In this document: one piece after another, positions 1-64,000 of the stretch
How the letters are laid out: each line of letters opens with the position of its first letter
How positions within the stretch are numbered: the first letter of the stretch is position 1
DNA from: Deltaproteobacteria bacterium
GTDB taxonomy: Bacteria > Myxococcota_A > Polyangia > HGW-17
Length of the DNA: 64,000 nt
Direction of reading: 5' to 3'
Assembly: GCA_027858615.1 (NCBI GenBank)
Contig: JAQICJ010000292.1
Location: forward strand, 623-64,622
The notes under the pieces: model-generated
What the model saw: the letters and a program-made list of their open reading frames with translations, nothing else
Databases searched by the model: none
Told to the model about the DNA's origin: nothing
Made by a program: the position numbers and the translations under genes

Positions 1-387
1 ACCCGCGCTTCTTTTTGCAAACTGCTTGAAGAACGTTTGCAAAAGGAAGAAAAATTGATTGCAGAAGAGAGAGACCACAAAAAGCCCCTGGGTAAACGTA
101 AAATCCTGAAGCAGGATCCCTTTTCTCGTCCTCTCAAAGGTAGTTCCGAAGGAGGATTCAATCCTGCAGTGGCCTGTAAAGACAAGGAACTCAGAATCAA
201 AGCGACTTCCTGGCTGAAGAATTTTCGCATATCCTACCGCAAGGCCTGGGAAAGATACCGACGGGGAGAACGTGATGTCGAGTTCCCTTATGGGACGTTC
301 AAGCTGGTTCGGGAGCACGATGTTCGGGTTGCTCAGCGCAGCCGGGAAGCAGAAGATCTGCTTCTGGTGCTACCGGAATTTGCCTGA
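1..387 (+). CDS. 3'-partial ORF that continues from upstream of the window (TRASFCKLLEERLQKEEKL...). It sits in a markedly GC-richer segment than the rest of the window. Product unknown; possibly a remnant of a foreign or mobile element.
   Basis: The reading frame is open from base 1. Local GC is about 50% against about 36% elsewhere. I recognise no conserved motif. Confidence 0.3.
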   Translation, partial: TRASFCKLLEERLQKEEKLIAEERDHKKPLGKRKILKQDPFSRPLKGSSEGGFNPAVACKDKELRIKATSWLKNFRISYRKAWERYRRGERDVEFPYGTFKLVREHDVRVAQRSREAEDLLLVLPEFA

Positions 388-641
388 GAAGGCGTCAAGC
401 GCACAGAGCTAAACACTTTTAGCCGCGTTTGATTAGTAAAAATCAGGGGAGAGCCCGTTCAGACGGGACAAGTGTATTTTGGTCGGTTATTTTTTGCTGT
501 TTTTGGGTAGTTTCGATCAGTTTCGAAAAGAAAAAAAGAAGAAAAATGATAGAAAAAGCGGGGTACAAAAAATAGAAGGGTGGTTGCCAGCAGCAGGGAA
601 AAACTCGACCCGGTCAGGGAAGAGAAGAGGAGGTGAAAAAA

Positions 642-2342
642 TTATTCTATTTTGTTGAGGCCTTCCACTGGAGATACGCTTGATGCTTTCCAGGATGGAT
701 AAAGGGTGGCTGCAACTGCTAGAATAATTGCCGACAAGGAAATGAGTATAATATCTATAGTGTTTACTGAAACGGGGATGCGGGCTGAAACAAAGATGTT
801 TTCACTGGTTTTTATGCCGATAGTAGCAAGGTAGATGCAGATTGACAAACCTCCTGTCAAACCGAGAATCAAGCCGATCAAACCAACGAAAAATCCCTGC
901 ATTACAAATATTTTTTTGATTGAAAAATTGTTTGATCCCATGGATTTTATGATTGAAATTTCTTGTTTTTTATCAATGACGACCATAATGAGGTTGGCTG
1001 TAATTGAAAAAGCGGCGACCAGAATCATTACAACCAGAATTATGAACATGACAATTTTTTCAAGTTTCATTGCATTGAAAAGAGCTCTGTTTTTCGTTTT
1101 CCAAGTGTCAATTTTGAAATCTGGACTGAATTTATTTTTAACTTGATTGGCAAAATCATCGATTTTTACTTTATTATCTAGTCTGATTTCAAATCCACTG
1201 ACAGTATCCTTTTTTTTGGAAAATTTCTGAATTGTTTCCAGTGAAGTAAAGGCGAATTTAAGATCATATTTAAAATGTTTGGTAGAATAAATGCCGGCAA
1301 CTCTGAATCTGAGTATTCTAGGGACGGGACCGGTTGGAGACATGGTAGTTTTTGGGGAAATAACGTCCACGGTATTGCCCAGTGAGAGGCCGAGGGTTTT
1401 GGATTGTTCTTCACTGATGATTATTCCGGGAAAATTCCCGGGCCATCTGGGAAGAAAAGAAAAAAGATCATGTTGACCTGATATTGCAATAGAAAGGACA
1501 GTTGGATCAACCCATTTTAGAATATTTTCATTGGAAAGATTGAGAATAGTTCCATTCTTAAGATGTCCTTCCAGATCGAAAGAAGGAGATTGAGGATCGA
1601 TACCTCTGAGAATTATTCCCTGGGTTGCTTCAAAACTAATTGATTTGAGAAGTACTTCTTCTTCAAGATAAGGAGACATTGAATATTCGAGATTGTTTTG
1701 CTGCAGCAAGTTTTTTATTTGTTTTTTGACTTTTCCCTGATGGGCAATATTTTCGTGGTTATGGCCGGCAATGATAATATGGGGGCTGAAATCGAGAATC
1801 TGATTTTTCTGCTCGCCTTCAAGACCTCCCAATACAGATAAGACTACAACCATGGTGCTTGTACCAAGAAAAACGCTGAAGATGGAGATTGTAGAGAAAA
1901 CATTGAAAATTATCAAAATTACGCCGAAAATAAATACAAGAATACCAATCAGCAGTAAAGCCAGAATCATATATCTGGTTCCAAATAATATTTTAGGCAG
2001 TAAAAATGAATTGGTCAGTTGGATAAAAATTAAAAAAAGTAGAATCAGAGATGGAAAAAGACTGCAAGAACCAAGGAAAAACAAAAATTTCTTTTTGATT
2101 TTAAAGAACAAAAAAAACAGAATCCCACCTAGAACAGCACCGATGAATGCTGTCAATGGTATGATTATGCTGGTTAATTCTTGATGAGAGCCGTTGATGG
2201 GATTAAAAAAATGGTTGAGGCCAAATAAAAAGAGAGCAATAAAAATAATGGTCAGAGCAAAATTAAAAATGCTGAATCTGTTTTTGTCGGACTTTAAATA
2301 CTTAAAGGCCAGAATGCTTTCAAAGGATTTAAGGATTTTCAT
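642..2342 (-). CDS. ABC-transporter permease of the FtsX / LolC-LolE (MacB-like) family.
   Basis: N-terminus ILAFKYLKSDKNRFSIF resembles the LolC/E start. A periplasmic MacB-like core is followed by the C-terminal FtsX signature ...IKSMGSNNFSIKKIFVMQGFFVGLIGLILGLTGG... There is an unusual ~120-aa insertion with 3-4 extra TM helices between the canonical N-terminus and TM1 (STMVVVLSVLGGLEGEQ). Confidence 0.75.
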   Translation of the reverse strand: MKILKSFESILAFKYLKSDKNRFSIFNFALTIIFIALFLFGLNHFFNPINGSHQELTSIIIPLTAFIGAVLGGILFFLFFKIKKKFLFFLGSCSLFPSLILLFLIFIQLTNSFLLPKILFGTRYMILALLLIGILVFIFGVILIIFNVFSTISIFSVFLGTSTMVVVLSVLGGLEGEQKNQILDFSPHIIIAGHNHENIAHQGKVKKQIKNLLQQNNLEYSMSPYLEEEVLLKSISFEATQGIILRGIDPQSPSFDLEGHLKNGTILNLSNENILKWVDPTVLSIAISGQHDLFSFLPRWPGNFPGIIISEEQSKTLGLSLGNTVDVISPKTTMSPTGPVPRILRFRVAGIYSTKHFKYDLKFAFTSLETIQKFSKKKDTVSGFEIRLDNKVKIDDFANQVKNKFSPDFKIDTWKTKNRALFNAMKLEKIVMFIILVVMILVAAFSITANLIMVVIDKKQEISIIKSMGSNNFSIKKIFVMQGFFVGLIGLILGLTGGLSICIYLATIGIKTSENIFVSARIPVSVNTIDIILISLSAIILAVAATLYPSWKASSVSPVEGLNKIE

Positions 2343-2386
2343 TTTAGAGATAAGAGTATTCCTGTTCAGATTTGTGTTTGAAGCTG

Positions 2387-3511
2387 TTAATGATTTTTTG
2401 CCTGAGCAAGCAGGTAAGAAAATATGAATTCATCGAGATCCCCATCAAGAACACCTTCTACATTGCCGATTTTAATATCTGTTCGGTGGTCTGTAGCCAT
2501 TTGATAAGGTGCGAGCACATATGATCTGATTTGTGAACCGAAGTCAATATTTTTTTTATCTCCCACCAAATTGCTCATCTTTTCTTCCTGCTCTTTTTGT
2601 TTTAACTGATAAAGCTTTGCCTTAAGCATTCTAAGAGCTGTTGCTTTGTTCTGATGTTGGGATCTTTCGTTCTGACAGGCAGTTACCAGACCCGTGGGTT
2701 TATGGGTCAGCCGCACAGCACTTTCTGTTTTGTTGACATGTTGACCTCCGGCGCCGGAAGCTCGATAAACATCGACCCTCAAATCTTCTTCATTTATTTC
2801 CACTTCGATAGTGTCGTCGAGATCAGGGGTAACAAGCACGCTGGCAAAGGAGGTATGACGTCGTGAATTGGAATCAAAGGGAGATATTCTGACCAGCCGG
2901 TGAACACCATTTTCAGATTTTAGTTTTCCATAGGCGTAATTGCCTTCAATCAGAATGGTACAAGATGCAATACCTGCTTCAGTTCCAGGTTGAAGCTCGA
3001 GAATTTTACTGTCAAACTTCTGATTTTGGCACCATCTCAAATACATGCGCTGAAGCATTTCAGCCCAATCCATTGCTTCAACTCCTCCAGCTCCGGCATT
3101 GATAGCCAAAAGACAATTCTGGTTATCAATTTTGCCCGAAAGGATAGTTTCCATTTTGAGGGATTGAATTTTTTTGTCCAGCTCTAGAAGTTCTTCCCAG
3201 CCATCTTTTAGCGCATCAGAGTCCTTTTCTTCTTCAGCCAGTTGAATCAAAATTTTTGTATCATCAAAGCTTTCATCCAGATTTTGAAGATTTTCCAACT
3301 GACTTCTGTAATTGGAGGCTTTTTTTAGAATAGACTGGGCTTTTTGGTTGTCATCCCAAAAATCACCAGCCTGAGTCTTTTTTTCCAGTTGGGAAATTTT
3401 TTCTTTTAAATCATCGATTTTCATGACATTTTTGATTTCTTTCAGATCTTTGTCCATATTGTCGATTTTGTTGTATATTTGGGAAATGTCCTGAAACATT
3501 TTTTTCTCCAT
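2387..3511 (-). CDS. prfB: Peptide chain release factor 2, encoded as a single uninterrupted frame with no +1 frameshift site.
   Basis: SPF tripeptide (RISPFDSNSRRHTSF), GGQ motif (ASGAGGQHVNKTESAVRLTH) and full-length colinearity with RF2. The likely true start is the second ATG at 3499 (MFQDIS...), which is preceded by GGAG. Confidence 0.9.
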   Translation of the reverse strand: MEKKMFQDISQIYNKIDNMDKDLKEIKNVMKIDDLKEKISQLEKKTQAGDFWDDNQKAQSILKKASNYRSQLENLQNLDESFDDTKILIQLAEEEKDSDALKDGWEELLELDKKIQSLKMETILSGKIDNQNCLLAINAGAGGVEAMDWAEMLQRMYLRWCQNQKFDSKILELQPGTEAGIASCTILIEGNYAYGKLKSENGVHRLVRISPFDSNSRRHTSFASVLVTPDLDDTIEVEINEEDLRVDVYRASGAGGQHVNKTESAVRLTHKPTGLVTACQNERSQHQNKATALRMLKAKLYQLKQKEQEEKMSNLVGDKKNIDFGSQIRSYVLAPYQMATDHRTDIKIGNVEGVLDGDLDEFIFSYLLAQAKNH

Positions 3512-3583
3512 AAAGCAGAAATAAATTAAAACAAACGGGGTGATATAGAAACCGTTTTTTAGACCCCCATTCTGAGATGGGAG

Positions 3584-4519
3584 CTAAGCAATGATAAGAT
3601 AAATAATGTATGAAGTATAGAGCAATAAAAGAAAAAAGCCTTCCATTCGAATAATTTTACGGGAGCTGTATATGATTGGCAGTAGCAGTAAAGTGATTAT
3701 CCCCACCAGAGCCAGATCCATATAAAGTTGAAATCCACTGGCAAAACTCAGGGGATTGATAATTGATGTTGCTCCCAGGACAAAGGCAATGTTGAAAAGA
3801 TTGGAGCCGATTACATTGCCCAGAGCTATTTCAGAGTTGTGTTTGAAGGCTGCAACCACACTGGCTGAAAGTTCTGGAAGAGAAGTTCCTATGCTGATGA
3901 TTGTAATACCAATGATTCTCTGGCTCATCCCAAAATAATCAGCGAAAAAGACAGCCCCATTCACAGACAAGCTTCCTCCGGCCATCAATCCCAGCATACC
4001 CAGAAAAATTAAAAAATAATTCTTGGCATTGCTGGTTGCAAGTTCTCCTTGGACGGCGACGATTTTTCTTTTTTTGAAAAAAATGAGGTAAATTGTGTAG
4101 CTTAAACCTATGCTCAGGAAAATCATTCCTTCCAGTCTGGAAATGTGGCCATCATAAGCAAAAGCAACAAGCAACAATGTTGTAAGAAGCAAAAGAGGCA
4201 GATCGCGCTTGATTAGTTCAATATTAACACTGATTGGACGAATCAGGGAGGCAATACCAAGAATTAGTCCGATATTGGCAATGTTGGAACCGATAATATT
4301 ACCCATGGCCAGAGGAGAGGAACCGCTTAGAGCCGAAGTGAGACTTACGGTAAATTCCGGAAGAGAAGTACCGTATGAAACAATGGTTAATCCTACTACA
4401 GTGCTGGAAATCCCAAAACGAAGAGCCAGAGAAGCTCCACCGGAAATCAGCCAATTAGCTCCATAGGCAAGCAAGGCAAATCCAACAGCTAATTTAATGA
4501 GGTGAACAAGTATATCCAT
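3584..4519 (-). CDS. Na+/Ca2+ exchanger (CaCA / YrbG-like) membrane protein.
   Basis: Two alpha-repeat signatures, GTSLPEF...GNIIGSNIANIGLILG and GTSLPELSASV...GNVIGSNLFNIAFVLG, and a polytopic membrane topology. Confidence 0.8.
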   Translation of the reverse strand: MDILVHLIKLAVGFALLAYGANWLISGGASLALRFGISSTVVGLTIVSYGTSLPEFTVSLTSALSGSSPLAMGNIIGSNIANIGLILGIASLIRPISVNIELIKRDLPLLLLTTLLLVAFAYDGHISRLEGMIFLSIGLSYTIYLIFFKKRKIVAVQGELATSNAKNYFLIFLGMLGLMAGGSLSVNGAVFFADYFGMSQRIIGITIISIGTSLPELSASVVAAFKHNSEIALGNVIGSNLFNIAFVLGATSIINPLSFASGFQLYMDLALVGIITLLLLPIIYSSRKIIRMEGFFLLLLYTSYIIYLIIA

Positions 4520-4539
4520 ATTATTGCCAAAGTGGTTAA

Positions 4540-5310
4540 TTATATAATTATATTAAGGGCTTTGCAGCTATTTTCAAAAGTAGTTCTGCAAAAAGTTTCA
4601 AAATCAATATTTTTAATTTTGCTGATGTATTTGGCGGTGTGAACTACATGGGCAGGAGTACAAATCTTTCCTCTGAAAGGCACCGGAGCCAGAAAAGGAG
4701 AATCTGTTTCGACCAGAAGCCTGTCTGCAGGAGTGTATAATGCAGCTTCCTGTACATCGTGTGCATTGGGAAAGGTTACTATTCCGGAAAAAGAAATGTA
4801 AAAACCAAGATCAAGAAAAGCTCTGGCTTCTGATTTGTTTCCGGAAAAACAATGGACTATGGAACCGGGCTTGAACTCATGGTGCTTGATAATTTCCACC
4901 GAATCCTTGAAGGCCTCTCTCAAATGCAAAACTACCGGCTTATTGATCTGAGCAGCCAGATCAAGTTGTCGAGCCAGAACTTTTTTCTGAGTATCCGGTT
5001 CCGAATAATTGTAATGGTAGTCCAGCCCGATTTCTCCCCAGGCAGATATTTTGTCTGCATTTTCAACAATCATTTCATAATATTCTTCAGATGAATCTTT
5101 GGCTGAATGAGGATGGATCCCGGCTGCCAGATGGATATTCGGATTAGTTTCCATTATTTCCAGAGATTTGTTGAACTGCTCGGGAGAAGGTCCCAAAGCA
5201 ATATTCATGATTTTGATAACCTGATTTTCTTCAGCATCTTCAATCAATTTATGTGGTTCTGCCTTGACTCTATCCATGAGCAGATGTGCATGAGTATCAA
5301 ATAATGGCAT
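4540..5310 (-). CDS. tatD: TatD-family metal-dependent hydrolase / DNase.
   Basis: Begins MPLFDTHAHL..., with GLDYHY and VETDSPFLAP motifs. Length 256 aa. Confidence 0.85.
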   Translation of the reverse strand: MPLFDTHAHLLMDRVKAEPHKLIEDAEENQVIKIMNIALGPSPEQFNKSLEIMETNPNIHLAAGIHPHSAKDSSEEYYEMIVENADKISAWGEIGLDYHYNYSEPDTQKKVLARQLDLAAQINKPVVLHLREAFKDSVEIIKHHEFKPGSIVHCFSGNKSEARAFLDLGFYISFSGIVTFPNAHDVQEAALYTPADRLLVETDSPFLAPVPFRGKICTPAHVVHTAKYISKIKNIDFETFCRTTFENSCKALNIII

Positions 5311-5328
5311 TTGTTTTCCTGTTATTTA

Positions 5329-5490
5329 GTTCCCATCCCAAAAATGGATGTCATCGTCTGGCGACGGAATCTGGCTTCATCTGCTTTGTCGTAACTTCTT
5401 GAAATAGTTGTGGCTATATCTGCGAAGTTACTCCTCGCATCTGAAACCAGTTTCTTCACCAGCCAACAACCCCACTTCTGGGATGGGAAC
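5329..5490 (+). mobile_element. MITE-like dispersed repeat, copy 1 (~160 bp), with terminal inverted repeats GTTCCCATCCCAAAA ... TTCTGGGATGGGAAC.
   Basis: Direct sequence comparison with the copies at 5493-5652, 23946-24106 (inverted), 42368-42500 (degenerate) and 55461-55614. Shared core motifs are TCTGCGAAGTTACT, TTCTTGAAATAGT and GCAGATGAGG. Confidence 0.7.
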
Positions 5491-5492
5491 TG

Positions 5493-5652
5493 TTCCCATC
5501 CCAAAAATGGATGTAATCGTCTGGCGACGGAACTTTGCCTCATCTGCTTTGTCATAACTTCTTGAAATAGTATCAACTATGTCTGCGAAGTTACTGGGCA
5601 CATCTGAGGCAAACTTCTTCACCAGTCAAAATCCCCATTTTGGGACGGGAAC
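5493..5652 (+). mobile_element. MITE-like dispersed repeat, copy 2, in tandem head-to-tail with copy 1.
   Basis: About 85-90% identical to copy 1 by eye. Ends in TTTTGGGACGGGAAC. The ORF-track entries 5322..5576 and 5428..5622 are translations of these repeats, not genes. Confidence 0.7.
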
Positions 5653-5714
5653 TATTTCGTGTGGTTCCGGTTCAACTAAAAACCCAGTCTGAAACCTTTA
5701 TTTCAAAAAGGTTT

Positions 5715-6791
5715 TCAGAACTTTTCAAGATAGTTTTTGATTTCTGCGGCAAGTTCCTTGTCCAGCTTTTTATTTTTATGTTGAGAGAAGAAATCTTGCA
5801 ATGTTTTTTTTGATTCAGGCAGATCAAGTTTAATTAAGGCTTTGGCTGCGGTATCTCTTTCCAGGGAGGATTTGTCCAGGAACTTTTTCAGTATTTCCGG
5901 TGCCCATTTTCCTCGACTGTAACCAAGCCTGTTAATTGCAAGCAATTTTGTTTCCGGGTTCCAACTACGAGTTTTCGCTTTGAGGTAATTCTGAGCAGTT
6001 TGATAATTTTTCCTGGCCAAAAGTGCTGCAATGGGTAATTTTTTCGTACTACCCAAGAAGGGTTTGGAGAATTTTTTCTTCAGTGTTTCTTCGAGTTGAT
6101 CCAGCTTAAACCTGCTCAAAAGGTTGCAAGCTTCAAGTCCGTATTCTTTGTCGTCACTGAAATCTGCCAAAATCTGAAGTATTTCATCTGAACCAAGTAA
6201 ACCGCAACTGAGTGCAGCTTCGATCCTTATTTCTTTTGAACTTTCATTTTCAGCCATTTCTGTGAGTTTGGTGATACCTTTGGTATATTCCAGATCTCCA
6301 AGAGCTCTAATGAGATTGATGAGGATTTCATGATCTTTCTCCAGATGCAATCTGTCCAAAATATCCTGCCCCAGGTCAAAATATTTTTTTTCTACAATAG
6401 AAACAGGAGCTTGAAATCTTATTTCATTTGAATCGCTTTGCAAACATTGCTTCAATTCTTTTTTTGTATCTTTTTCTGTTTTTCCCATGGCAATAACTAC
6501 AGCTTCCCTTACTTTGACAGATTTATCATTCAACAGGGGAGCAATTTTCTGCCACAAGTTATCCACGGCCTGTAGCTCAATCAAAGACACCAAAGTTGTA
6601 TATCGGTAAAAAGGATGCTTATGTTCAAGATATTTGCCCAGGATTTCAATAACTTTTTCCCGTTGAGAGTCTTCTATTCTACCTGCATATTGCAAGCCTC
6701 TGATTCTTTTTCTTTCATATTTCGAATCCAGTAAAGTCTGGATATCCTGAAAGGTGTATTTCTGATTGTAGTTTTGGAAAAGCGATGACAT
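5715..6791 (-). CDS. HEAT / PBS-lyase-like repeat protein.
   Basis: Recurrent ~30-aa helical repeats with the D/E-x-x-V-R-x-x-A pattern (KSVKVREAVVIAMG, SNEIRFQAPVSI, SKEIRIEAALSCGLLG). Confidence 0.55.
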   Translation of the reverse strand: MSSLFQNYNQKYTFQDIQTLLDSKYERKRIRGLQYAGRIEDSQREKVIEILGKYLEHKHPFYRYTTLVSLIELQAVDNLWQKIAPLLNDKSVKVREAVVIAMGKTEKDTKKELKQCLQSDSNEIRFQAPVSIVEKKYFDLGQDILDRLHLEKDHEILINLIRALGDLEYTKGITKLTEMAENESSKEIRIEAALSCGLLGSDEILQILADFSDDKEYGLEACNLLSRFKLDQLEETLKKKFSKPFLGSTKKLPIAALLARKNYQTAQNYLKAKTRSWNPETKLLAINRLGYSRGKWAPEILKKFLDKSSLERDTAAKALIKLDLPESKKTLQDFFSQHKNKKLDKELAAEIKNYLEKF

Positions 6792-6853
6792 TATGTATCC
6801 AATTCAATTTTGCCGGTTTAAAAAGTGATGTGGCAAGTGAAAACCCGTAAAAT

Positions 6854-8140
6854 TCAACTCCTGTTGTTATTATTGTTATTATTATTGGGTTTTTTATTTG
6901 TTTTGTTTTTCGGATCCGATTTTTTTTCTTTTTGGTTTTTAGATCGGAAATCCTGATATTCATCAACAGTAAAGGTAATTGTTTCTTTGTCTCCGTCTTT
7001 AAGTCTTACTTTAATGATTTCCTTGAGAATATTGGACTCAATAACCCTGCCTCTACCTTTGGGAGTATTGATGCTTTTGCCTTCACGGGGATAATTGCGG
7101 GAATGCTTTTTATAAAATTCATATTCGTAGGAAAGACAACATTTAAGCCGTCCGCATTGTCCGGAAACATTTTGGGGATTGAGAACCAGGTTCTGCTTTT
7201 TAGCCATGCGAATGGAAACAGGCACGAATTTATGCAAGTGGCAGGCACAGCATAAGGAACGGCCGCATACTCCGATTCCCCCGCATACCTTGGAGTCGTC
7301 TCTTACTCCCATCTGCCTCATTTCAATTCTCACCGAAAAGCGGGAAGCAAGGGTTCTTACCAGTTTCCTGAAATCTACTCTGTGATCAGAGGTGAAGTAA
7401 AAAAGCAGTTTGTCTGCAGTATGCAGCATATGGACATGAAAAAGTTTCATTTCCAAACCGTATTTTTCAATTTTTTGTCTGGCGAAGAGATCAGCTTCTC
7501 TTTCAAGTATTCGATGTTTCTTTTCTATTTCAATGTCTTTATCTGTGGCTGGCCGCAGAAATTTACGAGGCAGCTTTTTCTGACTCCAGGTTTTGTATTC
7601 GGATCTTTGAAGGGCGCTGCCGATAAAAATACCTTTTTCAGTGTCCACGATAATTTTATCACCTTTTTCATAAACAGTGTCACATTGAGGAAACCAACTG
7701 ACCTTGCGGGGGATTCCCCAAACCAAAAGCGTCCATATATCGAGTCTGGTTTTTCCTTCAGGTCTTGTTTTGCTGTGGTAATTGGAGTAGAGATCATCTC
7801 CCCATGGATCAACATCGGTGTAGGACTTGGGAAATTGATAACTTTCGATTTTTTCCAGAGGCAGTTTTTCAAATTGTCCCGTGGAATCGTCATGGCCGTA
7901 ATTTACAATTTCAACTTTTTCAGTTGAATGTTCCGAAGAATACCTGTTTCCGTCTATAGTTACTTCAAAATTCAAGGATTTGCTGGAATTGAGAAAATTT
8001 CTCTTGTTTCTTTTGACTGGAGCACTCTTGTTATATTTTTTCTGAGAACCATGTTTCTTTTTTTTATCGCTGCTTCTGCTGTGACAAGACTTTTTCTGCT
8101 TATCTTTGCAGGAGTTGCGATTGTTTTTATCTGATTTCAT
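6854..8140 (-). CDS. PSP1 C-terminal domain protein (YaaT / RicT-like), with a Lys/Ser-rich N-terminal extension and a poly-Asn C-terminal tail.
   Basis: Cys-rich signature VCGGIGVCGRSLCCACHL...GQCGRLKCCLSYEYEFY. It overlaps upstream holB by 4 bp, which is the conserved holB-yaaT synteny. Confidence 0.75.
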   Translation of the reverse strand: MKSDKNNRNSCKDKQKKSCHSRSSDKKKKHGSQKKYNKSAPVKRNKRNFLNSSKSLNFEVTIDGNRYSSEHSTEKVEIVNYGHDDSTGQFEKLPLEKIESYQFPKSYTDVDPWGDDLYSNYHSKTRPEGKTRLDIWTLLVWGIPRKVSWFPQCDTVYEKGDKIIVDTEKGIFIGSALQRSEYKTWSQKKLPRKFLRPATDKDIEIEKKHRILEREADLFARQKIEKYGLEMKLFHVHMLHTADKLLFYFTSDHRVDFRKLVRTLASRFSVRIEMRQMGVRDDSKVCGGIGVCGRSLCCACHLHKFVPVSIRMAKKQNLVLNPQNVSGQCGRLKCCLSYEYEFYKKHSRNYPREGKSINTPKGRGRVIESNILKEIIKVRLKDGDKETITFTVDEYQDFRSKNQKEKKSDPKNKTNKKPNNNNNNNNRS

Positions 8141-9090
8141 CTTCTTCTCATTTCAAGGAAAAGGTGTTCGAAAATTAAGCCTTTATTAATGTTGCCTTCC
8201 AGATCATATTTTGATTGCCTCAGCAAAGCAAGCCATTTAACTGTATCAAAATTTCGCACCGGTTTTCCTTTAAACTGTCTTTCTTTGCCAGTTTTTAACA
8301 GATTGATTTCAAAAAGAGAAAGAAATTGACTAAGCAGTTCTCTGTCTTGATGGGACAATTTATCAGCCAAATTCAAAATGGAGACCAGGCTGCCGTTCAA
8401 AACAGTTTCAGTTGCTTGATCTGCCATAGAAATCAAACCATTGTAATCTTGAGAAGTCAAATACTTTAAAGCTCTGGAAATTCTGCCTCCGCTGATTTCA
8501 GCAATTTTCTGGAGGTCTTCTGGTTTTTTTTCGGAAAAAGATCGGGAAAGGGAAGTAAAAATATCATTTTCACTCAGTGGGGAAAATCGATAACTTTGAC
8601 ATCTTGATCTTATTGTAATGGGTAGCCTGTGTGGTGAAACTGCAATCAGAAAGAAAAAAACTCCATCCGGCGGTTCTTCAAGAGTTTTCAGCAGCGCGTT
8701 GGCAGCACCCCTGGTCATTTGTTCGGCTGGATCAATAATTATGACCAAAGAGTTAGATTCATAAGAACCCGATTTGAGTCTTCTTTCAAGTTGACGGACT
8801 GCTTCTATCTTGATAAAAGAAGTAGGGTTTTTCACTCCCCATTCGAGGTCAATGAAAATGAGATCGGGATGGGTGCGGTGTTCTATTCTTTTTGAAATAT
8901 TGTCAGCATTTTGTTGTCCATGGGACAAAATCATCCTGGAAAAATTAAGAGCAATGGTTTTTTTCCCTATACCTTCTGGCCCTGAAAACAATACACTATG
9001 GGGGAAACGATTCTGAATCCAGGAAGATTTCAAGCTGGAGATCACTCTTTTGTGTCCGATAATATCTGAAAAATAATCGCTCGAATTCAT
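8137..9090 (-). CDS. holB: DNA polymerase III delta-prime subunit (AAA+ clamp-loader subunit).
   Basis: Walker A-like HSVLFSGPEGIGKKTIA, an SRC-like motif (TIRSRCQSY), ~317 aa, and yaaT immediately downstream. Confidence 0.8.
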   Translation of the reverse strand: MNSSDYFSDIIGHKRVISSLKSSWIQNRFPHSVLFSGPEGIGKKTIALNFSRMILSHGQQNADNISKRIEHRTHPDLIFIDLEWGVKNPTSFIKIEAVRQLERRLKSGSYESNSLVIIIDPAEQMTRGAANALLKTLEEPPDGVFFFLIAVSPHRLPITIRSRCQSYRFSPLSENDIFTSLSRSFSEKKPEDLQKIAEISGGRISRALKYLTSQDYNGLISMADQATETVLNGSLVSILNLADKLSHQDRELLSQFLSLFEINLLKTGKERQFKGKPVRNFDTVKWLALLRQSKYDLEGNINKGLIFEHLFLEMRRR

Positions 9091-9480
9091 TTTGAATTAA
9101 TTATGTTAGCCTTTCTCAATGCAAATAAATATGTAAACATGGAATTAACCGAGGATAACCCGCCTAATAATTAGCAAGTTTAATAAAATTTAGCAAGATC
9201 GACTATTTTTTCTTGAAATATCTCCAACTTCTTTTTATATTTCATCCACCAGATATTTTTTTGTTTTTTTCTTGTTTGTTTTCAAATCCCCTTAACAAGG
9301 GTTTTACAAATAGTTTATTTGGTTAGTTTTGCTTATTATTACAATCAGTTGTAAATATTTTTATTTTTAAATTTGTTTTTTGACGATCATTGTTTACCAT
9401 GATCTTCTAAATTAGATGTTCAAGAATTTTCTGGGAAAAAAAGATCTTTTCATATAAAACCGGCTATTAAGGAGTCCAAT

Positions 9481-11211
9481 ATGCTGTCAACCTTTAAAAG
9501 AGTAGTCATGTTTCTGACAATTGCTTCCTTCAGTTTTTCGGGGGCAGTTTTTGCTCAGAAAAAGAAAGATGAGCTTACTTTTGAAGCTGAAGACGTAACA
9601 AAAATCAAGAAATCCAAAAAAATGGAAAGGGCGGAACGGTTTTACAAAAAGGCTCTTTCTCCCACCAGTACAAATCCTCTGGTTTATTTTCAGAGTGCCA
9701 CCATCTATTTCAAACAGGTAGTGGCCAAGGACAATCCCGATGACAGTCCTGAAATCAAGCAGAAAGCACAGTTTTACATGGGGAAGTGCCTTTATCACAT
9801 GGGTTATCATTCAGCTTCCAAAAACTATTTCGAAAAAGTAGTTAATCAGGGTGAATCCCATCCATTTTACAAACTTACTTTGAAATGGCTGGTTTCTTTG
9901 CAGAAAAAAATGCCCGAATCTGCTGGCATTTTGCCTTTGATTGGTAAATACAAAACAGAATATCTTGAATCAAGAGCTCTGCGTCCATTCAAATCCCAAC
10001 TTCTCTATTATCTTGGAAAATTCAACTATAATCAGGGTGAATTGAAAAAGGCTCTTCCCTTTTTCAGGCAGATTCCTTCAGGTTCTATCTACTTCATGAA
10101 GGGCAAAATCTTTCAGGGAATCACTTTGGTAAGATTCGGTCGACCGGTAAAAGCAATCAAGTCTTTTAACGCCATCATTAAATTTGCCAAGAAAAATCCA
10201 AATTTCAAAAATATTCTGGAATATGTTGAGTTGGCCAACCTTTCTCTGGCACGTGTTTATTATCAGGCTGGACGTGTTGCAGTTGGACGTTTTGGTCAAA
10301 CCAAAAAGAAAAAGTTTGCCAAATTGGCCGAAAAATATCTCAGACTTTCCATTACTTTTTATGAAAAAGTTCAAACCAAAAGTTTCAATTGGCCCCAGAC
10401 CCTGTTTGAAGAATCATGGGCCTATTTCATTCTTGATGCCATGTTGAGACCTGTTTTCAAAAAGGACTACGGCGGATATCAGAAAGCCCTCGGTAATATT
10501 CATACTCTGAATGCTCCTTTCTTTGAAAATTTTTTCTTCCCGGAATCATTGATTTTGCGCGGAGTTATCTACTTCAATAATTGTCGTGTAAAAAGAGCTC
10601 AGGAATCCCTTGATGAATTCGGCAACAAGTATCCTCCCCTGCAAAAAGGCGTAAGATCAGTAGCTGACAAATACAGAGATGGTGAAGACGAAGATAACGA
10701 CTCCTATTATAATTATGTTCTTAAAATTAAAAACGAAAAGGCCGGATTGTCTCCAGAGCTTTCAAGACTTGTCAAATCAGCCCTGAACGACAGAACCTTT
10801 GAAAGAAAACTCGAGTTCATCACCGAGTTGAAACGCGAAATCAAACAACTTAAAGCTTCTGATAAATCTTGGCAAACATCTGATATTGCCCGTGAAATCA
10901 GAGAAGGTCTTGAGTTCCAGAAATCAATGGCTCAGGCTCAGGCGGGTAAAGCCGGTAGAATGCGTATCAGAAGACTAGATGATTACCTTACCAAAATGGT
11001 TTTGCAGTTTGGTGACGTTAAAATCGAAATCGACAACTTGAGACTTAAAAAAGTTTCATCCAAAGCACTCAACAAATCCCCCAAAGTAAAAGTAAGGGGA
11101 GTTACTGTTGACGACGAACACGTTATCTGGCCTTTCACAGGTGCCTACTGGAAAGATGAATTAGGTTATTATCGTTTCGTAGTTCGTTCCAGTTGTGGAA
11201 CAGGTAAATAA
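9481..11211 (+). CDS. Secreted TPR-like helical-repeat protein of unknown function, lysine-rich and basic.
   Basis: N-terminal signal peptide MLSTFKRVVMFLTIASFSFSGAVFA. TPR-like Y/F-x-x-G pattern. First gene of a 3-gene co-directional cluster. Confidence 0.6.
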   Translation: MLSTFKRVVMFLTIASFSFSGAVFAQKKKDELTFEAEDVTKIKKSKKMERAERFYKKALSPTSTNPLVYFQSATIYFKQVVAKDNPDDSPEIKQKAQFYMGKCLYHMGYHSASKNYFEKVVNQGESHPFYKLTLKWLVSLQKKMPESAGILPLIGKYKTEYLESRALRPFKSQLLYYLGKFNYNQGELKKALPFFRQIPSGSIYFMKGKIFQGITLVRFGRPVKAIKSFNAIIKFAKKNPNFKNILEYVELANLSLARVYYQAGRVAVGRFGQTKKKKFAKLAEKYLRLSITFYEKVQTKSFNWPQTLFEESWAYFILDAMLRPVFKKDYGGYQKALGNIHTLNAPFFENFFFPESLILRGVIYFNNCRVKRAQESLDEFGNKYPPLQKGVRSVADKYRDGEDEDNDSYYNYVLKIKNEKAGLSPELSRLVKSALNDRTFERKLEFITELKREIKQLKASDKSWQTSDIAREIREGLEFQKSMAQAQAGKAGRMRIRRLDDYLTKMVLQFGDVKIEIDNLRLKKVSSKALNKSPKVKVRGVTVDDEHVIWPFTGAYWKDELGYYRFVVRSSCGTGK

Positions 11212-11436
11212 ATTCAGTATTGTTCATGTATTTTTCAACTGTTAGCAGTTGAATGGTTTCCATCTCATAAATGGGTTATTGATTAAGCTTGAAGTTGAAT
11301 TGACTCGCGCTGGGTAATTTTGCAGACAGGGTAAATTCTATTTGCACAATTAATACAACCCGAATAAATTCAGAGCCTTCAACTAACCTTTGGGCAGGAA
11401 CCAATTAATTTAATTCCCGATAAATAACGAGGAAAT

Positions 11437-14400
11437 ATGATGTTTAGAAAAAGTTTAATCGCCTCTATTGCTATGGGCTTGATGTTTTCAAGTATGGTAA
11501 TGGCCCAGGAAAAAAGAGATATTGATTATAAGGCTGACAAAAGTCTTAATGTCTCCAAAAAAGAACTTATAGCCAAAGCCAAGAAAAAACGTGAGAAGGC
11601 AAAAAGTTCAATCAAATATGAAGATTTCATCCAAAGAGCCAAAAAGGTTCAAAATCTCAAACTGCCGATTTTGAAAAGTATTATCCTCAAGAGTAAAAGA
11701 CAGATTCAACTGCTTAGAAAAACAGACAAGCGCAGAGTTGAATATCTGTTCAGAATGGCTGATGCCTTTGTTCAACTTGAGCAGATTTACAAGTTCAAGT
11801 ATGGTGAAGCAACTGAAAAACTTACTACAGCAAAAGGAACAAAACGCAGACTTTGGGTAAGGCGCAAAGCTTTGTACCTGAAAAGGAAAAAACAATATCT
11901 GGTTACCGCACTTAAACTTTTGAACCGTATTTCTACCAATGAGGCCTATTCTGACTGGCACCGCATGGACGAAGTTCTTTTCAAGCTTGGTGATATTGCT
12001 CGTGAACTCGGATATCAAGATATTATGAAGCAAAAGTTCCAGGACTTGCTCAGTCAACATCCCAAATCCAAGTTTGTTCCCAATGTTTACCTTGCTTTTG
12101 CTGAATTTTATTTCAAGCAAGGACGTAAAGGCCTCAGTAAGGCGACTGCTTTTTATAAAAAAGTTGTTGCTTCCCGTGCCAAAGGAACAGGCATTTACTA
12201 CTATGCAAGAAGGATGCTCGGCTGGTGTTATTTCAACCTCCAGCGTTTCCCCCTTGCCCTTTCCAATTTCCTCTTTGTTGCCAAAAAAGCCAAAAGAGAC
12301 AGTCTTCGTGCTCAGGCTCGCAACGAAGTTGTCATGACATATTCTTACCAGGGTAACAGAAAGCAAGCCTACGACTTCTTCAAACACCAACTGGGCGCCA
12401 AATACGTACGGGATTTGTACATTAAATTGGCTCAGGAATATTTTGCCCAGGGTAATATGATCAACATGATCTGGGTATATCAAGACATGATTCGCAGATT
12501 CCCCCGTGATGTAAATCGTTGTGATTGGCATCGCCAGGTATATCTCGGATACAAACTTGATCAACGCGTAGAAGAGATGACCGAAGCTCTCAATAATCTT
12601 GTTGACACCATGGGCGATATGAAAAAACAATTTGGTGAAAAGAAAATGCAATACAAAGTTTGTCGTGACTTTGCCAAATCCGCCCTTTTTGATCAGGCCA
12701 AGCGCTGGTTTGCCAAAGTTGAAAAAGGCAAGGCCAAGACTGAAGATGAACAGAAAAAACTCATGATCAGTGCAGCCAAATTGTATCAGCGTTTCCTCGA
12801 ATATTTTCCTAAATCAGAAGATGTTTGGGAAATGAGAGGCGACTATGCTTATCTATTGTATAAACTTGCCGAAATGTATGAACAAGAAACCAACGGCCGC
12901 AACCAGGATGCAGTTAGAGCCCGTTACAAAGCTGGTTGTCAGGAATATACAAAACTACTCAAATGGGACAAAAAACCATCTAAATTGACCCAAGTCCAAT
13001 TCAAAAAGCAAAGACGACAGGTAGGTAATGACACCGTAGCCTGTTGGATGAAAGTACTGGCGGTTGACTTTAAAAAAGAAGAAAGTGGTCGCAGCCAAAA
13101 GGCAGAGGATTACAAAAAACGCCGTAATTGTCTGAAAGCCAAAAAGAAAATGGAAGATATGGGACGCAAATTCAGAAGAAGATGCCCCGAATTCAAGAAA
13201 AATCTTCCCATATCTGAAAACTTGAAAAAGGTTATTGAAGTCTTTGAACTTTATGTAAAATATGTTGATGGCGGCAAATATCTTTCCACCATCAAATATA
13301 ACAGGGCGATGATCTTCTATATGTATCGTCATTTCAAAGAAGCAATTCCCTTGTTTAAGGATGCGATTTTTACTACTTACGAAAATAATCCCGAAATGGC
13401 CTATCGAGCTGTCAACTTTTTAATGATAGCCTATGATGCCGAAGACAGATTTGGTGAAATGGTTGATACCATCTCTGAATTGTTGAAACCAAAATACAAC
13501 AAAATGTTCACTGTCAATGCCGAAGCTCGCAAGCTCCGCAAAGAACTGGTTAAAGCCAAATTGGAAAATCTGGAACTTCAGGTATCCAGGCTTGGTTCTG
13601 AAGGCAGATTCCAGGATGCAGGCGATCTGCTCATGAAGATGGCTAGCGAATACAAAGAATCTTCCACCACTGAAAAAGTTATCAAATACTACAACAGTGC
13701 TTACATCGCATATGAAAAGGCCGGACAGGTAGGACAGGCTATTCGTTCCCTCAAGGTAATGCAGCACTTTTTCGGTAGTGAAAAGAAAAACAAGATGATC
13801 ATTGATTCCAATCTTAAAATTGGTCGTCTTTTCGAAAAAATCGCCATGTTTGGTAATGCAGCAAAATCTTACGAAGATTTCTTTAAGCAATATCCCCGTG
13901 ATCCAGATGCTGTAAAAGCTGCCAGACGTTCAGTAAAATTATACTGGTGGTCAGGAGATGTCAGAAAAGCCGAGAAAAAAGCCAGAGAATTTGTCACCAA
14001 GCTCAATCGCATGGGTGCCAGAAAATTCAGAGGCGACATGGCTTCACTCTTTTTTATGCTCCATAAATTCTATCTTGGTAAAAATCAAAGCAGAGTTACC
14101 AAATATCTGCAATTTTTCATCAAGAACATGGCCAAAACACGTACAAATGATCTAATCATTCGTGCTTATTCAAAATTGGGCAAAATTTACTGGGACAGTT
14201 CCTGTCCGGTGGAAACAAAATATGGCGTTTGCATGAAGATAGTTTACGTCACGAAACGATCCAAAACTGACACCTGGAAGGAAGCAAAAACAAAATTTGT
14301 TCCCAGAAAAAGAAAAGTACTGCGTTTAGCCAAAAGTTACTTTAAAAAAGCTGTTAAATATTACAATGCTTGGCGTAGAAGGAAAAAGACTCTGGGATCA

Positions 14401-15021
14401 ACCGGTAAATTTGATAGCACTCAGCGTGTCAAAGAAGCATTGAATGCAGCTGCCATGGCCAAATTCCATCTCGCTGAAATTGAATATGAAGATATTATCA
14501 GTGCTGAAATTCCAATGATCAGTGCCAAAAAATTGCAAAAATCTATGTCTCAGGTTCAAAAATGGATGAAAAAGCAGACCAAACTCATGTTGAAAGCCAA
14601 AAAATTATATGAGCAGGTTGGTAACATCAAGCTGGGTAAAAGAGGCAGATCTAAATATAATGATTGGTATGTACCTGCAGCAGGCCGTTTTGGTGCCATC
14701 TTCAGGAATTTCCATACAAAGGTAAATAACATAAAATTTGGTAAGGCTTTCGATAAAAACATTACTGCCAAGCTCAAAATGAGAGATGTTTTTGCTGAAG
14801 CTACCGAAAAATTCGAAAAATTTGCCAAAAATGGTTTTATTGCATGTGTTAAAGCTGCTCAAAGAACCGGTCGCTATGATGAATGGCAGGAATTTTGTGA
14901 AAAGGAACTGGCAGAAATAAGAAATTCAGTCAGTCCTCTTGCCGATGAAGTCTGGTCAGAACCAAAATACACTAATTTGAAACCAGGAAAAGCAACTATT
15001 ATGACAGTTCCTGTCAGATAG
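11437..15021 (+). CDS. Large (1194 aa) secreted lysine-rich TPR-like protein of unknown function.
   Basis: Signal peptide MMFRKSLIASIAMGLMFSSMVMA. Abundant KK/KR runs and helical repeat texture. 226-bp gap from the previous gene and 17-bp gap to the next. Confidence 0.6.
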   Translation: MMFRKSLIASIAMGLMFSSMVMAQEKRDIDYKADKSLNVSKKELIAKAKKKREKAKSSIKYEDFIQRAKKVQNLKLPILKSIILKSKRQIQLLRKTDKRRVEYLFRMADAFVQLEQIYKFKYGEATEKLTTAKGTKRRLWVRRKALYLKRKKQYLVTALKLLNRISTNEAYSDWHRMDEVLFKLGDIARELGYQDIMKQKFQDLLSQHPKSKFVPNVYLAFAEFYFKQGRKGLSKATAFYKKVVASRAKGTGIYYYARRMLGWCYFNLQRFPLALSNFLFVAKKAKRDSLRAQARNEVVMTYSYQGNRKQAYDFFKHQLGAKYVRDLYIKLAQEYFAQGNMINMIWVYQDMIRRFPRDVNRCDWHRQVYLGYKLDQRVEEMTEALNNLVDTMGDMKKQFGEKKMQYKVCRDFAKSALFDQAKRWFAKVEKGKAKTEDEQKKLMISAAKLYQRFLEYFPKSEDVWEMRGDYAYLLYKLAEMYEQETNGRNQDAVRARYKAGCQEYTKLLKWDKKPSKLTQVQFKKQRRQVGNDTVACWMKVLAVDFKKEESGRSQKAEDYKKRRNCLKAKKKMEDMGRKFRRRCPEFKKNLPISENLKKVIEVFELYVKYVDGGKYLSTIKYNRAMIFYMYRHFKEAIPLFKDAIFTTYENNPEMAYRAVNFLMIAYDAEDRFGEMVDTISELLKPKYNKMFTVNAEARKLRKELVKAKLENLELQVSRLGSEGRFQDAGDLLMKMASEYKESSTTEKVIKYYNSAYIAYEKAGQVGQAIRSLKVMQHFFGSEKKNKMIIDSNLKIGRLFEKIAMFGNAAKSYEDFFKQYPRDPDAVKAARRSVKLYWWSGDVRKAEKKAREFVTKLNRMGARKFRGDMASLFFMLHKFYLGKNQSRVTKYLQFFIKNMAKTRTNDLIIRAYSKLGKIYWDSSCPVETKYGVCMKIVYVTKRSKTDTWKEAKTKFVPRKRKVLRLAKSYFKKAVKYYNAWRRRKKTLGSTGKFDSTQRVKEALNAAAMAKFHLAEIEYEDIISAEIPMISAKKLQKSMSQVQKWMKKQTKLMLKAKKLYEQVGNIKLGKRGRSKYNDWYVPAAGRFGAIFRNFHTKVNNIKFGKAFDKNITAKLKMRDVFAEATEKFEKFAKNGFIACVKAAQRTGRYDEWQEFCEKELAEIRNSVSPLADEVWSEPKYTNLKPGKATIMTVPVR

Positions 15022-15037
15022 AAAATCCGGAGGAAAA

Positions 15038-16849
15038 ATGAAAAGGTCTCTATTTTATAAAATATTTTTAATGATTTTCATATTTGCATCATGCAACGGT
15101 AAAGATGACGATACAACCGCGAACGGAAAGAATGGAAACGGCAAAACTACTTATGGTGGTGATCCTACCAAATTTGGCAATGTAGGAACAGGCAAAGATG
15201 CCAAGGGTCAAATCAGAAAAAGCCAAAAAGTTTCCAAATCAGTAGTCAGGAAATTCAAAGTTGTTCTCGATCAGTATTTCAAATTGGGACAAGATGGATA
15301 TCCTAAAGACGAATGTAAAAAGGTTGCCGAAAAATTTCTCAAACTCAGAGATGAAAAGGGTGGAGAAAAAATAGTCAGTTTTCTTTATAATGCCGGAGTA
15401 ACTTATTATCGTTGTGGCATGAAAGAAAAAGCAAAAGATATTTTCAAGCAGGTGCTTGCAAAAGACGAAACTTTCCCTCCCGCAAAAATAGCTATTCTGT
15501 TGATGGGTAAAGTTGACAACATCAAAGACCTGGTTAAGCATGAAAAAGAAATAATGAGGGATAATTATGCTCTACAGGATCCTGATGTAAATTACAATTT
15601 TGCCCTGGCTTATTATAAACTTTACGAAGCTACTTCCAAGAAAAAATATTTCAAACCTTTGTTGGAATATTTGCGTCGCTCCCTTGCTAATATCGGTAAA
15701 ATTAAAAATGATACCCTTGAAGCTGTACGCATCAGAATGAGCGTCTATGCTCTTGCTATTCAATTTTATCTTCGAGCCGATAAAAATCGCCATGCAGATA
15801 AAGATCTTGCCCGAATTTTTATTTCTTCGGCCAGAGATTATATCAGACAATGCACAGGAAGATCAGCCATCAAAGATCAGGAAGCAAGGCAAGCACTGGC
15901 AAAATATCATAATGCCAGAGGATTGTTTGAACTCTACAATAACGAAATTGGCAATGCCTTCCGTGAATTCAAAAAAGCAAAAGATTGTGTTAATGAAGAT
16001 TATTCAGCTAATTTAAACATAGGAATGCTTGGTATCAAATTTCGCCAGCCTGATCTTGCTATTAACAGTCTCGAACTTATCCTTAAAAAATTCCCCAATA
16101 GTGAGAGCAAATATGAAACTAATCTTGCCTTGGGTGTTGCCTACAAAGTTTATGGAATGGAATTGCAGGATATGGCAGACCATCAATTTGAGAACAAAGA
16201 AAAATTGGAGAATAAACTCAAAGCTTTGCAGGTTTATTACAAAGAATATAAAAAAGGTGTAAAAGTTCTCAAAAAAGCACTTTCAGGCAAGGTAAATATC
16301 AGAAAAATGCTGCGTTACGTGCAGCCTTATCTGGAAGAAGTTTTCAAAAAACCTTATCCCTACAAGGTTATTCTAAAAAAATTGAACAAAGGTGATCTCA
16401 CTATCAAGCAACTCAAAAAGGTAATTGGCAAAGCTGAGTCAATTCTTGAAAACAGTGCCAACAATCTGATACCTGAAAGAATTAAAGATATCGAAAAAAA
16501 TCTTACTTTGCTCAAAGATGCAAACAGTCTGCGTAACAAGGCAAAAGATTATTTCAATAAAGGTATCAGCACCTATGAAAAGGTCATGGCTCAAAACAAA
16601 AATGATTACCGAGCTAAATTCAATCTGGCAATTTTACTTTATAAAACAGGTGGTCTGGTTGGAGATATGAAGACAAATTTTGCAAGAGCAAGAAAATTGT
16701 TCATCGAAATAAATAAAAATCGTAAAGTTCCAAAAGATCTTAGAAAAATATCTCGTAAGAATTTCTCAGATATAAAATCAGCTTTGGTAAATCTTGAAAA
16801 AATAGAAGAAGAAAAGAAAAATCCTCCCAAAGCCAAAGGTAAAAAATAG
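15038..16849 (+). CDS. TPR-like lipoprotein, third gene of the secreted basic cluster.
   Basis: Lipobox ...IFIFASC followed by NGKDDD. TPR-like repeats such as AKIAILLMGKVDN and YNFALAYYKLYEA. Starts 17 bp after the previous stop, with GGAGG upstream. Confidence 0.6.
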   Translation: MKRSLFYKIFLMIFIFASCNGKDDDTTANGKNGNGKTTYGGDPTKFGNVGTGKDAKGQIRKSQKVSKSVVRKFKVVLDQYFKLGQDGYPKDECKKVAEKFLKLRDEKGGEKIVSFLYNAGVTYYRCGMKEKAKDIFKQVLAKDETFPPAKIAILLMGKVDNIKDLVKHEKEIMRDNYALQDPDVNYNFALAYYKLYEATSKKKYFKPLLEYLRRSLANIGKIKNDTLEAVRIRMSVYALAIQFYLRADKNRHADKDLARIFISSARDYIRQCTGRSAIKDQEARQALAKYHNARGLFELYNNEIGNAFREFKKAKDCVNEDYSANLNIGMLGIKFRQPDLAINSLELILKKFPNSESKYETNLALGVAYKVYGMELQDMADHQFENKEKLENKLKALQVYYKEYKKGVKVLKKALSGKVNIRKMLRYVQPYLEEVFKKPYPYKVILKKLNKGDLTIKQLKKVIGKAESILENSANNLIPERIKDIEKNLTLLKDANSLRNKAKDYFNKGISTYEKVMAQNKNDYRAKFNLAILLYKTGGLVGDMKTNFARARKLFIEINKNRKVPKDLRKISRKNFSDIKSALVNLEKIEEEKKNPPKAKGKK

Positions 16850-16974
16850 CCTGGACTTTTTTAATTTAGGTTACAATTTCAAAATTTAGTCAGGGGAATA
16901 GTCAAAGAATAATAATTGCTTAAAGAACTACAAGTTTACCGATTTGGCAGAAGGGTGATGAATTTTAAAGGGGT

Positions 16975-18231
16975 TCAGGAGGATTTATGTTTTTTGATAA
17001 GTCGAATAATGCATGAAGACATATTTTCGGCTATTTGTTGAAGACGGAAAACTTCGTCTTCAATGATGGATTCATCATCAACAATATAGACCACAACAAT
17101 AACCGGCCTGTCCTTGATGAATACAGTTGTTCCCAGAATAAAATCTGCCGGATCGCCTCCGAAAAGCATCATCAGTCTTTTATTAACCGGATTGGAAGAA
17201 GGTTTGCCGAAAAATGTCTTTTCCTGAAGAATGGTATTGATTAAGTGATCCCCTTCCTGGGGAATAATAATGCCTTCTATTCGTTGAGGAAGAAGCCCCA
17301 GACCGGTTCCTTCCCAGCCCATGAGGTAATCATCGATACAGGTAAGCAGGGAGCAGGTACGCATGGCACGAGAGCCGAACCGGTAGAAGACATTCGGAAG
17401 ATCATTTCTGGTCTGGACCATGCTGAGAATGGAGGAAATTTCATCGAGTTCAATATTTTGATAGGAGTCAAGTGAATGTGATTTCAGAGAAGAAAAACCG
17501 CTTTCATGCTCATCAAAATTTTTGGTATCTGCAAAATCACTCATGCCTTCGGTTTGAACCGGGATAATTTCACGATCGGCATTATTGATGATGGAATAGG
17601 TGAAATTTAGCAGTGGCAGTTTGGAAATCAATTCAGATTTCGCAAACTTGGGATCGTTAACAGGGCCGGTAAACGGATCAAACATTTCCAGTTCGGGTAT
17701 GAAATTGGCAGCTGGTTCCAGAGTATTTTCCGGCGAAATAAAATGAATTTTTTGCTGAGCAAGTTTTAAAATACGAGGATCAATTGTCTGATCATAAAAA
17801 AGATGAAGCAAATATTTGAAACGTATAAGGCAGATGACTTCTGGAATGCAATACTTGCCGATCTTTTCCCGGAGCAGTTCCAGGGAGGAATTGTCGGTTT
17901 CAGGTAAAATAAGCACATTACATGAATTGCCATCGATTTGTTGTGGAATTAGCTTGTGCTCAAGAGCAAAATCACCATCTATCAAAGCAGTTGCTTGAGT
18001 AGAAGGCTTGATGAAAGGGTTGACCAGACTTTCAAAACCGGAAAGATCCTGCAGATATAATTGAAGAGTGTTTTCAGAAATAAGATCAAGAGAAAGAAGA
18101 AAATATTCAACACTGTATTTGGAATTCCGATAAAGATTATAAATTGTGGATACCTGGGTAGGTAGTAAAATTCCATCTTGGGTGAGATTTTGGATAAGAG
18201 GAGGATATTTATCAGGTATTACGTTTTTCAT
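16975..18231 (-). CDS. Hypothetical protein; the N-terminal ~100 aa resemble a GspE/MshE-type N-terminal (T2SSE_N-like) domain.
   Basis: Weak resemblance of ...SVEYFLLSLDLISENTLQLYLQDLSGFESLVNP to T2SSE_N domains. No ATPase motifs. Confidence 0.35.
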   Translation of the reverse strand: MKNVIPDKYPPLIQNLTQDGILLPTQVSTIYNLYRNSKYSVEYFLLSLDLISENTLQLYLQDLSGFESLVNPFIKPSTQATALIDGDFALEHKLIPQQIDGNSCNVLILPETDNSSLELLREKIGKYCIPEVICLIRFKYLLHLFYDQTIDPRILKLAQQKIHFISPENTLEPAANFIPELEMFDPFTGPVNDPKFAKSELISKLPLLNFTYSIINNADREIIPVQTEGMSDFADTKNFDEHESGFSSLKSHSLDSYQNIELDEISSILSMVQTRNDLPNVFYRFGSRAMRTCSLLTCIDDYLMGWEGTGLGLLPQRIEGIIIPQEGDHLINTILQEKTFFGKPSSNPVNKRLMMLFGGDPADFILGTTVFIKDRPVIVVVYIVDDESIIEDEVFRLQQIAENMSSCIIRLIKKHKSS

Positions 18232-18242
18232 GCTGAATATTC

Positions 18243-19517
18243 CTAATTGCGGGGATCACTCAAAGGAAGAAGATCCTTTTTTTGTTGGAGCAGTATTCTT
18301 CTGACTTCTCCTGCCAGATAAAAGCTTCCACAGACAATTGTAATTGTATCAGATTTTAAATTATTGAGAAGGGTTTGGAGATCGTTGTTGAATAATTTGG
18401 TGTGTGCACCCCATCCATCCAGATAATCTTTCAATATATTTTCGGGAACAGCATTGGAATTATTAAAGTTAGTCAGGTAAAAAGTCTTGGCAAGAGGAAG
18501 CAAAGGCTGGTAAAAATTTTGATAATCTTTATCTGACATCATTCCGGTAATAATATTAACAGGGGGAGAACAACTATTTTTGATATTAAAAGCAAGTTCT
18601 TGTGCAGCTTGGGGATTGTGAGCTCCATCAAGAATGAAATTTTCGATTATTTCGAAACGACCGGGCCAATTATAATTGGAAAAAGCTGTTTTAATTATTG
18701 GTGAATTTAGTGGTTTTTGCAGAATAATTCTGGCAGCGGCAAGGGCTGATTCGACCAGATAAAATTTGTTACCACCGGAAAATGGCAATGTTTGCAGGAA
18801 CAAGGGCGGATCATTTTTGTACTTAAATTGGTATATTTGATCAAGTTTGCACAGGTAATAATCCTCACCGGCAACAACAGGAAGGCCGCCTCTGGCTGTG
18901 CTGTATTTCAGCAGTTGCTTGCGAATCATTGGGACAGTTCTGGGGATGAGTACCGGTACCCCGGGTTTGACTATTCCTGATTTTTCCCAGGTGATTCTAC
19001 TGGTTGAGGCAGTAAGAAAGGCCTGGTGATCGGTGGAGACACTTGTAATAATAGCCAGAACCGAGTTGCACAGATTGGTGGAATCAAGACGACCACCAAG
19101 CCCGGCTTCGAAAATTGCCAGGTCTATCTTCTGATTGTTAAAATACTGATGCGCTAGAGCAGTTGTGGTTTCAAAAAAGGAAAGATGAGTATCAAGGTTG
19201 GCCAGTTTGTTTAAGAGATGCAAAATCTGGGTGTCTTTAATATTGTGTCCGTTGACTTTAATTCTTTCGCGATAATTGGTGAGATGGGGAGATGTGAACA
19301 GTCCGGTTTTGTAACCATGATGGCGCAGAATTGACTCGAGCAGGGCAGCGGTTGTGCCTTTACCGTTGGTGCCGGCAATTTGTACTGCAGGATAGGAAAG
19401 GTGGGGGTTGCCAAGTTCATCAAGCCCCAGGCTCATTTGTACCAGATCGTATTTAATTCCAGCTTTGCGAAGGTTGTAAAGATGATTCAACCCCTCGGAG
19501 AGATTGTGGAATCTCAT
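18243..19517 (-). CDS. folC: Bifunctional folylpolyglutamate synthase / dihydrofolate synthase (Mur-ligase family).
   Basis: P-loop AVQIAGTNGKGTTAALLESIL and ...TSPHLTNYRERIKVNG. Length 424 aa. Confidence 0.85.
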   Translation of the reverse strand: MRFHNLSEGLNHLYNLRKAGIKYDLVQMSLGLDELGNPHLSYPAVQIAGTNGKGTTAALLESILRHHGYKTGLFTSPHLTNYRERIKVNGHNIKDTQILHLLNKLANLDTHLSFFETTTALAHQYFNNQKIDLAIFEAGLGGRLDSTNLCNSVLAIITSVSTDHQAFLTASTSRITWEKSGIVKPGVPVLIPRTVPMIRKQLLKYSTARGGLPVVAGEDYYLCKLDQIYQFKYKNDPPLFLQTLPFSGGNKFYLVESALAAARIILQKPLNSPIIKTAFSNYNWPGRFEIIENFILDGAHNPQAAQELAFNIKNSCSPPVNIITGMMSDKDYQNFYQPLLPLAKTFYLTNFNNSNAVPENILKDYLDGWGAHTKLFNNDLQTLLNNLKSDTITIVCGSFYLAGEVRRILLQQKKDLLPLSDPRN

Positions 19518-19519
19518 GG

Positions 19520-20155
19520 TTAGAATTTTTCTTTCATGTCCAGAAATTCGAGAAATTCGAGATATCGACCTTCTTCAGCTATGAGAAAACCTTCTTGTTT
19601 GGGTAAAACAAGCTTGGCTTCAGTGAGTTTGTCAATGATAGAAGCAACTTTGCCTAGGGGAAAACCGACAAAAGCAGATAATTGTTTCAAGTTTACGGGA
19701 ACCATAATCCCACTGGGTTTTTTGATACCTTCTTCTATGGAAAGATAATTTAGAGCTTTGACAACCCGGTGGGTTTTGTCTTCGAGGAGCAGCGTTTCAA
19801 TTTGAATATTGGAGCGATAAAGCCGCTTGGCCAGACTTTGCATTACCCGAATGGCAATATTGCTTTCATTTTTGATCATTGAGTTGAAGGTTTGCTGATC
19901 AAAAACCATGATTTTGGATGGTTCAATAACTGTAGCGGTAGCTGAACGGGATCGATTAAGAAGCAGGGACATTTCACCGAAAAAACTCCCCTTGGGAATA
20001 TCTGCCAGGATAAAGTTTTTATTGGCAATTTTTCGGGAAATTTGTACGACCCCTTCTCTGATAACGAAAAGTTCTTTGCCGTTGCTTCCTTCTTCAAAAA
20101 GGATAGTGCCTGCCGGAAATTCTCTCAGATATAGATTTTGAATATTCTTTTCCAT
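19520..20155 (-). CDS. Crp/Fnr-family cyclic-nucleotide-binding transcriptional regulator.
   Basis: cNMP-binding beta-roll (FPAGTILFEEGSNGKELFVIREGVVQISRK ... FFGEMSLLLNRSRSATATVIE) followed by a C-terminal HTH-like segment. Confidence 0.75.
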   Translation of the reverse strand: MEKNIQNLYLREFPAGTILFEEGSNGKELFVIREGVVQISRKIANKNFILADIPKGSFFGEMSLLLNRSRSATATVIEPSKIMVFDQQTFNSMIKNESNIAIRVMQSLAKRLYRSNIQIETLLLEDKTHRVVKALNYLSIEEGIKKPSGIMVPVNLKQLSAFVGFPLGKVASIIDKLTEAKLVLPKQEGFLIAEEGRYLEFLEFLDMKEKF

Positions 20156-20413
20156 ACTAATTCATACCATTTATTTTGGTTTTTGTCATGGAGCATGTAT
20201 CAATTTTACAATTGAAAAGATCTATTGATTTTTATATTTGAAAATATAAAAACACTATGATTGTAAAGTTTTATAATTACTACAATTTATAAAAGTAAAT
20301 AATAATTGTTATTAAAGTTAAAAATGTTATCATCATTGTAATTCCCGGGGATTATTTCCCGGCAAGGTGATAATTTGTCCACTAAAGGTCATTTTCAACC
20401 CATGCTGGTTTTC

Positions 20414-20442
20414 TTTGTAAACTTTAGATAAAAGTTTGCAAA
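20414..20442. promoter_or_regulatory. Near-perfect inverted repeat TTTGTAAACTTT-N5-AAAGTTTGCAAA in the 455-bp AT-rich region between the Crp/Fnr-like gene and rsmD. Candidate Crp/Fnr-type operator.
   Basis: Seen in the sequence: 12-bp arms with one mismatch. The half-sites resemble TTGAT/TGTGA-class dimer sites. Confidence 0.4.
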
Positions 20443-20502
20443 TATTGTAAAATCAAGGCTGTATTTTGTTCAACCTGCTTGAACTTGGCCGTTATTTGCT
20501 TT

Positions 20503-20518
20503 CAGGTCAAATGACCTG
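20503..20518. promoter_or_regulatory. Perfect 16-bp palindrome CAGGTCAAATGACCTG, a second candidate operator in the same intergenic region.
   Basis: Seen in the sequence: 7-bp arms with a 2-bp centre, ~90 bp upstream of rsmD. Confidence 0.35.
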
Positions 20519-20610
20519 TTTTCTGCTTGACCCGATGGCAATGAACATAAAGATAATAAATTTGTTACTGCCTTATTGTCTTGATCATGTCATCATCCTA
20601 GAGGATTACT

Positions 20611-21168
20611 TTGTTATCTATCACTGGTGGTAGTTTTAAAAGTAGAAAACTCTTCACTCCCAAAACAAATTCAATAAGACCAACTCCATCTATAGTCAGA
20701 AAGGGAATCTTTGATGTTATAGGCCATTTTTGGGAAGGGGGTCGGATTCTTGATATTTTTGCAGGTACCGGAATTATGGGATTGGAAGCTTTGAGCAGAG
20801 GTTTTGAAAAGAGTGTTTTTATTGATAGTTCATCTGTTGCTGCCGGGATTATTTCCAGAAATATTGGTCTTTTAAATCTGAAAGACCGGACTGAAATCTA
20901 CAAAATAGAATTTTCCCGCGGGTTGGAATTATTAAATAAAGATGACCAGAAATTTGATTTGATTTATCTGGATCCACCTTACAAACAGGTAAATTTAATT
21001 AATTCAACCTTGGAATTAATCTGGAAATACAGACTTGTCAAAGACAATGGAGTTATTTTGGCTGAACACAGTTCACAGAATAAAGCTCCGAAAAGTAAAG
21101 TTAAAAATCTTCAATTAAAAAGTTCCAAAGTTTGGGGCGAAACAGTGGTTGGTTTTTATGGGTTTTAA
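20611..21168 (+). CDS. rsmD: 16S rRNA (guanine966-N2)-methyltransferase.
   Basis: ...RPTPSIVRKGIFDVIG...ILDIFAGTGIMGLEALSRG...DLIYLDPPY (DPPY motif). Conserved rsmD-coaD pairing. Confidence 0.85.
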   Translation: MLSITGGSFKSRKLFTPKTNSIRPTPSIVRKGIFDVIGHFWEGGRILDIFAGTGIMGLEALSRGFEKSVFIDSSSVAAGIISRNIGLLNLKDRTEIYKIEFSRGLELLNKDDQKFDLIYLDPPYKQVNLINSTLELIWKYRLVKDNGVILAEHSSQNKAPKSKVKNLQLKSSKVWGETVVGFYGF

Positions 21169-21655
21169 AACAGCAGTGTATCCGGGGTCATTTGATCCTG
21201 TAACCATGGGACATATAGATATTATCCTGCGAGGACTGGAAGTATTTGACAAAATTATCGTTGCGGTGGCCAACAATACCACCAAAACTCCACTTTTTTC
21301 TGTTGAGGAGAGAGTAGAACTCATAAAAAATTCTGTAAAAGATTATCAAGGGGTTGTGGTTACCGGTTTTCAAGGATTACTGGTTGATTACCTGGAAAAA
21401 GTTAATGTCCAGGTAATTTTGAGGGGGCTGAGGGCTATTTCAGATTTTGAATACGAGTTTCAGATAGCCAATATGAATGCTAGACTCAACCCGGATATCG
21501 AAACTGTATTTTTGATGACCTCAGAAAAATATTTCTACATTAGTTCTTCTGTTATCAAAGAAGTTGCCCGCTTTGGGGGTAATATTTCGGAATTGGTTCC
21601 CATTCCGGTTGAAGAAGCTTTAAAAACAAAGTTTTCTCCTGATCTTTTAACCTGA
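21149..21655 (+). CDS. coaD: Phosphopantetheine adenylyltransferase.
   Basis: AVYPGSFDPVTMGHIDII (H/TxGH nucleotidyltransferase motif). The start is probably the ATG at 21158. It overlaps the rsmD stop. Confidence 0.9.
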   Translation: MVFMGFKTAVYPGSFDPVTMGHIDIILRGLEVFDKIIVAVANNTTKTPLFSVEERVELIKNSVKDYQGVVVTGFQGLLVDYLEKVNVQVILRGLRAISDFEYEFQIANMNARLNPDIETVFLMTSEKYFYISSSVIKEVARFGGNISELVPIPVEEALKTKFSPDLLT

Positions 21656-21738
21656 TTTATCAGTTCAGGTTTTTCAAGTTAAGGACACACCTTGTAAACT
21701 CAAATGGTTTACGGGTTTTAATTGCAATATTCTCCAAT

Positions 21739-21757
21739 TATCCTGGATTATCCAGGA
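21739..21757. terminator. Hairpin ATCCTGGA-TTA-TCCAGGAT downstream of coaD with T-rich flanking sequence. Candidate terminator or operator.
   Basis: Seen in the sequence: 8-bp perfect stem and 3-nt loop, ~85 bp after the coaD stop. Confidence 0.35.
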
Positions 21758-21922
21758 TGAAAAACAAATTTTTCTCTGGTTTTTCGGGATTTTCTTTTCC
21801 AATAAAAATCAGGGTATAACTCAATTTTTTTCATGTATTTTCCGAAGTAAAAAAAGTTGTATCAATATCAACTCTTTTGTTTTGACTTATGGAAAATACA
21901 GTAATTGTACAGGATTTAAAAT

Positions 21923-23137
21923 ATGCAAGTTGCTCACAGAATTCGATTTGTTCCAGATTCTCCTACTTTGGCCATAACCGCTAAAAGTAAACAGATGATT
22001 TCAGAAGGAAAAGATGTCATCAGTCTTTCTATTGGAGAACCGGATTTTCCTACTCCCAAACACATAATTGAAGCTGCCAAAAGAGCTCTGGACAAGGGAG
22101 CTACCAAATATACTCCGGCTGCTGGCATTCCAGAATTAAGAAAAGCTGTTTCCAACAAGATAAGTGCTGATTACGGAATTGATACCATTACTCCGGACCA
22201 TGTAATTATTTCATCCGGGGCAAAACACAGTCTTTATAATGCGATGATGGCAGTAATTAATCCCGGTGATGAAGTCATTATTCCTGCTCCTTACTGGGTT
22301 TCTTATCCGGTAATGGTAACTCTGGCTTCAGGTATTCCCGTATTTGTTCCCACCACCCTTGAAGAAAATTTTATTCTCACCCCTGAAAAATTGAGAGCAG
22401 CCATTACTCGCAGAACGAAAATGGTGATTCTTAATAATCCAAGTAATCCAACCGGAGCTGTTTACAGAAAATCGCAAATAAAAGCACTGCTGAATGTTAT
22501 TCTTGATTATCCCAACATCATGGTTCTCTCAGATGATATTTATCGTCTGCTTATTTACGGAAATGCAAATTTTCACAGTATCGCATCATTTGGAGAATTG
22601 GCCCGCAAAAGAACTATTGTAATCGACGGGGTTTCCAAGGCCTATTCAATGACGGGATGGAGAATAGGTTTTTCAGTTGCCAGACGCAGAGTTACCAGAG
22701 CTATGGCTCATATTCAGAGTCACTCCACTTCAAATCCGGCGGCAGTATCCCAATTCGCTGCCCTTAAAGCATTGACAGGCACACAGGAGCCCATCAATTT
22801 TATGAGGGAGAAATTCAATTCCCGCCGTAAATTCATGATAAAAAATCTGTCAACTTTGGAAAGTCTGGAATTCAGTCATCCCAAGGGTGCTTTTTATGTG
22901 ATGCCCAGGGTCAGTAAATTACTTGGCAAAATCACACCCAAAGGCGATCTTCTGCGTACTGATGTAGATGTATCCCACTATTTTCTGGAAAAAGCTTATG
23001 TTGGAACTGTACCCGGTACTCCCTTTGGTCTGCCTTCCCATATCAGGTTGAGTTATGCTCTCAAAATGGAAAAATTGAAAAAAGCAGTGGACAGAATTGC
23101 CGAAGCAATTTTAGATCTCAGAGAGCCTGGAGTATAA
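21923..23137 (+). CDS. Aspartate / aromatic aminotransferase (class I PLP aminotransferase).
   Basis: ...SLSIGEPDFPTPKHI...YTPAAGIPELRKA...SKAYSMTGWRIGF (PLP-lysine context). Length 404 aa. Confidence 0.85.
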   Translation: MQVAHRIRFVPDSPTLAITAKSKQMISEGKDVISLSIGEPDFPTPKHIIEAAKRALDKGATKYTPAAGIPELRKAVSNKISADYGIDTITPDHVIISSGAKHSLYNAMMAVINPGDEVIIPAPYWVSYPVMVTLASGIPVFVPTTLEENFILTPEKLRAAITRRTKMVILNNPSNPTGAVYRKSQIKALLNVILDYPNIMVLSDDIYRLLIYGNANFHSIASFGELARKRTIVIDGVSKAYSMTGWRIGFSVARRRVTRAMAHIQSHSTSNPAAVSQFAALKALTGTQEPINFMREKFNSRRKFMIKNLSTLESLEFSHPKGAFYVMPRVSKLLGKITPKGDLLRTDVDVSHYFLEKAYVGTVPGTPFGLPSHIRLSYALKMEKLKKAVDRIAEAILDLREPGV

Positions 23138-23193
23138 GGCAGGGAATTGGCTGATCTTTTGAAATGATATTTGCTTTTGTATCTTGATATCAT

Positions 23194-23940
23194 TTGTATC
23201 TTCAACTATTTTGCTCCGCTTACTTATTTTCAAATAAAAAAGGTTCAAAAACAGTGAAACATTTTTGTATATTTTGTATATTTTTGTTTGCTATTTCTTG
23301 TTCAAATACCCGTGTATATACCCCTTCTGCCTCTTTTGATTCTACCGGAGGCAGAGAAATTAACGATGAGGATATAAAAAAAGCCTATCAGGCTAAACCA
23401 CAAATTATATCACCTTCCCGACTTGCCTATTACAATCTGACCAGAAAAGAAAAAAATTTTGAAAAAGAACTCTCCAAACTTAAAAATATCAAATCTACAT
23501 ATAAAATACCCTTTATTCTGATTGAAGGAATAAATACTCAGGGTAACACCTCCTACTATCATCGCAGGTTTGAAAAAAAAGAGGCAGTTTCCATTAAAAA
23601 GCTTCGTTTACTTGGAGCAAGAGCCCATGCTGATTTGTTGCTGGTTTATTCAACTATCGCCCAGACAGAACTTTCGGTGAATCCATGGATAATATCTTCA
23701 TTATTTTTAATTACACAGCTTTTTGTTCCGATGTACAATTTAAAAGTAGTTTTTACGATGAATGCTTGGCTCTTGGATATTCGTAACGGCTATCTTTACA
23801 AAGAGATTTCTTTAACTAGATGTGCTCGCAGAAAATATCTGAGCATTTGGAATATTGATAAAGGTGAGAAGAAAATAGTTTCCTATTTGGAAAAAAAGAT
23901 TTTTCCTGAAGTTATTAAAGAGTTGAACAAAGTACTCTAG
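23194..23940 (+). CDS. Hypothetical lipoprotein.
   Basis: The hydrophobic N-terminus ends in lipobox AISC-SN. No recognisable domain. Start uncertain. Confidence 0.45.
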   Translation: MYLQLFCSAYLFSNKKGSKTVKHFCIFCIFLFAISCSNTRVYTPSASFDSTGGREINDEDIKKAYQAKPQIISPSRLAYYNLTRKEKNFEKELSKLKNIKSTYKIPFILIEGINTQGNTSYYHRRFEKKEAVSIKKLRLLGARAHADLLLVYSTIAQTELSVNPWIISSLFLITQLFVPMYNLKVVFTMNAWLLDIRNGYLYKEISLTRCARRKYLSIWNIDKGEKKIVSYLEKKIFPEVIKELNKVL

Positions 23941-23945
23941 TATAG

Positions 23946-24106
23946 TTCCCGTCCCAGAAGTGGGGTTTTTGGCTGAATGAGAAGTTCGCCTCAGATGCGA
24001 GGAGAAACTTCGCCGACATAGTTGACACTATTTCAAGAAGTTATGACAAAGCAGATGAGGTAAAATTCCGCATTCAGACGATGACATCCATTTTTGGGAC
24101 GGGAAC
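23946..24106 (-). mobile_element. MITE-like repeat, copy 3, inverted relative to copies 1 and 2.
   Basis: Begins GTTCCCGTCCCAGAAGTGGGG and ends TTTTTGGGACGGGAAC. The internal sequence is the reverse complement of copy 1. It sits between two convergently transcribed genes. Confidence 0.7.
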
Positions 24107-24150
24107 TAGTTAACTTGCCCCCTTTTTGCTCCATTCAATTTTGGGAAAAA

Positions 24151-25827
24151 TCAGGCGGTAAAAGTTCTTTTAATAGTGAGCTTTCCAGTATTTTTCAGTA
24201 TTTTCAATTCGGTTTTTGTCAATTCCCTTCCTTTTACCTGCAATTCATCAGGTTGGAAATAGCGTGACTGGGGGACGTATCGCACCGGTAATTCTTCACC
24301 GAGAAGCAATTTTTTTACTTTCAGATTTTTACTGCAGTTGATTTTGTCGATTACTTCGACCCGGTCTTTATGGAATTTGATGATTCTGTTTAAAGTTATG
24401 GGAAGGGTGTTGTTGCGTAGCATCAGTACTTTGCGAATAGCTCCCTTGATTTGGTTAGCAGCTTTGTGATGCCAGCCCATAGCGGCCATTCCAGCTCTGA
24501 AAACGGACATTTTGGCAGGATTGAAAGTTTGGGAGTTCAAGGTGAGACATCTGGTTGTTAGACTTGCTTCAATCCCGTGGGTGGAAATATTTTTGTCTTT
24601 TTCTATCCAGGATGAGGTAAAAATTTGATTATTTTCGGTAATTCCGGAAATTCCACAATCTGAAGTAATGATGGTTCCCGAAGTTTTTTTGTCATTTATT
24701 TTGAAAAGCTTGAAATTGCCACCCTTTGACAAATTGGACACCAGATAGAGATTACCCTGTTTTCCTCCCCAGATTCCGCTTTCTTTGAAATAAAAAATAT
24801 TGTCTTCATCTTCCTGCCAGGGAAGAGGGGGAAGTTTTGCGGGACGTTTGCTGAAATCACGGGCTGAAAACAAAAATTCAGGAATTCTGTAGACGAAATA
24901 ACGATCAGCCTGCAAAGAAGGATAAACCGATGATCCTTGTTTAAAACCCTGGATCATGTGGTTAGCTTGTGTAAGAGCCAGCGGTTTTTCCCTACCGTAA
25001 ATTTCATAGCCGTGGGAATAAAAGTGAAAGGTTTCTCTGGAACCGACTGTTCCCCCATAATGGTTATTGGGATAAACAAAATACTTGGAAAAATCGATAG
25101 CTTTGTGGGCGACTTCGTCAAGTTCGGAATCAGGTTTGACCTGTTTTAATCTGCCTAAAAAAGAAACAGTTGCACTGAGATATCCCGGATCCACTCCGTC
25201 ATATTCGAGACACCAGCCTTCAGGGTTGCAATATTTGAGAAATTCGTTTTTTCTAACTTTGAAAAGGGGTTCAAGATGGTTGGCGTTGAAAATATTGATT
25301 GTTTCCCGCAGAGGTAGTAAGGCCATTGCGTGATGATTGGCCAGAACGCCTATTTCATTGTTTTCTCCGAGAAATTTTGCTGCTTTTAGCATCGTATTTA
25401 TAATTTTACTTTTATCATCAGGGGAAATAATATCTTTGATGGCCAGGTAGCCGTGGTTCATGGAGTGGAGCAAAAAGCCGGTGGGGCCAGCCCAGCCTCT
25501 TTCATTGGGATAGAATTCATCAAAGGAACCGTCATGGTGTTGAATTTGGGTGAGATAATTCATGCAGGCCAGAATCCAATTCCCTACCTTGGGATGCTTG
25601 AAATAGGGGTTATTAACAAATTTATTGGAGTAGGCGAGGGCAAGCCCAAGAATACCATATTGGGCAATGGAAGAAGGAAAATCAGTTGAACGAGCCAGCC
25701 AATATTCCCGATTGGCACAACCATAGGTGGGCGAAAGAGGATTGCGATCAACCATGGAGATAAATCGCGGTATTTGTTTAAGACCCAATTCCCGATAGAC
25801 AGAAACAAGTTTGCGTGAATTTTTCAT
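24151..25827 (-). CDS. Hypothetical 558-aa protein, possibly an alpha/alpha-toroid enzyme (polysaccharide lyase, epimerase or LanC-like). Unassigned.
   Basis: Recurrent G-x-x-G/H-G helical hairpin motifs (QYGILGLALAY, GWAGPTGFLLH, GVLANHHAMALLPL, EGWCLEYDG). No confident family call. Confidence 0.4.
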   Translation of the reverse strand: MKNSRKLVSVYRELGLKQIPRFISMVDRNPLSPTYGCANREYWLARSTDFPSSIAQYGILGLALAYSNKFVNNPYFKHPKVGNWILACMNYLTQIQHHDGSFDEFYPNERGWAGPTGFLLHSMNHGYLAIKDIISPDDKSKIINTMLKAAKFLGENNEIGVLANHHAMALLPLRETINIFNANHLEPLFKVRKNEFLKYCNPEGWCLEYDGVDPGYLSATVSFLGRLKQVKPDSELDEVAHKAIDFSKYFVYPNNHYGGTVGSRETFHFYSHGYEIYGREKPLALTQANHMIQGFKQGSSVYPSLQADRYFVYRIPEFLFSARDFSKRPAKLPPLPWQEDEDNIFYFKESGIWGGKQGNLYLVSNLSKGGNFKLFKINDKKTSGTIITSDCGISGITENNQIFTSSWIEKDKNISTHGIEASLTTRCLTLNSQTFNPAKMSVFRAGMAAMGWHHKAANQIKGAIRKVLMLRNNTLPITLNRIIKFHKDRVEVIDKINCSKNLKVKKLLLGEELPVRYVPQSRYFQPDELQVKGRELTKTELKILKNTGKLTIKRTFTA

Positions 25828-25867
25828 AAATAAAACCTGAAATTATTTGTGTTTAAAGTTCAAAAGA

Positions 25868-26350
25868 TCAGTCTTCAAAAAAATAGGTAAAAAGCAGGGC
25901 GTCTTCCTGGTTATCAGAATAATATTGAGATCGGTATCCCGTTTGAACAAATCCGAACTTATTGTAAAGGGCTTTGCCGGCATGATTGCTTTTTCTGACT
26001 TCCAGATAAATTTTTTTAACGTTGACATCAGACCCCATTTGGATCAGGAATTTAAGCAAACTGCTTCCCAGTCCTTCTTTTCTGACAGCGGGATCGATGG
26101 CCAGATTGGTAATATGGATTTCATCGCAAACCAGCCAGAAAAAAATGTAACCCCTCAGTTTATTGTCGTTTTTTGAGACTATGCCGAAGGAAAAAGAATA
26201 GGAAAGATGGAATTCGGAAATAAAACTGATTTTTTTCCAGGGAGTTGAGAAGCATAAATTCTCAATTTCAAGAACGTCTTCAAGATAATCTGAATTTAAG
26301 GGAAAAATTTCAATTTGTTCCATTATATGTGATTTTGGATTGATTTCCAT
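25868..26350 (-). CDS. rimI: GNAT N-acetyltransferase, RimI-like.
   Basis: GNAT motif A region ...ITNLAIDPAVRKEGLGSSLLKFL... and ...KIYLEVRKSNHAGKALYNKFGF. It overlaps the engB stop, indicating an operon. Confidence 0.7.
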   Translation of the reverse strand: MEINPKSHIMEQIEIFPLNSDYLEDVLEIENLCFSTPWKKISFISEFHLSYSFSFGIVSKNDNKLRGYIFFWLVCDEIHITNLAIDPAVRKEGLGSSLLKFLIQMGSDVNVKKIYLEVRKSNHAGKALYNKFGFVQTGYRSQYYSDNQEDALLFTYFFED

Positions 26351-26928
26351 AATTCTTGAAGTCCGGTATTTTTGGTAGCTGAAAAAAGAATCGGAGGTGG
26401 CATCTGGGGAAGTTTCTTTTGATACTGAACAAGCAGGTTGCCCCTTTTGTTTTTAGGGATTTTATCTACTTTGGTATAGACAACCACTACATTATTGTTC
26501 ATTTGCTGCAGCCATAAAAGAAAATCAATTTCATAACCGCTGATACCTCTTCTGGAATCTATCAGAAGAACAACCAGTTTGAGATATTCTCTGCCGGATA
26601 AATATTCGGTGATAAGCTCGCCCCATTCATCTTGCAGTTTGCTGTTGACTTTGGCATAGCCATACCCTGGTAAATCCGCAAAAATAAAAGGAGCTAACTG
26701 TTTGGTAACAGTTTTGAAAAAATTAATTTCACGGGTTCGCCCAGGGGTCTGACTGATGCGAACTAATTTACGCCGGTTGAGCAGTAATTTGAGCACGGAA
26801 GATTTTCCCACATTTGATTTTCCGGCAATAGCTATTTCGGTCAGTGCCTCCTGGGGAAATTGTTTGCTTGAACGGGCACCGAGTAAAAATTCTGCCTCAG
26901 TGACTTGGGGAATTTTAGATAGGGTCAT
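26323..26928 (-). CDS. engB: Ribosome-biogenesis GTPase YihA/YsxC.
   Basis: G1 motif AGKSNVGKSS, then TPGRTR (G2) and DLPGYG (G3), and the NKxD-equivalent TKVDK. Its start overlaps the stop of the giant TPR gene (ATGA). Confidence 0.85.
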   Translation of the reverse strand: MTLSKIPQVTEAEFLLGARSSKQFPQEALTEIAIAGKSNVGKSSVLKLLLNRRKLVRISQTPGRTREINFFKTVTKQLAPFIFADLPGYGYAKVNSKLQDEWGELITEYLSGREYLKLVVLLIDSRRGISGYEIDFLLWLQQMNNNVVVVYTKVDKIPKNKRGNLLVQYQKKLPQMPPPILFSATKNTGLQELWKSIQNHI

Positions 26929-29900
26929 GAGATATCTTCGAGGAAATCCTTTATTTTTTGATTGTTTGGATCTTCAGATAATCCGCGTTTAGCAGAAGAA
27001 ATGGCTTTCTTGGTATTGCCAAGGGAGTGATCAATTTTAGCAATTTTGAAATAGATTTCACTTTTAGTAATGATTCCGTCGAGCTTTTGGAAAAGCATGG
27101 CTCGGTAAATTTTCTGGGCTTTTTCCAGTTCTTCGTTGTTTTCATGCAGACCTGCAATGGAAAGCATATTATCGATATTTGTAGGATTCAAACGTCTGGA
27201 CTGATTGAACATTTCCAGAGCTCCTGCATAATCTTCCTGACTTTTCTTGATTTTACCAATACGCTGATAGATTACCGAAAGCGATTTTTTGGCTTTGCGG
27301 TTAGTTTTCAACTTGTCGATAAGGTCTGTATATATTTCCATGGATTTTTCATGGTTGCCCGAGGCATAGTACGTATCACCCAGTTTTTGTTTTACTTCGA
27401 TGTTGTCAGGTTCAATCTTGGCTGCTTCTTCAAGGTATGGGAAAGCAGCTTCAGAAGCACTCAGTTGAACAAATAATTCAGAAATTGAAAGCAGTAGTGG
27501 CAGTCTTTCTTCTGGATCTTCGACTTTGGGTAATTTAATTTCATAAAGTCGCAGTAAACCTTCTTTGTTTTCTGTTTCTTCATAATGTTTTTTCAAAGCT
27601 GAAAAAGCTTCGGAATGTTCGGGATAAAGATCTAGAGCATCTTCCCATCTGGTGATTGCTGTTTCCTTTTCTCCAAGTTTAAGGGCAATATTACCACGGC
27701 GGAAGGCCAGTTCGGCTCCCTCTCTGCCTTTTGGTTCAAGCAAAGCTGCTTTTTCGAGATATTGCTGGCATTTTTCCAGATCTTCCATGTTTTCATAAAG
27801 CCTGGCCATACCGGTAAGAGCAGTTACGTTGCCGGAATCTCTTTCCAGAATTTCTCCGAGAATTTCAAGGGCATTGTCGGCAGAACCGAGGTTTTCTTCC
27901 CAGATGCGAGCAATTCGATCGAGATAATAAACTTCTTCTTCTGAATTACCGAGGGAATTAGACAAATCTTTTCGTTTTTCCAGGATTTGAATTAAATCAT
28001 GATAACGTTCGGTTTTAATGAAGATTTCATCTAACTTATTGAAAGCTTTTTCATTGGATGCATCGATATCGATGATCTGTTTGTAATAATCACCGGCTTC
28101 AAAAAGGTCTTCTTGTTTGTTCAAGACCAGAGAAGCCATATTTTCAAGAATTAGAACTTTGGCGGTTTCTTCCTGGGTTTGGGATAATTTGGTGAAGTAA
28201 ATATCTTTCAAAGCATCCCAGTCTTCCTTGCTTTTGTAGATGGAGCACAAGGCTTCGTAGGAAACTTCATCGGAAGGATACATGAGGAAAGTATCTTGCC
28301 AGATTTCTTCGGCTTCATTGGGTTTATCCATTTTTTCAGCCAATAACCGGGCTGTTTTGTGTTTGACCTCAAGCAGTCCCGGATCGTTGGCCATATAGTT
28401 GGCTTTAACCTTTAGAATATCAATGAGTTTTCCCCAATTTTCAGTTTTTTCGTAAAGTCTGATCAATTGGTCTTGTACTTCTTTTTTAGATTCATTCTGT
28501 TCAAAGAGTTTTTGCCAGGCATCAATTGCTTTTTGTGGTTGTTCAAGGCGCTGCTCACTGAGATTGGCAATTTCTTTGAGAATAGTTTCTTTTTTCTCAA
28601 AATCGAAGATAACTTCACTTCTTTTATCGAGAATTTCGATGAGCTTATTGACTTCATCAGTAATGCGATAGAATTCTTCCAGATGCTTGAGAGCTTTATT
28701 GTTTTCGGGTTCAATATTCAGAACAAAACGATAAAGTTTTTCCACAGACTCGTTGTCACCGCTGTTCAAAGCAATTTGTGCGGTGAGCATGGCCAGGTCG
28801 ATGGCTGTCATTTCATCTAATTTATTGTCAAGAATATCTGAAACAATTTTAATAAGTTCAGTCTCTTTATTGGAAATTTCGGCGATCTTGATGAACTCAT
28901 CAACATATTGCTTTTCTTCAGGGGTGGTTTTAACTGCTTTTCCCCAGAGTTCAAAAGCTACTTCAATATTGCCCAATTGCTGGGAAATATTTGCAGCTTG
29001 AACAATGTATTCAGATTTGATAATTGGATCTTTAGTAATTTCAATTCTTTTCTTGAGGAGAGCAACCATTTTTTCTTGATAACCGAGATTTTCATAAATG
29101 GGTTGCAGAAGATCGAGAATTTCGGAAAGAACCGGAGTATCCTTTTCGAGAAGTTTTTCCAGAGCTGTTATGGTCAACTCGTGATTTTCAGAGAAAGCAA
29201 GAGCTTCTCTCCAGGCAGCCAGGGCTCCTTCATGATTTTCGAAGTGTTCAAGACGAAGTTGGCCGAGGCGATAGAAATAAGTTGATTTCTGATCCGGTTC
29301 AAAAGCAGTGTTGGCTTCCATCTGCAGAATGTTTTCCAATTCGTCAAATTTGGAAGTTTGATTGAGCAGTCTGTCCAGTTGGTTGAGAATTTCCAAATTA
29401 TCAGGCATGAATTCAACAGCTTTTTGCATGACTCTCACAGCACCTTCGAGATCTTCAAGTGAGAGTTCGTAAATATTTGCCTGGGTGAGAAGAATTTTTT
29501 TGCGGATTTCTTCATCGTAGATTTCTTCTACAATTTCGGAATAAAGTTCAACCAGTTTATCCCAGGCCTGTTTTTCAGATGCTATAGTATGCAACTGGGT
29601 TTCAGCATCTTTGTTCTCTGGATTTTCTTTAAAGAGGATTCCCCAATATTTGAAGGATTCCATTGGTTCCTGGATGGTGAGATACAATTCAGCTATGGAT
29701 CTGAGATTTACTTTGCGTTTTTCAGGATCAGCCTGATCTTCGAGCAGTAATTTGTACAATTTGATCAGGGATTTGTTCTGACCTTTGGTTTGATAAAGGG
29801 GTTCGAGAATTTTGGCTACGATATTTCTGTATTCAACTCTGTCGAGAAGTTTTTCCAGAGCAGCTACAGCCTGTTCATGATCGGGGTTGAAATCGAGGAT

Positions 29901-32900
29901 AAAATTGTATTTTTCAACAGCTTTTTCGATGTCGTTGATTTTATCTCTCAGGATATTTCCAGTTTCAAGAATCAGGTCGTTACGTTTGTCGTTGTCAGTT
30001 TCCAGTCCTGTTCTTTGTTCGAGAGTTTTGATTAACTCATACCAGTTCTCGTCTTGTTTATACAAGTCTGAGAGCATTTCCATGGCTTTGATATTGTCAG
30101 GGGAATCTTCAGTGATAATTTTGAGAGCTGAGATAGCTTCGAAGGAATCATTGAGTTTTTCCTGCTGAATTTCTGCCAGTTTGAAAGCTTTTTCAATTTT
30201 GTTTTCTCCATCAAGACGGATGATGTTTTTCAGAATTTCAGAAAGTTCATTATACTTTTCGGTTTCCCGGTAGAGGGATTCGAGAGCACTGAGAGCCTCA
30301 GTGTCTTCGGGGGAATACATCAGCAGTTTATCCCAGGTGGAAATGGCTTCTTCAGGTTCGGAAAGTACGTCCTGACGCAAGCGGGCAAGTTGTCTCAGAG
30401 TGGAAAGAATTTCCTCCTGATCTGTCAGTAGTTCTGACTTTCTAGCCAGGAGAGCAGAAAGTTTTTTCCATTGTTCGGATTCTTGCAACAGTTGAGCAAG
30501 TTCGGTGATTGCCTGCAGATGATCATCACGGATATCCAGCAATTTGTAATAGGTGATGATTGCCTGTTCCCTGTCATCAAGAGTTTCAGCCTGTATTCTG
30601 GCAATTTTCAAGAGAACATCAATTTGCAATTCGGTGTCATAGTTGTCTTTGATGCCTTCCTGAAGAACAGCTATCAATTCTTCCCAATTACCTTCCCTTA
30701 CTGAAATTTCATAGATTCTATTGAGGATTTCACGGTTGGAAGGTTCGAGCTTCCATGCTTCACTGAGGGATGTGAAGGCCCGAGCCAGATCATCCCCCCT
30801 TCCGTCGTAAAGATGGGCGCATTCTTTGAGTAATTCTATTTTGCGATATTCATCTTCGGAAAGTTCAATCTGGATTTCATATACAAAGACAAGTCGTTTC
30901 CAATAATCAAGTTCTTTGTAGATGGGTTCCAGAATTTTAGCCACCCTCAATTTGATGGAATCTTTATCCAGAAGTTTTTCCAGATAATCGATGGTGTTTT
31001 CATTGAGAGGATCGATATTGATGATTTCTTCAAGTCTGAAAACAGCGGAATCTGGATCATCAACTTTTTCATAATAAAGTTCGGCAAGCTTGAGATTGAG
31101 TTCTATGATTTCTGCAGGTACTGTTTTCATTGATACCTGCTGGATCAGGTGTTCGATCAAATCTTCCCAGTTGCCGAGTTTTGTATAGAGTTTGGTTAAA
31201 GCTTCAACCGCTTTTTGTTCTTCTGGTGATGATTCAAGAATTTCGCGATAAACTTCTACTGCCTCTTCGAGTTTATCGAGTTTATCTTCGAGAAGTTCAG
31301 AAATCTTGTACAGATTCTGGTTTTTCTTTTCAGGATCATAAAAGGAGTCGGCTGCATCGCGATATACTTTGAGCAGATTGTCCCAGCGTTCATTTTCAAG
31401 GAGGAGTAACTCAAGTTCTCTGAAGATATTTTCGTTGGAACTGTCACTTTCGAGAATACGTTTGTAATACTTCATGGACTCGTCGATTTTATTCATTTCC
31501 CGGGCATAAATACGGGCAAGGTGAGTCATGATGATAGTGATGTGTTCTCCCGCATAATAGGCATCTTCTACAATTTTAGAGAATACTTCGGTGAGTACTT
31601 CCCATTTATTCAGGAGTTCCGAGAGATTGAGAAGACGATCCCTGACCTTTTGATTGTCAGGTTGTTCCAGCAGCAGATGACCATACCAGGTGTAAGCTTC
31701 TTCAAGATCATCGAGGACAGTTTCATATAGTTCTGCTATGCGGCTGGTAAGTTGGGCTTTTTCTTCGGGAGTTTGTTTAATGTCTCTCTGAATAGAAAGA
31801 ACCTTGATCAGTTTTTTCCATTCCTGACGAGCTGCATAAACAGGCACGAGTACTTCTGAAGCTTCACCGGAGTAATCTTCTTTATCGAGGAAACTTTCCA
31901 GTCTGTTGATGATTTCTTCGGAAGTAGGACTTCCACCCAGAGCGGCACGGAAAGATTCAAGAGCTCTGTCCTGATTTTCGAGATAATCACAGAAAATTTC
32001 ACCCATATTGAATCTGATTTCCACAGCTTCTTGCAATTTGGTGGTGTAGCGAATTCTGTTTTCATACAGTTCTATCAAATTGTCCCATTTTTCCAGATCA
32101 AAGAGAATCTCTTCGAGAGAACGGAAAATCTTGTAGTCGTCCGGCTTGAATTCGAGGATAGTGTTATAGTATTCAATGGCTCGAATTGGTTCATTGAGTT
32201 TTTTCCTGCACAATTCGGCTGCTTTAACCAGAGCGTCATAACGGGCATCAAGATTGTCCAGAGCCATATTGGCCCTTTTTGTATAGATGCCAAGCAGTTG
32301 ATCCCATTGCTCTGTAAGTTCGTAAACCCTTTCCAGAGCATCCATGGAGTGAAAATTTTCAGGGGAAATTTCCAGAACTTTTTCATAATACTTCTGAGCA
32401 ATATCAAGTTTTTCGAGTTCATCTCTGGCAATGTCGGCTATGGTCAGAAATACCTGTTGTTGCAGATTTATGTCGATAATGTCATCGGCTACCTGAATGT
32501 AGAGGTCAACCAATTGTTGCCATTTATCTTCCAGAGCGGCAATGCGCTGAAGTTGAGCAAGAATATCAGGCAGTTCAGGTTCTCCAACAGCTTCCTTGAG
32601 GGCTTGTCCGTAAAAGCCGAAGGCCGAAACCGGTTTACCAAGTTCGGTTTCTTTGATTCCGGCTATTTTAAGGAAGAGGGATACTTTCTGGTGGGGATCA
32701 AAAGCATATCCGGCTTTGAGAACATAAAGGGCTGTAAGTTTTTCCCAATTGTTTTCAAGTTCATAGATAGTTTCAAGAATTTCCGCTGACTGAAGGGCAA
32801 GAGTTTCTTCACCTTGAAGCATGGATTCCAGAGCTGCTTTGGATTTTTCATGGGAGGGATCTTCATCAAGAACATTTCTGTAGTAAAAGATTGCTCTTTC

Positions 32901-35900
32901 AGGTTCTTCAAGATGTACCTGCAGAATATAACCCAGCCTGTAGTTGAGAGAGCGTCGGTCTTCGTCGTTTTCGGTGAGATTGAGTTCTCTTTCTACATAA
33001 TCGAAAACATCGGTCCAATTGCCCGATTGTTCATTGAGGCGGGCAAGATAACGGATAGCTTCGCCATGTTCCGGGTTTTCGTTGAGAATTGAAGTCCAAG
33101 CTTCAATGGCTCCTTCGAGATCATTAAGAGATTCTTCCCTGAGGATGGCAATTCTGGAGAAATAATTGAGTCGTTGTTCTTCATCCTGGGTAAGTTCGAC
33201 TTTTTTGGCCAGAATTTTTACAAGCTCATCCCATTTTTCGATGCGGGAATAAATAAATTCAAGTCGATCAAGAGCTTCGTCATCAGTGGGAAATTCTTCC
33301 AGTAATTTTTGATAGGTTTGAGCGGCTTCCAGAGGAGCATCAAGCATGTCTTCCTGGAGAACTGCGATATTACGGTAAATATCTTTTCGTTCTTCTTCTC
33401 CCTGAGTCCAGTTTAGTTGCTTTTTATAGATTTCAATAATTTCAATCCATTCTTCCATGGATTGATACAGGTTCACCAGAGCCTGGGCAGCTTCGTCCTG
33501 TTTTTGCAACATGCTTTCTTCACCGGCTTTTTCCAGAAGTTTTCTATACCATTCGATGGATTTTTTCGGTTCTTCCAGATGGGTCTCATGGATATCAGCT
33601 ATTTTTTCGAGGTATTCGATGATAAGCAGATTGTTGTCTTCAACTGCTTCAATGGCTTCCTGCCATACTTCTACTAATTTTTCGTAGGAATTGAGAGCAA
33701 TAGCGAGATTTTCGATGGAATCTCTGACATTGGCACTGGCGGGATCAAATTGGATAGCTCGTCGCCATACTTCAAATGCTTTTTCCGGTTCACTGAGTTT
33801 GAGGGTAAGAATTTGGCCGATTTTAGAGAGAATATCAACGGCTTCATAGTTGTCCTGGGTGTTTTCAAGTTTAATTTCCAAGAGATCAACCAATTTTTCA
33901 TGGTTATTTTCATCTTCCATGAGCCGGATGAGAATATCAGCTGCTTTTTGTCTTGTTTCCTTGATTTGAAGCATCTCTTCGAGCATCTGGCGAGTATTTT
34001 CGTGTCTCTGATCGAATTCAAGGATTTCACGGAGAATATCGATGGCCAGATTGGGAGATTCCATTTTGTGCAGGAGAATATCGGCTCGTTTATACATGAG
34101 ATCGATTCGTTCCTGGTCGGAATCAGCATAGATGAGTTCGTCTTCATAGAGGGCGGCCAGATTTTCCCATTTGTCCGATATTTCGTAAAGTCTGATGAGA
34201 GCTTCGAAGGCTTCATTAGATTCATTATCGAGTTCACGCAATTTGGTATATGAGTTGATGGCAGCTTCTACGTTGGCCAGCATATTTTCGTTGAGATGGC
34301 TCAACTTGGTGAGGATATCTTTTTGTTCTTCGGGTTCAACTACAACATCAAGGCGTTTAGTATACAGAGTTTTAAGATCTTTCCAGTCTTCAGAACCGGA
34401 GAAAATTCTTTCGAGAGCAAGAAAAGCGCCTTCATGAAGGGGATCTTCTTCCAGTACGGTAAGATAGAATTTTTGGGCTTCTTCCCGATTGTCTTCGTCA
34501 ATTTCTTCCATGCGGGCAATTTCCCAGGACAGGGAAAGTTTGAGTTTGTCTTCATGGTTTTCTATGTATTCGAGATAAGTTTCTTTGAGAGTGTTAATTC
34601 GTTCATCAAGTTTGGCGAGGGTGTGAAGTTTTTTGCGTACTTCTTCGTCCTCGGGTTTCAGTTTGAACAATTGAATAGCCAGATCAAAGCCCTTGCCCAT
34701 GTCACCTATTTTCTGAGTAGTGATATCGAGAAGTTCCTGGTAAAGTTCAATCTTTTTGGATTCATTTTCTTCTTGTCGGGCAATGACTTCAAGAGCGAAG
34801 GTATAATCTTCCCAGAGTTCTTCTTGCTTGTAATAAGGAAGAAGATGTCCGGCAGCTTCGATTCCGGTCTGGTTGTTTTTTTGATTTTCAAGAATTTCTC
34901 TGATAGCGGCTATAGTTTCTTCGTGCTGGGGAGAAAATTCCAGAACTCTGGCAAAATGGGGCAACGCATCTTCAGGTTGTTCAAGCATGTCTTTGAGAAG
35001 TTCGCCCAGACGGAATTCGAGGTTGATGATTCTTTCTTCTTCCTCAACTTCCTGGATTTCCATTTTAAGGATGCGAGCCAATTCTTCAAATTCATTTTCC
35101 CCGAGATAGAGGCGGTCAAGAGCCTGCAAGGATTTGAGATGAGCAGGATCTATGTCGATAATTTCGTTGTAATAACGAATTGCGCTTTCCTTGTCATCTT
35201 TTTGGATTTCCATGATGGAGGCCATTTTTTCGCGGGCCCAGATGGTTTTTTCGGGTTCGCTGTCTAATTCTATCTGTTTGTTTAAAATTGCTGTAAGTTC
35301 ATCCCACTCTTCTTTGATTTCGTAAATAGAAGCAAGTCCTTCGAGAGCTTTGTGGGATTCTTTATTGATGGCAAGAATTTCCTGGAGAACTGATTCGCCT
35401 TTTTCCAGTTCGGAGAGTTTTTCAATATAAATTTTGGAAAGACGTGAGAGCAGATCAATTTTGTCGTCGCCTTCCATGTCAGGTTTGACCTGATTGTATA
35501 TTTCTGCCAGATCAATCCATTTGTCAGCCTGCTCGGCGAAACTTTGCAATTGCTCAATAATTTGATTGTCAAAAGGGGAAATGAGATAGGCTTTTCCACA
35601 CCACTTGAAAGCTTGAGTGGGATCGCTGAGTTTTTTGTCGTAGCTTTCAATAAGTTTGTGGAGCCATTGCAATTTCTCTTCTTTGCTGTCGGCGTTTTTG
35701 AGCAGAACTTCGTACATATCGGCAGCTTTGTTCCAGCGATTCAACTCTTCATAGAGGGGCAGGAGGTTATCAGCTGCGGTTTTGTTGGTTTCATCGGTTT
35801 TCAGAACTTTTTCGTAAGGCTTGATGGCTCTTTCCGGTTTGCCGATTTTGGTGCGGTAGATATCAGCTACTTTAAAGAGCAGGAAGATTTTAGCTTCAGG

Positions 35901-38084
35901 ATCTTCTTCTCTAGAAGCGTATTGACTTAGAGTTTCGATATATCCCAGCCAATTGTCGTTTTGAGAGAATAAATTTTCCAGTTGTTCCCAATTTTTATTT
36001 TCTGCATAAAGAGTTTTTAAAATTTTGAGAGACTTTGGATGGTTGGGATTGAGTTCGTGAACTCTTTCCCATATTTCCATGGCTTTGGCGCCATAGGATT
36101 TCATTTTGTCAGTGAGGATATTTCCGGTTTTTTCGAGAAGGGGCAGAGCCTCTTCATCGGTGGACATGGAAATTTTGCGATTGAGCATTTCTACCAGAGC
36201 GGGATATCTTTTGTCCCTTCTGTAGAGGAAAATCAGATTTTCCATGGCGTCTATATCGTAGGGATCAACTTCCAGAATGCGATTCCAGGTTTCAATAGCC
36301 AATTTTATGTTGTTAAGGGGGTTTTGAGCAAATTCGGCCAGTTCGACAAGTTTTTCGTGTTTTTCTGATTCGGGGATCAGTTCAAGTTCTTTTTGGCGCA
36401 GGAAAAACAGACCCTTCCAGTTTCTTCTTTGTTCGTAGATGTCTTTGAGACTGTTGATTACTTCGATGTCGCCGGGATCAAATTCAAGAATTTCTTCAAG
36501 GGGCTGAGCAGCCCGATTGGGATTAGAAAGATTTTCGCTCCAAAAATGGGCGATTTGTTTGAGGTATTCTTTTTTGGTGTCGAGCTCTTTGGTATTATCA
36601 GCTTTTTTCTGATAAATGGTGATGACTTCTTTCCATCTTCCCATTTTTTTGTATTTTTCAGAAAGTTCTTCAATGGCCTGTTCATTTTCGGGATCTAGTT
36701 TCAGAACGCTGTTGTAAACATTGACAACCATGGCATCGACTTGCATTTTATCTTCGATAATCTGAGCCATTTTGATGAGGGTGTTTACTCTGGTTTCGAT
36801 GTTATCTTTGGGCAGTGAACGCTCTTCTTTTTTGTAAAGTTCAACCAGGGCATTCCATTTTTCTGTCTTGTGGTAGAGTTTTTTCAACTCTTCTTTGGCT
36901 TCTTCGTGGGCAGGATCCTGCTTGAGAATTCGTTTCCAGACGTCAATTGCCTTGCCGGGGTTAACTTCGATGCTGAATTCAGCTATTTTGCGGGCGAATT
37001 TGACAGTTTCGTTGATGTCGCCTCTGGCTTTGCGCATTGCCTGCTGCAGCATGGAAATATAGCGCATGGGCTCATCTTTTTCGAGGTAATAGGCTTCGTA
37101 AAAATTGAGGAGCAGGGGGGAATCAGGCTCGGTTTTGCGTAATTTGCGGAAATATTGTTCGGCTTTGTCAAGATCTTCCAGTTGTCTCCACCAGATCATT
37201 CCCAATTGGAGATAAATCCCGGGATCGGGGCGACGAGAAGTCTGGATTTCATTTTCATAAAACTCAATCAGATCTTCGGTTTTATCTTGTTGGTTATAGG
37301 CTGAGACAAGCAGAGTTTTAGACTTGGCGTTATCAGGATCTTCTTCTCTTACTTTTTTGATTAGAGTTTCAGCTTCCTGGGGATTTTGAAGGTATTCCAG
37401 CAAGTATTCTGCTGTTTCGAGGGTCAGCAACTGGCGGTTGTCAGGATCTTCAAAAAGATCGAGTTTGGGCTTGATCAGGTTGACAAATTCTTCGTATCTT
37501 TGATTTTCCCTGTAGATGCGACAAAGATGCTTGAGGGCGTCACCGTTGGTTTCATCCTGTTTAAGGGATTGCATGAGCAGAAGTTCTGTCTGTTCTTTGT
37601 CTTCTGCATATTTGGCCGATACTTCCGCAGCTTTGTAGAACATATGAGAAGCCAGCTCTTTTTCTTCAGCGTCTTCGGCTTCAGTGGTGAATTTGGAAAG
37701 CAGCTTTTCGTAATTGCCGGCTTCCAATTCAAGTTCTTCTACTTTTTCGGATAATTTTTCGTCTTCCGGCTGCAATTTGGCAAGTTGGCGGTAAGCTTCG
37801 AGGGAATTGTTCCCTTGCCATAACTCTGATTCCAGCAATTCAGCTTTTCTTTTGATATTTTCAATATTTTCAGGATCTATTTCCAGAATAATATCCAAAA
37901 AAGCCAGGGCAATTCTCAGTCGATTTGACTTGATTGCTTTGCGGAATGATTTTTCCAGAAAAACTACCTTTTCATTGTCAGAAATATCTTCTTGGGCAAG
38001 TTTTTCTTTGATTGTTTCAATCTGGTTGTTGATTTGGGAAGAACTCAGGAGGTTGGTGATTAAGGTTTTGATATCTTTAAGCAT
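26925..38084 (-). CDS. Giant (3719 aa) acidic protein made almost entirely of tandem TPR-like repeats. No signal peptide.
   Basis: A single uninterrupted 11,160-nt frame. Repeats of ~34-42 aa carry a recurring W-(D/E/N)-x-L-(I/V/A)-x-(L/I)-Y helix-turn motif (EKWDELVKIL, ENWEKLTALY, EQWDQLLGIY, EKWDNLIELY, ERWDNLLKVY, GNWEDLIEHL ...). Strongly Glu/Asp-rich. All antisense ORFs inside it look spurious. Confidence 0.85.
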   Translation of the reverse strand: MLKDIKTLITNLLSSSQINNQIETIKEKLAQEDISDNEKVVFLEKSFRKAIKSNRLRIALAFLDIILEIDPENIENIKRKAELLESELWQGNNSLEAYRQLAKLQPEDEKLSEKVEELELEAGNYEKLLSKFTTEAEDAEEKELASHMFYKAAEVSAKYAEDKEQTELLLMQSLKQDETNGDALKHLCRIYRENQRYEEFVNLIKPKLDLFEDPDNRQLLTLETAEYLLEYLQNPQEAETLIKKVREEDPDNAKSKTLLVSAYNQQDKTEDLIEFYENEIQTSRRPDPGIYLQLGMIWWRQLEDLDKAEQYFRKLRKTEPDSPLLLNFYEAYYLEKDEPMRYISMLQQAMRKARGDINETVKFARKIAEFSIEVNPGKAIDVWKRILKQDPAHEEAKEELKKLYHKTEKWNALVELYKKEERSLPKDNIETRVNTLIKMAQIIEDKMQVDAMVVNVYNSVLKLDPENEQAIEELSEKYKKMGRWKEVITIYQKKADNTKELDTKKEYLKQIAHFWSENLSNPNRAAQPLEEILEFDPGDIEVINSLKDIYEQRRNWKGLFFLRQKELELIPESEKHEKLVELAEFAQNPLNNIKLAIETWNRILEVDPYDIDAMENLIFLYRRDKRYPALVEMLNRKISMSTDEEALPLLEKTGNILTDKMKSYGAKAMEIWERVHELNPNHPKSLKILKTLYAENKNWEQLENLFSQNDNWLGYIETLSQYASREEDPEAKIFLLFKVADIYRTKIGKPERAIKPYEKVLKTDETNKTAADNLLPLYEELNRWNKAADMYEVLLKNADSKEEKLQWLHKLIESYDKKLSDPTQAFKWCGKAYLISPFDNQIIEQLQSFAEQADKWIDLAEIYNQVKPDMEGDDKIDLLSRLSKIYIEKLSELEKGESVLQEILAINKESHKALEGLASIYEIKEEWDELTAILNKQIELDSEPEKTIWAREKMASIMEIQKDDKESAIRYYNEIIDIDPAHLKSLQALDRLYLGENEFEELARILKMEIQEVEEEERIINLEFRLGELLKDMLEQPEDALPHFARVLEFSPQHEETIAAIREILENQKNNQTGIEAAGHLLPYYKQEELWEDYTFALEVIARQEENESKKIELYQELLDITTQKIGDMGKGFDLAIQLFKLKPEDEEVRKKLHTLAKLDERINTLKETYLEYIENHEDKLKLSLSWEIARMEEIDEDNREEAQKFYLTVLEEDPLHEGAFLALERIFSGSEDWKDLKTLYTKRLDVVVEPEEQKDILTKLSHLNENMLANVEAAINSYTKLRELDNESNEAFEALIRLYEISDKWENLAALYEDELIYADSDQERIDLMYKRADILLHKMESPNLAIDILREILEFDQRHENTRQMLEEMLQIKETRQKAADILIRLMEDENNHEKLVDLLEIKLENTQDNYEAVDILSKIGQILTLKLSEPEKAFEVWRRAIQFDPASANVRDSIENLAIALNSYEKLVEVWQEAIEAVEDNNLLIIEYLEKIADIHETHLEEPKKSIEWYRKLLEKAGEESMLQKQDEAAQALVNLYQSMEEWIEIIEIYKKQLNWTQGEEERKDIYRNIAVLQEDMLDAPLEAAQTYQKLLEEFPTDDEALDRLEFIYSRIEKWDELVKILAKKVELTQDEEQRLNYFSRIAILREESLNDLEGAIEAWTSILNENPEHGEAIRYLARLNEQSGNWTDVFDYVERELNLTENDEDRRSLNYRLGYILQVHLEEPERAIFYYRNVLDEDPSHEKSKAALESMLQGEETLALQSAEILETIYELENNWEKLTALYVLKAGYAFDPHQKVSLFLKIAGIKETELGKPVSAFGFYGQALKEAVGEPELPDILAQLQRIAALEDKWQQLVDLYIQVADDIIDINLQQQVFLTIADIARDELEKLDIAQKYYEKVLEISPENFHSMDALERVYELTEQWDQLLGIYTKRANMALDNLDARYDALVKAAELCRKKLNEPIRAIEYYNTILEFKPDDYKIFRSLEEILFDLEKWDNLIELYENRIRYTTKLQEAVEIRFNMGEIFCDYLENQDRALESFRAALGGSPTSEEIINRLESFLDKEDYSGEASEVLVPVYAARQEWKKLIKVLSIQRDIKQTPEEKAQLTSRIAELYETVLDDLEEAYTWYGHLLLEQPDNQKVRDRLLNLSELLNKWEVLTEVFSKIVEDAYYAGEHITIIMTHLARIYAREMNKIDESMKYYKRILESDSSNENIFRELELLLLENERWDNLLKVYRDAADSFYDPEKKNQNLYKISELLEDKLDKLEEAVEVYREILESSPEEQKAVEALTKLYTKLGNWEDLIEHLIQQVSMKTVPAEIIELNLKLAELYYEKVDDPDSAVFRLEEIINIDPLNENTIDYLEKLLDKDSIKLRVAKILEPIYKELDYWKRLVFVYEIQIELSEDEYRKIELLKECAHLYDGRGDDLARAFTSLSEAWKLEPSNREILNRIYEISVREGNWEELIAVLQEGIKDNYDTELQIDVLLKIARIQAETLDDREQAIITYYKLLDIRDDHLQAITELAQLLQESEQWKKLSALLARKSELLTDQEEILSTLRQLARLRQDVLSEPEEAISTWDKLLMYSPEDTEALSALESLYRETEKYNELSEILKNIIRLDGENKIEKAFKLAEIQQEKLNDSFEAISALKIITEDSPDNIKAMEMLSDLYKQDENWYELIKTLEQRTGLETDNDKRNDLILETGNILRDKINDIEKAVEKYNFILDFNPDHEQAVAALEKLLDRVEYRNIVAKILEPLYQTKGQNKSLIKLYKLLLEDQADPEKRKVNLRSIAELYLTIQEPMESFKYWGILFKENPENKDAETQLHTIASEKQAWDKLVELYSEIVEEIYDEEIRKKILLTQANIYELSLEDLEGAVRVMQKAVEFMPDNLEILNQLDRLLNQTSKFDELENILQMEANTAFEPDQKSTYFYRLGQLRLEHFENHEGALAAWREALAFSENHELTITALEKLLEKDTPVLSEILDLLQPIYENLGYQEKMVALLKKRIEITKDPIIKSEYIVQAANISQQLGNIEVAFELWGKAVKTTPEEKQYVDEFIKIAEISNKETELIKIVSDILDNKLDEMTAIDLAMLTAQIALNSGDNESVEKLYRFVLNIEPENNKALKHLEEFYRITDEVNKLIEILDKRSEVIFDFEKKETILKEIANLSEQRLEQPQKAIDAWQKLFEQNESKKEVQDQLIRLYEKTENWGKLIDILKVKANYMANDPGLLEVKHKTARLLAEKMDKPNEAEEIWQDTFLMYPSDEVSYEALCSIYKSKEDWDALKDIYFTKLSQTQEETAKVLILENMASLVLNKQEDLFEAGDYYKQIIDIDASNEKAFNKLDEIFIKTERYHDLIQILEKRKDLSNSLGNSEEEVYYLDRIARIWEENLGSADNALEILGEILERDSGNVTALTGMARLYENMEDLEKCQQYLEKAALLEPKGREGAELAFRRGNIALKLGEKETAITRWEDALDLYPEHSEAFSALKKHYEETENKEGLLRLYEIKLPKVEDPEERLPLLLSISELFVQLSASEAAFPYLEEAAKIEPDNIEVKQKLGDTYYASGNHEKSMEIYTDLIDKLKTNRKAKKSLSVIYQRIGKIKKSQEDYAGALEMFNQSRRLNPTNIDNMLSIAGLHENNEELEKAQKIYRAMLFQKLDGIITKSEIYFKIAKIDHSLGNTKKAISSAKRGLSEDPNNQKIKDFLEDIS

Positions 38085-38391
38085 ATCCTCTCTCTTGTAA
38101 ACGCTCTGGAAAAATTTAATTTCTTTGAGTTAATATTACCATTTTACTACTTGCAGAACCTGATCAAAAAAAATCATAAAAAGTTAAATACCTAATAAAT
38201 ACAATTATTAAGCTTTGTTTTATGAATTATGAGGTGTTTATTTTGTTTGGGAAATTTGGAATTTTTTTTACCATCAACTGATGTTAACGGTTTCATTACT
38301 TTGTTGCAATGACAAAGATCATTTTAATGAATTTTTTTGGAAATTAAGTTCAAAATGGGGTTTTTTGACTGGGGAGGAAATAAAATTTGGA

Positions 38392-39147
38392 TTATTTGGA
38401 GGGTTGTTCACATTCGAGGTTGGTGTCATTACTGCGGAAAGCAAGTATTTCAATCAAACCGTTTACAGCACTGAGGACTTCGAATTTGGCGTAAGTATTG
38501 TCCGGCAGGTGCAGTAAATATACATTTTCAGACATGGTGAATCCGGTTTCACCAACTCCGCCGTCTCTCCAAGTATCGCCGATTACATAAGTTTCTGTGC
38601 CGTCTGTAGTGAATTCCATTTCTGAGGGGACTGAATCAACGTCGTAGAAATCAATTTCATTGCCGTAGTTGTGGGCGGCAACATCAGGACAAAGACCAAT
38701 AAGGGGTCCGTCACCTGACGTCATGACACTGATGGTGCAGGGATCGGCATCTGATCCTGTTTCCCAGTTTGTAAAATTTACTTTTTGTACGCCTCCGCCA
38801 TGAAGGTTGACGCTGACAATTACAGCTTCTAAAGGGGCTGTTACTTCGCAACTGCTGGTGTCATAATCCTGACAATCAGCAATGCAAGCCAGATTACCGC
38901 CGGCAAAATCAAAATCAAAACAGGTTAATTCACCCAGATTTGTTCCATCACAGATTTCGGAACCTTCGATTAGTCCATTGCCGCACCCAGAATTGTTTGT
39001 ATTATTTGTATTGTTGACGTTGTTGACGTTGTTGGCATTGTTGTCGTCGGAATCGTCGTCGCAGGCTGCGAGGCCGGCAAATAAAATGAAGGTTATCAAG
39101 AATAATTTAGTTTTCACTGATAGAGTCCTTTCTGTTTTTACAAACAA
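38392..39147 (-). CDS. Cys-rich lipoprotein with an Asn-rich low-complexity linker and a Myxococcus-type cysteine-rich repeat.
   Basis: Lipobox LFAGLAAC + DDDSDDNNANNVNNVNNTNNTNNSG, then CGNGLIEGSEICDGTNLGELTC, which resembles the CGDGxxDxGEECDDGN repeat. Confidence 0.6.
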   Translation of the reverse strand: MFVKTERTLSVKTKLFLITFILFAGLAACDDDSDDNNANNVNNVNNTNNTNNSGCGNGLIEGSEICDGTNLGELTCFDFDFAGGNLACIADCQDYDTSSCEVTAPLEAVIVSVNLHGGGVQKVNFTNWETGSDADPCTISVMTSGDGPLIGLCPDVAAHNYGNEIDFYDVDSVPSEMEFTTDGTETYVIGDTWRDGGVGETGFTMSENVYLLHLPDNTYAKFEVLSAVNGLIEILAFRSNDTNLECEQPSK

Positions 39148-39760
39148 ACATGAAGATTGATGCCATGTAAAATTTTTCTTTGAGCAATTTTAAATTTTCA
39201 AGTTCAAAAGGGGTTGCCAGGATTAATTTGAGCATTTTAAGCAAAGAAGGATATTCAGCTTGTGAAGTTGTCAATTTGACAAAACTCATGGCGATTTTAT
39301 CCCATAAATTATTTTGTGATGCTTGTACCATAATCAGATATCCATCAGGGGTCAACATTTTGGAAAAATTTTTGAGTATTTCTTCCTTGCGGTAATAATA
39401 AGGGAAAGAATGGGTGCAGATAATAACATTATATTTATTTGGTATCAGAACCATTTGGGCAACATCCAGACATTCATAAAATCCTTCAGGATCAAGATTT
39501 TTTGCCATCTCGATCATCTTTGGGGAAATATCAATTCCCTGGCAGTAAACTTTGTCAGTTGGCAAATTGTCCTTGATCATTCTGATAGTTTGACCGGTAG
39601 CACAGCCGGCATCCAGAATTTCAAGTTTACCATCCGAGTTTTCTGCAATTTTTCTGATTTCTTCTAATATCAACTTTCTAGTGGGTTTGAGAGAGTATTT
39701 TTGAACCCAGAGTTTTTCATATTTATGAGCCCAAAAATCCCAGATTTTTGTTGAATTCAT
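39107..39760 (-). CDS. Class I SAM-dependent methyltransferase (type 11/12).
   Basis: Motif I LEILDAGCATGQTIRMI and motif post-I/II DVAQMVLIPNKYNVIICTHSFPY. Confidence 0.8.
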   Translation of the reverse strand: MNSTKIWDFWAHKYEKLWVQKYSLKPTRKLILEEIRKIAENSDGKLEILDAGCATGQTIRMIKDNLPTDKVYCQGIDISPKMIEMAKNLDPEGFYECLDVAQMVLIPNKYNVIICTHSFPYYYRKEEILKNFSKMLTPDGYLIMVQASQNNLWDKIAMSFVKLTTSQAEYPSLLKMLKLILATPFELENLKLLKEKFYMASIFMFVCKNRKDSISEN

Positions 39761-39769
39761 CTAATTTCC

Positions 39770-41071
39770 TTATTGTGTCCGGCCAGATAAGTATTCAGGC
39801 AGATAAGTGTTGATGTTTTTGACAAAAGCCCTGAAATACAATTTATAAAAGTTAAAATAAAAAGAAAATCTGTTCATATTTTCCGGAGGCAGCACCAGGT
39901 GGAGAAAATCCCATTTCCTGATCTTGTTGGTCGTCAATTTTTCCCGGTACTTCTCATAAATTTCGGTTCCCGGCAAGGGCAGAAAGATGGAAAGGGTATA
40001 GGTGTTTATTTTCATCTTTTTGATCCACCTGCCCATTTTCTTGAAATCGCGGCAGGTAGCATCTGGTTTGATCATGAACAGAGCGGTCAGATTTATCCCG
40101 TTTTCCCGCAAGTATTTGACACAAAGGTTGTTCTGGTTGGCTTTCACCCCTTTTTCGTATTGATCGAGGGTTTTATCTTCAGTGGCTTCCAGCCCGACGA
40201 TTATGTCGATTACTCCCGCCTGACGCAGAGCAGGAAGCAGATCACTGTTTTCAGCTATGAAATCAGCTCGACTGTAAACGATAAATTTTTTCCGAATTTT
40301 GTTTTGATGAAGTTGTTCAATAAATTTTTCCACTCTTTTGCGCTTGAGCAGAAAGGTATCGTCGATGATCCAGATTAAATCATGTTCGATGGTTTTCAGT
40401 TCATGGATTACATCTGTTATTTTTCGGGGGAGATATTGTTGATCATTCAGCATTCGGCAATAACAGAAATTGCATTTGAAGGGACAACCCCAGGCTGTTT
40501 TCAGCAGAGCAACGGGTCCATAATTCAAATATCTGAATTTTTGTATGTTTTTCCGAAAATAGCTTCTGTTGGGCAGGGGCAGTTTTTCCGGGTTTAATTT
40601 TAACTTTTTGTTGGTTTTCCAGGTTTTTCCCTGCCTGTACCTGATGCCTTCTGTCAAAGGCCAGGATTTTGTAGAAAAATTGTGGGCAAGCAGCTTGGAA
40701 AAAGGTTGGATTCCCCCGGAACAACTTAGAATATCAAAATAGGGAGTTTGGAGATTCCGGTAATTTAATTCCACATGAACTCCCCCGGCCATGACCAGAA
40801 TTTTCGGGTTGAACAATTTTACCCTTCTGGCAATTTTTTTTATTTCATCTTCAGCGGTAAGATATCCGGTTATCGCAACCAGATCCGGTTTGAATTTCAA
40901 TAATTTTTTGATGAGAACAAAAGCCGAGGCGGGTTGATCGCAGATGGAATACCTGTGTCCCTGTCTGGAAATGATTGTTGCGAGGTATTCAAGAGCCAGG
41001 GGTTCGGTGATAACTGGATTGAACAGGGAGAAAATAGATTTGTAGGCAGGGCGCACCAGAAGAATTTTCAT
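39770..41071 (-). CDS. B12-binding-domain radical SAM enzyme.
   Basis: N-terminal Rossmann-like B12-binding region (MKILLVRPAY...VAITGYLT...) and the radical-SAM CxxxCxxC cluster AWGCPFKCNFCYC. 9-bp gap to the downstream methyltransferase. Confidence 0.85.
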   Translation of the reverse strand: MKILLVRPAYKSIFSLFNPVITEPLALEYLATIISRQGHRYSICDQPASAFVLIKKLLKFKPDLVAITGYLTAEDEIKKIARRVKLFNPKILVMAGGVHVELNYRNLQTPYFDILSCSGGIQPFSKLLAHNFSTKSWPLTEGIRYRQGKTWKTNKKLKLNPEKLPLPNRSYFRKNIQKFRYLNYGPVALLKTAWGCPFKCNFCYCRMLNDQQYLPRKITDVIHELKTIEHDLIWIIDDTFLLKRKRVEKFIEQLHQNKIRKKFIVYSRADFIAENSDLLPALRQAGVIDIIVGLEATEDKTLDQYEKGVKANQNNLCVKYLRENGINLTALFMIKPDATCRDFKKMGRWIKKMKINTYTLSIFLPLPGTEIYEKYREKLTTNKIRKWDFLHLVLPPENMNRFSFYFNFYKLYFRAFVKNINTYLPEYLSGRTQ

Positions 41072-41085
41072 TAAACTATCGGGTT

Positions 41086-42327
41086 CTATTTGTCATCAAG
41101 TTTTTTTTGCAGCAATTTGCCCAAAGATCCCATGCCGCCTTTGTTTTTGTTTTTATTTTTTTCTTTGAATTGAGTGTATAGTTTATTTTCTTCATTTTCA
41201 GGAGCCTGGTTGGAGTCACCGGGCATTGCCAGAGAAATACGGCGTTTCACCGGATCAACACTTTCAATTTTTACTTCTATTTCCTGTCCTTCTTTCAAAA
41301 CCTGAGCTGGAAATTTAACTTTTTTGCCGCCGTTTGTGATTTTTGAAATGTGCAAAAGTCCGTCAATGCCATCTGTTAGAGTAATAAAAGCTCCGTATGA
41401 TTCCAGTCGGGCAACTTTGGCTTTGTGAACTGAATCGACTGGGAAAAGCTGGGTAAGAGATTCCCAGGGATTATCGAGGGTGTTTTTGAGGCTGAAGGAA
41501 TGACGGTTGTTTTCCCAGTCAAGGGACATGATTTCCACATCGACAATTTGTCCCACCTGCAGGTAGTTACTGACGTCTTCAACCCGATTGTAGGAAATAT
41601 GGGAAATGGGGATCAATCCTTCAACTCCGCCTACATCTACAAAAGCTCCAAATTTTTGCAGAGAGGTGATTTTGCCTTCGATTGTCTGTCCCACCTGCAA
41701 TTTTTCTTTGAGTATTTCCTTCTTTTCTTCTTCTTCCTCTTCCAGGAGATTTCTTCTGGAAACAACGATATTTCTGCCTTTTTCAGAGAATTCAATTATG
41801 TGGAAGGTAAGATGGGTGCCAATGAATTTGGAATTGTCGTCGGAACGCCTCAGGGTCATCTGAGAAAAGGGACAGAATCCGCGTTTATTACCCGGGAGTT
41901 TGATTTCGTAGCCTCCCTTTATTTCTTGTTCAACATAGGCTTCAATGGGAATTTCATTGTGGTAGGCATTTTCCAGTTGTTCAATTCCTGCATCCCGGCC
42001 ACCGCCAATTTTCTTGGTAAAATGATATTCCCCATTCTTGGTATAAACAAAGAAACAATCAATGTAGTCTCCGGTTTTAACTTCAAGATTTCCATCCTTG
42101 TCTTCCAGTTCTTCCCGGGAGATAACCCCTTCTCCTTTTCTGCCGATGTCGAGAAAAGCCCATTCATCTGAAATAGTAACTAGTTTGGCTGAGATTTTCT
42201 CTCCAGGTTCGTATCGTTCAAAGTTTGCAGGCTGGTTGTTCAACATTTTTGAAAAATCTGAATTTTCTGGAGTTTTAGAATTGGTTGGATCCATTATGTT
42301 TCCTTTGATAAGTTCCTTGACGTTCAA
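41086..42327 (-). CDS. Multi-S1-domain RNA-binding protein (ribosomal protein S1-like, ~4 S1 domains).
   Basis: Repeated S1 OB-fold signatures (GQTIEGKITSLQKFGAFVDVGGVEGLIPISHIS; AKVARLESYGAFITLTDGIDGLLHISKI). 14-bp gap to the rSAM gene. Confidence 0.75.
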   Translation of the reverse strand: MNVKELIKGNIMDPTNSKTPENSDFSKMLNNQPANFERYEPGEKISAKLVTISDEWAFLDIGRKGEGVISREELEDKDGNLEVKTGDYIDCFFVYTKNGEYHFTKKIGGGRDAGIEQLENAYHNEIPIEAYVEQEIKGGYEIKLPGNKRGFCPFSQMTLRRSDDNSKFIGTHLTFHIIEFSEKGRNIVVSRRNLLEEEEEEKKEILKEKLQVGQTIEGKITSLQKFGAFVDVGGVEGLIPISHISYNRVEDVSNYLQVGQIVDVEIMSLDWENNRHSFSLKNTLDNPWESLTQLFPVDSVHKAKVARLESYGAFITLTDGIDGLLHISKITNGGKKVKFPAQVLKEGQEIEVKIESVDPVKRRISLAMPGDSNQAPENEENKLYTQFKEKNKNKNKGGMGSLGKLLQKKLDDK

Positions 42328-42367
42328 TTTGCCTGCAGAATTGTTTTGCTGTCAGTTAGTTTTCATC

Positions 42368-42500
42368 TCAGAATGGTTTTTTTTGACTGGATAAAAAGTT
42401 TGCCTCTGATGCGTACAGTAACTTCCCAGACATAGTTGCCACTATTTCAAGAAGTTGCGATAAAGCAGATGAGGTTAAATTCCATATTCAGGCGAATACC
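42368..42500 (-). mobile_element. Degenerate MITE-like repeat copy 4, in the same orientation as copy 3 and lacking the terminal inverted repeats.
   Basis: The internal core ...TTCGCCGACATAGTTG(A/C)CACTATTTCAAGAAGTT...AAAGCAGATGAGGT(A/T)AAATTCC... is shared with copy 3. Confidence 0.55.
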
Positions 42501-42891
42501 TTCCTTTTTGAGATGTAAACTAGTTAATTCTTGGAAAAGAAGCAAATTGAAACTGAATTTTTTGTTCGGTTTAAATCCGGATAGGGTTAGTGCTCTGATT
42601 AGGAGTCAGGCAAAAATAAACTGGAAAATTCCCCGTAAATCTGCCGAAAGAAAAATCAGTAGCTGATTAATAAAACAATAAAAGTACTTGATTTTATAAT
42701 TGCTGCTCCTGCCTTTAGCGAACAGACAGCAACTAATCATTAGCAGAAAAAAATCATTTGTGTCAAGGGTCTGGATTTTTTTAAATTTATTGATTATATG
42801 AATAATCAGTTTCTCGGACAAATATTGTTTTATTTGCCTGAGAAATTCTGATCTGTATATTTTATTTATACTTTAATCTCGGGTTTACAGA

Positions 42892-44118
42892 ATGAAACTT
42901 TTAGCTCCAGCAGGAAATTTTTCTTCGCTTGCCGCCGCCTTGAAAGCAGGTGCCGACAGTGTTTATTTTGGTACCAAATTATTGAATATGCGAGCCAGAG
43001 CTCGTAACTTCGAATTAAATCAACTAAAAAAAGTGGTGGAGCGTTGTCATGACTATGGTGCTGAATCCTGGTTGACTCTGAATATTCAAATCTATGACAA
43101 CGAAATAGAAACTGCAGAAAAAGTTTTAAACAGTGCGGCCCAGGCTGAAGTTGACGGAGTGATTGTCTGGGATCCGGCAGTAATTTCTTTGGCTGCCAAG
43201 ATGAATATCCCTTTCCATATCAGCACCCAGGCAAGTGTAGCCAATGTGGAAAGCGCCCTTTTTTATGAAAATCTTGGAGCCAAAGCTGTGGTTTTTGCCA
43301 GAGACTTAAGTCTTGAATCCATATCTCGGATTAAACAGAAGTTGAAAGCTCGGGGATCAAATTTAAAGATGGAATGTTTCGGCCATGGAGCCATGTGTGT
43401 TGCCGTGAGCGGTCGCTGTTTTCTCTCTCAGTTCATGTTCGGACAAAGTGGAAACAGGGGAGAATGTCTCCAGCCCTGTCGCAGAAGTTACGAGGTCAAG
43501 GACACAATTTCCGGCCAAAAATTGAGACTGGAAAACCACACCATCTTCAGTCCTCGTGATCTATGCACCATTCCCGTGTTAAATCAGATTATGGCCGCCG
43601 GGGTCGATCTGTTAAAAATTGAAGGCAGAAACCGCAGTGCCGATTATGTTTTTGAAGTAGTTAAAACTTATCGTCAAGCTTTAGATGCAGCTTCCCAGGG
43701 AAAACTGGACCAGAAAAAACAAAATCGCTTGGTTGATAATTTGAGAAAAATTTACAACAAAGGATTTCACACGGGATTTTATGAAAAACCTCCCGGGCCC
43801 ATGGGTTATTCCAGAGAAGAGAATTCCTCGGGATTGAGAAAAAAGTTTTATCTGGGGCGAATTGATAAGATCTATCGCAAGATTGCTGTTAATGATATCA
43901 TCGTTCATTCGGGACAGTTGAAAACAGGACAGAAAGTTCTGATTTTGGGCAAAACTACCGGAGTGGAAGCAACCACAGTAACTTCAATATATAATGATAA
44001 TCATCAAAGTGTAGAATTTGCAGAAAAAGGACAACTGGTAGGTGTAAAATTCGCCGGCAATCCTCATTTGCACTGTCAGGACAAAGTTTTTGTTTTTGAA
44101 AAACCAGGTAAATCATGA
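42892..44118 (+). CDS. Peptidase U32-family protein (collagenase-like / RNA-hydroxylation-associated YegQ/RlhA/TrhP family).
   Basis: MKLLAPAGN...AGADSVYFG, and E-x-F-x-H-G-A-L-C context in ECFGHGAMCVAVSGRCFLS, then ...LKIEGRNRSADYV. Confidence 0.8.
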   Translation: MKLLAPAGNFSSLAAALKAGADSVYFGTKLLNMRARARNFELNQLKKVVERCHDYGAESWLTLNIQIYDNEIETAEKVLNSAAQAEVDGVIVWDPAVISLAAKMNIPFHISTQASVANVESALFYENLGAKAVVFARDLSLESISRIKQKLKARGSNLKMECFGHGAMCVAVSGRCFLSQFMFGQSGNRGECLQPCRRSYEVKDTISGQKLRLENHTIFSPRDLCTIPVLNQIMAAGVDLLKIEGRNRSADYVFEVVKTYRQALDAASQGKLDQKKQNRLVDNLRKIYNKGFHTGFYEKPPGPMGYSREENSSGLRKKFYLGRIDKIYRKIAVNDIIVHSGQLKTGQKVLILGKTTGVEATTVTSIYNDNHQSVEFAEKGQLVGVKFAGNPHLHCQDKVFVFEKPGKS

Positions 44119-44891
44119 ATAAAGAAACAATCATCAACCAGCTATTTGCATCAACCAGATTTTCTATTATTGCAGGACCCTGTGCGGTTGAATCAGAACA
44201 ACAGTTAGATCTGCTGGCTCGCAAACTTTCTTTTCTGGGGGTTGAAATTTTCAGGGGAGGAGCCTTTAAAAGTCGGACTTCTCCCGACAGTTTTCAAGGT
44301 TTGGGAGTTAAAGGTCTGCAATTACTTCAAAAAATAGCCTCCAAATACAAGATGATTGCAATTTCCGAAATCATGAGTGAAAACCAGTTGGAAGCAGCAG
44401 CCAAATATGTTGATATTATGCAGGTTGGAGCTCGAAATATGCAAAATATCCCTTTGCTTAAAGCAATTGGCAAACAAAAAAAGCCCGTATTATTGAAAAG
44501 GGGGTTTGGCAGCACCATAAATGAAGTAGTGGAGGCTACCAAATATATTTCCGATCAGGGTAACCAAAAAATAATTCTCTGTGAAAGGGGCATCAGAACT
44601 TTTGAACCTGCAACCAGATTTACTCTGGACCTGTCTTCTGTTCCCATTTTCAAGGAAAAAACACCATATCCGGTATTTGTTGATCCATCCCATGCTTCCG
44701 GCAGGGCAAAGCTCGTTCCCTTTTTGAGCAGAGCCGCTCTGGCCATTGGAGCCGACGGTCTCATGATTGAAGTTCATGAAACCCCCCAAAAAGCACGTTC
44801 CGATGGTTTGCAGTCATTGACTCCGATTCAGTTCAGTAAATTGCTCGATTTTCTCAAGCCCATGGCCGGGCTGCTGGGAAAAAAAATCTAA
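44115..44891 (+). CDS. aroF: 3-deoxy-7-phosphoheptulonate (DAHP) synthase, short type I-beta (no regulatory domain).
   Basis: IAGPCAVESEQQ...FRGGAFKSRTSPDSFQGLG...QVGARNMQN...LLKRGFGSTI...ILCERGIRTFE...VFVDPSHASGR. The DPSHA(S/T)G and KPRTS motifs point to DAHPS rather than KDO8PS. Overlaps the U32 stop. Confidence 0.75.
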   Translation: MNKETIINQLFASTRFSIIAGPCAVESEQQLDLLARKLSFLGVEIFRGGAFKSRTSPDSFQGLGVKGLQLLQKIASKYKMIAISEIMSENQLEAAAKYVDIMQVGARNMQNIPLLKAIGKQKKPVLLKRGFGSTINEVVEATKYISDQGNQKIILCERGIRTFEPATRFTLDLSSVPIFKEKTPYPVFVDPSHASGRAKLVPFLSRAALAIGADGLMIEVHETPQKARSDGLQSLTPIQFSKLLDFLKPMAGLLGKKI

Positions 44892-47644
44892 ACTTCCTTA
44901 TCTTTTTTCAGGTATTTACCCGTAATCGAATCGGGATTGTTCATTATTTCCCCGGGAGTTCCCTCACCTGTTATCTGCCCGCCTTCATCTCCCCCGCCGG
45001 GACCAAGATCAATTATATAATCTGCCGCCTTGATTACATTGAGATTATGCTCAATTACTACCGCCGTTGCTCCTTTATCCACCAGAGAATGCAGTACTTC
45101 TATCAATTTCCCCACCTCATGCTGATGTAGTCCCGTGGTTGGTTCATCCAGAATATACAGGGTTCCCGGCAGACTTTTCTTTCCCAGTTCTCTTGAAATT
45201 TTAATTCTCTGGGCTTCACCTCCGGAAAGAGTGGTGGCCGGCTGTCCCAGTTGAATATAATCCAGTCCCACATTTTTCAGAATCCGGAGTTTTCTCTGCA
45301 AAGCTTCAAAGTTGGCAAAAAATTCAACTGCTTCTTCCACAGTCATTTCCAAAACCTCGGCTATATTTTTGCCTCTGTATTCTATGTCCAAGGTTTCCCG
45401 ATTGTATCTTCTGCCTTCACAAAGGTCGCACTTGACAAAAACATCCGGCAGGAAATGCATTTCAACCTTGATTATACCTTCTCCTCTGCAGGCTTCACAG
45501 CGTCCTCCCTTGACATTGAAACTGAAGCGTCCCTTTTGGTACCCTCTGGTTTTTGCTTCCGGCAGACAGGCAAAAATATCCCTGATCTGATCAAAGACCT
45601 TGGTATAGGTTGCTGGATTGGAGCGGGGAGTTCTGCCAATGGGGGACTGGTCGATCATTATGCATTTTTTGATCTTGTCGATATTTTTCATTCCATCTAT
45701 TTTACCTGCTTTTCCGGCTTTTTTACCCAGATGAACCGACAGGTGATTATAAAGGGTGTCCACTACCAGTGAACTTTTGCCTGAACCGGAAACTCCGGTG
45801 ACGCAAATGAGATTTTTATAAGGCAGTTTAAGATCGATATTTTTGAGATTATTGGTTCTGATATTTTTCAAATAAAAGAAATCTTTAATTTTTCTTCTGG
45901 TTTCAGGCTCTTTGATTTTCAGATCGCCCCTGAGATATTTGGCGGTAAGGGATTGTGATGCTTGCAACAATCTTTGGGGTGTACCTTGAAAAACCAGATT
46001 TCCTCCGTGTTTTCCCGAACCCGGTCCCAATTCGATCAGATGATCCGATTCTCTCATTGTCTGTTCATCATGTTCAATAACAATTACCGTATTTCCTCTG
46101 GATTGCAATTCTCTCAAAGTGTTGAGCAGTCTTCTGTTATCCTGCTGGTGCAATCCGATAGTGGGTTCATCCAGAACATAAATCACTCCCACCAGACCTC
46201 CTCCCAACTGACTGGCTAGTCTGATTCTCTGTGCTTCTCCTCCTGATACTGTAGACATTTCTCTGGACAGAGAAATGTAGTTCAATCCCACCTTGTTGAG
46301 GAATTTAAGCCGATGAACCAGTTCTTTGATCAGAGGAGCGGCCAGTTTGGCCCGCAGACCTGTGAATTTGATTTGCAGCAGCCATTGCAAAGCCGAACTA
46401 ATGGGCTTACGGGTGAAATCATCGATATTAATTCCTTCAATCTGAAAAGCCAGGGCTACGGGATTGAGTCTGGCTCCCTCGCACAGATCACATTCCTGGC
46501 TCTGCCTGAATCTGGCATAATTCTTTTTGAAACGTCCCCGGTAGTGTTCGCCCTGCTTGAGAATTTCCTTGATTCCAATCCAGTCAAGCTCGTCATCACC
46601 TTCAAACAGAGCCTTCCATCCCTGGGACGAAATTCTCTCCAGGGGAGTGTCAAGGTTAAATCCATATTTTTCTCCTACCACGGCAAAGGGATCACTCCAG
46701 GTTCTGAGGGCATATTTTTTGAAAGGAATCAAACCTCCCTGATTTATGGAAAGACTGCGGTTGGGAGCGATAAGATCAGGTTCATAATAATAAACAGAAC
46801 CGATTCCGTGGCACTTTTCACAGGAACCATCGGGACTGTTGAAGGAAAAGATATGGGGTTCGGGATCGGGAAGTCCGATCTGGTGAACGGAACAGGCCGA
46901 CTGAGTGTTATAGTATTTTTTTTCACCATCGGCAGTTTCGAAAATGAGCTTTCCATTGCCGTAAACCAACGCCAGTTCAACTGAATCCGCCAGCCTGGTT
47001 CGCATTTTCTTTTTAATTTTCAATCTGTCAACCACCGCCAGAATCGTATGTTTTTTGTTTTTTTCCAGAGTTGGAACTTCGTCTAGTTCATATATCCGGT
47101 TGTCAATTTTCAGTCTGGAAAAACCCTCTTTTCGGGCTTTTTTAATGATATTTTCGTGTCTTCCTTTTTTCCTGTTGACCAGAGGGGCGAGAAGATAGAA
47201 TTTTGTTCCCTCTTTGCCTTTGAGAATATCATCGACAATCTCTTCCCCTGTCTGTTTCTCGATTTTCCTGTTACAAACTGGACAATGGGGTTCCCCGAGC
47301 CGGGCAAAAAAGACCCTGAGAAAATCATGGATTTCAGTGACAGTTCCCACAGTTGAACGGGGGTTGCGAGTGCTGGCATATTGTTCGATGCTGATAGCCG
47401 GAGATAGTCCGTTGATTTCCTTGACTTTGGGTTTGTCGAGTTTTGGCAGAAACTGACGGGCATAGGCACTTAAAGATTCTACATAGCGTCTTTGACCTTC
47501 TGCATAGATTATATCAAATCCCAGAGTTGATTTTCCGGAACCGGAAGGACCGCAGACCACGATGAATTTTTCCCGGGGAATATCAAGATCAATATTTTTT
47601 AAATTATGTTCGGCTGCTTTTTTGATGGAAATATATTTTTTCAT
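44888..47644 (-). CDS. uvrA: Excinuclease ABC subunit A.
   Basis: Two ABC ATPase modules (GPSGSGKSTL; GVSGSGKSSL), zinc-finger cysteines (CPVCNRK ... CEKCHG; CEACRGEG...CDLCEG), 918 aa. Confidence 0.95.
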   Translation of the reverse strand: MKKYISIKKAAEHNLKNIDLDIPREKFIVVCGPSGSGKSTLGFDIIYAEGQRRYVESLSAYARQFLPKLDKPKVKEINGLSPAISIEQYASTRNPRSTVGTVTEIHDFLRVFFARLGEPHCPVCNRKIEKQTGEEIVDDILKGKEGTKFYLLAPLVNRKKGRHENIIKKARKEGFSRLKIDNRIYELDEVPTLEKNKKHTILAVVDRLKIKKKMRTRLADSVELALVYGNGKLIFETADGEKKYYNTQSACSVHQIGLPDPEPHIFSFNSPDGSCEKCHGIGSVYYYEPDLIAPNRSLSINQGGLIPFKKYALRTWSDPFAVVGEKYGFNLDTPLERISSQGWKALFEGDDELDWIGIKEILKQGEHYRGRFKKNYARFRQSQECDLCEGARLNPVALAFQIEGINIDDFTRKPISSALQWLLQIKFTGLRAKLAAPLIKELVHRLKFLNKVGLNYISLSREMSTVSGGEAQRIRLASQLGGGLVGVIYVLDEPTIGLHQQDNRRLLNTLRELQSRGNTVIVIEHDEQTMRESDHLIELGPGSGKHGGNLVFQGTPQRLLQASQSLTAKYLRGDLKIKEPETRRKIKDFFYLKNIRTNNLKNIDLKLPYKNLICVTGVSGSGKSSLVVDTLYNHLSVHLGKKAGKAGKIDGMKNIDKIKKCIMIDQSPIGRTPRSNPATYTKVFDQIRDIFACLPEAKTRGYQKGRFSFNVKGGRCEACRGEGIIKVEMHFLPDVFVKCDLCEGRRYNRETLDIEYRGKNIAEVLEMTVEEAVEFFANFEALQRKLRILKNVGLDYIQLGQPATTLSGGEAQRIKISRELGKKSLPGTLYILDEPTTGLHQHEVGKLIEVLHSLVDKGATAVVIEHNLNVIKAADYIIDLGPGGGDEGGQITGEGTPGEIMNNPDSITGKYLKKDKEV

Positions 47645-47915
47645 TGGAGATTATGCTCCGAGTTGATTGTTTCAGATTTTGATCGACTCACCAGTTTAAA
47701 TCAGGAAGGGACTAAAAAGTACTTTTTGACTTTTAATTATGCATCTTTATAGTAAAGTCTGATTCAATTCTGTTTTGAGTCTGGAACTGACTACCCTTTG
47801 CCGGGCCTTTAACTCAACTTGTATTTTACCGGTGTCAAACAAGCCGATTATTTGGCAACTATCTGGGCAGTTCGGGTTTTTGCTTCAGGTTCCAGTCTTT
47901 TAAATAAAACCTGTT

Positions 47916-48632
47916 TTGGAGGATAGAATGGAAATCGCATCAATATATCAAATATCAGCCCAGTCCCTCAATATAATGGAAATGATCCTCAATTCCAGGG
48001 GAATGGTTCTGCTCGATTTGATAGTTTTGATAATATTCAGTTTGCTAACCTGGTATATTATAGTGTTCAAGGGTGTTTTCTACTCCAAGATCAAAAAGAA
48101 CAATTCTCAGTTTCTAGAGAAGTTCTGGAGTGGCAATAATCTGGATCAAATTTTCAAATTCAGTAAAAACCTGCCGGGAAGTTCTTTGTCCCAACTGTAC
48201 AAAGCAGGTTACAACGAATTGATCCGATTGAAAAAAAGAACAAAAGATACGCCGGGAAGTCAGGGTGAAGATTTGAAAAACCTGGAAAGAGCGTTGCATA
48301 AATCTTCCATGGTGCAGATAACCAAGCTGGAATCACTTTTGCCGATCCTGGCTACAATTTCGGCTACAGCACCATTTCTGGGACTTTTTGGAACAGTTTG
48401 GGGGATAATGACAACCTTCAGTTCCATCGGTATTGAGGGAAATACTACTTTATCCACCGTGGCTCCGGGAATTGTGGATGCCCTGGTTACAACTGCTCTT
48501 GGTTTGATTGCAGCAATTCCGGCCACTATTGCCTATAACTATTTTTTGAGAAAGGTCAAATTGCAGATTGCAGATATGGAAACTTTCGCTAATGATTTTC
48601 TTAACATAGCCCAGAGAAAATTTTTCCAATAA
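47916..48632 (+). CDS. tolQ: MotA/TolQ/ExbB proton-channel protein (TolQ by context).
   Basis: Three-TM topology and conserved C-terminal TM pair (ATISATAPFLGLFGTVWGIM ... GIVDALVTTALGLIAAIPA). Confidence 0.85.
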   Translation: MEDRMEIASIYQISAQSLNIMEMILNSRGMVLLDLIVLIIFSLLTWYIIVFKGVFYSKIKKNNSQFLEKFWSGNNLDQIFKFSKNLPGSSLSQLYKAGYNELIRLKKRTKDTPGSQGEDLKNLERALHKSSMVQITKLESLLPILATISATAPFLGLFGTVWGIMTTFSSIGIEGNTTLSTVAPGIVDALVTTALGLIAAIPATIAYNYFLRKVKLQIADMETFANDFLNIAQRKFFQ

Positions 48633-48644
48633 GTTTAACTACCA

Positions 48645-49088
48645 ATGAAAATATCCAAACAAGCCCACAATGAAAATCTTTCTGAAATGAATCTGACTCC
48701 ACTTGTAGATGTGGTGATGGTTTTAATGATTATCTTCATGGTTACCGCTCCCCTGGAACCAGAAGGTATTGATCTGGATCTTCCTGATGCCGATGCGGCA
48801 ACTATTCCCAAAGATGATGGCAAACTCACCATTTACATGGAGCTCGATAAAACTATCACCATTACCGCCGGTGAAAAACAACTTATCACCACCGAATTGA
48901 AATCACTCAAAAATGTACTGCTCAATAAATTCAGCAACAAAAAAGAAGCCAATATCAAGGCAGACAAAGAGTTGAAATATGAGGAGATTATGAAATTGCT
49001 GGTGGAAGTCAGAAAAGGCGGAATAACCAAACTCGGTCTGCTGGTTAATAAAAAGAAGAAAGATAAAACTAAAGACAAAACTGAATAG
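48645..49088 (+). CDS. tolR: ExbD/TolR biopolymer-transport protein.
   Basis: MNLTPLVDVVMVLMIIFMVTAP (ExbD/TolR TM signature). Length 147 aa. Confidence 0.85.
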   Translation: MKISKQAHNENLSEMNLTPLVDVVMVLMIIFMVTAPLEPEGIDLDLPDADAATIPKDDGKLTIYMELDKTITITAGEKQLITTELKSLKNVLLNKFSNKKEANIKADKELKYEEIMKLLVEVRKGGITKLGLLVNKKKKDKTKDKTE

Positions 49089-49120
49089 TTCCTTAACAGG
49101 AAAATTCGTTCGAATTTTTA

Positions 49121-50068
49121 ATGAAAATTTCAAATCCTTTTCTCAAAAAAAATTTCAACCACCTGCTTTCAGGAAGTATCACCATTATTTTACATCTGAT
49201 AGCAGGATTTCTCCTGGCAAACAGTGTAGCTGGAAGTACCCCGGTAACTGAGGCTAAAAAGCCCGAAAAACCTCTACCTGTTTCCCTTGTTTCTCCGGAG
49301 ATCAATCCTCCGGTACAAGAGGTCAAGGTTGCAAAAAAGACAAAGTTGAATAAAAAGACCCGCAAAACCAGAACCTCTAAAACCAAAAAACATCAGGTGG
49401 TTAAAAAGGATGGAGCCAATGAGTTGGAAAAGAAAGAGGATGAAAAGGAAGAAAAAATAGATGACAGCGGAGTAGACTGCTCCCTTTTTGATGAAGCTTC
49501 CTGTTCACCTTGTCTGGCGGCTCCCGAGGTTTGCAAGGTATGCTGTAAAATCGAGGAAAAAAAAGAAGTAAAAGAAAGCACCCGAACCATTACCAACCAG
49601 TCAACTTGTGAAAATCCTCCCTGCGACAAAAAAGACCCCTGCACTTCAGAAGCTTTGGCAATCATGTCATCTTCTTTCTGTCCCAAAGTTAGAAGTAGTG
49701 TATATTCCCGTCTGGGCAGAATTACCCTCAGGGGAGTGGGCAACAATAAGTTTCTGGCAGCTCGAATTTCCGTTTCTGTCAGTTCCACCGGTTCAATTTC
49801 CCTTTCTTCCTTTTTGAAAAGTTCAGGCAATGGCAAATTCGATGCAGCCATCAGAAAAGCGGTCAAAGGGGCAAGCAGGGTGCTTCCTCCCACCAAAATA
49901 ACTGCTTGTGTGACCACCCGTGGTTGTATTTTTAATGTTACTATTGGAGCTCGCAAAGTTGATAATTCCAAATCAACCATAAAACTTGACAATAAAAAAC
50001 CAGACAGCAATAAAGATAAAAACAAAAAATCTACAGAAGGAAAAACTTCTGGGAAGGATAAATCATGA
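49121..50068 (+). CDS. TolA/TonB-like energy-transducer protein.
   Basis: N-terminal TM anchor, Pro/Lys/Glu-rich spacer and a C-terminal TonB-family domain (...SSGNGKFDAAIRKAVKGASRVLPP). Placed between tolR and tolB, so TolA is the likely call. Confidence 0.55.
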   Translation: MKISNPFLKKNFNHLLSGSITIILHLIAGFLLANSVAGSTPVTEAKKPEKPLPVSLVSPEINPPVQEVKVAKKTKLNKKTRKTRTSKTKKHQVVKKDGANELEKKEDEKEEKIDDSGVDCSLFDEASCSPCLAAPEVCKVCCKIEEKKEVKESTRTITNQSTCENPPCDKKDPCTSEALAIMSSSFCPKVRSSVYSRLGRITLRGVGNNKFLAARISVSVSSTGSISLSSFLKSSGNGKFDAAIRKAVKGASRVLPPTKITACVTTRGCIFNVTIGARKVDNSKSTIKLDNKKPDSNKDKNKKSTEGKTSGKDKS

Positions 50069-51417
50069 ACAAATTACTTCTCCTCTTAATTACTTTTTTT
50101 CCTGTTGCAGCCCAGGGTGTGAAATGCCCCATACCCAATTGTCCCAAAGGGCAATTGTGTTTTTGTCCGCCGCCGCCGCCACATTATATGGTAATTAAAG
50201 ACAAATCCACGGGATCCAACTCCAAAGCCGGCAAAATTTTTACAGACAGATTAAAAAGCAATTTTGCCCTTACAGCTTCTTTTTCTTTCAAAAACAAGTT
50301 CAGTCCCAAATACCAATCTTCCAAAACTCCCCTCGATCAGATTTCAAAATGGCATCTGATTACCCTCAAGTTAAAACAGGGCAATAAAACAACCGGAGTT
50401 GAAGTAAAGTTATTTTCCAGAAAAACACCTCGTTCCAGCCGTAAAAAAGAGATTTGGGAAACAAGTTTCAATTTTAATTCCAGCAACCTGAAAAAATCAA
50501 CTGATCTTCTGGGAAATCAGTTAATGGCTAAAATCATCCAAAGAAAATTCTCCGCTTTTGGTTCAAAAATGGCTTATGTTCACAATATAACGAGGGGAAA
50601 ATCCTATATCAGGGTTGCCCATTTCAACGGAGAAGAAAAAGACCAATCTCTTTCCAGCCATAAACTTGTTTCCTTCAAAGTATCCTATAACAAGGAACCT
50701 TTCTGGGGACCCAGAGGAGAATATCTTTTTTTCACGTCCCATGCTCGTTACAATCCCGATTTATATATCGTCAAACCCGGAAACAATCCGGTTAAACCTT
50801 TGCGTATCAGTGCCCGCAACGGCATGAACCATGCTGCGGTACTCTCCAATAAACGCAAATATCTGGCTCTCACCATGGATTTCAGAGGCAATCCGGATAT
50901 ATATCTGTTGAAACCAGATTTTAAAACTACAAAAAAATGGAGAATTATCAAAAAGTTGACGACTCATCATTCCATAGACACTTCTCCATCGTTTTCTCCG
51001 GACGGCAAAAGAATAGTATTTGTTTCCAACCGCAGAAAAAGAGCTCAGATTTTCACAAAAAAGATTAAAGGTGGTAAACCCAGGTTGTTATTTTCAACTG
51101 GAAATCGCACCTATACACCCAGATGGTGCTCTTCGGGCAAGAGAGAATATCTTGCTTTTACTCAACTTGTAGGAAATAAATCGGTGATTTATGTCTACGA
51201 TCTCAAGACCAGAGGCGGTTGGCAGGCAACTAGCAGTTCAGCTCCAAATGCAGAAAATCCCGCATGGAGTCCCCACTGTAACTTGATTAGCTATGAATCT
51301 TCGGGGTCAAAAACGAAAAAAAATGGAATATGGATAAGCCCCGTCAGAGGTGGAAAATCCTCAGTGTTTTTAAAGGGTTCCCTCACAATGCCCGCTTGGG
51401 ATAGAGGTCGAAAGTGA
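50065..51417 (+). CDS. tolB: Tol-Pal system beta-propeller protein.
   Basis: Signal peptide and repeated WD40-like beta-propeller blades (SFSPDGKRIVFVSNR; P.WSPDG-like blades). Confidence 0.75.
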   Translation: MNKLLLLLITFFPVAAQGVKCPIPNCPKGQLCFCPPPPPHYMVIKDKSTGSNSKAGKIFTDRLKSNFALTASFSFKNKFSPKYQSSKTPLDQISKWHLITLKLKQGNKTTGVEVKLFSRKTPRSSRKKEIWETSFNFNSSNLKKSTDLLGNQLMAKIIQRKFSAFGSKMAYVHNITRGKSYIRVAHFNGEEKDQSLSSHKLVSFKVSYNKEPFWGPRGEYLFFTSHARYNPDLYIVKPGNNPVKPLRISARNGMNHAAVLSNKRKYLALTMDFRGNPDIYLLKPDFKTTKKWRIIKKLTTHHSIDTSPSFSPDGKRIVFVSNRRKRAQIFTKKIKGGKPRLLFSTGNRTYTPRWCSSGKREYLAFTQLVGNKSVIYVYDLKTRGGWQATSSSAPNAENPAWSPHCNLISYESSGSKTKKNGIWISPVRGGKSSVFLKGSLTMPAWDRGRK

Positions 51418-51598
51418 TTGATATGACAAAAAAGTTTATTTCATCACTTGACAAAGATCTTTTTAGGAATAATGTAGTTTTCAATTAAATAGTTTATAAT
51501 TTTAATTTTGATTCTCTAACATTTAACGGGGTTAGTCCCACCTTTTATTAATTTTTTATTCTGCGAATCAGAAAGATTCCAGAAAGCGAGGAACCATA

Positions 51599-51916
51599 AT
51601 GACAAAAACCGAATTAATTGACAAAATTTACAGAAGCGAAAAAATTGCTAAAACCACAAAAAAACAAGTAAGTGAAATCGTAGACGCTCTTTTCGACGAA
51701 TTAGGCGATTACTTCATCAAAACCAAACCTACCAAAAAAACAAGTGACCCCAAACTCACATATCCCGGTTTTGGTACTTTCAAAAAGAGAAAACGCAATA
51801 AAAAACAGGGAAGAAATCCCCAAACTGGTAAACCCATCACTATTCCTGCCCATTTCACTGTTACTTTCACACCAAGTTCAATTCTCAAGAACAAAATGAA
51901 CGGTAAAAAGAAATAA
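51599..51916 (+). CDS. HU/IHF-family nucleoid DNA-binding protein with a Lys-rich insertion.
   Basis: MTKTELIDKI...KKQVSEIVDALFDEL...TYPGFGTFKKRKRNKKQGRNPQTGKPITIPA (the beta-arm RNPQTG signature). Confidence 0.8.
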   Translation: MTKTELIDKIYRSEKIAKTTKKQVSEIVDALFDELGDYFIKTKPTKKTSDPKLTYPGFGTFKKRKRNKKQGRNPQTGKPITIPAHFTVTFTPSSILKNKMNGKKK

Positions 51917-51941
51917 GCAGTTAATTTAAATATATTTCAGT

Positions 51942-51985
51942 GTTTCACCTTTGTCGTTCCGGCAAAGGTGAAACCATCTTTCCCC
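51942..51985 (+). terminator. Rho-independent terminator of the HU gene.
   Basis: Perfect 12-bp stem GTTTCACCTTTG / CAAAGGTGAAAC with a 9-nt loop, followed by CATCTTTCCCC. Confidence 0.65.
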
Positions 51986-52101
51986 TTCTCCTTTCTAAAT
52001 AGTTCTGCTCAACCACTCACAAAACAGTAAATTTTTCCAAAAGTTGCTTTTTTGTTTTAAATCCAGAATGGGAACTAAATAGCCGGATATCAAGCTAAAT
52101 T

Positions 52102-52797
52102 ATGAGTACACTTATCAACAATAAAACTCAAAATTTACCCAAGAGGCTTATCTCCAAATTTGATGCCGGAGTGCTTCTAGGAGGCTTTACCCTGTGGTTT
52201 GCTTCACTAGGTTCCCTGAGTGTTGAACCGGCTTTTCTCTGGAGCCTGCTATTATTACCCTGGCTTGCCTTCAAATTGAAACTAAGTTTTTTTGTAAGAA
52301 CAGTAATCTGGCCGGTGATAATTACCATCATGATTCTTCTTAACCGACAGCCAAACTGGTTTCAGGTTCTGACTCTGTTTTTCCTGACTCTGGCTTATTA
52401 TTTTTTTGTGCTGGAAGAAAGATATCAGACAAAGGAAATCAAGCTTGAAAAGATTGAAATCAAAAATAAGCAGAAGAAAATTTACCCTTTTCTTTTCTTT
52501 TTCTTCAGTCTCAGTCTACTGCTGGTGGAATATTTCAGTTTTTCCCGTTATCAGGCCTTCGTTTTATTATACACGGCTTTCATTTTGTCATCTTTGTTCA
52601 ACTTGCTTAAAGTAGCCGACAAAATTTCTGGAAAAAAACTGAAGGTTTTAGCTTTTTTCTCATTATTTCTTCTGCTTTCAATTTTATTTTCCAGCTATTA
52701 CCAGAAAACAAATTACCTGGTTTCATCCCTCATCTCCCTCTTCTTCCTGGCCACAGGAATAAACCTGATAGCCACCCGAACCCCCAAAAGTAATTAA
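52102..52797 (+). CDS. Hypothetical polytopic membrane protein.
   Basis: 5-6 predicted hydrophobic helices. No recognisable motif. Confidence 0.4.
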   Translation: MSTLINNKTQNLPKRLISKFDAGVLLGGFTLWFASLGSLSVEPAFLWSLLLLPWLAFKLKLSFFVRTVIWPVIITIMILLNRQPNWFQVLTLFFLTLAYYFFVLEERYQTKEIKLEKIEIKNKQKKIYPFLFFFFSLSLLLVEYFSFSRYQAFVLLYTAFILSSLFNLLKVADKISGKKLKVLAFFSLFLLLSILFSSYYQKTNYLVSSLISLFFLATGINLIATRTPKSN

Positions 52798-52800
52798 TTC

Positions 52801-53314
52801 CCGGCTCGGCGATTGACATCGGTTCCTGATGGATTGGATCCGGGGGAGGCTGTCAGTTTAGTCTTATCATATGTTACTGCTTATCAAATGCTCAACAGAG
52901 TTGCCCAAGTTAAACCGGCTTGTAGAAGAAGGACTGGACGCGGTCTTTGATTCAATTGGCGGCAAACATATAAAACGTTCTTTTAAGGTTTTGGGAAGCG
53001 GCGGCAAGCTTGTCAGTTATGGTTTTTATAACTCCGTAATGGGAAAAGGCGGCAGTATTCCTTTGGATTTTCTCCGCCTCAAATGGTGGAATTTCCTTCC
53101 TGATCATCGTTCCACCTCGTTTTATTCTATTGGAGCCCTGCGAAAAAAACATCCAGATTGGTTTTCCGAAGATTTAATCACCCTCTTTAATCTACTAAAA
53201 AATAAAAAAATAAACCCCATCATAGACAGAAGAATTCCACTAGCCAAAGCCAAAAAAGCTTATAAATTAATAGAAAATGCAAAACCAAAAGGAAAAATAA
53301 TCCTGGAACTATAA
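52801..53314 (+). pseudogene. Remnant of an MDR-family (zinc-type) quinone oxidoreductase / alcohol dehydrogenase. The N-terminal catalytic domain and the Rossmann GxGxxG are missing, and there is an internal frameshift.
   Basis: Frame 1 reads ...VPDGLDPGEAVSLVLSYVTAYQMLNRVAQVKP then stops. Frame 2 (ORF 52871-53314) continues with ...LVEEGLDAVFDSIGG...KINPIIDRRIPLAKAKKAYKLIENAKPKGKIILEL, the C-terminal dimerisation region of the family. Confidence 0.6.
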
Positions 53315-53428
53315 CCAACACCTACCACCGCTTGATTTTAGACCGCATGGAGATGATGAATATTATTTACTATTGGTTTGACAAAGATATGTTAATATTT
53401 TAAAAATAATTATTCGATTATAATATTA

Positions 53429-55195
53429 ATGGAACTATCTAAGTTTATCAATATTCAGGTTAAGGATTTTGCTATGCTAAACAAATATATTTGGACACTG
53501 TTTGCTATTGTGTTTCTTGTTTTTGCCGGTTGTGACGACGATGATGGGAATAACAATAATAATATCAACAATGTCAACAACGATAACAACTTTACTTGGG
53601 ATTATGTTCCCACAAATACAAGCAGAAATATTGATCTGCTTTTTGTAATCGACAACTCCCTTTCCATGGAACAGGAGCAAGCAACAGTCAGAAACAGTTT
53701 TACAAACCTGGTTCAGGTTTTAGAAAATATCTCCGGTGGTCTTCCCAATGTCCATATTGGTGTTACTTCTACCGATCTTGGTACACTCCCCCATAATCTT
53801 CCCAGTTGTACCACCCCCGATGGTGACAATGGTCAAATACTCAAGGGTAACAACAATTCCTGTGCCAATCCCGTGGGTCAAAATTACATCGTTGATGTGG
53901 AAGCCAAAAATTGCGATATTCAAAGAGACGATCAGGATTCCAGGGCTTGTGTTGATCACAGTTGTGTAGTTTCAAATTGCCAAATCGAAGGAGAACCAAG
54001 TGGTTTGGTTCTTTATGAAGACGAAAATGGATGTCCCCGTTGTCGTAATTATGAAGGTGAACCTTTGGAAGATGTTTTCTCCTGTACAGCCGATTTGGGA
54101 ATTAATGGCTGCGCTTTTGAACAGCATCTCGAAGTTCTCTACCGAGCTTTTGCAGAAAACAATATTGAAAACGAAGGATTCTTCAGAGAAAATGCCATTG
54201 TGGCCATTTTCTTTATTACTGATGAAGACGACTGTTCTACTACAAACGGTAATATTTTTGATCCTGAAGGTGATATCACTACCACTCTCGGACCACTCAG
54301 TTCTTTTCGTTGTACCGAATTTGGTATCAAATGCGACGAAACTTGGAATCGTGTACCACCCAGTGGAGAAATGACAATGCATAATTGCATGGCTCGTACA
54401 GCCGACGATTATAAATCATTGCTTTATCCAATCTCAAGATATACCACTCTCATGACCAATAATTTTGATCCCAGCAATATCCTCATTGGCGCCATTGCCG
54501 GTCCTTATGATCAAACACTTACAGTACAATCAAACAGAGATTTAGAACCTAGACTTGGTTTTTCCTGCTATGCTTCCGGAGAAAGCGAAATCGGAGCTGT
54601 TCCTGCTGTTAGAATCAAGGAATTTGTTGAGGCTTTTGTTACTTCCGGAGAAGATATGGGCTGGGCCTATACATCAGTTTGCAATCAGTATTATTCTCCG
54701 GCTTTGGAAGGACTTGGCAACAAAATCAAAGATAAGATAGTAGATATTCAATGTTCTCCATCGCCACTTGCGGGTTGCCCCGATCCAGCCGCTGCCAATG
54801 GTTTAACTCCAATTACCGATTTAGATTCTATGACAAGCGAAACCTGCGATCCAAATTGTACTGTTTACGACATCAATCCCGACGATTCACATACCGAGAT
54901 TGAACATTGTGCTCCAGATGCAGGTCCTGATGGCGATGGTCATCCACCCAAAATATGGGATGGCCTGACAGCACCCTGTTATCATGTGGTTTACGAAAAA
55001 AGATGCGACTTCTTTTCTTCTCATTCACCTTCCAGGGGAGCTAGCATCATAATTTCCCGTAAAGAACCCTCCCCCTTTGGTACTATTACCAAAATTACAT
55101 GTGAACTTTTTCCCCTTGAGGAAATAGATTGCCATGACGGAAGAGATAATGATGTTGATGGTTTGACCGACGGTTCGGACCCCGATTGTCAATAA
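53429..55195 (+). CDS. Lipoprotein with Asn-rich linker, von Willebrand A (VWA) domain and Cys-rich C-terminal region ending in a D-rich CxDGxDNDxDGxxDxxDPDC motif.
   Basis: Lipobox VFAGC + DDDDGNNNNNINNVNNDNN. VWA MIDAS-like DxSxS (LLFVIDNSLSM). Many paired cysteines. C-terminus IDCHDGRDNDVDGLTDGSDPDCQ. Confidence 0.65.
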   Translation: MELSKFINIQVKDFAMLNKYIWTLFAIVFLVFAGCDDDDGNNNNNINNVNNDNNFTWDYVPTNTSRNIDLLFVIDNSLSMEQEQATVRNSFTNLVQVLENISGGLPNVHIGVTSTDLGTLPHNLPSCTTPDGDNGQILKGNNNSCANPVGQNYIVDVEAKNCDIQRDDQDSRACVDHSCVVSNCQIEGEPSGLVLYEDENGCPRCRNYEGEPLEDVFSCTADLGINGCAFEQHLEVLYRAFAENNIENEGFFRENAIVAIFFITDEDDCSTTNGNIFDPEGDITTTLGPLSSFRCTEFGIKCDETWNRVPPSGEMTMHNCMARTADDYKSLLYPISRYTTLMTNNFDPSNILIGAIAGPYDQTLTVQSNRDLEPRLGFSCYASGESEIGAVPAVRIKEFVEAFVTSGEDMGWAYTSVCNQYYSPALEGLGNKIKDKIVDIQCSPSPLAGCPDPAAANGLTPITDLDSMTSETCDPNCTVYDINPDDSHTEIEHCAPDAGPDGDGHPPKIWDGLTAPCYHVVYEKRCDFFSSHSPSRGASIIISRKEPSPFGTITKITCELFPLEEIDCHDGRDNDVDGLTDGSDPDCQ

Positions 55196-55340
55196 ATTAT
55201 TTTTATTGATAAAAACTCATTGGGGTTATTGGCATCTCCCCGGAGTAGTATTACCCTTCCTTCCTAATTGCCGGCAGCTTGTTTCCTTCCTGATTACCGG
55301 CAGCTTGTTTCCTTTCTGATGGCCAGCGCCTTGTTTCCTT

Positions 55341-55451
55341 CCTGACAGGCCGGCAGCTTCTTCTTGAATATCAACTTGTTTTATTTGCTTTTTCAGATTA
55401 TTTTATGAGGGTCATTATATGAGCTTGGGTTCTGGTATTATTAATAATAGT
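55341..55451 (+). repeat. ~108-bp direct repeat, copy A. Copy B lies at 56954-57061 immediately 3' of the Sel1/Hcp-like gene.
   Basis: CCTGACAGGCCGGC(A/G)GCT(T/C)CTTCTTGAATATCAACTTGTTTTATTTGCTTTTTCAGATTATTTTAT(G/A)AGGGTCATTATATGAGCTTGGGTTCTGGTATTATTAATAA appears in both places. Copy A is preceded by decayed short tandem repeats (GCCGGCAGCTTGTTTCCTTCCTGAT x3), i.e. a degenerate gene 3' end. Confidence 0.8.
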
Positions 55452-55460
55452 TCTAGCGAA

Positions 55461-55614
55461 TTCCAAAATAGAAGTTTATCGTCTGGCGACGGAATCTGGC
55501 CTCATCTGCTTTGTTCTAACTTCTTGAAATAGTGACAACTATATCTTCAAAGTTATTTCGCGCATCTGAGGCAAACTTCTTCCCCAGCCAAAAACCCCCA
55601 TTCTGGGATGGGAA
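55461..55614 (+). mobile_element. MITE-like repeat copy 5, with a degenerate 5' inverted repeat and an intact 3' inverted repeat (...CATTCTGGGATGGGAAC).
   Basis: Direct alignment with copy 1: ...ATCGTCTGGCGACGGAATCTGGC(T/C)TCATCTGCTTTGT... and the 3' end TTCTGGGATGGGAAC. Confidence 0.65.
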
Positions 55615-56032
55615 CTATTTATCCTGTTTTTCCCCCTTTTTTATCTAAAATTTCAATTAGTCAGCACAATCTTTTCATTACCATCAGGTAAAGCTCTTTT
55701 TCCGTATTTCTTCCACCGTCAGAAGTAATTTACCTGCCGTCAAATCATTGAATGACTTTTCCCTTGAATTGCTTGAATATAGTCGATACACTGTTTTTAG
55801 TTTCGAATAAGGATTATTTGGTTTTTTTAAGTTTCATAACCCTTTTATATCATAAAAGGATCTGCCAAATAATCCTTTTTTTATTATTTTGGTTAGAAAT
55901 CCGGGTTAAAGAATTAAAAAATCCTGTGATTTGAAATATGGAGTAGGCTTTTTATCTCCAGGTGATTGCTACAAAAACGGTTACGGGGTAAAAAGTAGAA
56001 TTATTCCAAAAACTAACAAAAGGAGAAAATAA

Positions 56033-56959
56033 ATGCTAAACAAAATAATTATGTTAACACTGGCATTTCTAATTACTTCGACTGCTAAAGGGCAAAGAAA
56101 AGTTCATTTTAAAAAAGGTTTGAAATTTGAATTAAATCTGGATTTTGAAAATGCTGAAAAAGAATTTAAAAAAGCTTGTGCTTTGAAGTCTGGATCTGGT
56201 TGTTTTAAACTAGGATATTGCTACAAAAACGGTACCGGGGTAAAGAAGGATAAAATAAAAGCAGCAAAATATTATAAAAAAGCCTGTGCTTTGAAGTCTG
56301 GAGCTGGTTGTTTTAAACTAGGGGATTGCTACAAAAACGGTACCGGGGTAAAGAAGGATAAAACAAAAGCAGCAAAATATTATAAAAAATCCTGTGCGTT
56401 GAAGTCTGGATCTGGTTGTTTTAAACTAGGGGATTGCTACAAAAAAGGTACCGGGGTAAAACAGGATAAAACAAAACCAGCAAAATATTATAAAAAATCC
56501 TGTGCGTTGAAGTCTGGATCTGGTTGTTTTAAGCTAGGGGATTGCTTAGGGGATTGCTACCAAAACGGTTACGGGGTAAAGAAGGATAAAACAAAAGCAG
56601 CAAAATATTATAAAAAAGCTTGTGCTTTGAAGTCTGGATCTGGCTGTTTTAAACTAGGGGATTGCTACCAACATGGTTACGGAGTAAAGCAGGATAAAAC
56701 AAAAGCAGCCATGTATCATAAAAAATCCTGTGCTTTGAAGTCTGGAGCTGGTTGTTTTAAACTAGGGAGTGACTACAAAAACGGTACCGGGGTAAAACAG
56801 GATTTAACAAAAGCAGCCATGTATTATAAAAAAGCCTGTAAATATGGGTATCAAGGAGGCTGTAGACTAACCCCGGATCCAAGAAAGCGGCCTTTTACTG
56901 GAACCAGACCAACCAATTACTGTAAGCCAACCAAGCCTCCGTATATTCCTCCTTCCTGA
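56033..56959 (+). CDS. Sel1-like repeat (SLR) cysteine-rich protein of the Helicobacter Hcp type, secreted.
   Basis: Signal peptide MLNKIIMLTLAFLITSTAKG. Seven consecutive ~37-aa units KAAKYYKK(A/S)CALKSG(S/A)GCFKLGDCYKNGTGVK(K/Q)DKTK, with paired Cys per unit as in HcpA/B/C. Confidence 0.85.
   Translation: MLNKIIMLTLAFLITSTAKGQRKVHFKKGLKFELNLDFENAEKEFKKACALKSGSGCFKLGYCYKNGTGVKKDKIKAAKYYKKACALKSGAGCFKLGDCYKNGTGVKKDKTKAAKYYKKSCALKSGSGCFKLGDCYKKGTGVKQDKTKPAKYYKKSCALKSGSGCFKLGDCLGDCYQNGYGVKKDKTKAAKYYKKACALKSGSGCFKLGDCYQHGYGVKQDKTKAAMYHKKSCALKSGAGCFKLGSDYKNGTGVKQDLTKAAMYYKKACKYGYQGGCRLTPDPRKRPFTGTRPTNYCKPTKPPYIPPS
56167..56850 (+). repeat. Tandem array of ~111-bp near-identical DNA repeats (about six units) encoding the SLR units.
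   Basis: Visible unit-to-unit DNA identity well above 90%. Includes a 12-bp micro-duplication GGGGATTGCTTA|GGGGATTGCTAC at 56537-56560. Confidence 0.85.
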
Positions 56960-57061
56960 CAGGCCGGCGGCTCCTTCTTGAATATCAACTTGTTTTATTT
57001 GCTTTTTCAGATTATTTTATAAGGGTCATTATATGAGCTTGGGTTCTGGTATTATTAATAA
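56954..57061 (+). repeat. ~108-bp direct repeat, copy B (partner of 55341-55451).
   Basis: See copy A. It overlaps the last codons of the SLR gene. Confidence 0.8.
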
Positions 57062-57108
57062 GTTGCGATGAAGCAGTAGAATCCAAATTTCCCTGATGGA
57101 GTTTACTT

Positions 57109-58347
57109 ATGTCCCAAAAACGTTCCTGGTTTAATGTGCATCCCGATCTTATTAAAAAATGGAAGAAACAACTAAACGATTATCGGGGCAGCGGTGGAAT
57201 TCAAATGGATATTGATCAATATTCCGTATTGTTGCAAGATAGCAAGATCCCTCTTCGTATTTTGGATAAGGGAGGAATCAGTATCTTGAAATATTTTAAT
57301 GAACTCCCTGTTCTCCCTACTGATTTCACAGCTCTGCTTTATATCGACGAAATTGATTTTGCTTGCAAAATGGCACAGCGCATTTATTCCAGAAAAGAAA
57401 AACAACTCAAGGACCATAAATTTCTTCCCCATCCTGTTTATTTGCTTGCCAACAGTTCCACTTTTAAACCGGAACAAATTGAACAATATTGTCAGATTCT
57501 TCTCAATCTCGAAGATCCTGGAACTTTACTTGATATTCTAACTTATGTGGCAATTTTGGAATTTGTGTTTTCTAAGTCGTGGATTGCCAAACGGGTGTTG
57601 CAAAATTACTGTTCCGGGCCAAGAGGTGCTTCAGATCTGCTTGATGGGGCCAAATATTGGAAACTCATCTTCAACAGCGACAACCAATTCCAAAAATATC
57701 GCAAAAAAGCTTTTGAATCTGAGGATGCTCCTTCCAAATGGAATAGTTTGGCAGTGTATATGTTAAAAGAAGAAAGAAATCTTGAGGTAGTTGAAAAATA
57801 TTACAGTAAATTCATAAAAGACAGAGAGGAAGATAAAATTTACAACTGGACGTTTTTTGCCAATTATGTCTGGTATGTTTTTAATGACTCCGATTTGGTG
57901 GTTACTTATTTGAACAGAGTTTCCACTGAGACAGGGGTGGATTCTCTGACCCACCTGGCAGCTTGCTGGATGAGAATTGGAAACAATCCCTCAAAAGCCA
58001 GAGAAACCATGGATAAAGCAATTTTGCAAGCCACAACTCCCGAAGATTTTATTGTCTGTGCTCGGACACTTTTAGATGTGTTTGACGATGCCAAACAAGC
58101 ACAAAAATACCTGGATAAAATCGATTTTGATGATCTCGATCCTTTTCGCAAACTTCGCTACACCATGGTTGATAAAAAACTTAACGGCGTTATAGCGGAA
58201 AAAGAACATCCTCCCCAGGAAAGTTATAACCAGCTCAAAGAGTTGTTACAACCGGAGCCGGGAACCACAGATGATTTCATGACCGATATAGCCGCAAGTT
58301 TCCTCAAAAACCTCGATCTCCCCTTCGACCTCGACGACGAAGATTAA
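57109..58347 (+). CDS. Hypothetical 412-aa cytoplasmic protein with acidic C-terminus (...DLPFDLDDED).
   Basis: Intact ORF. A start ATG at 57109 is preceded by a purine-rich stretch. No recognisable domain. Confidence 0.45.
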   Translation: MSQKRSWFNVHPDLIKKWKKQLNDYRGSGGIQMDIDQYSVLLQDSKIPLRILDKGGISILKYFNELPVLPTDFTALLYIDEIDFACKMAQRIYSRKEKQLKDHKFLPHPVYLLANSSTFKPEQIEQYCQILLNLEDPGTLLDILTYVAILEFVFSKSWIAKRVLQNYCSGPRGASDLLDGAKYWKLIFNSDNQFQKYRKKAFESEDAPSKWNSLAVYMLKEERNLEVVEKYYSKFIKDREEDKIYNWTFFANYVWYVFNDSDLVVTYLNRVSTETGVDSLTHLAACWMRIGNNPSKARETMDKAILQATTPEDFIVCARTLLDVFDDAKQAQKYLDKIDFDDLDPFRKLRYTMVDKKLNGVIAEKEHPPQESYNQLKELLQPEPGTTDDFMTDIAASFLKNLDLPFDLDDED

Positions 58348-59501
58348 CCCTCCTGGTTGCATCCCACAAAATCCAGATAGTTTTCCCTGTTGATAACTTC
58401 ATACTCAGCTTCAGGGTAGGTTTTTGACCACAGGGCCGGTGCCTTGGGTTTTTTGTTGCCGAACTTGAATTCATATCCGAACAGTTTTCCCTCCCTTTCT
58501 TCCACAAGATCGATTTCCTTTTGATCCCAGGTTCTCCAAAAATAAAGATTATGAAAAATTTCGCAGTATTTGTTTTTTCTCAGTCTTTCATTGAACAAAA
58601 AATTTTCCCAGAGCTGACCTTTGTCATTGCGGATATGCAGCGGATTAAAGTTGGAAATAAGCGCATTCCTGATGCCATTGTCGTAAAAATAGTATTTATT
58701 CTTTTTGACGATTTCTTTTCTCAAATTTCTGCTGAACCCTGAAAGACTATAAATTACAAAGGATTTTTCCAGAATATCCAAATATCTTCCCACTGTTTTT
58801 CCGGCAACTCCAATATTTTTTGCAATTTCCGAAAGAGACACTTGACTGCCTGTCTGAAAAGCAAGTAGTCGCAGCAGATCAAATATAACCCTGCTGTTTT
58901 TTATTTTATCAAAAGCTATAATATCTTTGAGTAGATAGGAGTGAGCCAATTCGTCGAGAATTAACCCTTTTTCCTGTTTTGAGGAAGCTGTGACGACTTC
59001 GGGATAAGCACCGAAAATCAGCAAATCCTCAAGTTTTTCTTTTAGTTCGAACTTGTTGTAAATTTGGGAAAGTTCCAGATGGGAGAGGGGAAACATGGTG
59101 AGAGTTCTTTTGCGTCCTGTTAAAGGTTCTCCAATATTTCCGGCCAGGTCAAAAGATGAAGATCCGGTGGCTATAACCATAAGCTGCGGATGAGAATCGA
59201 CCAGCAGTTTAAGCCCCGTTCCAATATTTTGTACTTTCTGGGCTTCATCTATAACTACAAGCTCGTAACCTGATGCGTATTCTGAGATTTTATCGGGGTT
59301 ATTTGATGAAAATATCTCTGCAATGCGAAAATCTTCGCCTGTGTCATATCTGTATTTTAAAGAGGTTTTGGCAAGAAAGTTTTTAACCAGAGTAGTTTTT
59401 CCAACCTGTCTCGGTCCAAAAATAACTAAAACTTTACCTTTTTTCAGATACTTATCAAGATTATCATAAATTCTGGGAATCATATTATTCTCCTGTTTCA
59501 T
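58344..59501 (-). CDS. AAA+ ATPase of the AAA_14 + DUF4143 type (ATP-binding protein).
   Basis: Walker A VIFGPRQVGKTTLVKNF and Walker B LVVIDEAQK. The C-terminal DUF4143-like region, ~385 aa, is typical of this family. Confidence 0.8.
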   Translation of the reverse strand: MKQENNMIPRIYDNLDKYLKKGKVLVIFGPRQVGKTTLVKNFLAKTSLKYRYDTGEDFRIAEIFSSNNPDKISEYASGYELVVIDEAQKVQNIGTGLKLLVDSHPQLMVIATGSSSFDLAGNIGEPLTGRKRTLTMFPLSHLELSQIYNKFELKEKLEDLLIFGAYPEVVTASSKQEKGLILDELAHSYLLKDIIAFDKIKNSRVIFDLLRLLAFQTGSQVSLSEIAKNIGVAGKTVGRYLDILEKSFVIYSLSGFSRNLRKEIVKKNKYYFYDNGIRNALISNFNPLHIRNDKGQLWENFLFNERLRKNKYCEIFHNLYFWRTWDQKEIDLVEEREGKLFGYEFKFGNKKPKAPALWSKTYPEAEYEVINRENYLDFVGCNQEG

Positions 59502-59553
59502 TCCAAGAAAATTATTACCCCATTCCCCATAATAGTCAAATTATAAAGAACGT

Positions 59554-59614
59554 CACTCCGCAAAATAATCGAATTACGCGGAACTGCACTCCGCATAATC
59601 ATCAAATTGCATGG
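59554..59614. promoter_or_regulatory. Two imperfect ~28-bp direct repeats (CACTCCGCAAAATAATCGAATTACGCGG / CACTCCGCATAATCATCAAATTGCATGG) in the divergent AAA-ATPase / fic control region.
   Basis: Seen in the sequence. Confidence 0.4.
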
Positions 59615-59675
59615 AACCAAAGAAAAGAAAAAACACCTAACGGGGTTATGATTTTCTGTGATTTTGCAACCCCAG

Positions 59676-59698
59676 CTTGTGACAACTTGTGACACAAG
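59676..59698. promoter_or_regulatory. Iteron-like CTTGTGACA-A-CTTGTGACA ending in the 13-bp perfect palindrome CTTGTG-A-CACAAG, upstream of fic. A related, degenerate copy lies at 59813-59851. Three further direct copies of ACTTGTGACAC lie immediately 3' of fic (60966-61001).
   Basis: Seen in the sequence. Confidence 0.5.
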
Positions 59699-59889
59699 AT
59701 ATTGGAGTAACATCCCAAGCAGCTTTTTATGTACCAATCACAAATGAACAACAAATCTTTAAACGTTTATATAATCAAAACGTATTAAAACCCTAACGGG
59801 GTTACGTTTTTTGCTTGTAACTTGTGTCAACATGTGTCATATGTTGTTTAACAACCCCTTTTCCATTGATTTCGAAGTGAGAATTTTAA

Positions 59890-60966
59890 ATGAATATATC
59901 ACAACCCAAATTTCAGATAACCAATTCCATGACTTGTAATATTGCCGCCATTGAAAGGGTGCGTGGTTTTTTTGAAGCTGTAGATTTAAATAGTGAGTGG
60001 ATAAAAATTTACAGTCAGAAGGCTTTGTCCAAAGAAGCACACCACACAACCCACATTGAAGGAACTCAATTAACCTGGCAACAGGCTGACGCCATCTGGA
60101 ATGGAAAACAATTGGAAGATGCAGATCAAGAAGATGTAAGAGAACTTCTGAATTACAGGACTGCTTTCGAATACGTCTCTAAGCACATTGACAATGAAAA
60201 CCCTGTAACTGAAAAATTTATCAGAAAAATCCACTATAAATTAGTGGATAAAGTTCGTAGTGGAAAAGCAGCTCCCGGTATATACCGTAAAATTCCAAAT
60301 TATGTCATAAATTCTACAACAAAAAAAGTTATCTACACTCCCCCTCCTGCCCAAAAAATCCCTGATATGATGTCACAATTGGTAAAATGGTTGAATTATG
60401 AAGAAAATATTCACCCCTTATTGATCAGTGGAATCGCTCAATTCTGGTTGGTTCATATTCACCCTTTCCTTGATGGTAACGGCAGAACATCGAGGTTATT
60501 GTCAACAGCAGTTTTATACGGTTCAGGCTATGATTTTAAGCGCTTGTTCTCCCTGAGTGAATACTATGACCGCAATCGAAGGAATTTTTACAAATCTCTG
60601 CAAAGCGTCAGAGAAAACAATCTGGATATGACCCTATGGCTTGAATATTACCTGAAAGGACTCAACGTACAGTTAAATGAACTAAAATTGTTTGGGGAGA
60701 AAATGATTCGAAAAGATAACCTGGTAAGGAAGTACAAACTTAATGAAAGACAAAATCTTGCTCTGGAATACATCATTAATAATGGGGATTTAAGTATTAC
60801 AGAATACCAGAATTTATGTCCCCAGGTAAATCGGCGTACTTTACAACGAGATCTTGCAAAATTGACAAATAAACAAATAATAACAGAGCAGGGAAAAACA
60901 AATAATAAAATCTACCTTATTAAACATCTAATTCCCCCTCAGCCAGGATCAGGTTTTTACTGCTGA
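59890..60966 (+). CDS. fic: Fic-family protein (adenylyltransferase-type), class II with an N-terminal inhibitory helix. The C-terminal ~70 aa are likely a winged HTH.
   Basis: Canonical Fic motif [14 protein letters not shown] (HPFx[D/E]GNGR). Inhibitory (S/T)xxxE(G/N) motif in [10 protein letters not shown] upstream. Length 358 aa. Confidence 0.9.
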
Positions 60967-61208
60967 ACTTGTGACAACTTGTGACACCAACTTGTGACAC
61001 CATAAACTCCAAACCACCACCGCTGCCACCACCTGCGCCAAAAAATTGTGCTCTCCCGCTGAATGTTGTGCTCTCCCATTTTTCAATCGTCAGATCTTTC
61101 CTCTTGTAATGATAGAAATTGCACTATATAGCAAAATATCGACAGGGAATGATTCTGTTGACAAAAAGTACTCTTTTGATATTTATGCACCGATGGAAGG
61201 GTAAGAGG

Positions 61209-62501
61209 ATGTACATGAATACTGCGGCACAGCTCAGGATCGAATTTATTCAAAAAACCAGTTATGGGGTTATTTTTACTCTTTTGTTGTATGTTTTATT
61301 GGTAACAGGTTGTGATTCAACATCAACAGAGGCTGAACACGACGCTGGTATGCCCGATGTGACCGAAGATGGCCAAGTTTTTGACGCGTCAGAAGATGTG
61401 AAAGATGTGGAAGACCACGTCGACACGATTGATGACGGAGGCAATGAGGAACTGATTCCTTTTGAGCCTCTCACGGGAGTATCAGATCATGTAGTTGCTT
61501 TGCACCATTTGAAATATAGAGAAGAGAGCTCTGTGCTGTCTCCCTGGGTAGCGAATCGGGCCTATCCTGGATATGAGTATTTTCTTAATGATCACAATCC
61601 TGATGACTGGGAGGAGAGCGAAACGGAACATGTTTTTCTTGGAGAGATTTGGGCTCCACCTCCTCATGAAGTTGAGTTTCTGGTGCTTCTCAGCGCCGGA
61701 CAGCAAGGAGCCTTGCTTGATAGACAGGATTACACAGCCATAATCACGGGCCAGACAGACAACTGGCATGAGAACCCTTCACATACGGGGACAAACCTTC
61801 TGGAGGGTTGGCAGACTATAATCACCAAAGACGCGACCATAGCAGGCCTCTCTTTAGCCGGACAATTTATCGCTGACGTTGGGGTGAATAATTCAGCATT
61901 TTTCGGAATGACTCCTCAGAACACCTACATGGCTGTTTTGTTTGATGCCTGTTTTTATTACGAGATGTCCAGTGAGAAAAAACATGAGCTTCTGGACAAC
62001 TATTTGGAATGGTTAATGTCCCGCGCCGATAACAATAGTGCACAGCGGATGGAGGCAATCTATCTTGCCGGGGCGAGCCGAGGTGGAGCGCTTGTCTCAA
62101 GGATGGGGATTGAGCTCACCCATAACCCTCGATGGAAAGCTGTTCTCTCTGGCGTTCAGGTGATTGTCAGCGCGTTTGATGGCGTAGCTAATGAGGAGGA
62201 AGGGGAGCTCTTTGCGACAACCACACAGGTGCAAAACCCACTGGATAACAGTAAGTTTTGCTATGCAACAACCTTGCATGACGAGGTGGACCCAAACGTC
62301 CCTCTGCATCTTTTGCAAACCGCAGGTGGAGCACCAGTAGTACCAGTAGTAGCTCCCAAACGCGCCTTCTATTTTGAAACTATTCCGGAACTTCTCGAGT
62401 TTCGCTGGGTTAACCTGATCCACTCCGAGATAGGGAGAGTATGGCACGACGAGACTGCAGCAGCGCACCTGCGTTGGCTCCAGCGTTGGCTTATGGAATA
62501 A
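61209..62501 (+). CDS. Hypothetical acidic lipoprotein encoded in a GC-rich (~50%) island. The ORF track gives 61119; the start is more likely the ATG at 61209.
   Basis: AAGAGG lies 6 nt upstream of 61209. Signal and lipobox ...LLYVLLVTGC + DSTSTEAEHD. Local GC is clearly above the window average. No recognisable domain. Confidence 0.5.
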   Translation: MYMNTAAQLRIEFIQKTSYGVIFTLLLYVLLVTGCDSTSTEAEHDAGMPDVTEDGQVFDASEDVKDVEDHVDTIDDGGNEELIPFEPLTGVSDHVVALHHLKYREESSVLSPWVANRAYPGYEYFLNDHNPDDWEESETEHVFLGEIWAPPPHEVEFLVLLSAGQQGALLDRQDYTAIITGQTDNWHENPSHTGTNLLEGWQTIITKDATIAGLSLAGQFIADVGVNNSAFFGMTPQNTYMAVLFDACFYYEMSSEKKHELLDNYLEWLMSRADNNSAQRMEAIYLAGASRGGALVSRMGIELTHNPRWKAVLSGVQVIVSAFDGVANEEEGELFATTTQVQNPLDNSKFCYATTLHDEVDPNVPLHLLQTAGGAPVVPVVAPKRAFYFETIPELLEFRWVNLIHSEIGRVWHDETAAAHLRWLQRWLME

Positions 62502-62676
62502 AGCTCCACTATAAATAGAAATTGAAACCGATCCCAAAGCCTGGATGAAGGAAAGAAAAAGAGTGGGCTTGGACGGCGCCTGATTTTTAGCTTTGAAAAT
62601 CCAATGAAAATTGCTACAGAGGAAATAAATAACGAAACCTGATTTGGTTTTGTCCTTTCTTTGAGGTGGATGTATT

Positions 62677-63192
62677 ATGAAAGAAGTTTCTGCTTTGGTA
62701 AAAAAGATCCAGCAGGGGGATCGCCAAGCTTGTGAAACTTTGGTAAGTCAATACTTTGGCAGTTGTTATGCAATTTCTCTTTCCATCGTCAAACAGGTAG
62801 AAGATGCTGAGGATGTAGCCCAGGAGTCATTGGTGAAAGCCATCGAAAAGATCGAACAATTGCGAAATATTAATCGTTTTGAATCCTGGCTGTTTCAAAT
62901 TGTGCGCAATCGTTCCCTGAATCGCTACAAGAAGTTGAAAAAACGCCACCATAGAGAAGTTAGTATTTGGAGGTCTTCCCCTGCCAAAAAGAAAGAAAAT
63001 ATCTATTTGCGTGACAGTTTACTCAAAGCTTTGGCAACTTTGGACGAAAAACAAAGAACAGTGGTTCTTCTTCACGAACTGGAAGGTTGGTCCCATGAGC
63101 AAATAGCCAAACAATTGGAAATTTCCAAGGTAATGTCGCGGCAAATTCTTTTTGTCAGTCGTAAAAAACTACAAGATGAGTTGGGAGAGTAA
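62677..63192 (+). CDS. ECF-type sigma-70 family RNA polymerase sigma factor.
   Basis: Region 2 (...AEDVAQESLVKAIEKI...FESWLFQIVRNRSLNRYKK) and region 4 HTH (LHELEGWSHEQIAKQLEISKVMSRQIL). GAGGTGGA RBS. Confidence 0.85.
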   Translation: MKEVSALVKKIQQGDRQACETLVSQYFGSCYAISLSIVKQVEDAEDVAQESLVKAIEKIEQLRNINRFESWLFQIVRNRSLNRYKKLKKRHHREVSIWRSSPAKKKENIYLRDSLLKALATLDEKQRTVVLLHELEGWSHEQIAKQLEISKVMSRQILFVSRKKLQDELGE

Positions 63193-63194
63193 AA

Positions 63195-63527
63195 ATGAAT
63201 AAAGATAAAAAAGAAAAGAAACCTCTAGATTTTTCAGTTCTGGATCCTGCTCAAGATGCTGAAAAATATGAATTTATGATAAAAAATATTGTAAATCGGG
63301 CAATGGCCGTTAGAGAAATGAAGGTATCCACCCAACTATTTAAATATTTCAAACCCATAATGGCAGGAGCATTATTAGTTATTTTGGTGAGTTTTTTATC
63401 ATTATTCTGGTTAGAATCGAAGGATAGTCAAAGAGTGAAAAAGTCTCAGGAATTGTCCTTTTATGATTGGACCCAGGGGAAAACTGATAATTTGTGGAAT
63501 GAAATTAGAGCAATCAGGAGGGAATAA
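63195..63527 (+). CDS. Probable anti-sigma factor (single-pass membrane protein).
   Basis: Starts 2 nt after the sigma stop. One TM helix (IMAGALLVILVSFLSLFWL). Small size. Typical sigma/anti-sigma coupling. Confidence 0.5.
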   Translation: MNKDKKEKKPLDFSVLDPAQDAEKYEFMIKNIVNRAMAVREMKVSTQLFKYFKPIMAGALLVILVSFLSLFWLESKDSQRVKKSQELSFYDWTQGKTDNLWNEIRAIRRE

Positions 63528-64000
63528 ATGAAAACCAACAATTCATATCAAAAAAAGATAATTTTCTTAGTTTCTTTGCTGTTCTTTTTAGTTTTTCTGG
63601 CGGGGGGATTTGCCGGTTCCTTGTTTTACGGAATTATGACCAAAACTAAAGATGGGGGTAAAGATCAGCCTCCTTTTCATCCTCCGCCGGGCGGATTTCA
63701 TCTGCATAGACTGGGGCTGGATGCTAAGCAAAGAATAAAAGCCAGGGAAATTGGTGAAAAATACCGTAAAGATTTGGATAGAATCAGAAAAAAAATACTA
63801 CCTGATGTTGAAAAAATACATCAAAAAATGAAAAAAGAATTGATCCAAATTCTGACTCCAGAACAATTAAAGATTCATCGCCAAATTGAAAAAGAAAAAA
63901 AAGGCAGTCAAGATCAATCGCGTCGCCATCCCATGGGTATGGGTCCGCCACGTCGCCATCCCCATGGGACTGCTGGCAGTCAATCACCGCCACCGCCACC
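63528..64000 (+). CDS. Spy/CpxP-family periplasmic protein (LTxxQ motifs), 3'-partial at the window edge.
   Basis: Starts right after the anti-sigma stop. Signal/TM IIFLVSLLFFLVFLAGGFAG. Two LTxxQ-type motifs (LDAKQRIKA; LTPEQLKIHRQ). His/Pro/Met-rich tail (RRHPMGMGPPRRHPHG). Confidence 0.55.
   Translation, partial: MKTNNSYQKKIIFLVSLLFFLVFLAGGFAGSLFYGIMTKTKDGGKDQPPFHPPPGGFHLHRLGLDAKQRIKAREIGEKYRKDLDRIRKKILPDVEKIHQKMKKELIQILTPEQLKIHRQIEKEKKGSQDQSRRHPMGMGPPRRHPHGTAGSQSPPPP

Follow-up and report, generated by a model that had tools for sequence, protein, structure and literature searches.

The repeats at positions 5329-5652 of the window (the 64,000-nt stretch of contig JAQICJ010000292.1 analysed here; G+C content, 39.4%) belong to a previously undescribed family of bacterial MITEs from an uncultured deltaproteobacterial/myxobacterial lineage, a fairly ordinary kind of mobile DNA; no MITE of this lineage is described in the literature searched. 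The best explanation of the evidence as a whole, to which we assign a probability of about 80%, identifies the repeats with a non-autonomous DNA transposon (MITE) mobilised in trans. According to the scheme that we propose, the intergenic DNA of a lineage labelled Deltaproteobacteria or Polyangia would harbour hundreds of scattered copies of the element, and a putative DDE-type transposase acting in trans would make a staggered cut at Y-TA-RY-TA-R (mostly TAGTTA/TAACTA), the target being duplicated on both sides of the inserted copy. Each insertion regenerates the rare target beside the element, with new copies frequently settling next to resident ones, in either orientation; direct neighbours persist as tandem arrays, whereas inverted pairs, which would constitute long perfect palindromes, would be deleted, leaving stubs of 15-32 nt. 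The family represents a clean natural example of a transposon that builds its own tandem arrays by means of a rare, self-regenerated target and whose inverted neighbours are eliminated.

Copies, host lineage and coding capacity

Six copies were identified in the window, where a sequence-only reading had recognised five. Those five are indeed present, with pairwise identities of 78-85% over ~160 nt, far above chance; the sixth, heavily decayed copy (copy 6; 11256-11401, minus strand, 146 nt; profile search E 4e-5), with the ends GTTTCCATCTCA ... TTTGGGCAGGAAC, lies between two plus-strand genes, and no recognisable duplication was found in its flanks. Copy 1 (5329-5490, plus strand, 162 nt; nhmmer score, 190 bits) and copy 2 (5492-5652, plus strand, 161 nt) are the left and right members of a head-to-tail pair located between two co-directional minus-strand genes. 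Anchoring on the termini retained the end proposed for copy 2 but moved its start from 5493 to 5492. Copy 1 stands 18 nt upstream of tatD (start codon at 5310, minus strand); its 5' end is immediately preceded by a TA (5327-5328) inside the flank TATTTA, and copy 2 is followed by TATTTC, matching this left flank of the pair at five of six positions. The junction between the two copies is a single T (5491) as opposed to the usual 6-nt TA-NN-TA, and the same atypical junction recurs in an independent contig (L047) of the same strain. Since copies 1 and 2 are only 83% identical, the pair is not a recent duplication.

Copy 3 (23945-24106, minus strand, 162 nt) is located between convergent genes and has the flanks TAACTA/TATACT, an imperfect duplication. 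Copy 4 (42359-42520, minus strand, 162 nt; flanks TAACTA/TAACTG), found between divergent genes, had been described as a decayed copy at 42368-42500 devoid of terminal inverted repeats; it is in reality full-length, and its ends (GTTTACATCTCA / TGAGATGAAAAC) are degenerate yet recognisable. Copy 5 (55450-55615, plus strand, 166 nt) lies between co-directional genes, upstream of a Sel1-repeat gene; its 3' end is intact, and the decay previously noted at its 5' end proved to be a disruption by a small insertion. The intergenic location suggested for the copies stands, but only copy 3, rather than two of the copies, is at convergent gene ends.

A 24-base core pattern, run against a single genome of each species, yielded at least 50 matches at at least 46 loci, and all of the matches listed came from a single MAG, 'Polyangia bacterium 20BLK6-1.bin.28', which confirms the high genome-wide copy number that had been predicted. 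A profile search of these MAG loci together with the window retrieved 104 non-overlapping matches, 66 of them full-length (modal length, 162 nt), with copy extents anchored on the termini. The window itself belongs not to 20BLK6-1.bin.28 but to a close relative, the strain of which is represented by contigs of the JGI metagenome 3300051639 (L047 and L048) and by the NCBI 'Deltaproteobacteria bacterium' MAG. TrpRS of the window's organism and of the related MAG is 94% identical at the protein level and 89% at the DNA level (75.5% at third codon positions). Identity between non-orthologous MITE copies of the two genomes reaches 94%, which exceeds what neutral divergence would leave for insertions predating the split, indicating that after the split either the family was active or its source copies were conserved; the scheme proposed above adopts the former view, with activity since the separation of the window's organism from the related MAG. 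Judging from the dispersed copies within one genome, which are on average 81% and at most ~93% identical, the family may be quiescent now.

One minus-strand frame is open across the whole of copy 1, and such ORFs have been annotated by gene callers, as would be the case if the repeats were a small protein-coding family, or fragments of a longer gene, specifying the peptide 'KADEA(R/K)FRRQT...'. However, flank and first base together create a TAG that closes this frame on its 5' side, and the frame contains no start codon; the family consensus has a stop in its only near-open frame, and the frame is open in just 9 of 45 copies. A search among 5.8 billion proteins returned merely 11 matches of 30-76 aa, all of them labelled 'hypothetical', and no longer protein sharing the element peptide, for which reason a hidden transposase C-terminus was likewise rejected. 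The coding reading is refuted for practical purposes. The element carries no transposase ORF, its apparent ORF not being conserved, and is non-autonomous, as the sequence-only reading had it; the false gene family which that reading foresaw also exists, in the form of the eleven 'hypothetical proteins' in public databases that match the translated element. The family thus seeds databases with spurious proteins and, in addition, breaks assemblies of this uncultured lineage; masking it during annotation is advisable.

Target site and insertion beside resident copies

Almost every intact copy conforms to the layout …TA-NN-TA|GTTCCCATCCCA……TGGGATGGGAAC|TA-NN-TA…, with a unit length of 162 bp, or 166 bp when the conserved terminal TA dinucleotides are included. 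The inverted repeats are those originally proposed, extended outwards by the conserved TA. Target-site duplications, expected if the repeats are mobile, are present: of 61 copies, 27 have identical flanking 6-mers and another 13 have 6-mers with a single mismatch, against 4.9 and 11.5 when flanks are re-paired, and the central NN of TA-NN-TA is the same on both sides in 39 copies, against 8.1 expected. Two copies possess a 3-nt centre in place of NN. The target is narrow and nearly palindromic, Y-TA-RY-TA-R. TAGTTA/TAACTA makes up 15 of the 27 perfect duplications, compared with 50 of 843 free TANNTA sites, and the 8-bp site YTARYTAR occurs 45 times beside elements and 15 times free.

Presence/absence polymorphism between strains, a further expectation for a mobile element, was observed at one locus. 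The orthologous site upstream of trpS is filled in the related MAG (L010), where the element is accompanied by the duplication, and empty in the window's strain (L048), which has a single ATTAAAC…AATC with conserved sequence on either side. The element inserts by staggered cutting, duplicating a short TA-rich target.

The extent of the duplication can be read in two ways, since a 6-bp duplication around an element GTTCCC…GGGAAC and a 2-bp duplication upon insertion of TA-GTTCCC…GGGAAC-TA into TA|NN|TA would leave identical filled and empty sequences. If 6 bp are duplicated, both TAs, inner and outer, are copied from the same bases of the target and ought to decay to the same degree. The inner TA is nevertheless better conserved than the outer one (95.5% versus 81.6%, p = 1.4e-6; in copies with a matching centre, 153/156 versus 139/156), which favours a duplication of 2-3 bp, although one copy (L008), with AAGCTA on both sides, is a better fit to the 6-bp reading. 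Duplication is certain for the two central base pairs (three in two copies); from the pattern of decay, the true duplication is probably confined to these central 2-3 bp, with the inner TA forming part of the element. An IS630/Tc1-mariner-type MITE, with duplication of TA only, was rejected, because the variable NN beside the TA is duplicated as well; a TA-only duplication model would require an internally repeated 10-bp target.

Globally, 78 of 81 copies are intergenic, 41 lying between co-directional, 21 between divergent and 5 between convergent genes, and their orientation relative to transcription is unbiased (24 versus 17). A replication-linked orientation, as expected for single-strand transposition, was rejected, no GC-skew bias being apparent (31/63), and neighbouring copies share the same orientation in 16 cases and have opposite orientations in 8, which is not significant. 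Copies are found directly upstream of the ribosome-binding sites of tatD (window), trpS (L010) and the Y1 gene described below (L048), and from this position just 5' of the ribosome-binding site they may alter the expression of those genes. No fixed spacing between copies and gene starts was detected; a promoter or terminator function was rejected, as no such signals rose above the shuffled background.

Head-to-tail neighbours occur in the window and in L023 (three copies), L031, L043, L021 and L026. Apart from the single T of the window pair, tandem junctions carry the same TA-NN-TA as the outer flanks, and the GGGAAC-N-GTTCCC motifs in our data correspond to junctions of adjacent MITE copies, with the exception of a lone motif in L050. 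The tandem partners are mostly 73-86% identical, like random pairs (background, 81%), indicating that most of them are independent insertions; copies 1 and 2 of L023 are identical, so local duplication occurs too. On the simplest account, tandem pairs form because every insertion restores the rare target, mainly TAGTTA/TAACTA.

Inverted neighbours show a different picture. At five inverted junctions a solo terminal stub of 15-32 nt, the remnant of a partner, abuts an intact copy (L033:959-982, L005:2843-2861, L014:631-662, L038:604-618 and L028:1897-1914), and in each case the stub, the junction 6-mer and the neighbour's end make up a perfect short hairpin. The difference between the 7 direct junctions with both copies intact and the 5 inverted ones with a truncated partner is significant (Fisher p = 0.0013). 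Orientation-specific insertion as the cause of the direct-only tandems is contradicted by these five junctions. We read the stubs as what remains of deleted inverted partners, although they may also have originated by aberrant end processing.

A subfamily with fully compensated variant ends, GTTCTCGTTTCAG…CTGAAACGAGAAC, was also encountered (L031:1489-1651, L013:1989-2151 and L037:55-217). Its copies occupy the apex of the hairpin of a host copy, share the orientation of that copy and lack a clean duplication, and chimeric copies with one end of each type are present at L031:4468-4629 and L035:4963-5124. These nested and chimeric copies may have arisen by recombination, or they may spread as entire composite units.

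A compensated hairpin and a co-resident Y1 gene

The family consensus folds end to end into one long hairpin. Its folding energy is -69.3 kcal/mol (z -8.6) for the strand complementary to the orientation used in the sequence-only reading and -45.9 kcal/mol (z -4.7) for the other strand. The structure is conserved and covaries across copies: for 58 distinct copies and 46 pairs, 96.2% of the cells are standard pairs (96.7% in helix 1), against 90.4% after shuffling, with 0 of 500 shuffled sets reaching the observed value, and 27-47% for slid partners. Compensatory double changes were found in 19 of the 46 pairs, including pairs far from the termini (45:120, 47:118, 48:117, 50:115 and 62:102), and amount to 194 cells against 75 expected, counts which overstate the number of independent events, the copies being related by descent. 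Wobble cells are one-sided, with 207 G·T against 35 A·C (116 against 35 when two consensus wobble columns are left out); by column, G·T is in excess in 20 and A·C in 6. The direction of this asymmetry, even though shared descent inflates the wobble counts too, requires selection acting on one strand in single-stranded form, be it DNA or RNA, and suggests that this form, as a DNA intermediate or as a transcript, plays a part in propagation.

The strong fold (z -8.6), the covariation above both controls and the one-strand G·U excess are also what would be seen in an immobile, host-maintained family of structured non-coding RNA genes or of cis-regulatory RNA hairpins, and the location of several copies in 5' leaders just before ribosome-binding sites would fit such a role. 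Yet the duplicated flanks and the orthologous empty site demonstrate insertion, the orientation of the copies towards the flanking genes is unbiased (24 versus 17), promoter- or terminator-like signals do not exceed background, Rfam yields no match at either the gathering or a permissive threshold, and many copies are decayed, truncated or nested. We consider immobile RNA genes highly improbable. A structured-RNA or REP-like family had been offered as an alternative in the sequence-only reading; it does not hold as the primary identity, because the duplicated flanks and the empty site show staggered-cut insertion, but the covarying, strand-asymmetric hairpin that it implied is real. The MITE reading itself has fared well, the family comprising more than five copies, with target-site duplications and a conserved structure, and not consisting of fragments of a longer gene.

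The sole multi-copy protein in the 379 kb of DNA fetched is a Y1 transposase-like protein of 319 aa (P0012; IS200-like, HUH; Pfam Y1_Tnp 28.1 bits, cutoff 23), and the 3' end of its gene occupies positions 1-386 of the window. The gene is followed by a conserved tail of ~230 nt with a CCCGT-loop-ACGGG hairpin, and the unit in the window extends over positions 1-619, with an inverted repeat at 598-619. An identical protein is encoded in a second context beside trpS (L048, unit 5662-7192), so that the unit has at least two contexts in the window's strain; in the related MAG, contig ends carry it too. A 22-bp inverted repeat of its own, CCCTGACCGGGTCGAGTTTTCC, delimits the unit; this repeat occurs at Y1 units only and bears no relation to the ends of the MITE. 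To our knowledge, it is unusual for the Y1 gene of an IS200/IS605-type element to be enclosed by terminal inverted repeats.

HUH enzymes act on single-stranded hairpins. The MITE-like repeats might accordingly be pictured as a REPIN-like element that is moved as single-stranded DNA by the Y1 protein, with the hairpin strand as its substrate: the hairpin is symmetric, compensated and strand-asymmetric, resembling the compensated hairpins of REPINs (PMC3116915), and the copies, like the REPINs served by RAYT genes, are abundant, intergenic, often clustered and accompanied by a Y1 gene (P0012) in the same genomes (PMC3116915, PMC3337134). In L048 a MITE copy even lies 17 bp upstream of the Y1 start codon, and the lone GGGAAC-TAAATA-GTTCCC of L050 follows the stop codon of a Y1 homologue. 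Against this, the element is flanked by target duplications whose central dinucleotide varies from copy to copy but agrees on both sides, its target is palindromic, it inserts beside resident copies in both orientations, and GC-skew bias is absent (31/63). We know of no case in which HUH single-strand transposition (IS200/IS605) yields such duplicated flanks, and 'target site duplication' is absent as a term from the REPIN literature searched. The MITE copy beside the Y1 gene has its own TAACTA duplication and is therefore an insertion, the repeat bounding the Y1 unit differs from the MITE ends and is found at Y1 units only, and three Y1 homologues (55-59% identity) have no MITE nearby. A link between the Y1 gene and the MITE is unlikely, and movement of the element by this protein in the manner of a REPIN appears quite improbable.

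The lone motif mentioned above (L050:1739-1756) stands right after the stop codon of a homologue with 59% identity; it consists of both terminal hexamers of the MITE, enclosing a 6-mer that resembles the target, and is not accompanied by a MITE body. A dispersed REP family around the Y1 gene was rejected, given that the GACCSGGTC core occurs only nine times in 379 kb, almost always at Y1 units. Outside the Y1 unit proper, GACCSGGTC palindromes were seen at L048:8252, upstream of trpS, and in L050, where two of them on each side of the Y1 homologue are reminiscent of REPs around RAYT genes.

Returning to a transposon moved by a DDE enzyme, an enzyme of this kind that binds double-stranded DNA accounts, by itself, neither for the deep-stem covariation nor for the strand asymmetry. 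It is conceivable, if unlikely, that the strand-specific, covarying full-length hairpin is needed for propagation, via a folded single-stranded intermediate and with target duplications still being made. Two routes can be envisaged: folding back of a copy-out strand, or a new mode of action of the co-resident Y1/HUH protein. On the copy-out route, the circularised strand would have to fold back, thereby bringing together the ends of a very short element. The strand-specific compensatory evolution of the hairpin offers a way of testing whether elements this short depend on a folded single strand for joining their ends.

Candidate transposase and relation to known elements

Among DDE enzymes, a copy-out-paste-in transposase of the IS30 type would be the leading candidate for mobilisation in trans, because of the combination of a 2-3-bp duplication, a palindromic hot-spot and insertion beside the element's own ends. 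Under such a mechanism, the circle junction of one copy would read …GGGAACTA-NN-TAGTTCCC…. IS30 family members generate 2-bp duplications, use nearly palindromic hot spots, insert beside their own inverted repeats and form exclusively IRL-IRR junctions (PMC9333248). The element resembles them in its nearly palindromic target, its probable 2-3-bp duplication and its insertion beside its own ends; moreover, all 7 intact adjacent junctions are head-to-tail, with a spacing of 2 nt between the ends when the inner TA is assigned to the element. It differs in that five inverted junctions with truncated partners exist as well, that its tandems are equally explained by a regenerated rare target together with the loss of inverted pairs, and that no IS30-type transposase or full-length IS with the element's ends was found in the DNA searched. 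By analogy of behaviour, IS30 would be the closest known system, which we regard as a lead and not as membership.

The search for a transposase with matching inverted repeats, which the sequence-only reading had suggested, was unsuccessful: neither an autonomous element nor a DDE transposase bearing the MITE ends was found in the 379 kb of DNA fetched. Orphan termini that could have been the ends of a longer element (L040:2585 and L004:2916) were rejected as solo ends beside a radical-SAM gene and a response-regulator-like gene, and the inverted half-copies in L037, considered as a larger element, enclose endonuclease IV. A metagenome scan for a terminus followed by a non-MITE interior used a filter that requires non-MITE bases past the apex of the hairpin and lets through 2 of 69 known termini; it yielded only a diverged complete MITE from another metagenome (L053) and a chance match in a membrane-protein gene (L054). 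The partner transposase element may be absent, diverged at its ends, or unsampled.

Bacterial MITEs are characterised by terminal inverted repeats, a flanking target duplication, the lack of a transposase gene, multiple intergenic copies, a long stem-loop and a size generally under 200-400 bp (PMC3184786), and the element displays every one of these defining features save an identified partner. It is similar to Correia/NEMIS, ERIC, RUP, Nezha and Chunjie in being shorter than 200 bp, intergenic, bounded by inverted repeats and a target duplication, and able to form a stem-loop. It differs from these named families by its uncultured host lineage and the lack of a known partner IS, and no sequence relationship to them was found: the window has no match in Rfam 15 at the gathering threshold, permissive searching (E below 1) returned microRNA-hairpin matches only, at noise level, and blastn of the element against plasmids retrieved no similar DNA. 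ERIC-type elements are reported to duplicate a bare TA (PMC3184786), whereas here a variable dinucleotide lies at the centre of TA-NN-TA. The Bacillus cereus group element bcr1 is about 155 bp long, according to PMC3184786 (which cites Okstad 2004 and Klevan 2007), and thus comparable in size; according to the same review, it also shares with the element short flanking direct repeats, a non-conserved distribution between relatives and compensatory changes that keep a single-stranded fold. The bcr1 described there has, however, 5-bp direct repeats and a cruciform-like two-stem fold and is transcribed, in contrast to the single long hairpin and TA-NN-TA flanks of the element. Co-transcription with neighbouring genes and effects at the RNA level would be expected of a transcribed structured repeat of the bcr1 or ERIC kind; the orientation of the element to genes is unbiased (24 versus 17). 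The strand-specific compensated hairpin and the clear pattern of self-adjacent insertion lift the family slightly above routine.

Several other repeats were noticed in the window. A 112-bp direct repeat (97% identical; 55336-55447 and 56950-57061) brackets copy 5 and the Sel1-repeat gene, and its first unit stops 2 nt short of the 5' end of copy 5, which suggests a duplication or rearrangement with a breakpoint at the element. The Sel1-like coding repeat array itself (55897-56947) is composed of at least six 108-nt (36-aa) units of 63-88% identity, within the ORF at 56033-56959. Finally, a very large minus-strand ORF (26925-38084; 3719 aa) contains internal families of 40-44-nt repeats (D6 and D7).

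Follow-up and report, generated by a model that had tools for sequence, protein, structure and literature searches.

Three adjacent genes in the window, by which we mean the whole 64-kb stretch of DNA analysed, appear to form a divergent gltC-gltD-gltE operon of an Agl-Glt-type envelope-spanning machine in a low-GC, uncultured member of the Polyangia (Myxococcota), a reading to which we assign a probability of about 0.82. The preliminary description of this DNA could not match the cluster to a named system; instead, the triad corresponds to the gltC-D-E module of the Agl-Glt/Nfs family (Luciano 2011, PMC3169522; PMC11761067), and the locus would thus belong to a known system, as a divergent Glt scaffold in an uncultured low-GC myxobacterium. 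The M. xanthus counterparts are GltC (AgnA, MXAN_2541), GltD (AgmU, MXAN_4870) and GltE (AglT, MXAN_4869), joined by GltI (AgmK, MXAN_4863) for a giant acidic TPR protein encoded elsewhere in the window. The match draws on an HMM for GltC, on position and a chain of homology for GltD, on profile-profile alignment for GltE and on BLAST to positional homologues for GltI. Homology of the triad and of the giant, C-D-E linkage, export signals and purifying selection are all direct observations. It is very likely that the triad serves as the periplasmic scaffold of a Glt-type motor-coupled machine. Since Glt-like paralogues also serve spore-coat assembly (Nfs) or other roles, surface gliding as the output of the machine is graded lower than the scaffold assignment, at slightly worse than even odds.

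Table 1. Features of the locus and of the giant TPR gene in the window.
Feature	Coordinates	Strand	Length	Remark
Divergent AT-rich intergenic leader	9091..9480		390 bp	holB (-) on one side, gltC-like gene (+) on the other
gltC-like ORF1	9481..11211	+	576 aa	
gltD (agmU)-like ORF2	11437..15021	+	1194 aa	
gltE (aglT)-like ORF3	15038..16849	+	603 aa	
gltI (agmK)-like giant acidic TPR protein	26925..38084	-	3719 aa	BLASTP to post-gltG giants

As Table 1 shows, the three ORFs are co-directional, and the gaps between them are short, as described earlier, at 225 nt between ORF1 and ORF2 and 16 nt between ORF2 and ORF3 (previously given as 226 and 17). Ribosome-binding sites lie immediately 5' of each start (AAGGAG for ORF1, GAGGA for ORF2 and GGAGG for ORF3), the first of them within the leader, 8 nt before the ORF1 start codon, and a search of the two gaps for terminator-like hairpins found none. 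The AT-rich leader of about 390 bp reported before measures exactly that length and has a GC content of 26%, against 39% for the window. It is the divergent promoter region common to holB and the gltC-like gene. A promoter-like element, TTGAAA-17-TATATT, is found at 9213-9241, though such sites are not enriched relative to shuffled sequences. Aligned columns of the leader are 91% identical in the relative L006, both hexamers included, which exceeds the expectation from the dS of 0.57-0.86 of adjacent genes. The leader matches no Rfam family. On the outside, the triad is flanked by housekeeping genes.

ORF1 matches the NCBIfam model NF033756 (gliding_GltC) with E = 4.3e-68 and 230.5 bits, and the alignment is near full-length, with residues 27-572 aligned to profile positions 99-619 of 622. 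The score does not reach the equivalog cutoff (450 bits). Proteins at the GltC position in complete C-D-E-F-G clusters likewise fall under it (218-332 bits), arguing that this cutoff separates close Myxococcia orthologues and does not delimit the family. By its profile match, ORF1 is a GltC-family homologue, not an equivalog. ORF2 has full-length homologues of ~1,050-1,220 aa in Myxococcota. The matches P0013-P0031 have E values from 1e-85 to 1e-49 and cover 92-100% of the query, a protein from a Myxococcaceae MAG (P0057) is matched at E = 1.6e-7, and pairwise BLASTP against the D protein of locus L001 gives E = 2e-18 over 675 aa. In L001, L003 and L004, the ORF2 homologues sit between GltC-positive and GltE/GltF/GltG/GltH-positive genes, and genes neighbouring ORF2 homologues match the GltC, GltE, CglF, GltG and CglE models. 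No curated GltD model matches ORF2, and the same is true of D proteins from bona fide clusters. Judged by these alignments, ORF2 is homologous to the protein at the GltD position of Glt/Nfs clusters.

For ORF3, a direct search gave no NF033758 (GltE) match at E ≤ 1, either with ORF3 itself or with its 599-aa orthologue from L005. Alignment of the ORF3 family to 20 NF033758-positive proteins with hhalign, however, gives a probability of 100% and E = 3e-49 across query residues 3-594 and template residues 16-442, with a gap opposite residues 386-505. All 20 distant matches of the ORF3 family profile are NF033758-positive, and the family matches the GltE-position proteins of L001, L003 and L004 at E = 2e-23. 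At the profile-profile level, the ORF3 family is homologous to GltE from end to end. The gapped region (residues ~386-505) is a helical insertion of ~120 aa that is absent from the canonical GltE proteins compared.

Similarity between TPR proteins inflates scores; for this reason, most weight is placed here on synteny and on alignments that are colinear from end to end. Across 80 species-level Myxococcota loci (GTDB), the C, D and E genes adjoin one another in every case where there is enough flanking sequence; of the 78 D loci, 66 have a C-type ORF directly upstream of D, and 69 have an E-type ORF as the next gene after it. In most Polyangia loci, the series goes on with gltF, gltG, a gene for a ~300-aa TPR protein and one for a giant TPR protein. 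In keeping with a module of this kind, gltC, D, E and G with aglRQS are described as a co-evolving core complex (Luciano 2011, PMC3169522). Measured against a relative at 92% identity, dN/dS is 0.05-0.07 across the triad (0.052 for ORF1 and 0.051 for ORF2, the former against L006, and 0.070 for ORF3), indicating strong purifying selection, and local gene order is kept in four relatives at 63-92% identity. The preliminary description had named unlinked TPR proteins in relatives as a finding that would count against it, and in every relative with enough flank the three genes are linked. These data leave a very small probability to the idea that the triad consists of three unrelated generic TPR proteins (CpoB/YbgF-, BamD- or PilW-like) that are adjacent by chance or as a relic. 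The idea draws on weak matches to TPR families, among them scores of 23.7, 24.0 and 21.2 bits to tol_pal_ybgF (TIGR02795), and on Foldseek searches of the PDB, which return generic TPR scaffolds only, at TM < 0.35; it is countered by the linkage, the colinear full-length GltC and GltE profile matches, the dN/dS values and the conserved gene order. Assignment of the triad to Tol-Pal CpoB/YbgF specifically was rejected, as 21-24 bits against a cutoff of 90.1 reflects generic TPR similarity. Scaffolds of the Campylobacter flagellar (9hmf), T9SS SprE/PorW and Tol-Pal CpoB/YbgF types do occur among the bacterial Foldseek and HMM matches, and they share a working principle with the triad in that, as periplasmic TPR proteins, they position or couple a proton-driven inner-membrane motor to outer-membrane components, but the similarity of the 9hmf, SprE/PorW and YbgF scaffolds is that of TPR proteins in general (TM 0.12-0.23), and the triad belongs to none of their families.

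The triad had been described as helical-repeat proteins without enzymatic motifs, and Pfam TPR matches together with all-helical AlphaFold2 models (pLDDT ~80) agree with this; profile searches detected no enzymatic domain, and no internal TM-like segments were found in the three proteins. The ORF2 model (pLDDT 80.9) has long helices at 41-167, TPR arrays at 177-500 and 594-922, and C-terminal long helices at 959-1162, such that non-TPR long-helix domains flank the arrays on both sides, as published for M. xanthus GltD. The ORF3 model (pLDDT 79.5) has a disordered linker at residues 1-62 and long helices at 358-415 and 456-491, and the architectures of ORF2 and ORF3 fit GltD and GltE as described in the literature. 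Inspection combined with a hydrophobicity/Prosite-type rule also reproduces the reported export signal on each protein and lipobox on the third. ORF1 begins MLSTFKR, followed by 17 hydrophobic residues and VFA/QKKK, a Sec-type signal with neither a lipobox nor an internal TM-like segment behind it, which fits export as a soluble periplasmic protein. ORF2 begins MMFRK and continues to VMA/QEKR, also Sec-type (AxA); here it differs from M. xanthus GltD, the mature form of which is numbered from Cys1 in a 2025 structural paper. In ORF3, MKRSLFYK and IFLMIFIFAS lead to C19 within the lipobox IFASC, the Cys of which is invariant in an eight-sequence family alignment. The N-terminal hydrophobic segment is a family-wide feature, present in 64 of 66 C, 70 of 78 D and 62 of 69 E proteins; 52 of the 69 E proteins carry a lipobox-like motif.

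The comparison with M. xanthus reveals the same kinds of protein in a different arrangement. In both, the TPR proteins are exported, GltE is a lipoprotein and the cytoplasmic giant has no signal peptide, and sizes are similar, at 576/1194/603 aa here and 673/1191/471 aa in M. xanthus for the triad, and 3719 and 4132 aa for the giant. D and E are adjacent in both genomes, whereas gltC lies in a separate cluster in M. xanthus (G2, with gltK, B and A) and is contiguous with gltD-E here. In M. xanthus, gltD-E is followed by gltF, G, H, I and J; in the window neither F nor G lies close to the triad, and some 10 kb separate it from the I-like gene, which has the opposite orientation. The window D protein is only ~18-23% identical to a Myxococcaceae D protein, and the window triad is far more basic than its M. 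xanthus counterparts.

Indeed, the preliminary description had singled out extreme basicity, and this is borne out: ORF1 has a pI of 9.82, a net charge of +45 and 12.5% Lys, ORF2 a pI of 10.0, +132 and 14.5%, and ORF3 a pI of 9.8, +56 and 16.1%, against 8.7% Lys in the other window proteins pooled. Per 100 aa, the net charges are +7.8, +11.1 and +9.3, which rank 1/66, 3/78 and 1/69 within the C, D and E families. Strong basicity is, on the basis of these ranks, enhanced in the lineage of the window. Part of the charge is nevertheless family and lineage background, since the locally encoded proteins are basic as a whole (pooled pI 9.06), and the GltD homologue of a 67%-GC relative, L004, is basic too (net +132, pI 10.2).

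The giant TPR protein is the acidic partner to which this charge had been thought complementary. BLASTP aligns it to 31 giant TPR ORFs located 3' of gltG in sister-clade loci, at 25-28% identity over 1,100-1,800 aa and with E values down to 1e-164; the N-termini of these homologues map to residues ~378-477 of the window giant. It has a pI of 4.69, a net charge of -282 and no signal peptide. Its net charge of -7.6 per 100 aa is typical of the family, with all 31 homologues acidic at a median of -7.4. The gene lies on the other strand at a distance of ~10 kb from the triad, and its product is a GltI-like protein, predicted from homology to be a cytoplasmic scaffold of the same machine type as the triad. 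A functional link between triad and giant is upheld on this ground; the electrostatic reason given for it is not, as the M. xanthus model places the giant across the inner membrane from the triad, which makes direct electrostatic pairing unlikely. The same considerations bear on the proposal that the triad is a dedicated basic TPR assembly without a name, the charge of which binds polyanions (nucleic acid, LPS or teichoic-like polymers) or the acidic giant. The position of the triad at the basic extreme of its families, at four to five times the window background of ~+2 per 100 aa, and the opposite charge of the giant speak for it. All three proteins, however, have clear homologues in a named system, the inner membrane lies between them and a giant that is a GltI homologue without a signal peptide, and the basic L004 protein and local proteome weaken the case further; we consider the proposal very improbable. 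Of the earlier suggestion of an envelope-associated complex, the conserved unit of exported TPR proteins stands, most likely as an envelope scaffold, and adhesion or nucleic-acid/polyanion binding is unsupported as a primary role.

The window locus is one of 12 in a monophyletic subfamily with a long branch, the D proteins of this subfamily being 18-28% identical to other GltD proteins; among themselves, D proteins of canonical Polyangia loci have a median identity of 43%. The canonical Polyangia clusters (L020-L085) share with the window the C-D-E order and orientation, the pattern of signals and lipobox, and a homologous acidic giant, but in the subfamily no F, G or giant gene adjoins the triad, and its GltE is ~600 aa in length with the insertion. 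In all 12 subfamily loci, the triad is detached from gltF/gltG and sits among housekeeping genes, compared with at least 50 other loci in which C-D-E-F-G are kept together. Sensitive HMM searches, based on 58 F and 53 G sequences, found nothing better than E ~1 in six-frame translations of the window and the 12 loci, and gltF/gltG went undetected within 10 kb of the triad in all 12, as in the entire 64-kb window; in a wider GltG profile search, canonical matches filled the list. Genes of the MotA/ExbB type are represented in the window by tolQ-tolR only, ahead of a tolA-like gene and tolB. All match Tol models, and the TolQ/TolR genes were rejected for this reason as an AglRQS motor, which comprises one TolQ-like and two TolR-like proteins. 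Nor was any component of the outer-membrane platform (GltA/B/H/K) or the adhesin CglB recognised in the window.

These observations raise the less likely, though sizeable, alternative that the triad and the GltI-like giant form a reduced or repurposed Glt-like core machine with fewer or different partners that does not glide, possibly engaged in depositing a polymer or a spore coat, as Nfs does, or in another motor-coupled envelope process. The detachment from gltF/gltG, the long branch, the ~120-aa GltE insertion and a charge that is extreme for all three families point in this direction. In addition, core complexes are present in bacteria that do not glide, and the Nfs paralogue has its role in sporulation (Luciano 2011). 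A report on related anaerobic Polyangia from one shared habitat (Zodletone) also finds most A-motility-specific genes missing and describes flagella and type IV pili (bioRxiv 10.1101/2021.07.06.451402). On the other hand, retention of a GltI-like giant marks a Glt type, as Nfs is without GltI, J and K; the absence of F/G applies to the ~20-64 kb around the triad; and purifying selection is silent as to which function is kept. The core complexes of Gamma- and Betaproteobacteria, Geobacter and Fibrobacter, in which GltC/D/E-type TPR proteins co-evolved as a unit like the window triad, are the relevant analogy if the lineage does not glide, but these are single operons that include gltG and motor genes, and the window triad is linked to neither. 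A stronger form of the alternative, which we regard as rather doubtful, holds that in a small-genome, low-GC and probably anaerobic subfamily only GltC-D-E and the GltI-like giant survive, F, G and the outer-membrane adhesion platform being absent, as a repurposed apparatus. If so, the strongly cationic triad with its enlarged GltE would serve in some other envelope apparatus, whether motor-coupled or static (tethering to anionic polymers of the envelope is one option), and would amount to a natural "minimal or repurposed" Glt machine.

NfsC, D and E of the M. xanthus spore-coat system (nfsA-H) are the closest paralogues of GltC, D and E and are likewise AglRQS-powered, and the contiguous C-D-E order in the window resembles nfsC-D-E. 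Nfs, however, is a single A-H cluster, and in the window there is no A, B, F, G or H beside the triad. An assignment of the cluster to Nfs was rejected: contiguity is limited to C-D-E, the neighbours are housekeeping genes, and the window encodes a GltI-like giant.

For the Glt-type scaffold we favour, a mechanism can be proposed by applying the M. xanthus genetic and AlphaFold-based model to the triad by homology, from which the protein-protein contacts and any gliding output are likewise inferred. GltD (ORF2) is predicted to be the central periplasmic pillar, an elongated structure that would lie beneath the outer membrane; a crevice in it would take up the GltG linker, and the TonB-like domains of GltG and GltJ would dock to it. 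The gltC-like product (ORF1) is predicted to be the connector between an outer-membrane platform and GltD; it would contact the GltD N-terminal helix and dock the assembly to the outer-membrane beta-barrels GltA and GltB. On the cytoplasmic side, the FHA and GYF domains of GltG and GltJ would rest on the giant GltI scaffold, here the acidic protein of Table 1. Finally, the window also encodes, at 53429-55195, a Cys-rich MIDAS/VWA lipoprotein that is CglB-like in outline only.

The preliminary description could match the three-gene cluster to no named system, a statement that did not survive closer comparison. A curated-model match for the first gene, the genomic context of homologues of the second, and a profile-profile alignment for the third all point to Glt proteins, the periplasmic scaffold and partners of the M. 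xanthus Agl-Glt gliding machine. We put the probability that the three products form the periplasmic scaffold of a Glt-type, motor-coupled machine at about 85%. In the database all three (MDA3864798.1 to MDA3864800.1) carry the name "hypothetical protein"; the result is otherwise an ordinary one, the assignment of an apparently orphan cluster to a known system. Because TPR proteins inflate similarity scores, we relied on colinear full-length alignments, curated-model matches on neighboring genes, and synteny.

ORF1 matches NF033756, "adventurous gliding motility protein GltC", with an E-value of 4.3e-68, its residues 27–572 aligning with positions 99–619 of the 622-position profile; the score of 230 bits is under the equivalog cutoff of 450. 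The 60 detectable homologues of ORF2, nearly all of 1,050–1,220 aa, are all from Myxococcota MAGs. Twelve are close (52–100% identity), and a second tier is ∼25% identical over 92–100% of the query (E 1e-85 to 1e-49). Among the weakest matches is a Myxococcaceae protein, P0057, whose gene in locus L001 has a GltC-model-positive gene on one side and, on the other, matches to the GltE, CglF/GltF, GltG, and CglE/GltH models, the whole cluster being preceded by two beta-barrel outer-membrane protein genes. The GltC-like gene of this locus is a 504-aa ORF, one gene further upstream than a 671-aa ORF that we had considered for the role and rejected, as BLASTP to ORF1 was null. The same neighbors recur in locus L003 (GltC, D, GltE, GltF, GltG, a TPR gene, and a 3,357-aa TPR giant) and in locus L004, where a second D paralogue, accompanied by GltF and GltG, comes after GltC, D, and GltE. 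On this context, ORF2 is a homologue of GltD (AgmU). In its predicted architecture, long non-TPR helices flank the TPR arrays on both sides, in agreement with what has been published on M. xanthus GltD. The region 16370–22554 of L004 (a Myxococcales MAG, the genome also of locus L024) is notable for this second D paralogue, of 1144 aa and 3 kb after GltC-D-E; the arrangement suggests that duplication of D is possible and that C-D-E and D-F-G may act as separable modules.

ORF3 has no direct match to the GltE model. A family profile built from seven sequences of ∼600 aa, run on 1.8 billion representative proteins, retrieved proteins of ∼430–550 aa; all of the top 20 match NF033758 GltE, the best with an E-value of 4.6e-44. 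Profile-profile comparison of the ORF3 family with those GltE proteins gives a probability of 100% (E 3e-49, query 3–594); the two stay colinear all the way between lipoprotein signal and C-terminal helix, with a single gap opposite ORF3 residues ∼386–505. We had considered ORF3 to be GltE with a C-terminal extension, a reading rejected when the deeper comparison placed the additional residues internally. In the AlphaFold2 model, this insertion is seen as an extended helix (358–415), a hairpin (421–450), and a second long helix (456–491).

Features of the window discussed in the text
Feature	Position	Strand	Description
RicT/PSP1 homologue	6854-8140	-	N-terminal extension of ~160 aa, Lys/Ser/Asn-rich
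Leader of the three-gene cluster	9091-9480		390 bp, shared with holB
Promoter-like sequence	9213-9241		TTGAAA-17-TATATT
ORF1 (gltC-like)	9481-11211	+	576 aa
gltC-gltD gap	11212-11436		225 nt
ORF2 (gltD-like)	11437-15021	+	1194 aa
ORF3 (gltE-like)	15038-16849	+	603 aa
Acidic protein	16975-18231	-	418 aa; faint MshEN-domain match (E 0.028)
GltI-like giant	26925-38084	-	3,719 aa, acidic; homologous to giants after gltG
tolQ, tolR, tolA-like (TonB_2 C-terminal domain), tolB	47916-51417	+	Tol model matches
MIDAS predicted lipoprotein	53429-55195	+	588 aa, pI 4.2 (acidic), lipobox VFAGC
Exported Sel1-repeat protein	56033-56959	+	308 aa, 21% lysine

A scan for relatives with one genome per GTDB species yielded 80 loci, almost all labeled Myxococcota, Polyangia, Myxococcales, or Deltaproteobacteria. 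ORFs were called in all loci, with longest-ORF starts, and classified by HMMs for C, D, E, F, and G over 10 kb on each side of the cluster in the relatives and over 64 kb in the window. The order and orientation C-D-E are kept wherever the flanks are long enough to tell; next to the 78 D genes stand 66 C and 69 E genes, the shortfalls being mostly contig ends. In loci whose D protein is ∼25% identical to ORF2, C-D-E is followed by F, G, a ∼300-aa TPR gene, and a giant TPR ORF cut off by the locus edge. Twelve loci with D proteins 50–92% identical to ORF2, which we call the subfamily, carry C-D-E only. More sensitive F and G HMMs gave no match in six-frame translations of these 12 loci and of the whole window. 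A GltG profile search aimed at the window MAG was saturated by canonical proteins, which made up all 120 listed of its 774 matches. The subfamily forms a monophyletic group with a long branch; its D proteins are 18–28% identical to all others, compared with a median of 43% among those others. The nearest locus, L006, is from a "Polyangia bacterium" MAG (92% identity to ORF2), and the four nearest relatives share with the window one housekeeping neighborhood of a HEAT-repeat gene, ricT, holB, the three-gene cluster, the 418-aa gene, folC, and further genes. Between the window and L006, dN/dS is 0.052 for C, 0.051 for D, and 0.070 for E, equal to or below that of neighboring genes. Judged from these low ratios, the three are functional genes, not relics. 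The 418-aa gene, which is convergent with the gltE-like gene, is also found at this position in L006, L008, and L009 (dN/dS 0.067), and its product has no family match beyond the faint one to MshEN.

The giant TPR protein of the window aligns with 31 giant ORFs that follow gltG in other loci, at 25–28% identity over 1,100–1,800 residues (E down to 1e-164). On this alignment it is homologous by position to GltI (AgmK), but lies 10 kb away in inverted orientation. With a net charge of −7.6 per 100 aa it is acidic, as are all 31 homologues (median −7.4). The N-termini of the 31 map to residue ∼378–477 of the window protein, leaving it with ∼380–470 additional N-terminal residues relative to other Polyangia giants. 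Fusion with the ∼300-aa TPR gene was entertained as the origin of this segment and rejected, since only weak generic TPR matches were found.

The cluster had been described as three co-directional genes behind an AT-rich leader, each encoding an exported helical-repeat protein, the third with a lipobox, and all of this is confirmed. The intergenic gaps are 225 and 16 nt, and a Shine-Dalgarno-like sequence precedes each start. Neither gap holds a terminator-like hairpin, the longer one also lacks an ORF, and a scan of 8900–17200 matched no Rfam family in that gap or elsewhere. A gltC-gltD gap of comparable length is found only in L006 (236 nt); in other subfamily members it is 3–86 nt by longest-ORF calls. 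The leader is 26% GC, compared with 39% for the window, and is common to the divergently transcribed holB. Its aligned columns are 91% identical to those of L006, and the promoter-like sequence lies inside a fully conserved block, despite a synonymous divergence (dS) of 0.57–0.86 in the flanking genes. These observations suggest either a regulatory region under constraint or a long 5′ UTR; promoter- and terminator-like sites show no enrichment over shuffles. Export signals were called by eye and with a simple rule, together with their conservation across the families. Both ORF1 and ORF2 start with a basic n-region and a ∼17-residue hydrophobic core followed by VFA|Q or VMA|Q, the lipobox of ORF3 is IFASC19, and none of the three has internal TM-like segments. 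Pfam finds TPR repeats only, and the AlphaFold2 models of ORF2 and ORF3 (mean pLDDT 80.9 and 79.5) are essentially all-helical. Sequence and fold searches of the PDB returned designed or generic TPR proteins and no specific relative.

The extreme basicity first noted for all three proteins is likewise evident, with pI values of 9.82, 10.0, and 9.8 and net charges of +45, +132, and +56 for ORF1, ORF2, and ORF3; lysine makes up 12.5–16.1% of their residues versus 8.7% in other window proteins. Per 100 aa, the net charge is +7.8 for C (rank 1 of 66, family median −0.8), +11.1 for D (3 of 78, median +2.3), and +9.3 for E (1 of 69, median +1.0). GltD-type proteins are basic in general (median pI 9.06), one from a 67%-GC genome also reaching +132, and the pooled window proteins have a pI of 9.06, with many housekeeping proteins above 9. 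That lysine richness simply follows from low GC is only partly true. GC correlates weakly with net charge for C and D (rho −0.37), and within the subfamily, the 37–41%-GC members are the most basic; yet %Lys is uncorrelated with GC across 66–78 loci (rho ∼0), and the 53–59%-GC members are strongly basic too. Considering the family ranks, the pI of GltD-type proteins, the basic window proteins, and the weak GC correlation, the basicity is real and of mixed origin, part family trait, part lineage background, and part unexplained. The 39% GC of the window is itself very low for Myxococcota, and related subfamily MAGs (loci L005–L019) span 37–65%.

The closest known system is M. xanthus Agl-Glt, and the closest gene organization is the Polyangia C-D-E-F-G-TPR-giant cluster. 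Identity to other Glt members is ∼25% at most. Unlike known members, the window proteins miss the curated GltC cutoff and the GltE model, are extremely positively charged, and include a GltE-like protein with a ∼120-aa insertion and a GltD-like protein with a Sec-type rather than a lipoprotein signal; unlike known Glt clusters, the genes are detached from F, G, and I. A mechanism can be transferred from M. xanthus genetics (Luciano 2011, PMC3169522) and an AlphaFold-based complex model (PMC11761067), the periplasmic part of Agl-Glt being still without experimental structure or biochemical evidence of assembly (PMC11761067). By analogy, GltD would be the central periplasmic pillar, with GltE bound to its C-terminal domain. 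GltC would contact an N-terminal helix of GltD and scaffold those segments of the outer-membrane barrels GltA and GltB that lie in the periplasm. The GltG linker would wrap GltD, whose N-terminal domain would be the docking site for the TonB-like domains of GltG and GltJ. GltG and GltJ would couple to the AglRQS proton-driven motor and, via FHA and GYF domains, to cytoplasmic GltI.

Whether the output of such a machine is gliding is a closer call, to which we give slightly under even odds. Glt paralogues also serve in sporulation (Nfs) or have unknown functions, and core complexes occur in non-gliders (PMC3169522); in the subfamily, no gltF, gltG, or motor genes lie close to the cluster; and anaerobic Polyangia from Zodletone spring are reported to be missing most A-motility-specific genes (bioRxiv 10.1101/2021.07.06.451402). 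One subfamily MAG is also from this spring, though the genomes of that study differ from those analyzed here. Since the proteins escape the curated GltC and GltE naming thresholds, automated surveys would count the lineage among those with no A-motility genes, just as the survey of related anaerobic Polyangia concluded. The presence in these MAGs of a gltC-D-E module that is conserved and under selection, together with a GltI-like giant, changes that inference and widens the known sequence space of the Agl-Glt periplasmic part. A reduced or repurposed Glt machine in the subfamily seems to us unlikely; should the remaining machine parts prove to be missing, it would serve as a natural experiment in what the C-D-E scaffold of the subfamily does alone.

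The window's Tol genes were weighed as a candidate Agl motor and rejected, as they match the TolQ, TolR, and TolB models (TolQ at 216 bits versus a cutoff of 221) with tolA-like and tolB genes after them. Directly after tolB no OmpA-type pal gene was recognized, and an HU-like 105-aa ORF and a polytopic membrane protein are found there. The MIDAS predicted lipoprotein has 27 Cys (4.6%), a DxSxS MIDAS motif at residue 75, an acidic double-disulfide repeat at the C-terminus, a weak VWA_2 match (E 0.002), and a match to the NCBIfam "MIDAS family adhesin" (E 3.7e-8). Its likeness to CglB, the outer-membrane adhesin of Agl-Glt and a Cys-rich VWA/MIDAS lipoprotein, is one of outline only. The RicT/PSP1 homologue ends in a poly-Asn tail, which like its N-terminal extension is unusual for the family. 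Finally, the Sel1-repeat protein contains six near-identical repeats with a CALKSG(S/A)GCFKLGDCY motif.

Follow-up and report, generated by a model that had tools for sequence, protein, structure and literature searches.

The window, the whole 64-kb stretch of DNA that was analysed, carries on its reverse strand one gene of unusual length. Its open reading frame begins with ATG, runs for 3719 codons with zero internal stops and takes up 17.4% of the window; at 40% GC, chance would not yield 3720 consecutive codons free of stops. The GC content of the gene (0.38–0.42) matches that of its flanks. The product is identical to GenBank MDA3864811.1, annotated as “hypothetical protein PF689_13190” in a Deltaproteobacteria metagenome-assembled genome (MAG). 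Upstream lie genes for a lipoprotein, an MTase and an rSAM protein, followed by rpsA, and downstream are engB, rimI and a gene for a 558-aa unknown protein. The main features of the window are:

9481..16849, forward strand: three genes for secreted, basic TPR proteins (576, 1194 and 603 aa), the first a GltC-family homologue
25868..26350, reverse strand: rimI (S18-alanine N-acetyltransferase; TIGR01575, 118.5 bits, cut-off 86)
26323..26928, reverse strand: engB (YihA/YsxC GTPase; TIGR03598, 194.9 bits, cut-off 124)
26925..38084, reverse strand: the giant gene, encoding a 3719-aa acidic TPR-like alpha-solenoid
38085..38391, reverse strand: AT-rich upstream intergenic region of 307 nt, with GAGAGGAT at its end, before the ATG

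The giant protein has a mass of 436 kDa and a pI of 4.69 (E 14.1%, D 6.6%, K+R 13.2%). As its maximum Kyte-Doolittle hydrophobicity over 19 residues is only 1.32, it has neither a transmembrane (TM) segment nor a signal-peptide core, and this acidic protein without a hydrophobic segment is predicted to be cytoplasmic. The 307-nt region upstream of the gene is the probable promoter or leader. RNA folding of this region gave z = -2.4, a promoter and terminator scan at the giant gene did not outscore shuffled controls, and no Rfam families were found in the 64-kb window. At the other end of the gene, its stop codon and the engB start form a 4-nt ATGA overlap (CTCATGACC), which is also present in a contig of a Polyangia MAG (L001, JAWLEA010000007.1). 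The overlap between rimI and engB is 28 nt if rimI is read from its first ATG, and 1 nt (TAATG) if translation begins at Met10, as is more likely.

Comparison of the window with L001 shows that the gene is no product of assembly. Both carry a giant frame of 11,160 nt, with zero indels, 89.7% nucleotide identity and 93.6% amino acid identity. The gene has a dS of 0.53 and a dN of 0.032, giving a dN/dS of 0.06 that is even across eight consecutive segments and lower than the values for engB (0.125) and rimI (0.115) in the same comparison. A protein encoded on a further contig (P0170) differs at one residue in 3719 (99.97% identical), and intact orthologous ORFs of 3750–3880 aa occur on at least 12 independent metagenome contigs. 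Tandem DNA repeats are absent and the longest direct repeats do not exceed 44 nt, so repeat collapse or recent duplication within the gene is excluded. We therefore give practically no weight to an assembly chimera, a collapsed repeat or a decaying pseudogene, in favour of which there is nothing except the unusual length and the protein-level repetitiveness; judged by these comparisons, the gene is real and under purifying selection. The sequence-only reading of this locus had named an assembly chimera or a breakdown of homologues into fragmented, ordinary TPR genes as outcomes that would overturn it; neither was encountered, full-length orthologues being found by the dozen, with a median length of 3753 aa.

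The protein is recognised by ten Pfam families of the TPR clan above gathering thresholds, with scores of 157.7 bits for TPR_19, 129 for TPR_6, 120 for TPR_8, 113.6 for TPR_7, 108 for TPR_14 and 104 for TPR_2, where the cut-offs of the models are 23–28 bits. PF25064, the ARM-like TPR model of TT21/IFT139, is also above threshold (138 bits). With curated models above threshold and an all-alpha, stacked-hairpin fold, the protein is a member of the TPR clan. The first reading had thus described the locus accurately in so far as a single uninterrupted frame of about 17% of the window encodes an acidic, all-TPR protein lacking a signal peptide and TM segments, with an ATGA overlap to engB, which in turn overlaps rimI. 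It had also reported a recurring tryptophan- and tyrosine-containing signature in units of 34–42 aa; the recurrence stands, and the unit length does not. BLOSUM autocorrelation of the protein is strongest at a lag of 72 residues (z = 19.3), with lower values at lag 144 (7.1) and lag 34 (7.8). Since lag 72 outscores lag 34, the true repeat unit is a 72-aa double hairpin, and the W-x-x-L...Y signature recurs approximately every 72 aa, on each second hairpin.

An iterated HMM of the unit, seeded with 12 copies, tiles most of the protein, with the consensus y.klLe.dPen.eAle.LerLYe..ekWekLieiyek.lel..dpeekiell.kiAeI.e.kLedpe.A. Identity between units averages 21% and reaches 39% at most, so the repeat expansion is ancient. 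The tiling is broken by seven half-unit interruptions with the pattern “...dP.H..A..ALE.LL....r..aA.iLEP.Ye..g.W”, here called punctuation motifs. The start codon is backed by orthologues whose alignments begin at residue 1. The following parts, all on the reverse strand, were placed within the protein:

37797..38084, reverse strand: N-terminal ~96 residues, outside the unit tiling
27003..37796, reverse strand: unit array, ~47 full units of 69–72 aa, aa 97–3694 (unit HMM tiling and autocorrelation)
34800..34949, reverse strand: punctuation motif 1, aa ~1046–1095, ALExLL...A.lLeP.Y (tiling and family conservation)
33885..34034, reverse strand: punctuation motif 2, aa ~1351–1400 (tiling and family conservation)
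32736..32885, reverse strand: punctuation motif 3, aa ~1734–1783 (tiling and family conservation; extra short helix in the model)
31803..31952, reverse strand: punctuation motif 4, aa ~2045–2094 (family conservation; extra short helix in the model)
30885..31034, reverse strand: punctuation motif 5, aa ~2351–2400 (tiling and family conservation; extra short helix in the model)
29760..29909, reverse strand: punctuation motif 6, aa ~2726–2775 (tiling and family conservation; extra short helix in the model)
29067..29216, reverse strand: punctuation motif 7, aa ~2957–3006 (tiling and family conservation)
26955..28091, reverse strand: C-terminal region, aa ~3332–3710, with the most canonical 34-aa TPRs, the best Pfam TPR_1/2/8 matches and the MamA- and PrsT-like matches

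Membership of the MamA or PrsT families, which are represented by NCBIfam equivalog models of ~200 and 899 aa, respectively, was rejected for this protein of 3719 aa. The MamA score of 213 bits (cut-off 200) is reached only by summing eight separate stretches, and the PrsT score of 309.2 bits, spread across nine stretches and likewise a summation over repeats, is under the cut-off of 312.2.

An AlphaFold2 model of aa 1701–2800, made from a four-sequence alignment, has a pLDDT of 87.7 and consists of 61 helices of 10–19 residues with no strands; one extra short helix is found at each of the four interruptions that it covers. A single-sequence model of the C-terminal 1100 aa is also helical, at low confidence (pLDDT 50), and was left out of the fold comparison. 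Extrapolation of ~5.5 helices per 100 aa gives ~100 hairpins for the whole protein. TPR superhelices rise by about 9–10 Å per TPR. The extended protein may therefore be about 0.1 µm long, going by this geometry and the model. A length of the same order, ~1100 Å, is quoted for the model of the gliding protein GltI (PMC11761067).

Foldseek searches of the PDB with the model of aa 1701–2800 matched long TPR scaffolds only (Ski3, IFT139/TTC21B, Ctr9, OGT and Naa15), at E-values from 1e-15 to 1e-8, 12–14% identity and a TM-score of ~0.1. The eukaryotic scaffolds Ski3 (4buj), IFT139/TTC21B (8bbg_D; PF25064), Ctr9 (6af0) and Naa15 (6c9m) share with the giant protein a superhelical array of TPR-like hairpins, and they are multi-partner platforms, as is proposed for the giant protein below. 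The latter differs from them in being bacterial, three to four times longer and built of a regular 72-aa double unit. At such identity and TM-score, the likeness is one of fold class, not of family membership. A NatA-like interpretation of the Naa15 match was rejected as generic TPR similarity.

At E <= 1e-3, exhaustive HMMER searching with the N-terminal 1200 aa as query identified 7657 cluster representatives, of which 2004 passed E <= 1e-30. Among these 2004, the 150 highest-ranking are nearly all 3500–4200 aa long (median 3753) and co-linear with the query from their own N-termini; a second size class of 4050–4170 aa carries an N-terminal extension of 200–300 aa. In 110 of the 150, a single BLASTP HSP at 25–39% identity spans more than 80% of both proteins, and alignments may run from end to end, as between residues 1–3711 and 1–3703 of P0021 (38.6% identity) or 1–3719 and 1–3731 of P0031 (28.8%). 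A full-length alignment of 61 sequences has a gap fraction of at most 0.09 throughout and a flat conservation of 0.36–0.52 per 100-aa block. The near-invariant residues are structural Ala, Leu, Trp and Tyr positions, and all seven interruption motifs are conserved family-wide. The acidic character is also a family trait (median pI 4.72; D+E 19.6% versus K+R 12.3%). Family members whose source is named all come from Myxococcota, Polyangia, Myxococcales or “Deltaproteobacteria” MAGs, and all 30 representatives that were looked up are MAG entries described as “tetratricopeptide repeat protein”. A tblastn search of plasmids with the giant protein gave no match. By co-linear end-to-end alignment, length, the 72-aa unit, the seven motifs and its acidic, cytosolic nature, the giant protein belongs, as far as sequence can tell, to a large orthologous family of conserved length that is found only in Myxococcota.

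The ~47 units are not interchangeable, as both their number and their order are kept across orthologues, and orthologous units (25–39% identity) resemble each other more than neighbouring units do (21%). With unit order fixed at this level of divergence, the array predates the diversification of the family, and its units have been individually maintained since. The proposal that repeat regularity reflects expansion by unit duplication is thus not upheld for any process still visible in the gene, given units that are 21% identical, the absence of DNA repeats and a fixed unit number and order.

Myxobacteria also encode TPR proteins of ~1675 aa (P0004, P0006 and P0008–P0010), which are likewise from Myxococcota and 20–24% identical to parts of the giant protein. 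One of them, P0004 (1673 aa), is annotated at source as “Adventurous gliding motility protein K” and is the sole database match that bears the AgmK name. In contrast to members of the giant family, these proteins match anywhere along the giant protein. Being non-co-linear and under half its length, they constitute a separate paralogous family, and the name of P0004 is no evidence that the giant protein is GltI.

The order giant gene, engB, rimI is kept in L001 (94% amino acid identity) and in the locus of P0021 (L088/L089), where the giant protein is 38.6% identical and EngB 44% identical to those of the window. There, the giant gene is followed after 9 nt by EngB (178 bits), RimI (123 bits) and a ~490-aa unknown protein. 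No engB adjoins the giant gene in the fully inspected contexts of five other relatives: P0022 (35% identity, L090), P0053 (27%, L091), P0039 (L092), P0025 (31%, L093) and P0157 (L094). It is also absent beside the giant fragment P0003 (L006). Metagenomic loci were collected with a four-sequence C-terminal profile, ~50 of them with a downstream stretch of 0.7 kb or more; when these flanks were searched for EngB by tblastn and phmmer, no adjoining engB was found, the sole match being in L076, where engB lies 4.7 kb away from a doubtful TPR ORF of 216 aa. Among the loci inspected, the adjacency is therefore confined to the window, L001 and L088/L089, and its absence from L090–L094 and the ~50 flanks marks it as gene order particular to one clade and not as a family trait. 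We conclude from gene order that the three genes form an operon arrangement fixed and inherited in one sub-clade, in which they are probably co-transcribed and in which the ATGA overlap allows coupled translation from the giant gene to engB. The placement of engB and rimI most likely reflects shared transcription, not shared function.

Elsewhere in the family the neighbours are diverse. Downstream genes in the metagenomic loci include queA-tgt-yajC-secD, kinases, proteases and others. A divergent ABC-exporter pair lies directly upstream of the giant gene at six loci (L091, L093, L035, L040, L013 and L052), and a membrane ORF of ~137 aa lies directly downstream at seven (L094, L048, L009, L038, L061, L018 and L057); both recur among the high-GC members, which make up the larger part of the family. 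Generic GNAT genes are found downstream of the giant gene in L091 and L033/L031; as the RimI model gives them 27–36 bits and has a cut-off of 86, they are not RimI. Downstream genes in several metagenome loci that by ORF size resembled gltD, gltF and gltG (1191, ~100 and ~640–670 aa) were rejected, since their sequences are those of Tgt, QueA, YajC and SecD, alongside high-GC ORFs that are spurious.

Cytosolic TPR proteins of this giant size are already known in Myxococcota, although the family described here is itself unnamed and has no curated NCBIfam model. GltI, also called AgmK (MXAN_4863, UniProt Q1D2V1), is a 3822-aa component of the Agl-Glt gliding focal-adhesion machinery of Myxococcus xanthus (PMC4508894, PMC11761067). 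The sequence-only reading did not take such proteins into account. GltI is a cytosolic protein that lacks a signal peptide, gltI mutants lose gliding, GltI-YFP is located in focal-adhesion clusters, and without GltI the proteins AglZ and MglA do not join the machinery (PMC4508894). Binding to the GltG FHA and GltJ GYF domains, presence in focal adhesions and a requirement in gliding are the experimental properties of GltI (PMC4508894, PMC11761067). Listed homologues are of 4074, 4104 and 4095 aa in Anaeromyxobacter and 4089 aa in Stigmatella, with a split pair of 1774 and 2081 aa (together 3855 aa) in Sorangium, of the Polyangia; Table S3 lists none for Haliangium (PMC3169522). These sizes fall into the two classes of the giant family (~3750 and 4050–4170 aa). 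The two Pfam TPR_2 matches in GltI start at residues 3114 and 3186, 72 residues apart (Table 1 of PMC3169522). GltI and the giant protein consequently have in common their phylum, giant size, near-complete composition of TPR-like helices, cytosolic location and 72-aa TPR spacing. GltI is predicted to be an elongated scaffold, and AlphaFold modelling predicts in it six docking sites for the GltG FHA domain, which may by analogy correspond to the seven conserved interruptions of the giant protein.

In genomic context the two differ. The known gltI genes of M. xanthus, Anaeromyxobacter, Stigmatella and Sorangium lie inside the glt cluster, whereas the window gene lies outside the glt G1 cluster, with a lipoprotein gene upstream in place of gltH and engB-rimI downstream in place of gltJ. 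The 64-kb window showed no GltG FHA, GltJ GYF or AglZ. No FHA/TonB protein (GltG), zinc ribbon (GltJ) or other glt gene was found within 8–10 kb of the giant gene in the window, L088 or L090–L094, nor was a GltJ-like zinc ribbon found after the giant gene in the ~50 metagenomic flanks. The 558-aa ORF after rimI was rejected as GltJ, as it lacks both a zinc ribbon and a TM segment, and TolQ-TolA-TolB at 47.9–51.4 kb was rejected as AglRQS, being an ordinary Tol-Pal system (TIGR02796, 216 bits).

The window does hold a trio of secreted TPR genes, 10 kb from the giant gene and on the opposite strand. The first product matches the NCBIfam GltC model NF033756 over its full length (E = 4.3e-68, 230 bits); the score is under the equivalog cut-off of 450 bits, and the three genes may accordingly be part of a paralogous Glt/Nfs-like system. 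The order is that of gltC-gltD-gltE, for which sizes of 580/1193/453 aa in Anaeromyxobacter, 560/1155/441 in Haliangium and 568/1289/497 in Sorangium are listed (PMC3169522, Table S3). The first two products match GltC and GltD in size, and the third (603 aa), in the position of GltE, exceeds the listed GltE lengths of 441–497 aa. The charge contrast between this cluster and the giant protein, pointed out in the sequence-only reading, is confirmed, with a pI of 9.8–10.0 for the trio versus 4.69.

Our favoured interpretation, which we consider reasonably probable, is that the giant protein is a cytoplasmic solenoid scaffold of the GltI/AgmK type, and that its family is represented in cultured myxobacteria by GltI. 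We infer homology to GltI, which is known here by its published description, from taxon, size, architecture and context. The protein would be a one-piece cytoplasmic alpha-solenoid of ~100 TPR-like hairpins that serves a Glt-type envelope machine, on its cytoplasmic side, as a multivalent docking platform of fixed length. Each unit or module could offer its own binding surface, the seven conserved interruptions being candidates for repeated partner-docking or hinge sites that may correspond to the six predicted FHA-binding sites of GltI, and the fixed number of units might determine how far apart, or in what stoichiometry, complexes are bound.

With the inspected members outside glt clusters and the AgmK-named P0004 non-co-linear, a reasonable rival is that the family is a Myxococcota-wide cytoplasmic scaffold or “ruler” that is not specific to gliding, for example one that organises the cell envelope, polarity or transport. 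On this view, GltI is either a derived member that joined the glt cluster in some lineages or a protein that resembles the family without being related to it. This would suit a very large family of strictly conserved length that no curated model names, as well as the surroundings of its genes: all six fully inspected contexts consist of housekeeping or unrelated genes with no glt cluster, and the recurrent neighbours are the exporter pair (six loci) and the 137-aa membrane ORF (seven loci). However, the sole experimentally studied giant cytosolic TPR protein of the phylum is GltI, with matching sizes and 72-aa spacing, a gltC-like trio lies nearby in the window, and two independent TPR families of ~3800 aa in one phylum would be unparsimonious. 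We regard this general scaffold as rather unlikely. The linkage to engB and rimI invites another idea, namely that the giant protein works alongside EngB and RimI as a scaffold for the maturation or modification of ribosomes, much like eukaryotic pairings of a TPR protein with an enzyme such as Naa15-Naa10 (NatA), or like Ski3 on the ribosome, and we hold this to be improbable. The 4-nt stop/start overlap and tight engB-rimI junction, the order kept in L001 and in L088/L089 (giant protein 39% and EngB 44% identical), the GNAT genes just downstream in L091 and L033/L031, and the presence of Ski3 and Naa15 among the Foldseek analogues all agree with it. Against it, engB is absent beside the giant gene in L090–L094, L006 and the ~50 metagenomic flanks, with L076 a weak exception; the additional GNATs fall well short of the RimI cut-off; the structural matches are generic to TPRs; and EngB and RimI are universal, while the giant protein is limited to one phylum. 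A variant, in which a housekeeping, non-motility platform is co-translated with EngB and RimI and recruits them or nascent subunits, the downstream GNATs being remnants of an ancestral scaffold-acetyltransferase pairing, seems to us equally hard to credit. Of the co-expression suggested by the sequence-only reading, a tight and probably co-transcribed arrangement is retained, kept in L088 at 39% identity; the ribosomal scaffold is not.

Under either the gliding or the general scaffold interpretation, the coupling to engB and rimI gives no general clue to the function of the giant protein. If the family is that of GltI, the giant cytoplasmic scaffold of the gliding machine is conserved well beyond the cultured model species, and its gene is uncoupled from the glt cluster in most lineages. 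The strictly fixed unit count and the seven motifs would then be candidates for the docking sites that AlphaFold modelling has proposed in GltI, giving experimentalists sequence-defined sites for mutation. If the family is not that of GltI, Myxococcota have, besides GltI, another 400-kDa scaffold that is uncharacterised and strongly selected.

Giant proteins appear invisible to word-indexed homologue searching, which returned nothing longer than about 1750 aa and missed even the identical 3719-aa database entry; an exhaustive search of cluster representatives was needed to recover relatives of the giant TPR-like protein. Among the proteins found, P0042, from an ENA metagenome, is a double-length relative of 7720 aa that carries an N-terminal CxxC...CxxC zinc-ribbon motif (MELHCASCGQ...CPSCG), and resembles the giant only at the level of the repeats (20-22% identity, non-co-linear). 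P0004, P0006 and P0008-P0010 form a separate myxobacterial TPR family of about 1675 aa, one member of which is labelled “Adventurous gliding motility protein K” by a source. As evidence for the identity of the giant the AgmK name is misleading, because proteins of this family are not co-linear with it.

The window carries several other features:

9481-16849, plus strand: three consecutive TPR genes of 576, 1194 and 603 aa, products secreted, pI 9.8-10.0
47916-51417, plus strand: ordinary Tol-Pal cluster (TolQ, TolA-like, TolB)
53429-55195, plus strand: ORF of 588 aa
38085-38391, minus strand: AT-rich leader of 307 nt, 5' of the giant gene
38392-39147, minus strand: lipoprotein ORF of 251 aa preceding the leader, rich in Cys and containing a low-complexity poly-Asn/NNV stretch
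39107-41071, minus strand: genes for a B12-binding radical-SAM protein of 433 aa and a class-I SAM methyltransferase of 217 aa

The first gene of the basic TPR trio matches the GltC family over its full length (NF033756, E = 4e-68), under the equivalog cut-off. In Anaeromyxobacter, Haliangium and Sorangium, gltC-gltD-gltE stand in the same order as the trio, whose first two genes agree in size with GltC and GltD of those genomes, whereas the third is longer than the listed GltE proteins; neither gltF nor gltG was found after the trio. The genes at 47916-51417 are not an AglRQS motor but ordinary Tol-Pal components: a TolQ (TIGR02796, 216 bits), a TolA-like gene of the TonB_2 type and a TolB of the PD40 type. 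At its N-terminus the 588-aa ORF weakly matches a MIDAS adhesin model of the Bdellovibrio type, and its C-terminal part holds an “acidic double-disulfide repeat”.

Upstream of the giant gene, the radical-SAM and methyltransferase pair is placed between rpsA and the lipoprotein gene. Because both genes are missing from L001, the Polyangia locus with a 94%-identical giant protein (compared region 8690-8878), the pair is a strain-specific two-gene indel. The leader folds somewhat better than shuffled sequences (z = -2.4), and has no match in Rfam.

Elsewhere in the family, the following neighbours recur:

L091 6019-9815, L093 4205-7818 and the upstream edges of L035, L040, L013 and L052: ABC exporter gene pair
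L094 14972-15385, with homologues in L048, L009, L038, L061, L018 and L057: conserved ORF of about 137 aa
L091 21742-22167, L033 4156-4599 and L031 12026-12466: generic GNAT acetyltransferase genes

In many family members of high GC content the exporter pair (ABC_membrane+ABC_tran) lies directly upstream of the giant gene and is transcribed away from it. A HisKA-REC-GGDEF gene is close by in L091 and L094. Seven loci have the small ORF directly 3' of the giant gene (with a 4-nt overlap in L094); it encodes a signal peptide and hydrophobic segments, and has no match in Pfam or NCBIfam. Two more lineages (L091; L033/L031) have GNAT genes shortly 3' of the giant gene, with a 4-nt overlap in L033. 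Their scores rule them out as RimI; the adjacency of GNAT and giant genes may be due to chance, or may be a remnant of an older linkage.

Follow-up and report, generated by a model that had tools for sequence, protein, structure and literature searches.

This locus centers on a pair of adjacent genes for a class-B radical SAM enzyme (rSAM) and a class I SAM-dependent methyltransferase (MT), which are best read, judging from sequence, as a two-enzyme module acting on one substrate. In our preferred explanation, the two enzymes would make two consecutive modifications to a single acyl- or lipid-type molecule and would be co-expressed with S1, and we give this reading a probability of roughly 0.45. 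The window (the whole 64-kb stretch of DNA that was analysed) holds the following features:

42295 to 42891, minus strand: intergenic region between divergent genes, including the S1 leader; a single promoter-like site lies at 42821-42793
42357 to 42527, no strand assigned: degenerate MITE-like repeat copy of ~170 nt with terminal inverted repeats, inside the S1 leader
41086 to 42294, minus strand: S1 gene, 402 aa from the most likely start, ATG 42294 (longest ORF 41086-42327, from a TTG at 42327)
39770 to 41071, minus strand: rSAM gene, class-B (B12-binding domain) radical SAM enzyme, 433 aa
39107 to 39760, minus strand: MT gene, class I SAM-dependent methyltransferase, 217 aa
38392 to 39117, minus strand: lipoprotein gene, 241 aa from the most likely start, GTG 39117 (longest ORF 38392-39147)

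Gene boundaries and the downstream lipoprotein

All four minus-strand ORFs lie where the initial annotation placed them, and they are judged to be real genes rather than chance ORFs, because three have family matches above threshold and the fourth has full-length orthologues. The gaps of 14 bp (S1/rSAM) and 9 bp (rSAM/MT) are also as first described. The ends originally given for S1 and the lipoprotein are those of the longest ORFs, with TTG starts. For S1, translation most likely begins at ATG 42294, because this codon is preceded by an AAAGGA ribosome-binding site and gives a protein that is 100% identical to the 402-aa NCBI protein P0121. The most likely lipoprotein start is GTG 39117, which also has an AAAGGA on its 5' side, yields the signal peptide MKTKLFLITFILFAGLAA immediately before C, and agrees with the 241-aa JGI and NCBI calls and with the N-terminus of the orthologue P0291. 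The MT/lipoprotein overlap, reported earlier as 41 bp, is therefore most likely 11 bp. A Shine-Dalgarno sequence is absent from the rSAM start. A terminator scan of the minus strand found none at the three gene junctions and none after the lipoprotein gene, the sole terminator-like match (41252-41240) being within the S1 coding sequence. The close spacing and terminator-free junctions fit the proposed co-transcription, which we infer.

The promoter-like site upstream of S1 is TTGTCC-17-TATAAT (10/12 matches), although the leader region holds no more such sites than shuffled sequences do, and no Rfam family matches there. The degenerate MITE copy noted in the leader is real; it is one of five in the window and is 71-80% identical to the others. 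Its alignment has inverted ends and also matched substitutions in both arms, and as RNA it folds with no significant stability (z = -1.6).

The lipoprotein consists of a LAAC lipobox, an Asn-rich linker, one Cys-rich repeat and an all-beta C-terminal domain of ~150 aa, and its residues 44-92 match a repeat found in 3692 proteins. It is very improbable that all four genes serve one pathway, with the lipoprotein carrying, binding or receiving the product, or capturing corrinoid for the B12 enzyme. What speaks for such a pathway is the 11-bp overlap of the lipoprotein start (with its own ribosome-binding site) and the MT stop, the lack of a terminator-like site at this junction, and weak hints of HmuY, a tetrapyrrole-binding lipoprotein. 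The Pfam HmuY match has 15.9 bits (cut-off 27; E = 0.014), and the top Foldseek match, obtained with a low-confidence model (pLDDT 53.6), is 6eu8, a Tannerella HmuY analogue (E = 6e-3). The haem-binding HmuY family of Bacteroidota shares the lipoprotein nature and the all-beta C-terminal domain, a candidate likeness only, but the window protein has the Cys-rich repeat and Asn-rich linker in addition. Against a four-gene pathway, lipoprotein homologues occur at 0 of 170 related rSAM loci, and the corresponding position is occupied by a HEAT-repeat gene in L088 and by an unrelated membrane protein in L005. The full-length orthologues P0291 (46% identical) and P0303 are in unrelated gene contexts (in two assemblies, the neighbors of P0291 are peptide deformylase and PhoH), and the GC content is 0.46 in the lipoprotein gene region versus 0.34-0.38 in that of MT. 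The four genes thus do not form one conserved unit, and the lipoprotein gene appears to be a lineage-specific local passenger outside of the conserved module.

The rSAM-MT pair and its relatives

The rSAM protein matches the Pfam models B12-binding (48.1 bits; cut-off 32.1) and Radical_SAM (44.3 bits; cut-off 29.5), and contains CPFKCNFCYC at residues 196-205, in which C196, C200 and C203 are invariant among 22 homologues. These domains and the predicted class-B fold (AlphaFold model, pLDDT 91.3) bear out its description as a B12-type radical SAM enzyme. The adjacent gene was equally well described as a class I SAM methyltransferase, as Methyltransf_12, _31, _11 and _25 all score over their cut-offs. 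The initial annotation could match no named pathway, and our NCBIfam search agrees: rSAM falls far under the cut-off for every named family, and MT has only weak matches (e.g., BioC, 54 bits; cut-off 185). The two highest-scoring families for rSAM are HpnR, the hopanoid C-3 methylase (TIGR04367; 144 bits, cut-off 650), and BchE, the anaerobic Mg-protoporphyrin cyclase (TIGR02026; 130 bits, cut-off 481). Both share its layout, in which a B12-binding Rossmann domain at the N-terminus precedes the radical SAM core, and align over nearly the full length, but the family of the window rSAM is in quite different gene clusters and is widespread in Clostridia. JGI auto-annotation calls some members of this family ‘hopanoid C-3 methylase’.

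By sequence, the window rSAM appears to be the orthologue of ‘rSAM1’ in a large unnamed cluster, which is present in > 500 species genomes and contains genes for a GNAT, a FemAB-like protein, three to four B12-rSAM paralogues and an MT. Identity to rSAM1 genes is 41-48%, while the other paralogues of the cluster are at 33-36%, 26-28% and 21-23%. We found no publication that describes this cluster. The rSAM-MT pair in the window seems to be its reduced (core) form, because rSAM is nearest to the rSAM1 position, the rest of the cluster is missing (there are no GNAT, FemAB-like or further rSAM genes in the 64-kb window), and intermediate forms exist, such as Fem-rSAM-MT in L087 and rSAM-MT only in L085.

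Across these relatives, MT is the partner that is kept. Its orthologues are on the same strand as rSAM in 56 of 84 related genome loci, and MT is the immediate downstream gene of 54 rSAM1-type genes. The two are fused in the proteins P0038 and P0047 and at locus L118; in P0038, identity to the window rSAM is 44% over residues 9-427, and identity to the window MT is 39% over residues 448-642. Retention of the pair in many phyla, and its fusion as a single protein, argue that the pairing is functional rather than accidental, as was first suggested. A similar logic, with a radical SAM step and a conventional SAM methylation on one small molecule, is found for ArsL-ArsM in arsinothricin biosynthesis. 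The ArsL model matches rSAM weakly, however (63 bits; cut-off 450), the ArsM_2 model scores the window MT at 17 bits and one of its orthologues at 44 bits (cut-off 240), and no arsenic genes are seen near the operon; ArsL, to our knowledge, has no B12 domain.

Candidate substrate and chemistry

Our preferred reading, in which chemistry and substrate class are both inferred, is that rSAM would act on a hydrophobic molecule of acyl or lipid type, where its [4Fe-4S]/SAM site, probably together with cobalamin, would functionalise a carbon that is not activated, most probably by C-methylation. MT would add a second methyl group to this molecule by ordinary SN2 chemistry, either at a heteroatom or at an activated carbon. 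An acyl or lipid substrate is suggested by the top family match to HpnR, by the CysS and TokK folds, by fatty-acyl-type neighbors, and by the failure to find a conserved precursor-peptide ORF. Some of the relatives' clusters start with fatty-acyl-CoA-ligase-like and ACP-like genes. Neighbors in the relatives include long-chain-fatty-acid-CoA-ligase-like, ACP-like (GLSSFD) and DegV proteins, and also FeeM, MMPL and patatin; this part of the argument draws on distant relatives (33-48% identity), and none of these neighbors is present in the window.

The nearest folds to the rSAM model are those of AprD4, TsrM, CysS, OxsB, MgmA and TokK. CysS and TokK/ThnK are iterative B12-rSAM C-methylases with pantetheine- or carrier-bound substrates, and crystal structures of CysS and TokK hold pantetheinylated substrates. 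The CysS and TokK matches are strong as folds (E about 1e-19, TM-score 0.65-0.72), but CysS and TokK/ThnK are only 16-19% identical to rSAM and, at 624-664 aa, exceed the window enzyme (433 aa) by ~200 residues; their extra C-terminal domain is absent from it. Their carrier-bound substrates recall the ACP-like and acyl-CoA-ligase-like genes in some relatives' clusters, although, unlike theirs, the window has no carrier protein gene.

The methylation step itself is not assured, since AprD4, the top structural match (TM-score 0.76), is a B12-domain enzyme but not a methylase, and BchE, the second family, is a cyclase. It is thus conceivable, though unlikely, that rSAM catalyses some other radical reaction (for instance cyclisation, dehydration, rearrangement or C-C coupling), of the kind carried out by AprD4, BchE, HpnJ and OxsB, and that MT is the only source of a methyl group. 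HpnJ, like BchE, is among the top family matches. The presence of a separate, or even fused, conventional MT would also be in keeping with such a reaction, and up to four rSAM paralogues per cluster suggest several different steps. On the other side, the top-scoring named family, HpnR, is a C-methylase, a sequence search of the PDB has the methylase TokK as its best match (E = 1.6e-9), and methylases are the majority of the characterised enzymes in this fold class. These sequence features favor neither chemistry decisively.

Linkage to ribosomal protein S1

The S1 gene product is a short, four-S1-domain ribosomal protein bS1. It passes the NCBIfam equivalog NF005208 ‘30S ribosomal protein S1’ (399 bits; cut-off 368), and residues 28-357 are collinear with residues 18-346 of E. 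coli bS1, i.e., domains 1-4, as in other short bS1 proteins of the NF005208/PRK06676 type. It is therefore not the unusual RNA-binding partner that it was initially taken for, and most members of its family have no rSAM neighbor. A precedent for the joining of S1 to an Fe-S enzyme with no RNA role is the IspH-S1 fusion (NF000907). The window differs from both types in having a separate S1 gene followed by an rSAM-MT pair, an arrangement that we did not find in published descriptions.

The same order is seen in uncultured relatives, at L088 (S1, a 31-bp gap, rSAM and MT), and L171 has S1, a 16-bp gap and the N-terminus of rSAM at the contig end; in one MAG, L089 has S1 at the end of its contig and L005 has rSAM-MT at the start of its own. 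The S1-linked rSAMs form one clade in 77 of 100 NJ bootstraps. Their S1 proteins are mutually 52-55% identical, about as distant as from Desulfuromonas, and the relatives have FtsEX-M23 as flanking genes where the window has U32-DAHPS. The S1-rSAM-MT order thus appears to be retained in one deep Myxococcota-type clade with differing flanking genes, and the best explanation is a conserved unit of three genes, S1, rSAM and MT, rather than four. The linkage postulated at the outset is kept for these three genes in one clade, and widely for rSAM-MT, but not for the lipoprotein. The S1-linked sample is small (3-4 genomes, one origin), and the synteny of L088 with L089 also extends upstream at equal divergence, so the gene order may have persisted neutrally.

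The main rival to our reading is that the target of rSAM-MT belongs to the translation machinery, either a nucleotide in rRNA or tRNA or a ribosomal protein (bS1 itself, for instance), and that the S1 linkage reflects the substrate; we regard this as quite unlikely. It is favored by the persistence of the S1-rSAM-MT order despite deep divergence and changed flanks, and by a separate origin of rSAM-then-S1-domain-protein adjacency in one Clostridia lineage (L027, L034 and L039). These are two independent events, compared with ~0.2 same-strand immediate S1 neighbors expected by chance in ~160 loci, a rough estimate with no formal test. The surroundings in the window also have a translation theme (YsxC GTPase and RimI on the same strand, and a divergent TrhP/RlhA-like U32 gene), and some B12-rSAM enzymes methylate protein residues, MgmA being among the nearest folds. 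Over most of the range of the family, however, the clusters contain GNAT, FemAB-like, acyl-CoA ligase, ACP and DegV genes without RNA-related genes. The flanks of rSAM loci show no overall enrichment in S1-domain genes, and the majority of short-S1 genes lack an rSAM beside them. In the NCBIfam search, rSAM has no similarity to RlmN/Cfr and only marginal scores with the MiaB/RimO models, and the family does not stand out in isoelectric point.

We retain the acyl/lipid reading, in which the linkage to S1 would most likely mean co-expression with a housekeeping gene for translation rather than point to an RNA substrate. In the lineage of the window, the large cluster would have been cut to rSAM1 and MT and placed directly after S1, so that S1, rSAM and MT may all be transcribed from the S1 promoter region.

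Gene order and products of the locus

The four minus-strand reading frames that the initial annotation placed at 38392-42327 are all present, and its spacing holds, with 14 bp between the S1 and radical SAM (rSAM) genes and 9 bp between the rSAM and methyltransferase (MT) genes. The MT/lipoprotein overlap, originally given as 41 bp, is most likely 11 bp, because the lipoprotein start moves to a GTG at 39117, which follows AAAGGA and agrees with the 241-aa calls of JGI and NCBI and with the orthologous N-termini. The S1 start is corrected to an ATG at 42294, preceded by AAAGGA, which reproduces the 402-aa NCBI protein (P0121); the JGI call retains a TTG start and has 413 aa. In transcription order, the genes are:

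start 42294 (ATG), minus strand: S1, predicted short form of ribosomal protein bS1, 402 aa
39770-41071, minus strand: rSAM, predicted B12-domain radical SAM enzyme, 433 aa
39107-39760, minus strand: MT, predicted class I methyltransferase, 217 aa
start 39117 (GTG), minus strand: predicted lipoprotein, 241 aa

A scan of the minus strand showed no terminator-like hairpin between the genes or past the lipoprotein gene; its sole match sits within the S1 coding sequence. A promoter-like site lies at 42821-42793, ~500 nt upstream of the S1 start, such sites being no commoner in the region than in shuffled sequence. Rfam gave nothing above gathering thresholds anywhere in the window, nor at E up to 1 for 37900-43000, and a cobalamin or SAM riboswitch or other known RNA in the 600-bp leader was rejected for want of any such match. 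The degenerate repeat copy noticed earlier in the S1 leader is real. It belongs to a MITE-like set of five intergenic ~170-nt copies with inverted ends (AGTTCCCATCCCAGAA / TTTTGGGATGGGAACT):

5321-5494: repeat copy
5498-5657: repeat copy
23942-24114: repeat copy
42357-42527: repeat copy in the S1 leader
55460-55619: repeat copy

The S1-leader copy has paired substitutions in both arms (CATCCCA to CATCTCA, and TGGGATG to TGAGATG), and its ends stay complementary. We rejected it as a structured RNA, since it folds no better than shuffled sequence (z = -1.6). Among other repeats of the window, a Sel1-repeat gene consists of 108-nt tandem units (55897-56959), and shortly upstream of it is a 26-nt tandem repeat with three overlapping 37-nt copies (55257-55345).

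On the plus strand at 42892-44891, a U32-family gene (408 aa) and a DAHP synthase gene overlap by 4 bp. The best models for the U32 product are TrhP, the prephenate-dependent tRNA hydroxylase (206 bits against a cut-off of 534), and UbiU (174 against 440), and the DAHP synthase exceeds its cut-off (361 against 335); this is suggestive of a prephenate-dependent-type hydroxylase paired with the first shikimate enzyme. On the other side, the gene for a 3719-aa TPR-repeat protein starts 307 bp past the lipoprotein gene (within 25868-38084, minus strand). It is overlapped by 4 bp by the gene for the YihA/YsxC ribosome-biogenesis GTPase (195 bits against 124), which is followed by RimI (118.5 against 86.4), so that S1, YsxC and RimI share one strand.

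The S1 product scores 399 bits with the NCBIfam equivalog for short-form bS1 (NF005208, cut-off 368), and its residues 28-357 are collinear with residues 18-346 of E. coli bS1, which comprise domains 1-4. By sequence comparison, we assign it to the short form of ribosomal protein bS1. Proteins of ~400 aa that share ~50% identity with it occur commonly among Geobacter and Desulfuromonas, Nitrospirota and Myxococcota MAGs.

In the rSAM protein, the motif C196-x3-C200-x2-C203 is invariant in 22 homologues, Pfam Radical_SAM scores 44.3 (cut-off 29.5), and the N-terminal Rossmann-type domain matches Pfam B12-binding at 48.1 (cut-off 32.1). The AlphaFold model has a pLDDT of 91.3, and its nearest solved folds are AprD4, TsrM, CysS, OxsB, MgmA and TokK (E ~1e-19, 15-19% identity). 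Motif, domain and modelled fold agree in classifying it as a class B radical SAM enzyme, with a B12-binding domain. Enzymes of this class react at unactivated carbons, and the majority of their subfamilies have, to our knowledge, no known function. The best structural match, AprD4, has a B12-binding domain yet is a diol dehydratase and not a methylase, and by this precedent the rSAM enzyme may carry out non-methylating chemistry, a reading that we consider fairly unlikely. The HpnR hopanoid C-3 methylase (TIGR04367; 143.9 bits against an equivalog cut-off of 650) and the BchE anaerobic cyclase (TIGR02026; 129.7 against 481) were rejected as identities, as were HpnJ, PhpK, ArsL, the ladderane-type TIGR04072, ApyD, the MCR Gln methylase, KedN5 and the TsrM-type (16-82 bits against cut-offs of 360-750). 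Every named NCBIfam family thus falls far under its cut-off for rSAM, in keeping with the original remark that no named pathway could be matched.

The MT protein matches Methyltransf_12, _31, _11 and _25 at 45-49 bits, all over cut-off, and its motif I reads LDAGCATGQ. No named equivalog was reached in NCBIfam (BioC, 54 against 185), and in the PDB plantazolicin-type N-methyltransferases match best (E ~1e-4). We classify it as a predicted generic class I SAM methyltransferase.

The unnamed cluster and its reduced forms

The rSAM family has 692 database matches at E <= 1e-10, and a pattern scan of one-genome-per-species contigs returned at least 599 stretches, at least 555 of them encoding rSAM relatives. 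When the ORFs of 84 loci were clustered, a recurrent arrangement emerged, consisting of GNAT (~360 aa), Acetyltransf_6/FemAB-like (~330 aa), rSAM1, MT (~210 aa), rSAM2, rSAM3 and rSAM4; an example among loci L002-L084 is Geosporobacter ferrireducens (L012, 7884-15990). This seven-gene cluster is found in hundreds of species, spanning Clostridia (including Hungatella, Ruminococcus flavefaciens and Acetivibrio), Desulfobulbales (including Electrothrix) and Gastranaerophilales. Among its cultured carriers are Geosporobacter ferrireducens, Alkaliphilus transvaalensis, Hungatella hathewayi and Ruminococcus flavefaciens. None of its members has an NCBIfam name, and PDB-sequence profile searches for functions of the GNAT and FemAB-like partners gave generic GNAT matches or nothing.

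The window rSAM is 41-48% identical to rSAM1 genes, compared with 21-36% to the other paralogues, and is the predicted rSAM1 orthologue, with the MT orthologue 9 bp downstream. The two are closely coupled elsewhere: MT orthologues occur in 56 of 84 related loci, every one on the rSAM strand, MT is the next gene downstream of 54 rSAM1-type genes, and the database protein P0038 is a natural fusion (44% identity in the rSAM part, 39% in the MT part). A tblastn search with the cluster families found GNAT, Acetyltransf_6/FemAB-like and further rSAM genes to be absent from the whole 64-kb window, which therefore carries a reduced form of the cluster. The family to which this two-enzyme rSAM-MT module belongs is unnamed and widespread, and the window has the minimal form of it.

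Reduced forms are also seen in L087 (Fem-rSAM-MT-YaiI) and L085 (rSAM-MT-YaiI). In both, a YaiI/YqxD (DUF188) gene is directly 3' of rSAM-MT (L085, 3155-3610; L087, 10002-10466), and their rSAMs are 72% identical. Singleton rSAMs of gut Clostridia have as neighbours DegV, a long-chain acyl-CoA-ligase-like gene and a conserved ~228-aa protein without a Pfam match:

L023, L037, L081: DegV and the 228-aa protein
L055, L056, L062: acyl-CoA ligase, rSAM and the same 228-aa family

Full-text searching of the literature found no description of the large cluster or of the S1-rSAM operon, and the rSAM/MT system is absent from a 2026 review of lipid-modifying radical SAM enzymes. The enzyme of the Mss/brGDGT paper is a different, Tes-like one.

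Linkage to S1 and the lipoprotein gene

Three relatives of the window S1, with 52-53% identity to it, bear on the linkage:

L088: S1, 31-bp gap, rSAM, MT
L171: S1, 16-bp gap, first 69 residues of the rSAM orthologue at the contig end
Myxococcota MAG GCA_018821745.1: S1 truncated by the end of a contig (L089); rSAM-MT at the beginning of a contig (L005)

The S1-linked S1 proteins are 52-55% identical to each other, approximately as distant as from Desulfuromonas, and the upstream genes differ (in the relatives FtsE-FtsX-M23; in the window U32-DAHP synthase-UvrA). Neighbour-joining groups the S1-linked rSAMs with the database protein P0002 (77 of 100 bootstraps), next to a full GNAT-type cluster as sister; a single reduction of the large cluster therefore gave rise to the arrangement, which was then kept. 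Other short-S1 genes, in L090 and L172, have no rSAM neighbour.

In an independent Clostridia lineage, a singleton rSAM is followed by a 301-aa S1-domain protein in three mouse-gut genomes, whose rSAMs are 80-90% identical. The protein has three S1 domains, and the gene order is opposite:

L027, 9866-12339: rSAM, then the 301-aa protein
L034, 8550-10887: rSAM, then the 301-aa protein
L039, 9998-12269: rSAM, then the 301-aa protein

By a rough estimate, ~0.2 same-strand immediate S1 neighbours would occur by chance in ~160 loci, versus the two independent events seen, which is suggestive, not decisive, of an association in excess of chance. A metagenome scan added no further S1-linked loci and returned mostly distant Clostridia-type relatives.

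The four genes had been described as one operon. Linkage is kept for S1-rSAM-MT in L088 (and as far as the contig end in L171) and is not kept for the lipoprotein gene, with no homologue at any of 170 related loci; the position after MT is occupied by a HEAT-repeat gene in L088 and by an unrelated membrane protein in L005. The conserved unit is thus S1-rSAM-MT, with the lipoprotein gene as a passenger, and a pathway drawing on all four genes is very improbable.

The predicted lipoprotein, read from the GTG at 39117, has a textbook signal peptide and a lipobox (MKTKLFLITFILFAGLAA before the C), a layout shared by its orthologues P0291 and P0303; in two assemblies, P0291 is flanked by peptide deformylase and PhoH. 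No Pfam or NCBIfam family was matched by the lipoprotein, and for the Myxococcus-type Cys-rich repeat proposed earlier no repeat model gave a match with E values as high as 10 allowed; residues 44-92 do, however, match a ~48-aa Cys-rich repeat, which occurs in 3692 proteins with up to 29 copies per protein. Full-length orthologues of the ~150-aa C-terminal domain came from an exhaustive search; a word-indexed homology search returned the self match alone. HmuY (PF14064) scores 15.9 bits against a gathering cut-off of 27 (E = 0.014), and the top Foldseek match is 6eu8 (E = 6e-3, TM-score 0.32-0.38), obtained with a low-confidence model (pLDDT 53.6). These two hints agree, and weakly suggest an HmuY-like beta fold. 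The GC content of the lipoprotein gene is 0.46 (38500-38999) versus 0.34 for the MT gene (39000-39499), a step consistent with a different origin of the lipoprotein gene or with its Gly/Asp/Cys-rich composition.

Candidate substrates of the rSAM-MT pair

In relatives, the neighbours of family members are consistently acyl- or lipid-type: long-chain-fatty-acid-CoA-ligase-like genes, DegV next to singleton rSAMs, and further FeeM, MMPL, ornithine decarboxylase, patatin and LpxB. The Lachnospiraceae clusters have a fatty-acyl-CoA-ligase-like gene and a ~77-aa ACP-like gene (GLSSFD) directly 5' of the GNAT gene (L018, 2007-3868; also L058, L077 and L082), which points to a carrier-bound acyl substrate. 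A RiPP reading of the large cluster was rejected, as the ACP-like gene was the only conserved short ORF found nearby, the other "families" being overlapping frames of real genes. Among the nearest folds of rSAM, CysS and TokK act on pantetheinylated substrates. Taken together, the acyl and lipid neighbours, the lack of a precursor peptide and the CysS and TokK folds favour a hydrophobic acyl substrate, by analogy with relatives, from which all of these clues come, and none from the window genes. Isoelectric point and hydrophobicity were uninformative as discriminators between RNA and lipid enzymes.

We give a probability of about 0.45 to the reading in which rSAM and MT would modify one acyl- or lipid-type substrate consecutively and be co-expressed with S1. 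The surroundings in the window are translation-flavoured, with YsxC and RimI downstream on the same strand and the TrhP-like U32 gene divergent, and would accord with the ribosome or RNA as the substrate of the pair, which we nevertheless regard as unlikely. It is quite doubtful that the S1-linked pair, once part of a small-molecule or lipid pathway, has been recruited for modification of the translation machinery, be it at an rRNA or tRNA carbon or at a residue in bS1 or some other ribosomal protein. If such recruitment were true, this would be the first known cobalamin-type radical SAM enzyme acting on the bacterial ribosome, the S1 gene marking its substrate; should the S1 attachment reflect the substrate, a new class of ribosome modification would come into view. 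An ordinary function, such as making a methyl-branched lipid, would still leave this as a candidate gene pair for the methylated lipids of anaerobes.

The subfamily, which has no curated name, is found in more than 500 species genomes, including those of gut Clostridia, cable bacteria and Melainabacteria. Its two-gene rSAM-MT form is the simplest version of the system, hence the most readily expressed and assayed, and understanding it would provide a way into the four-paralogue clusters.
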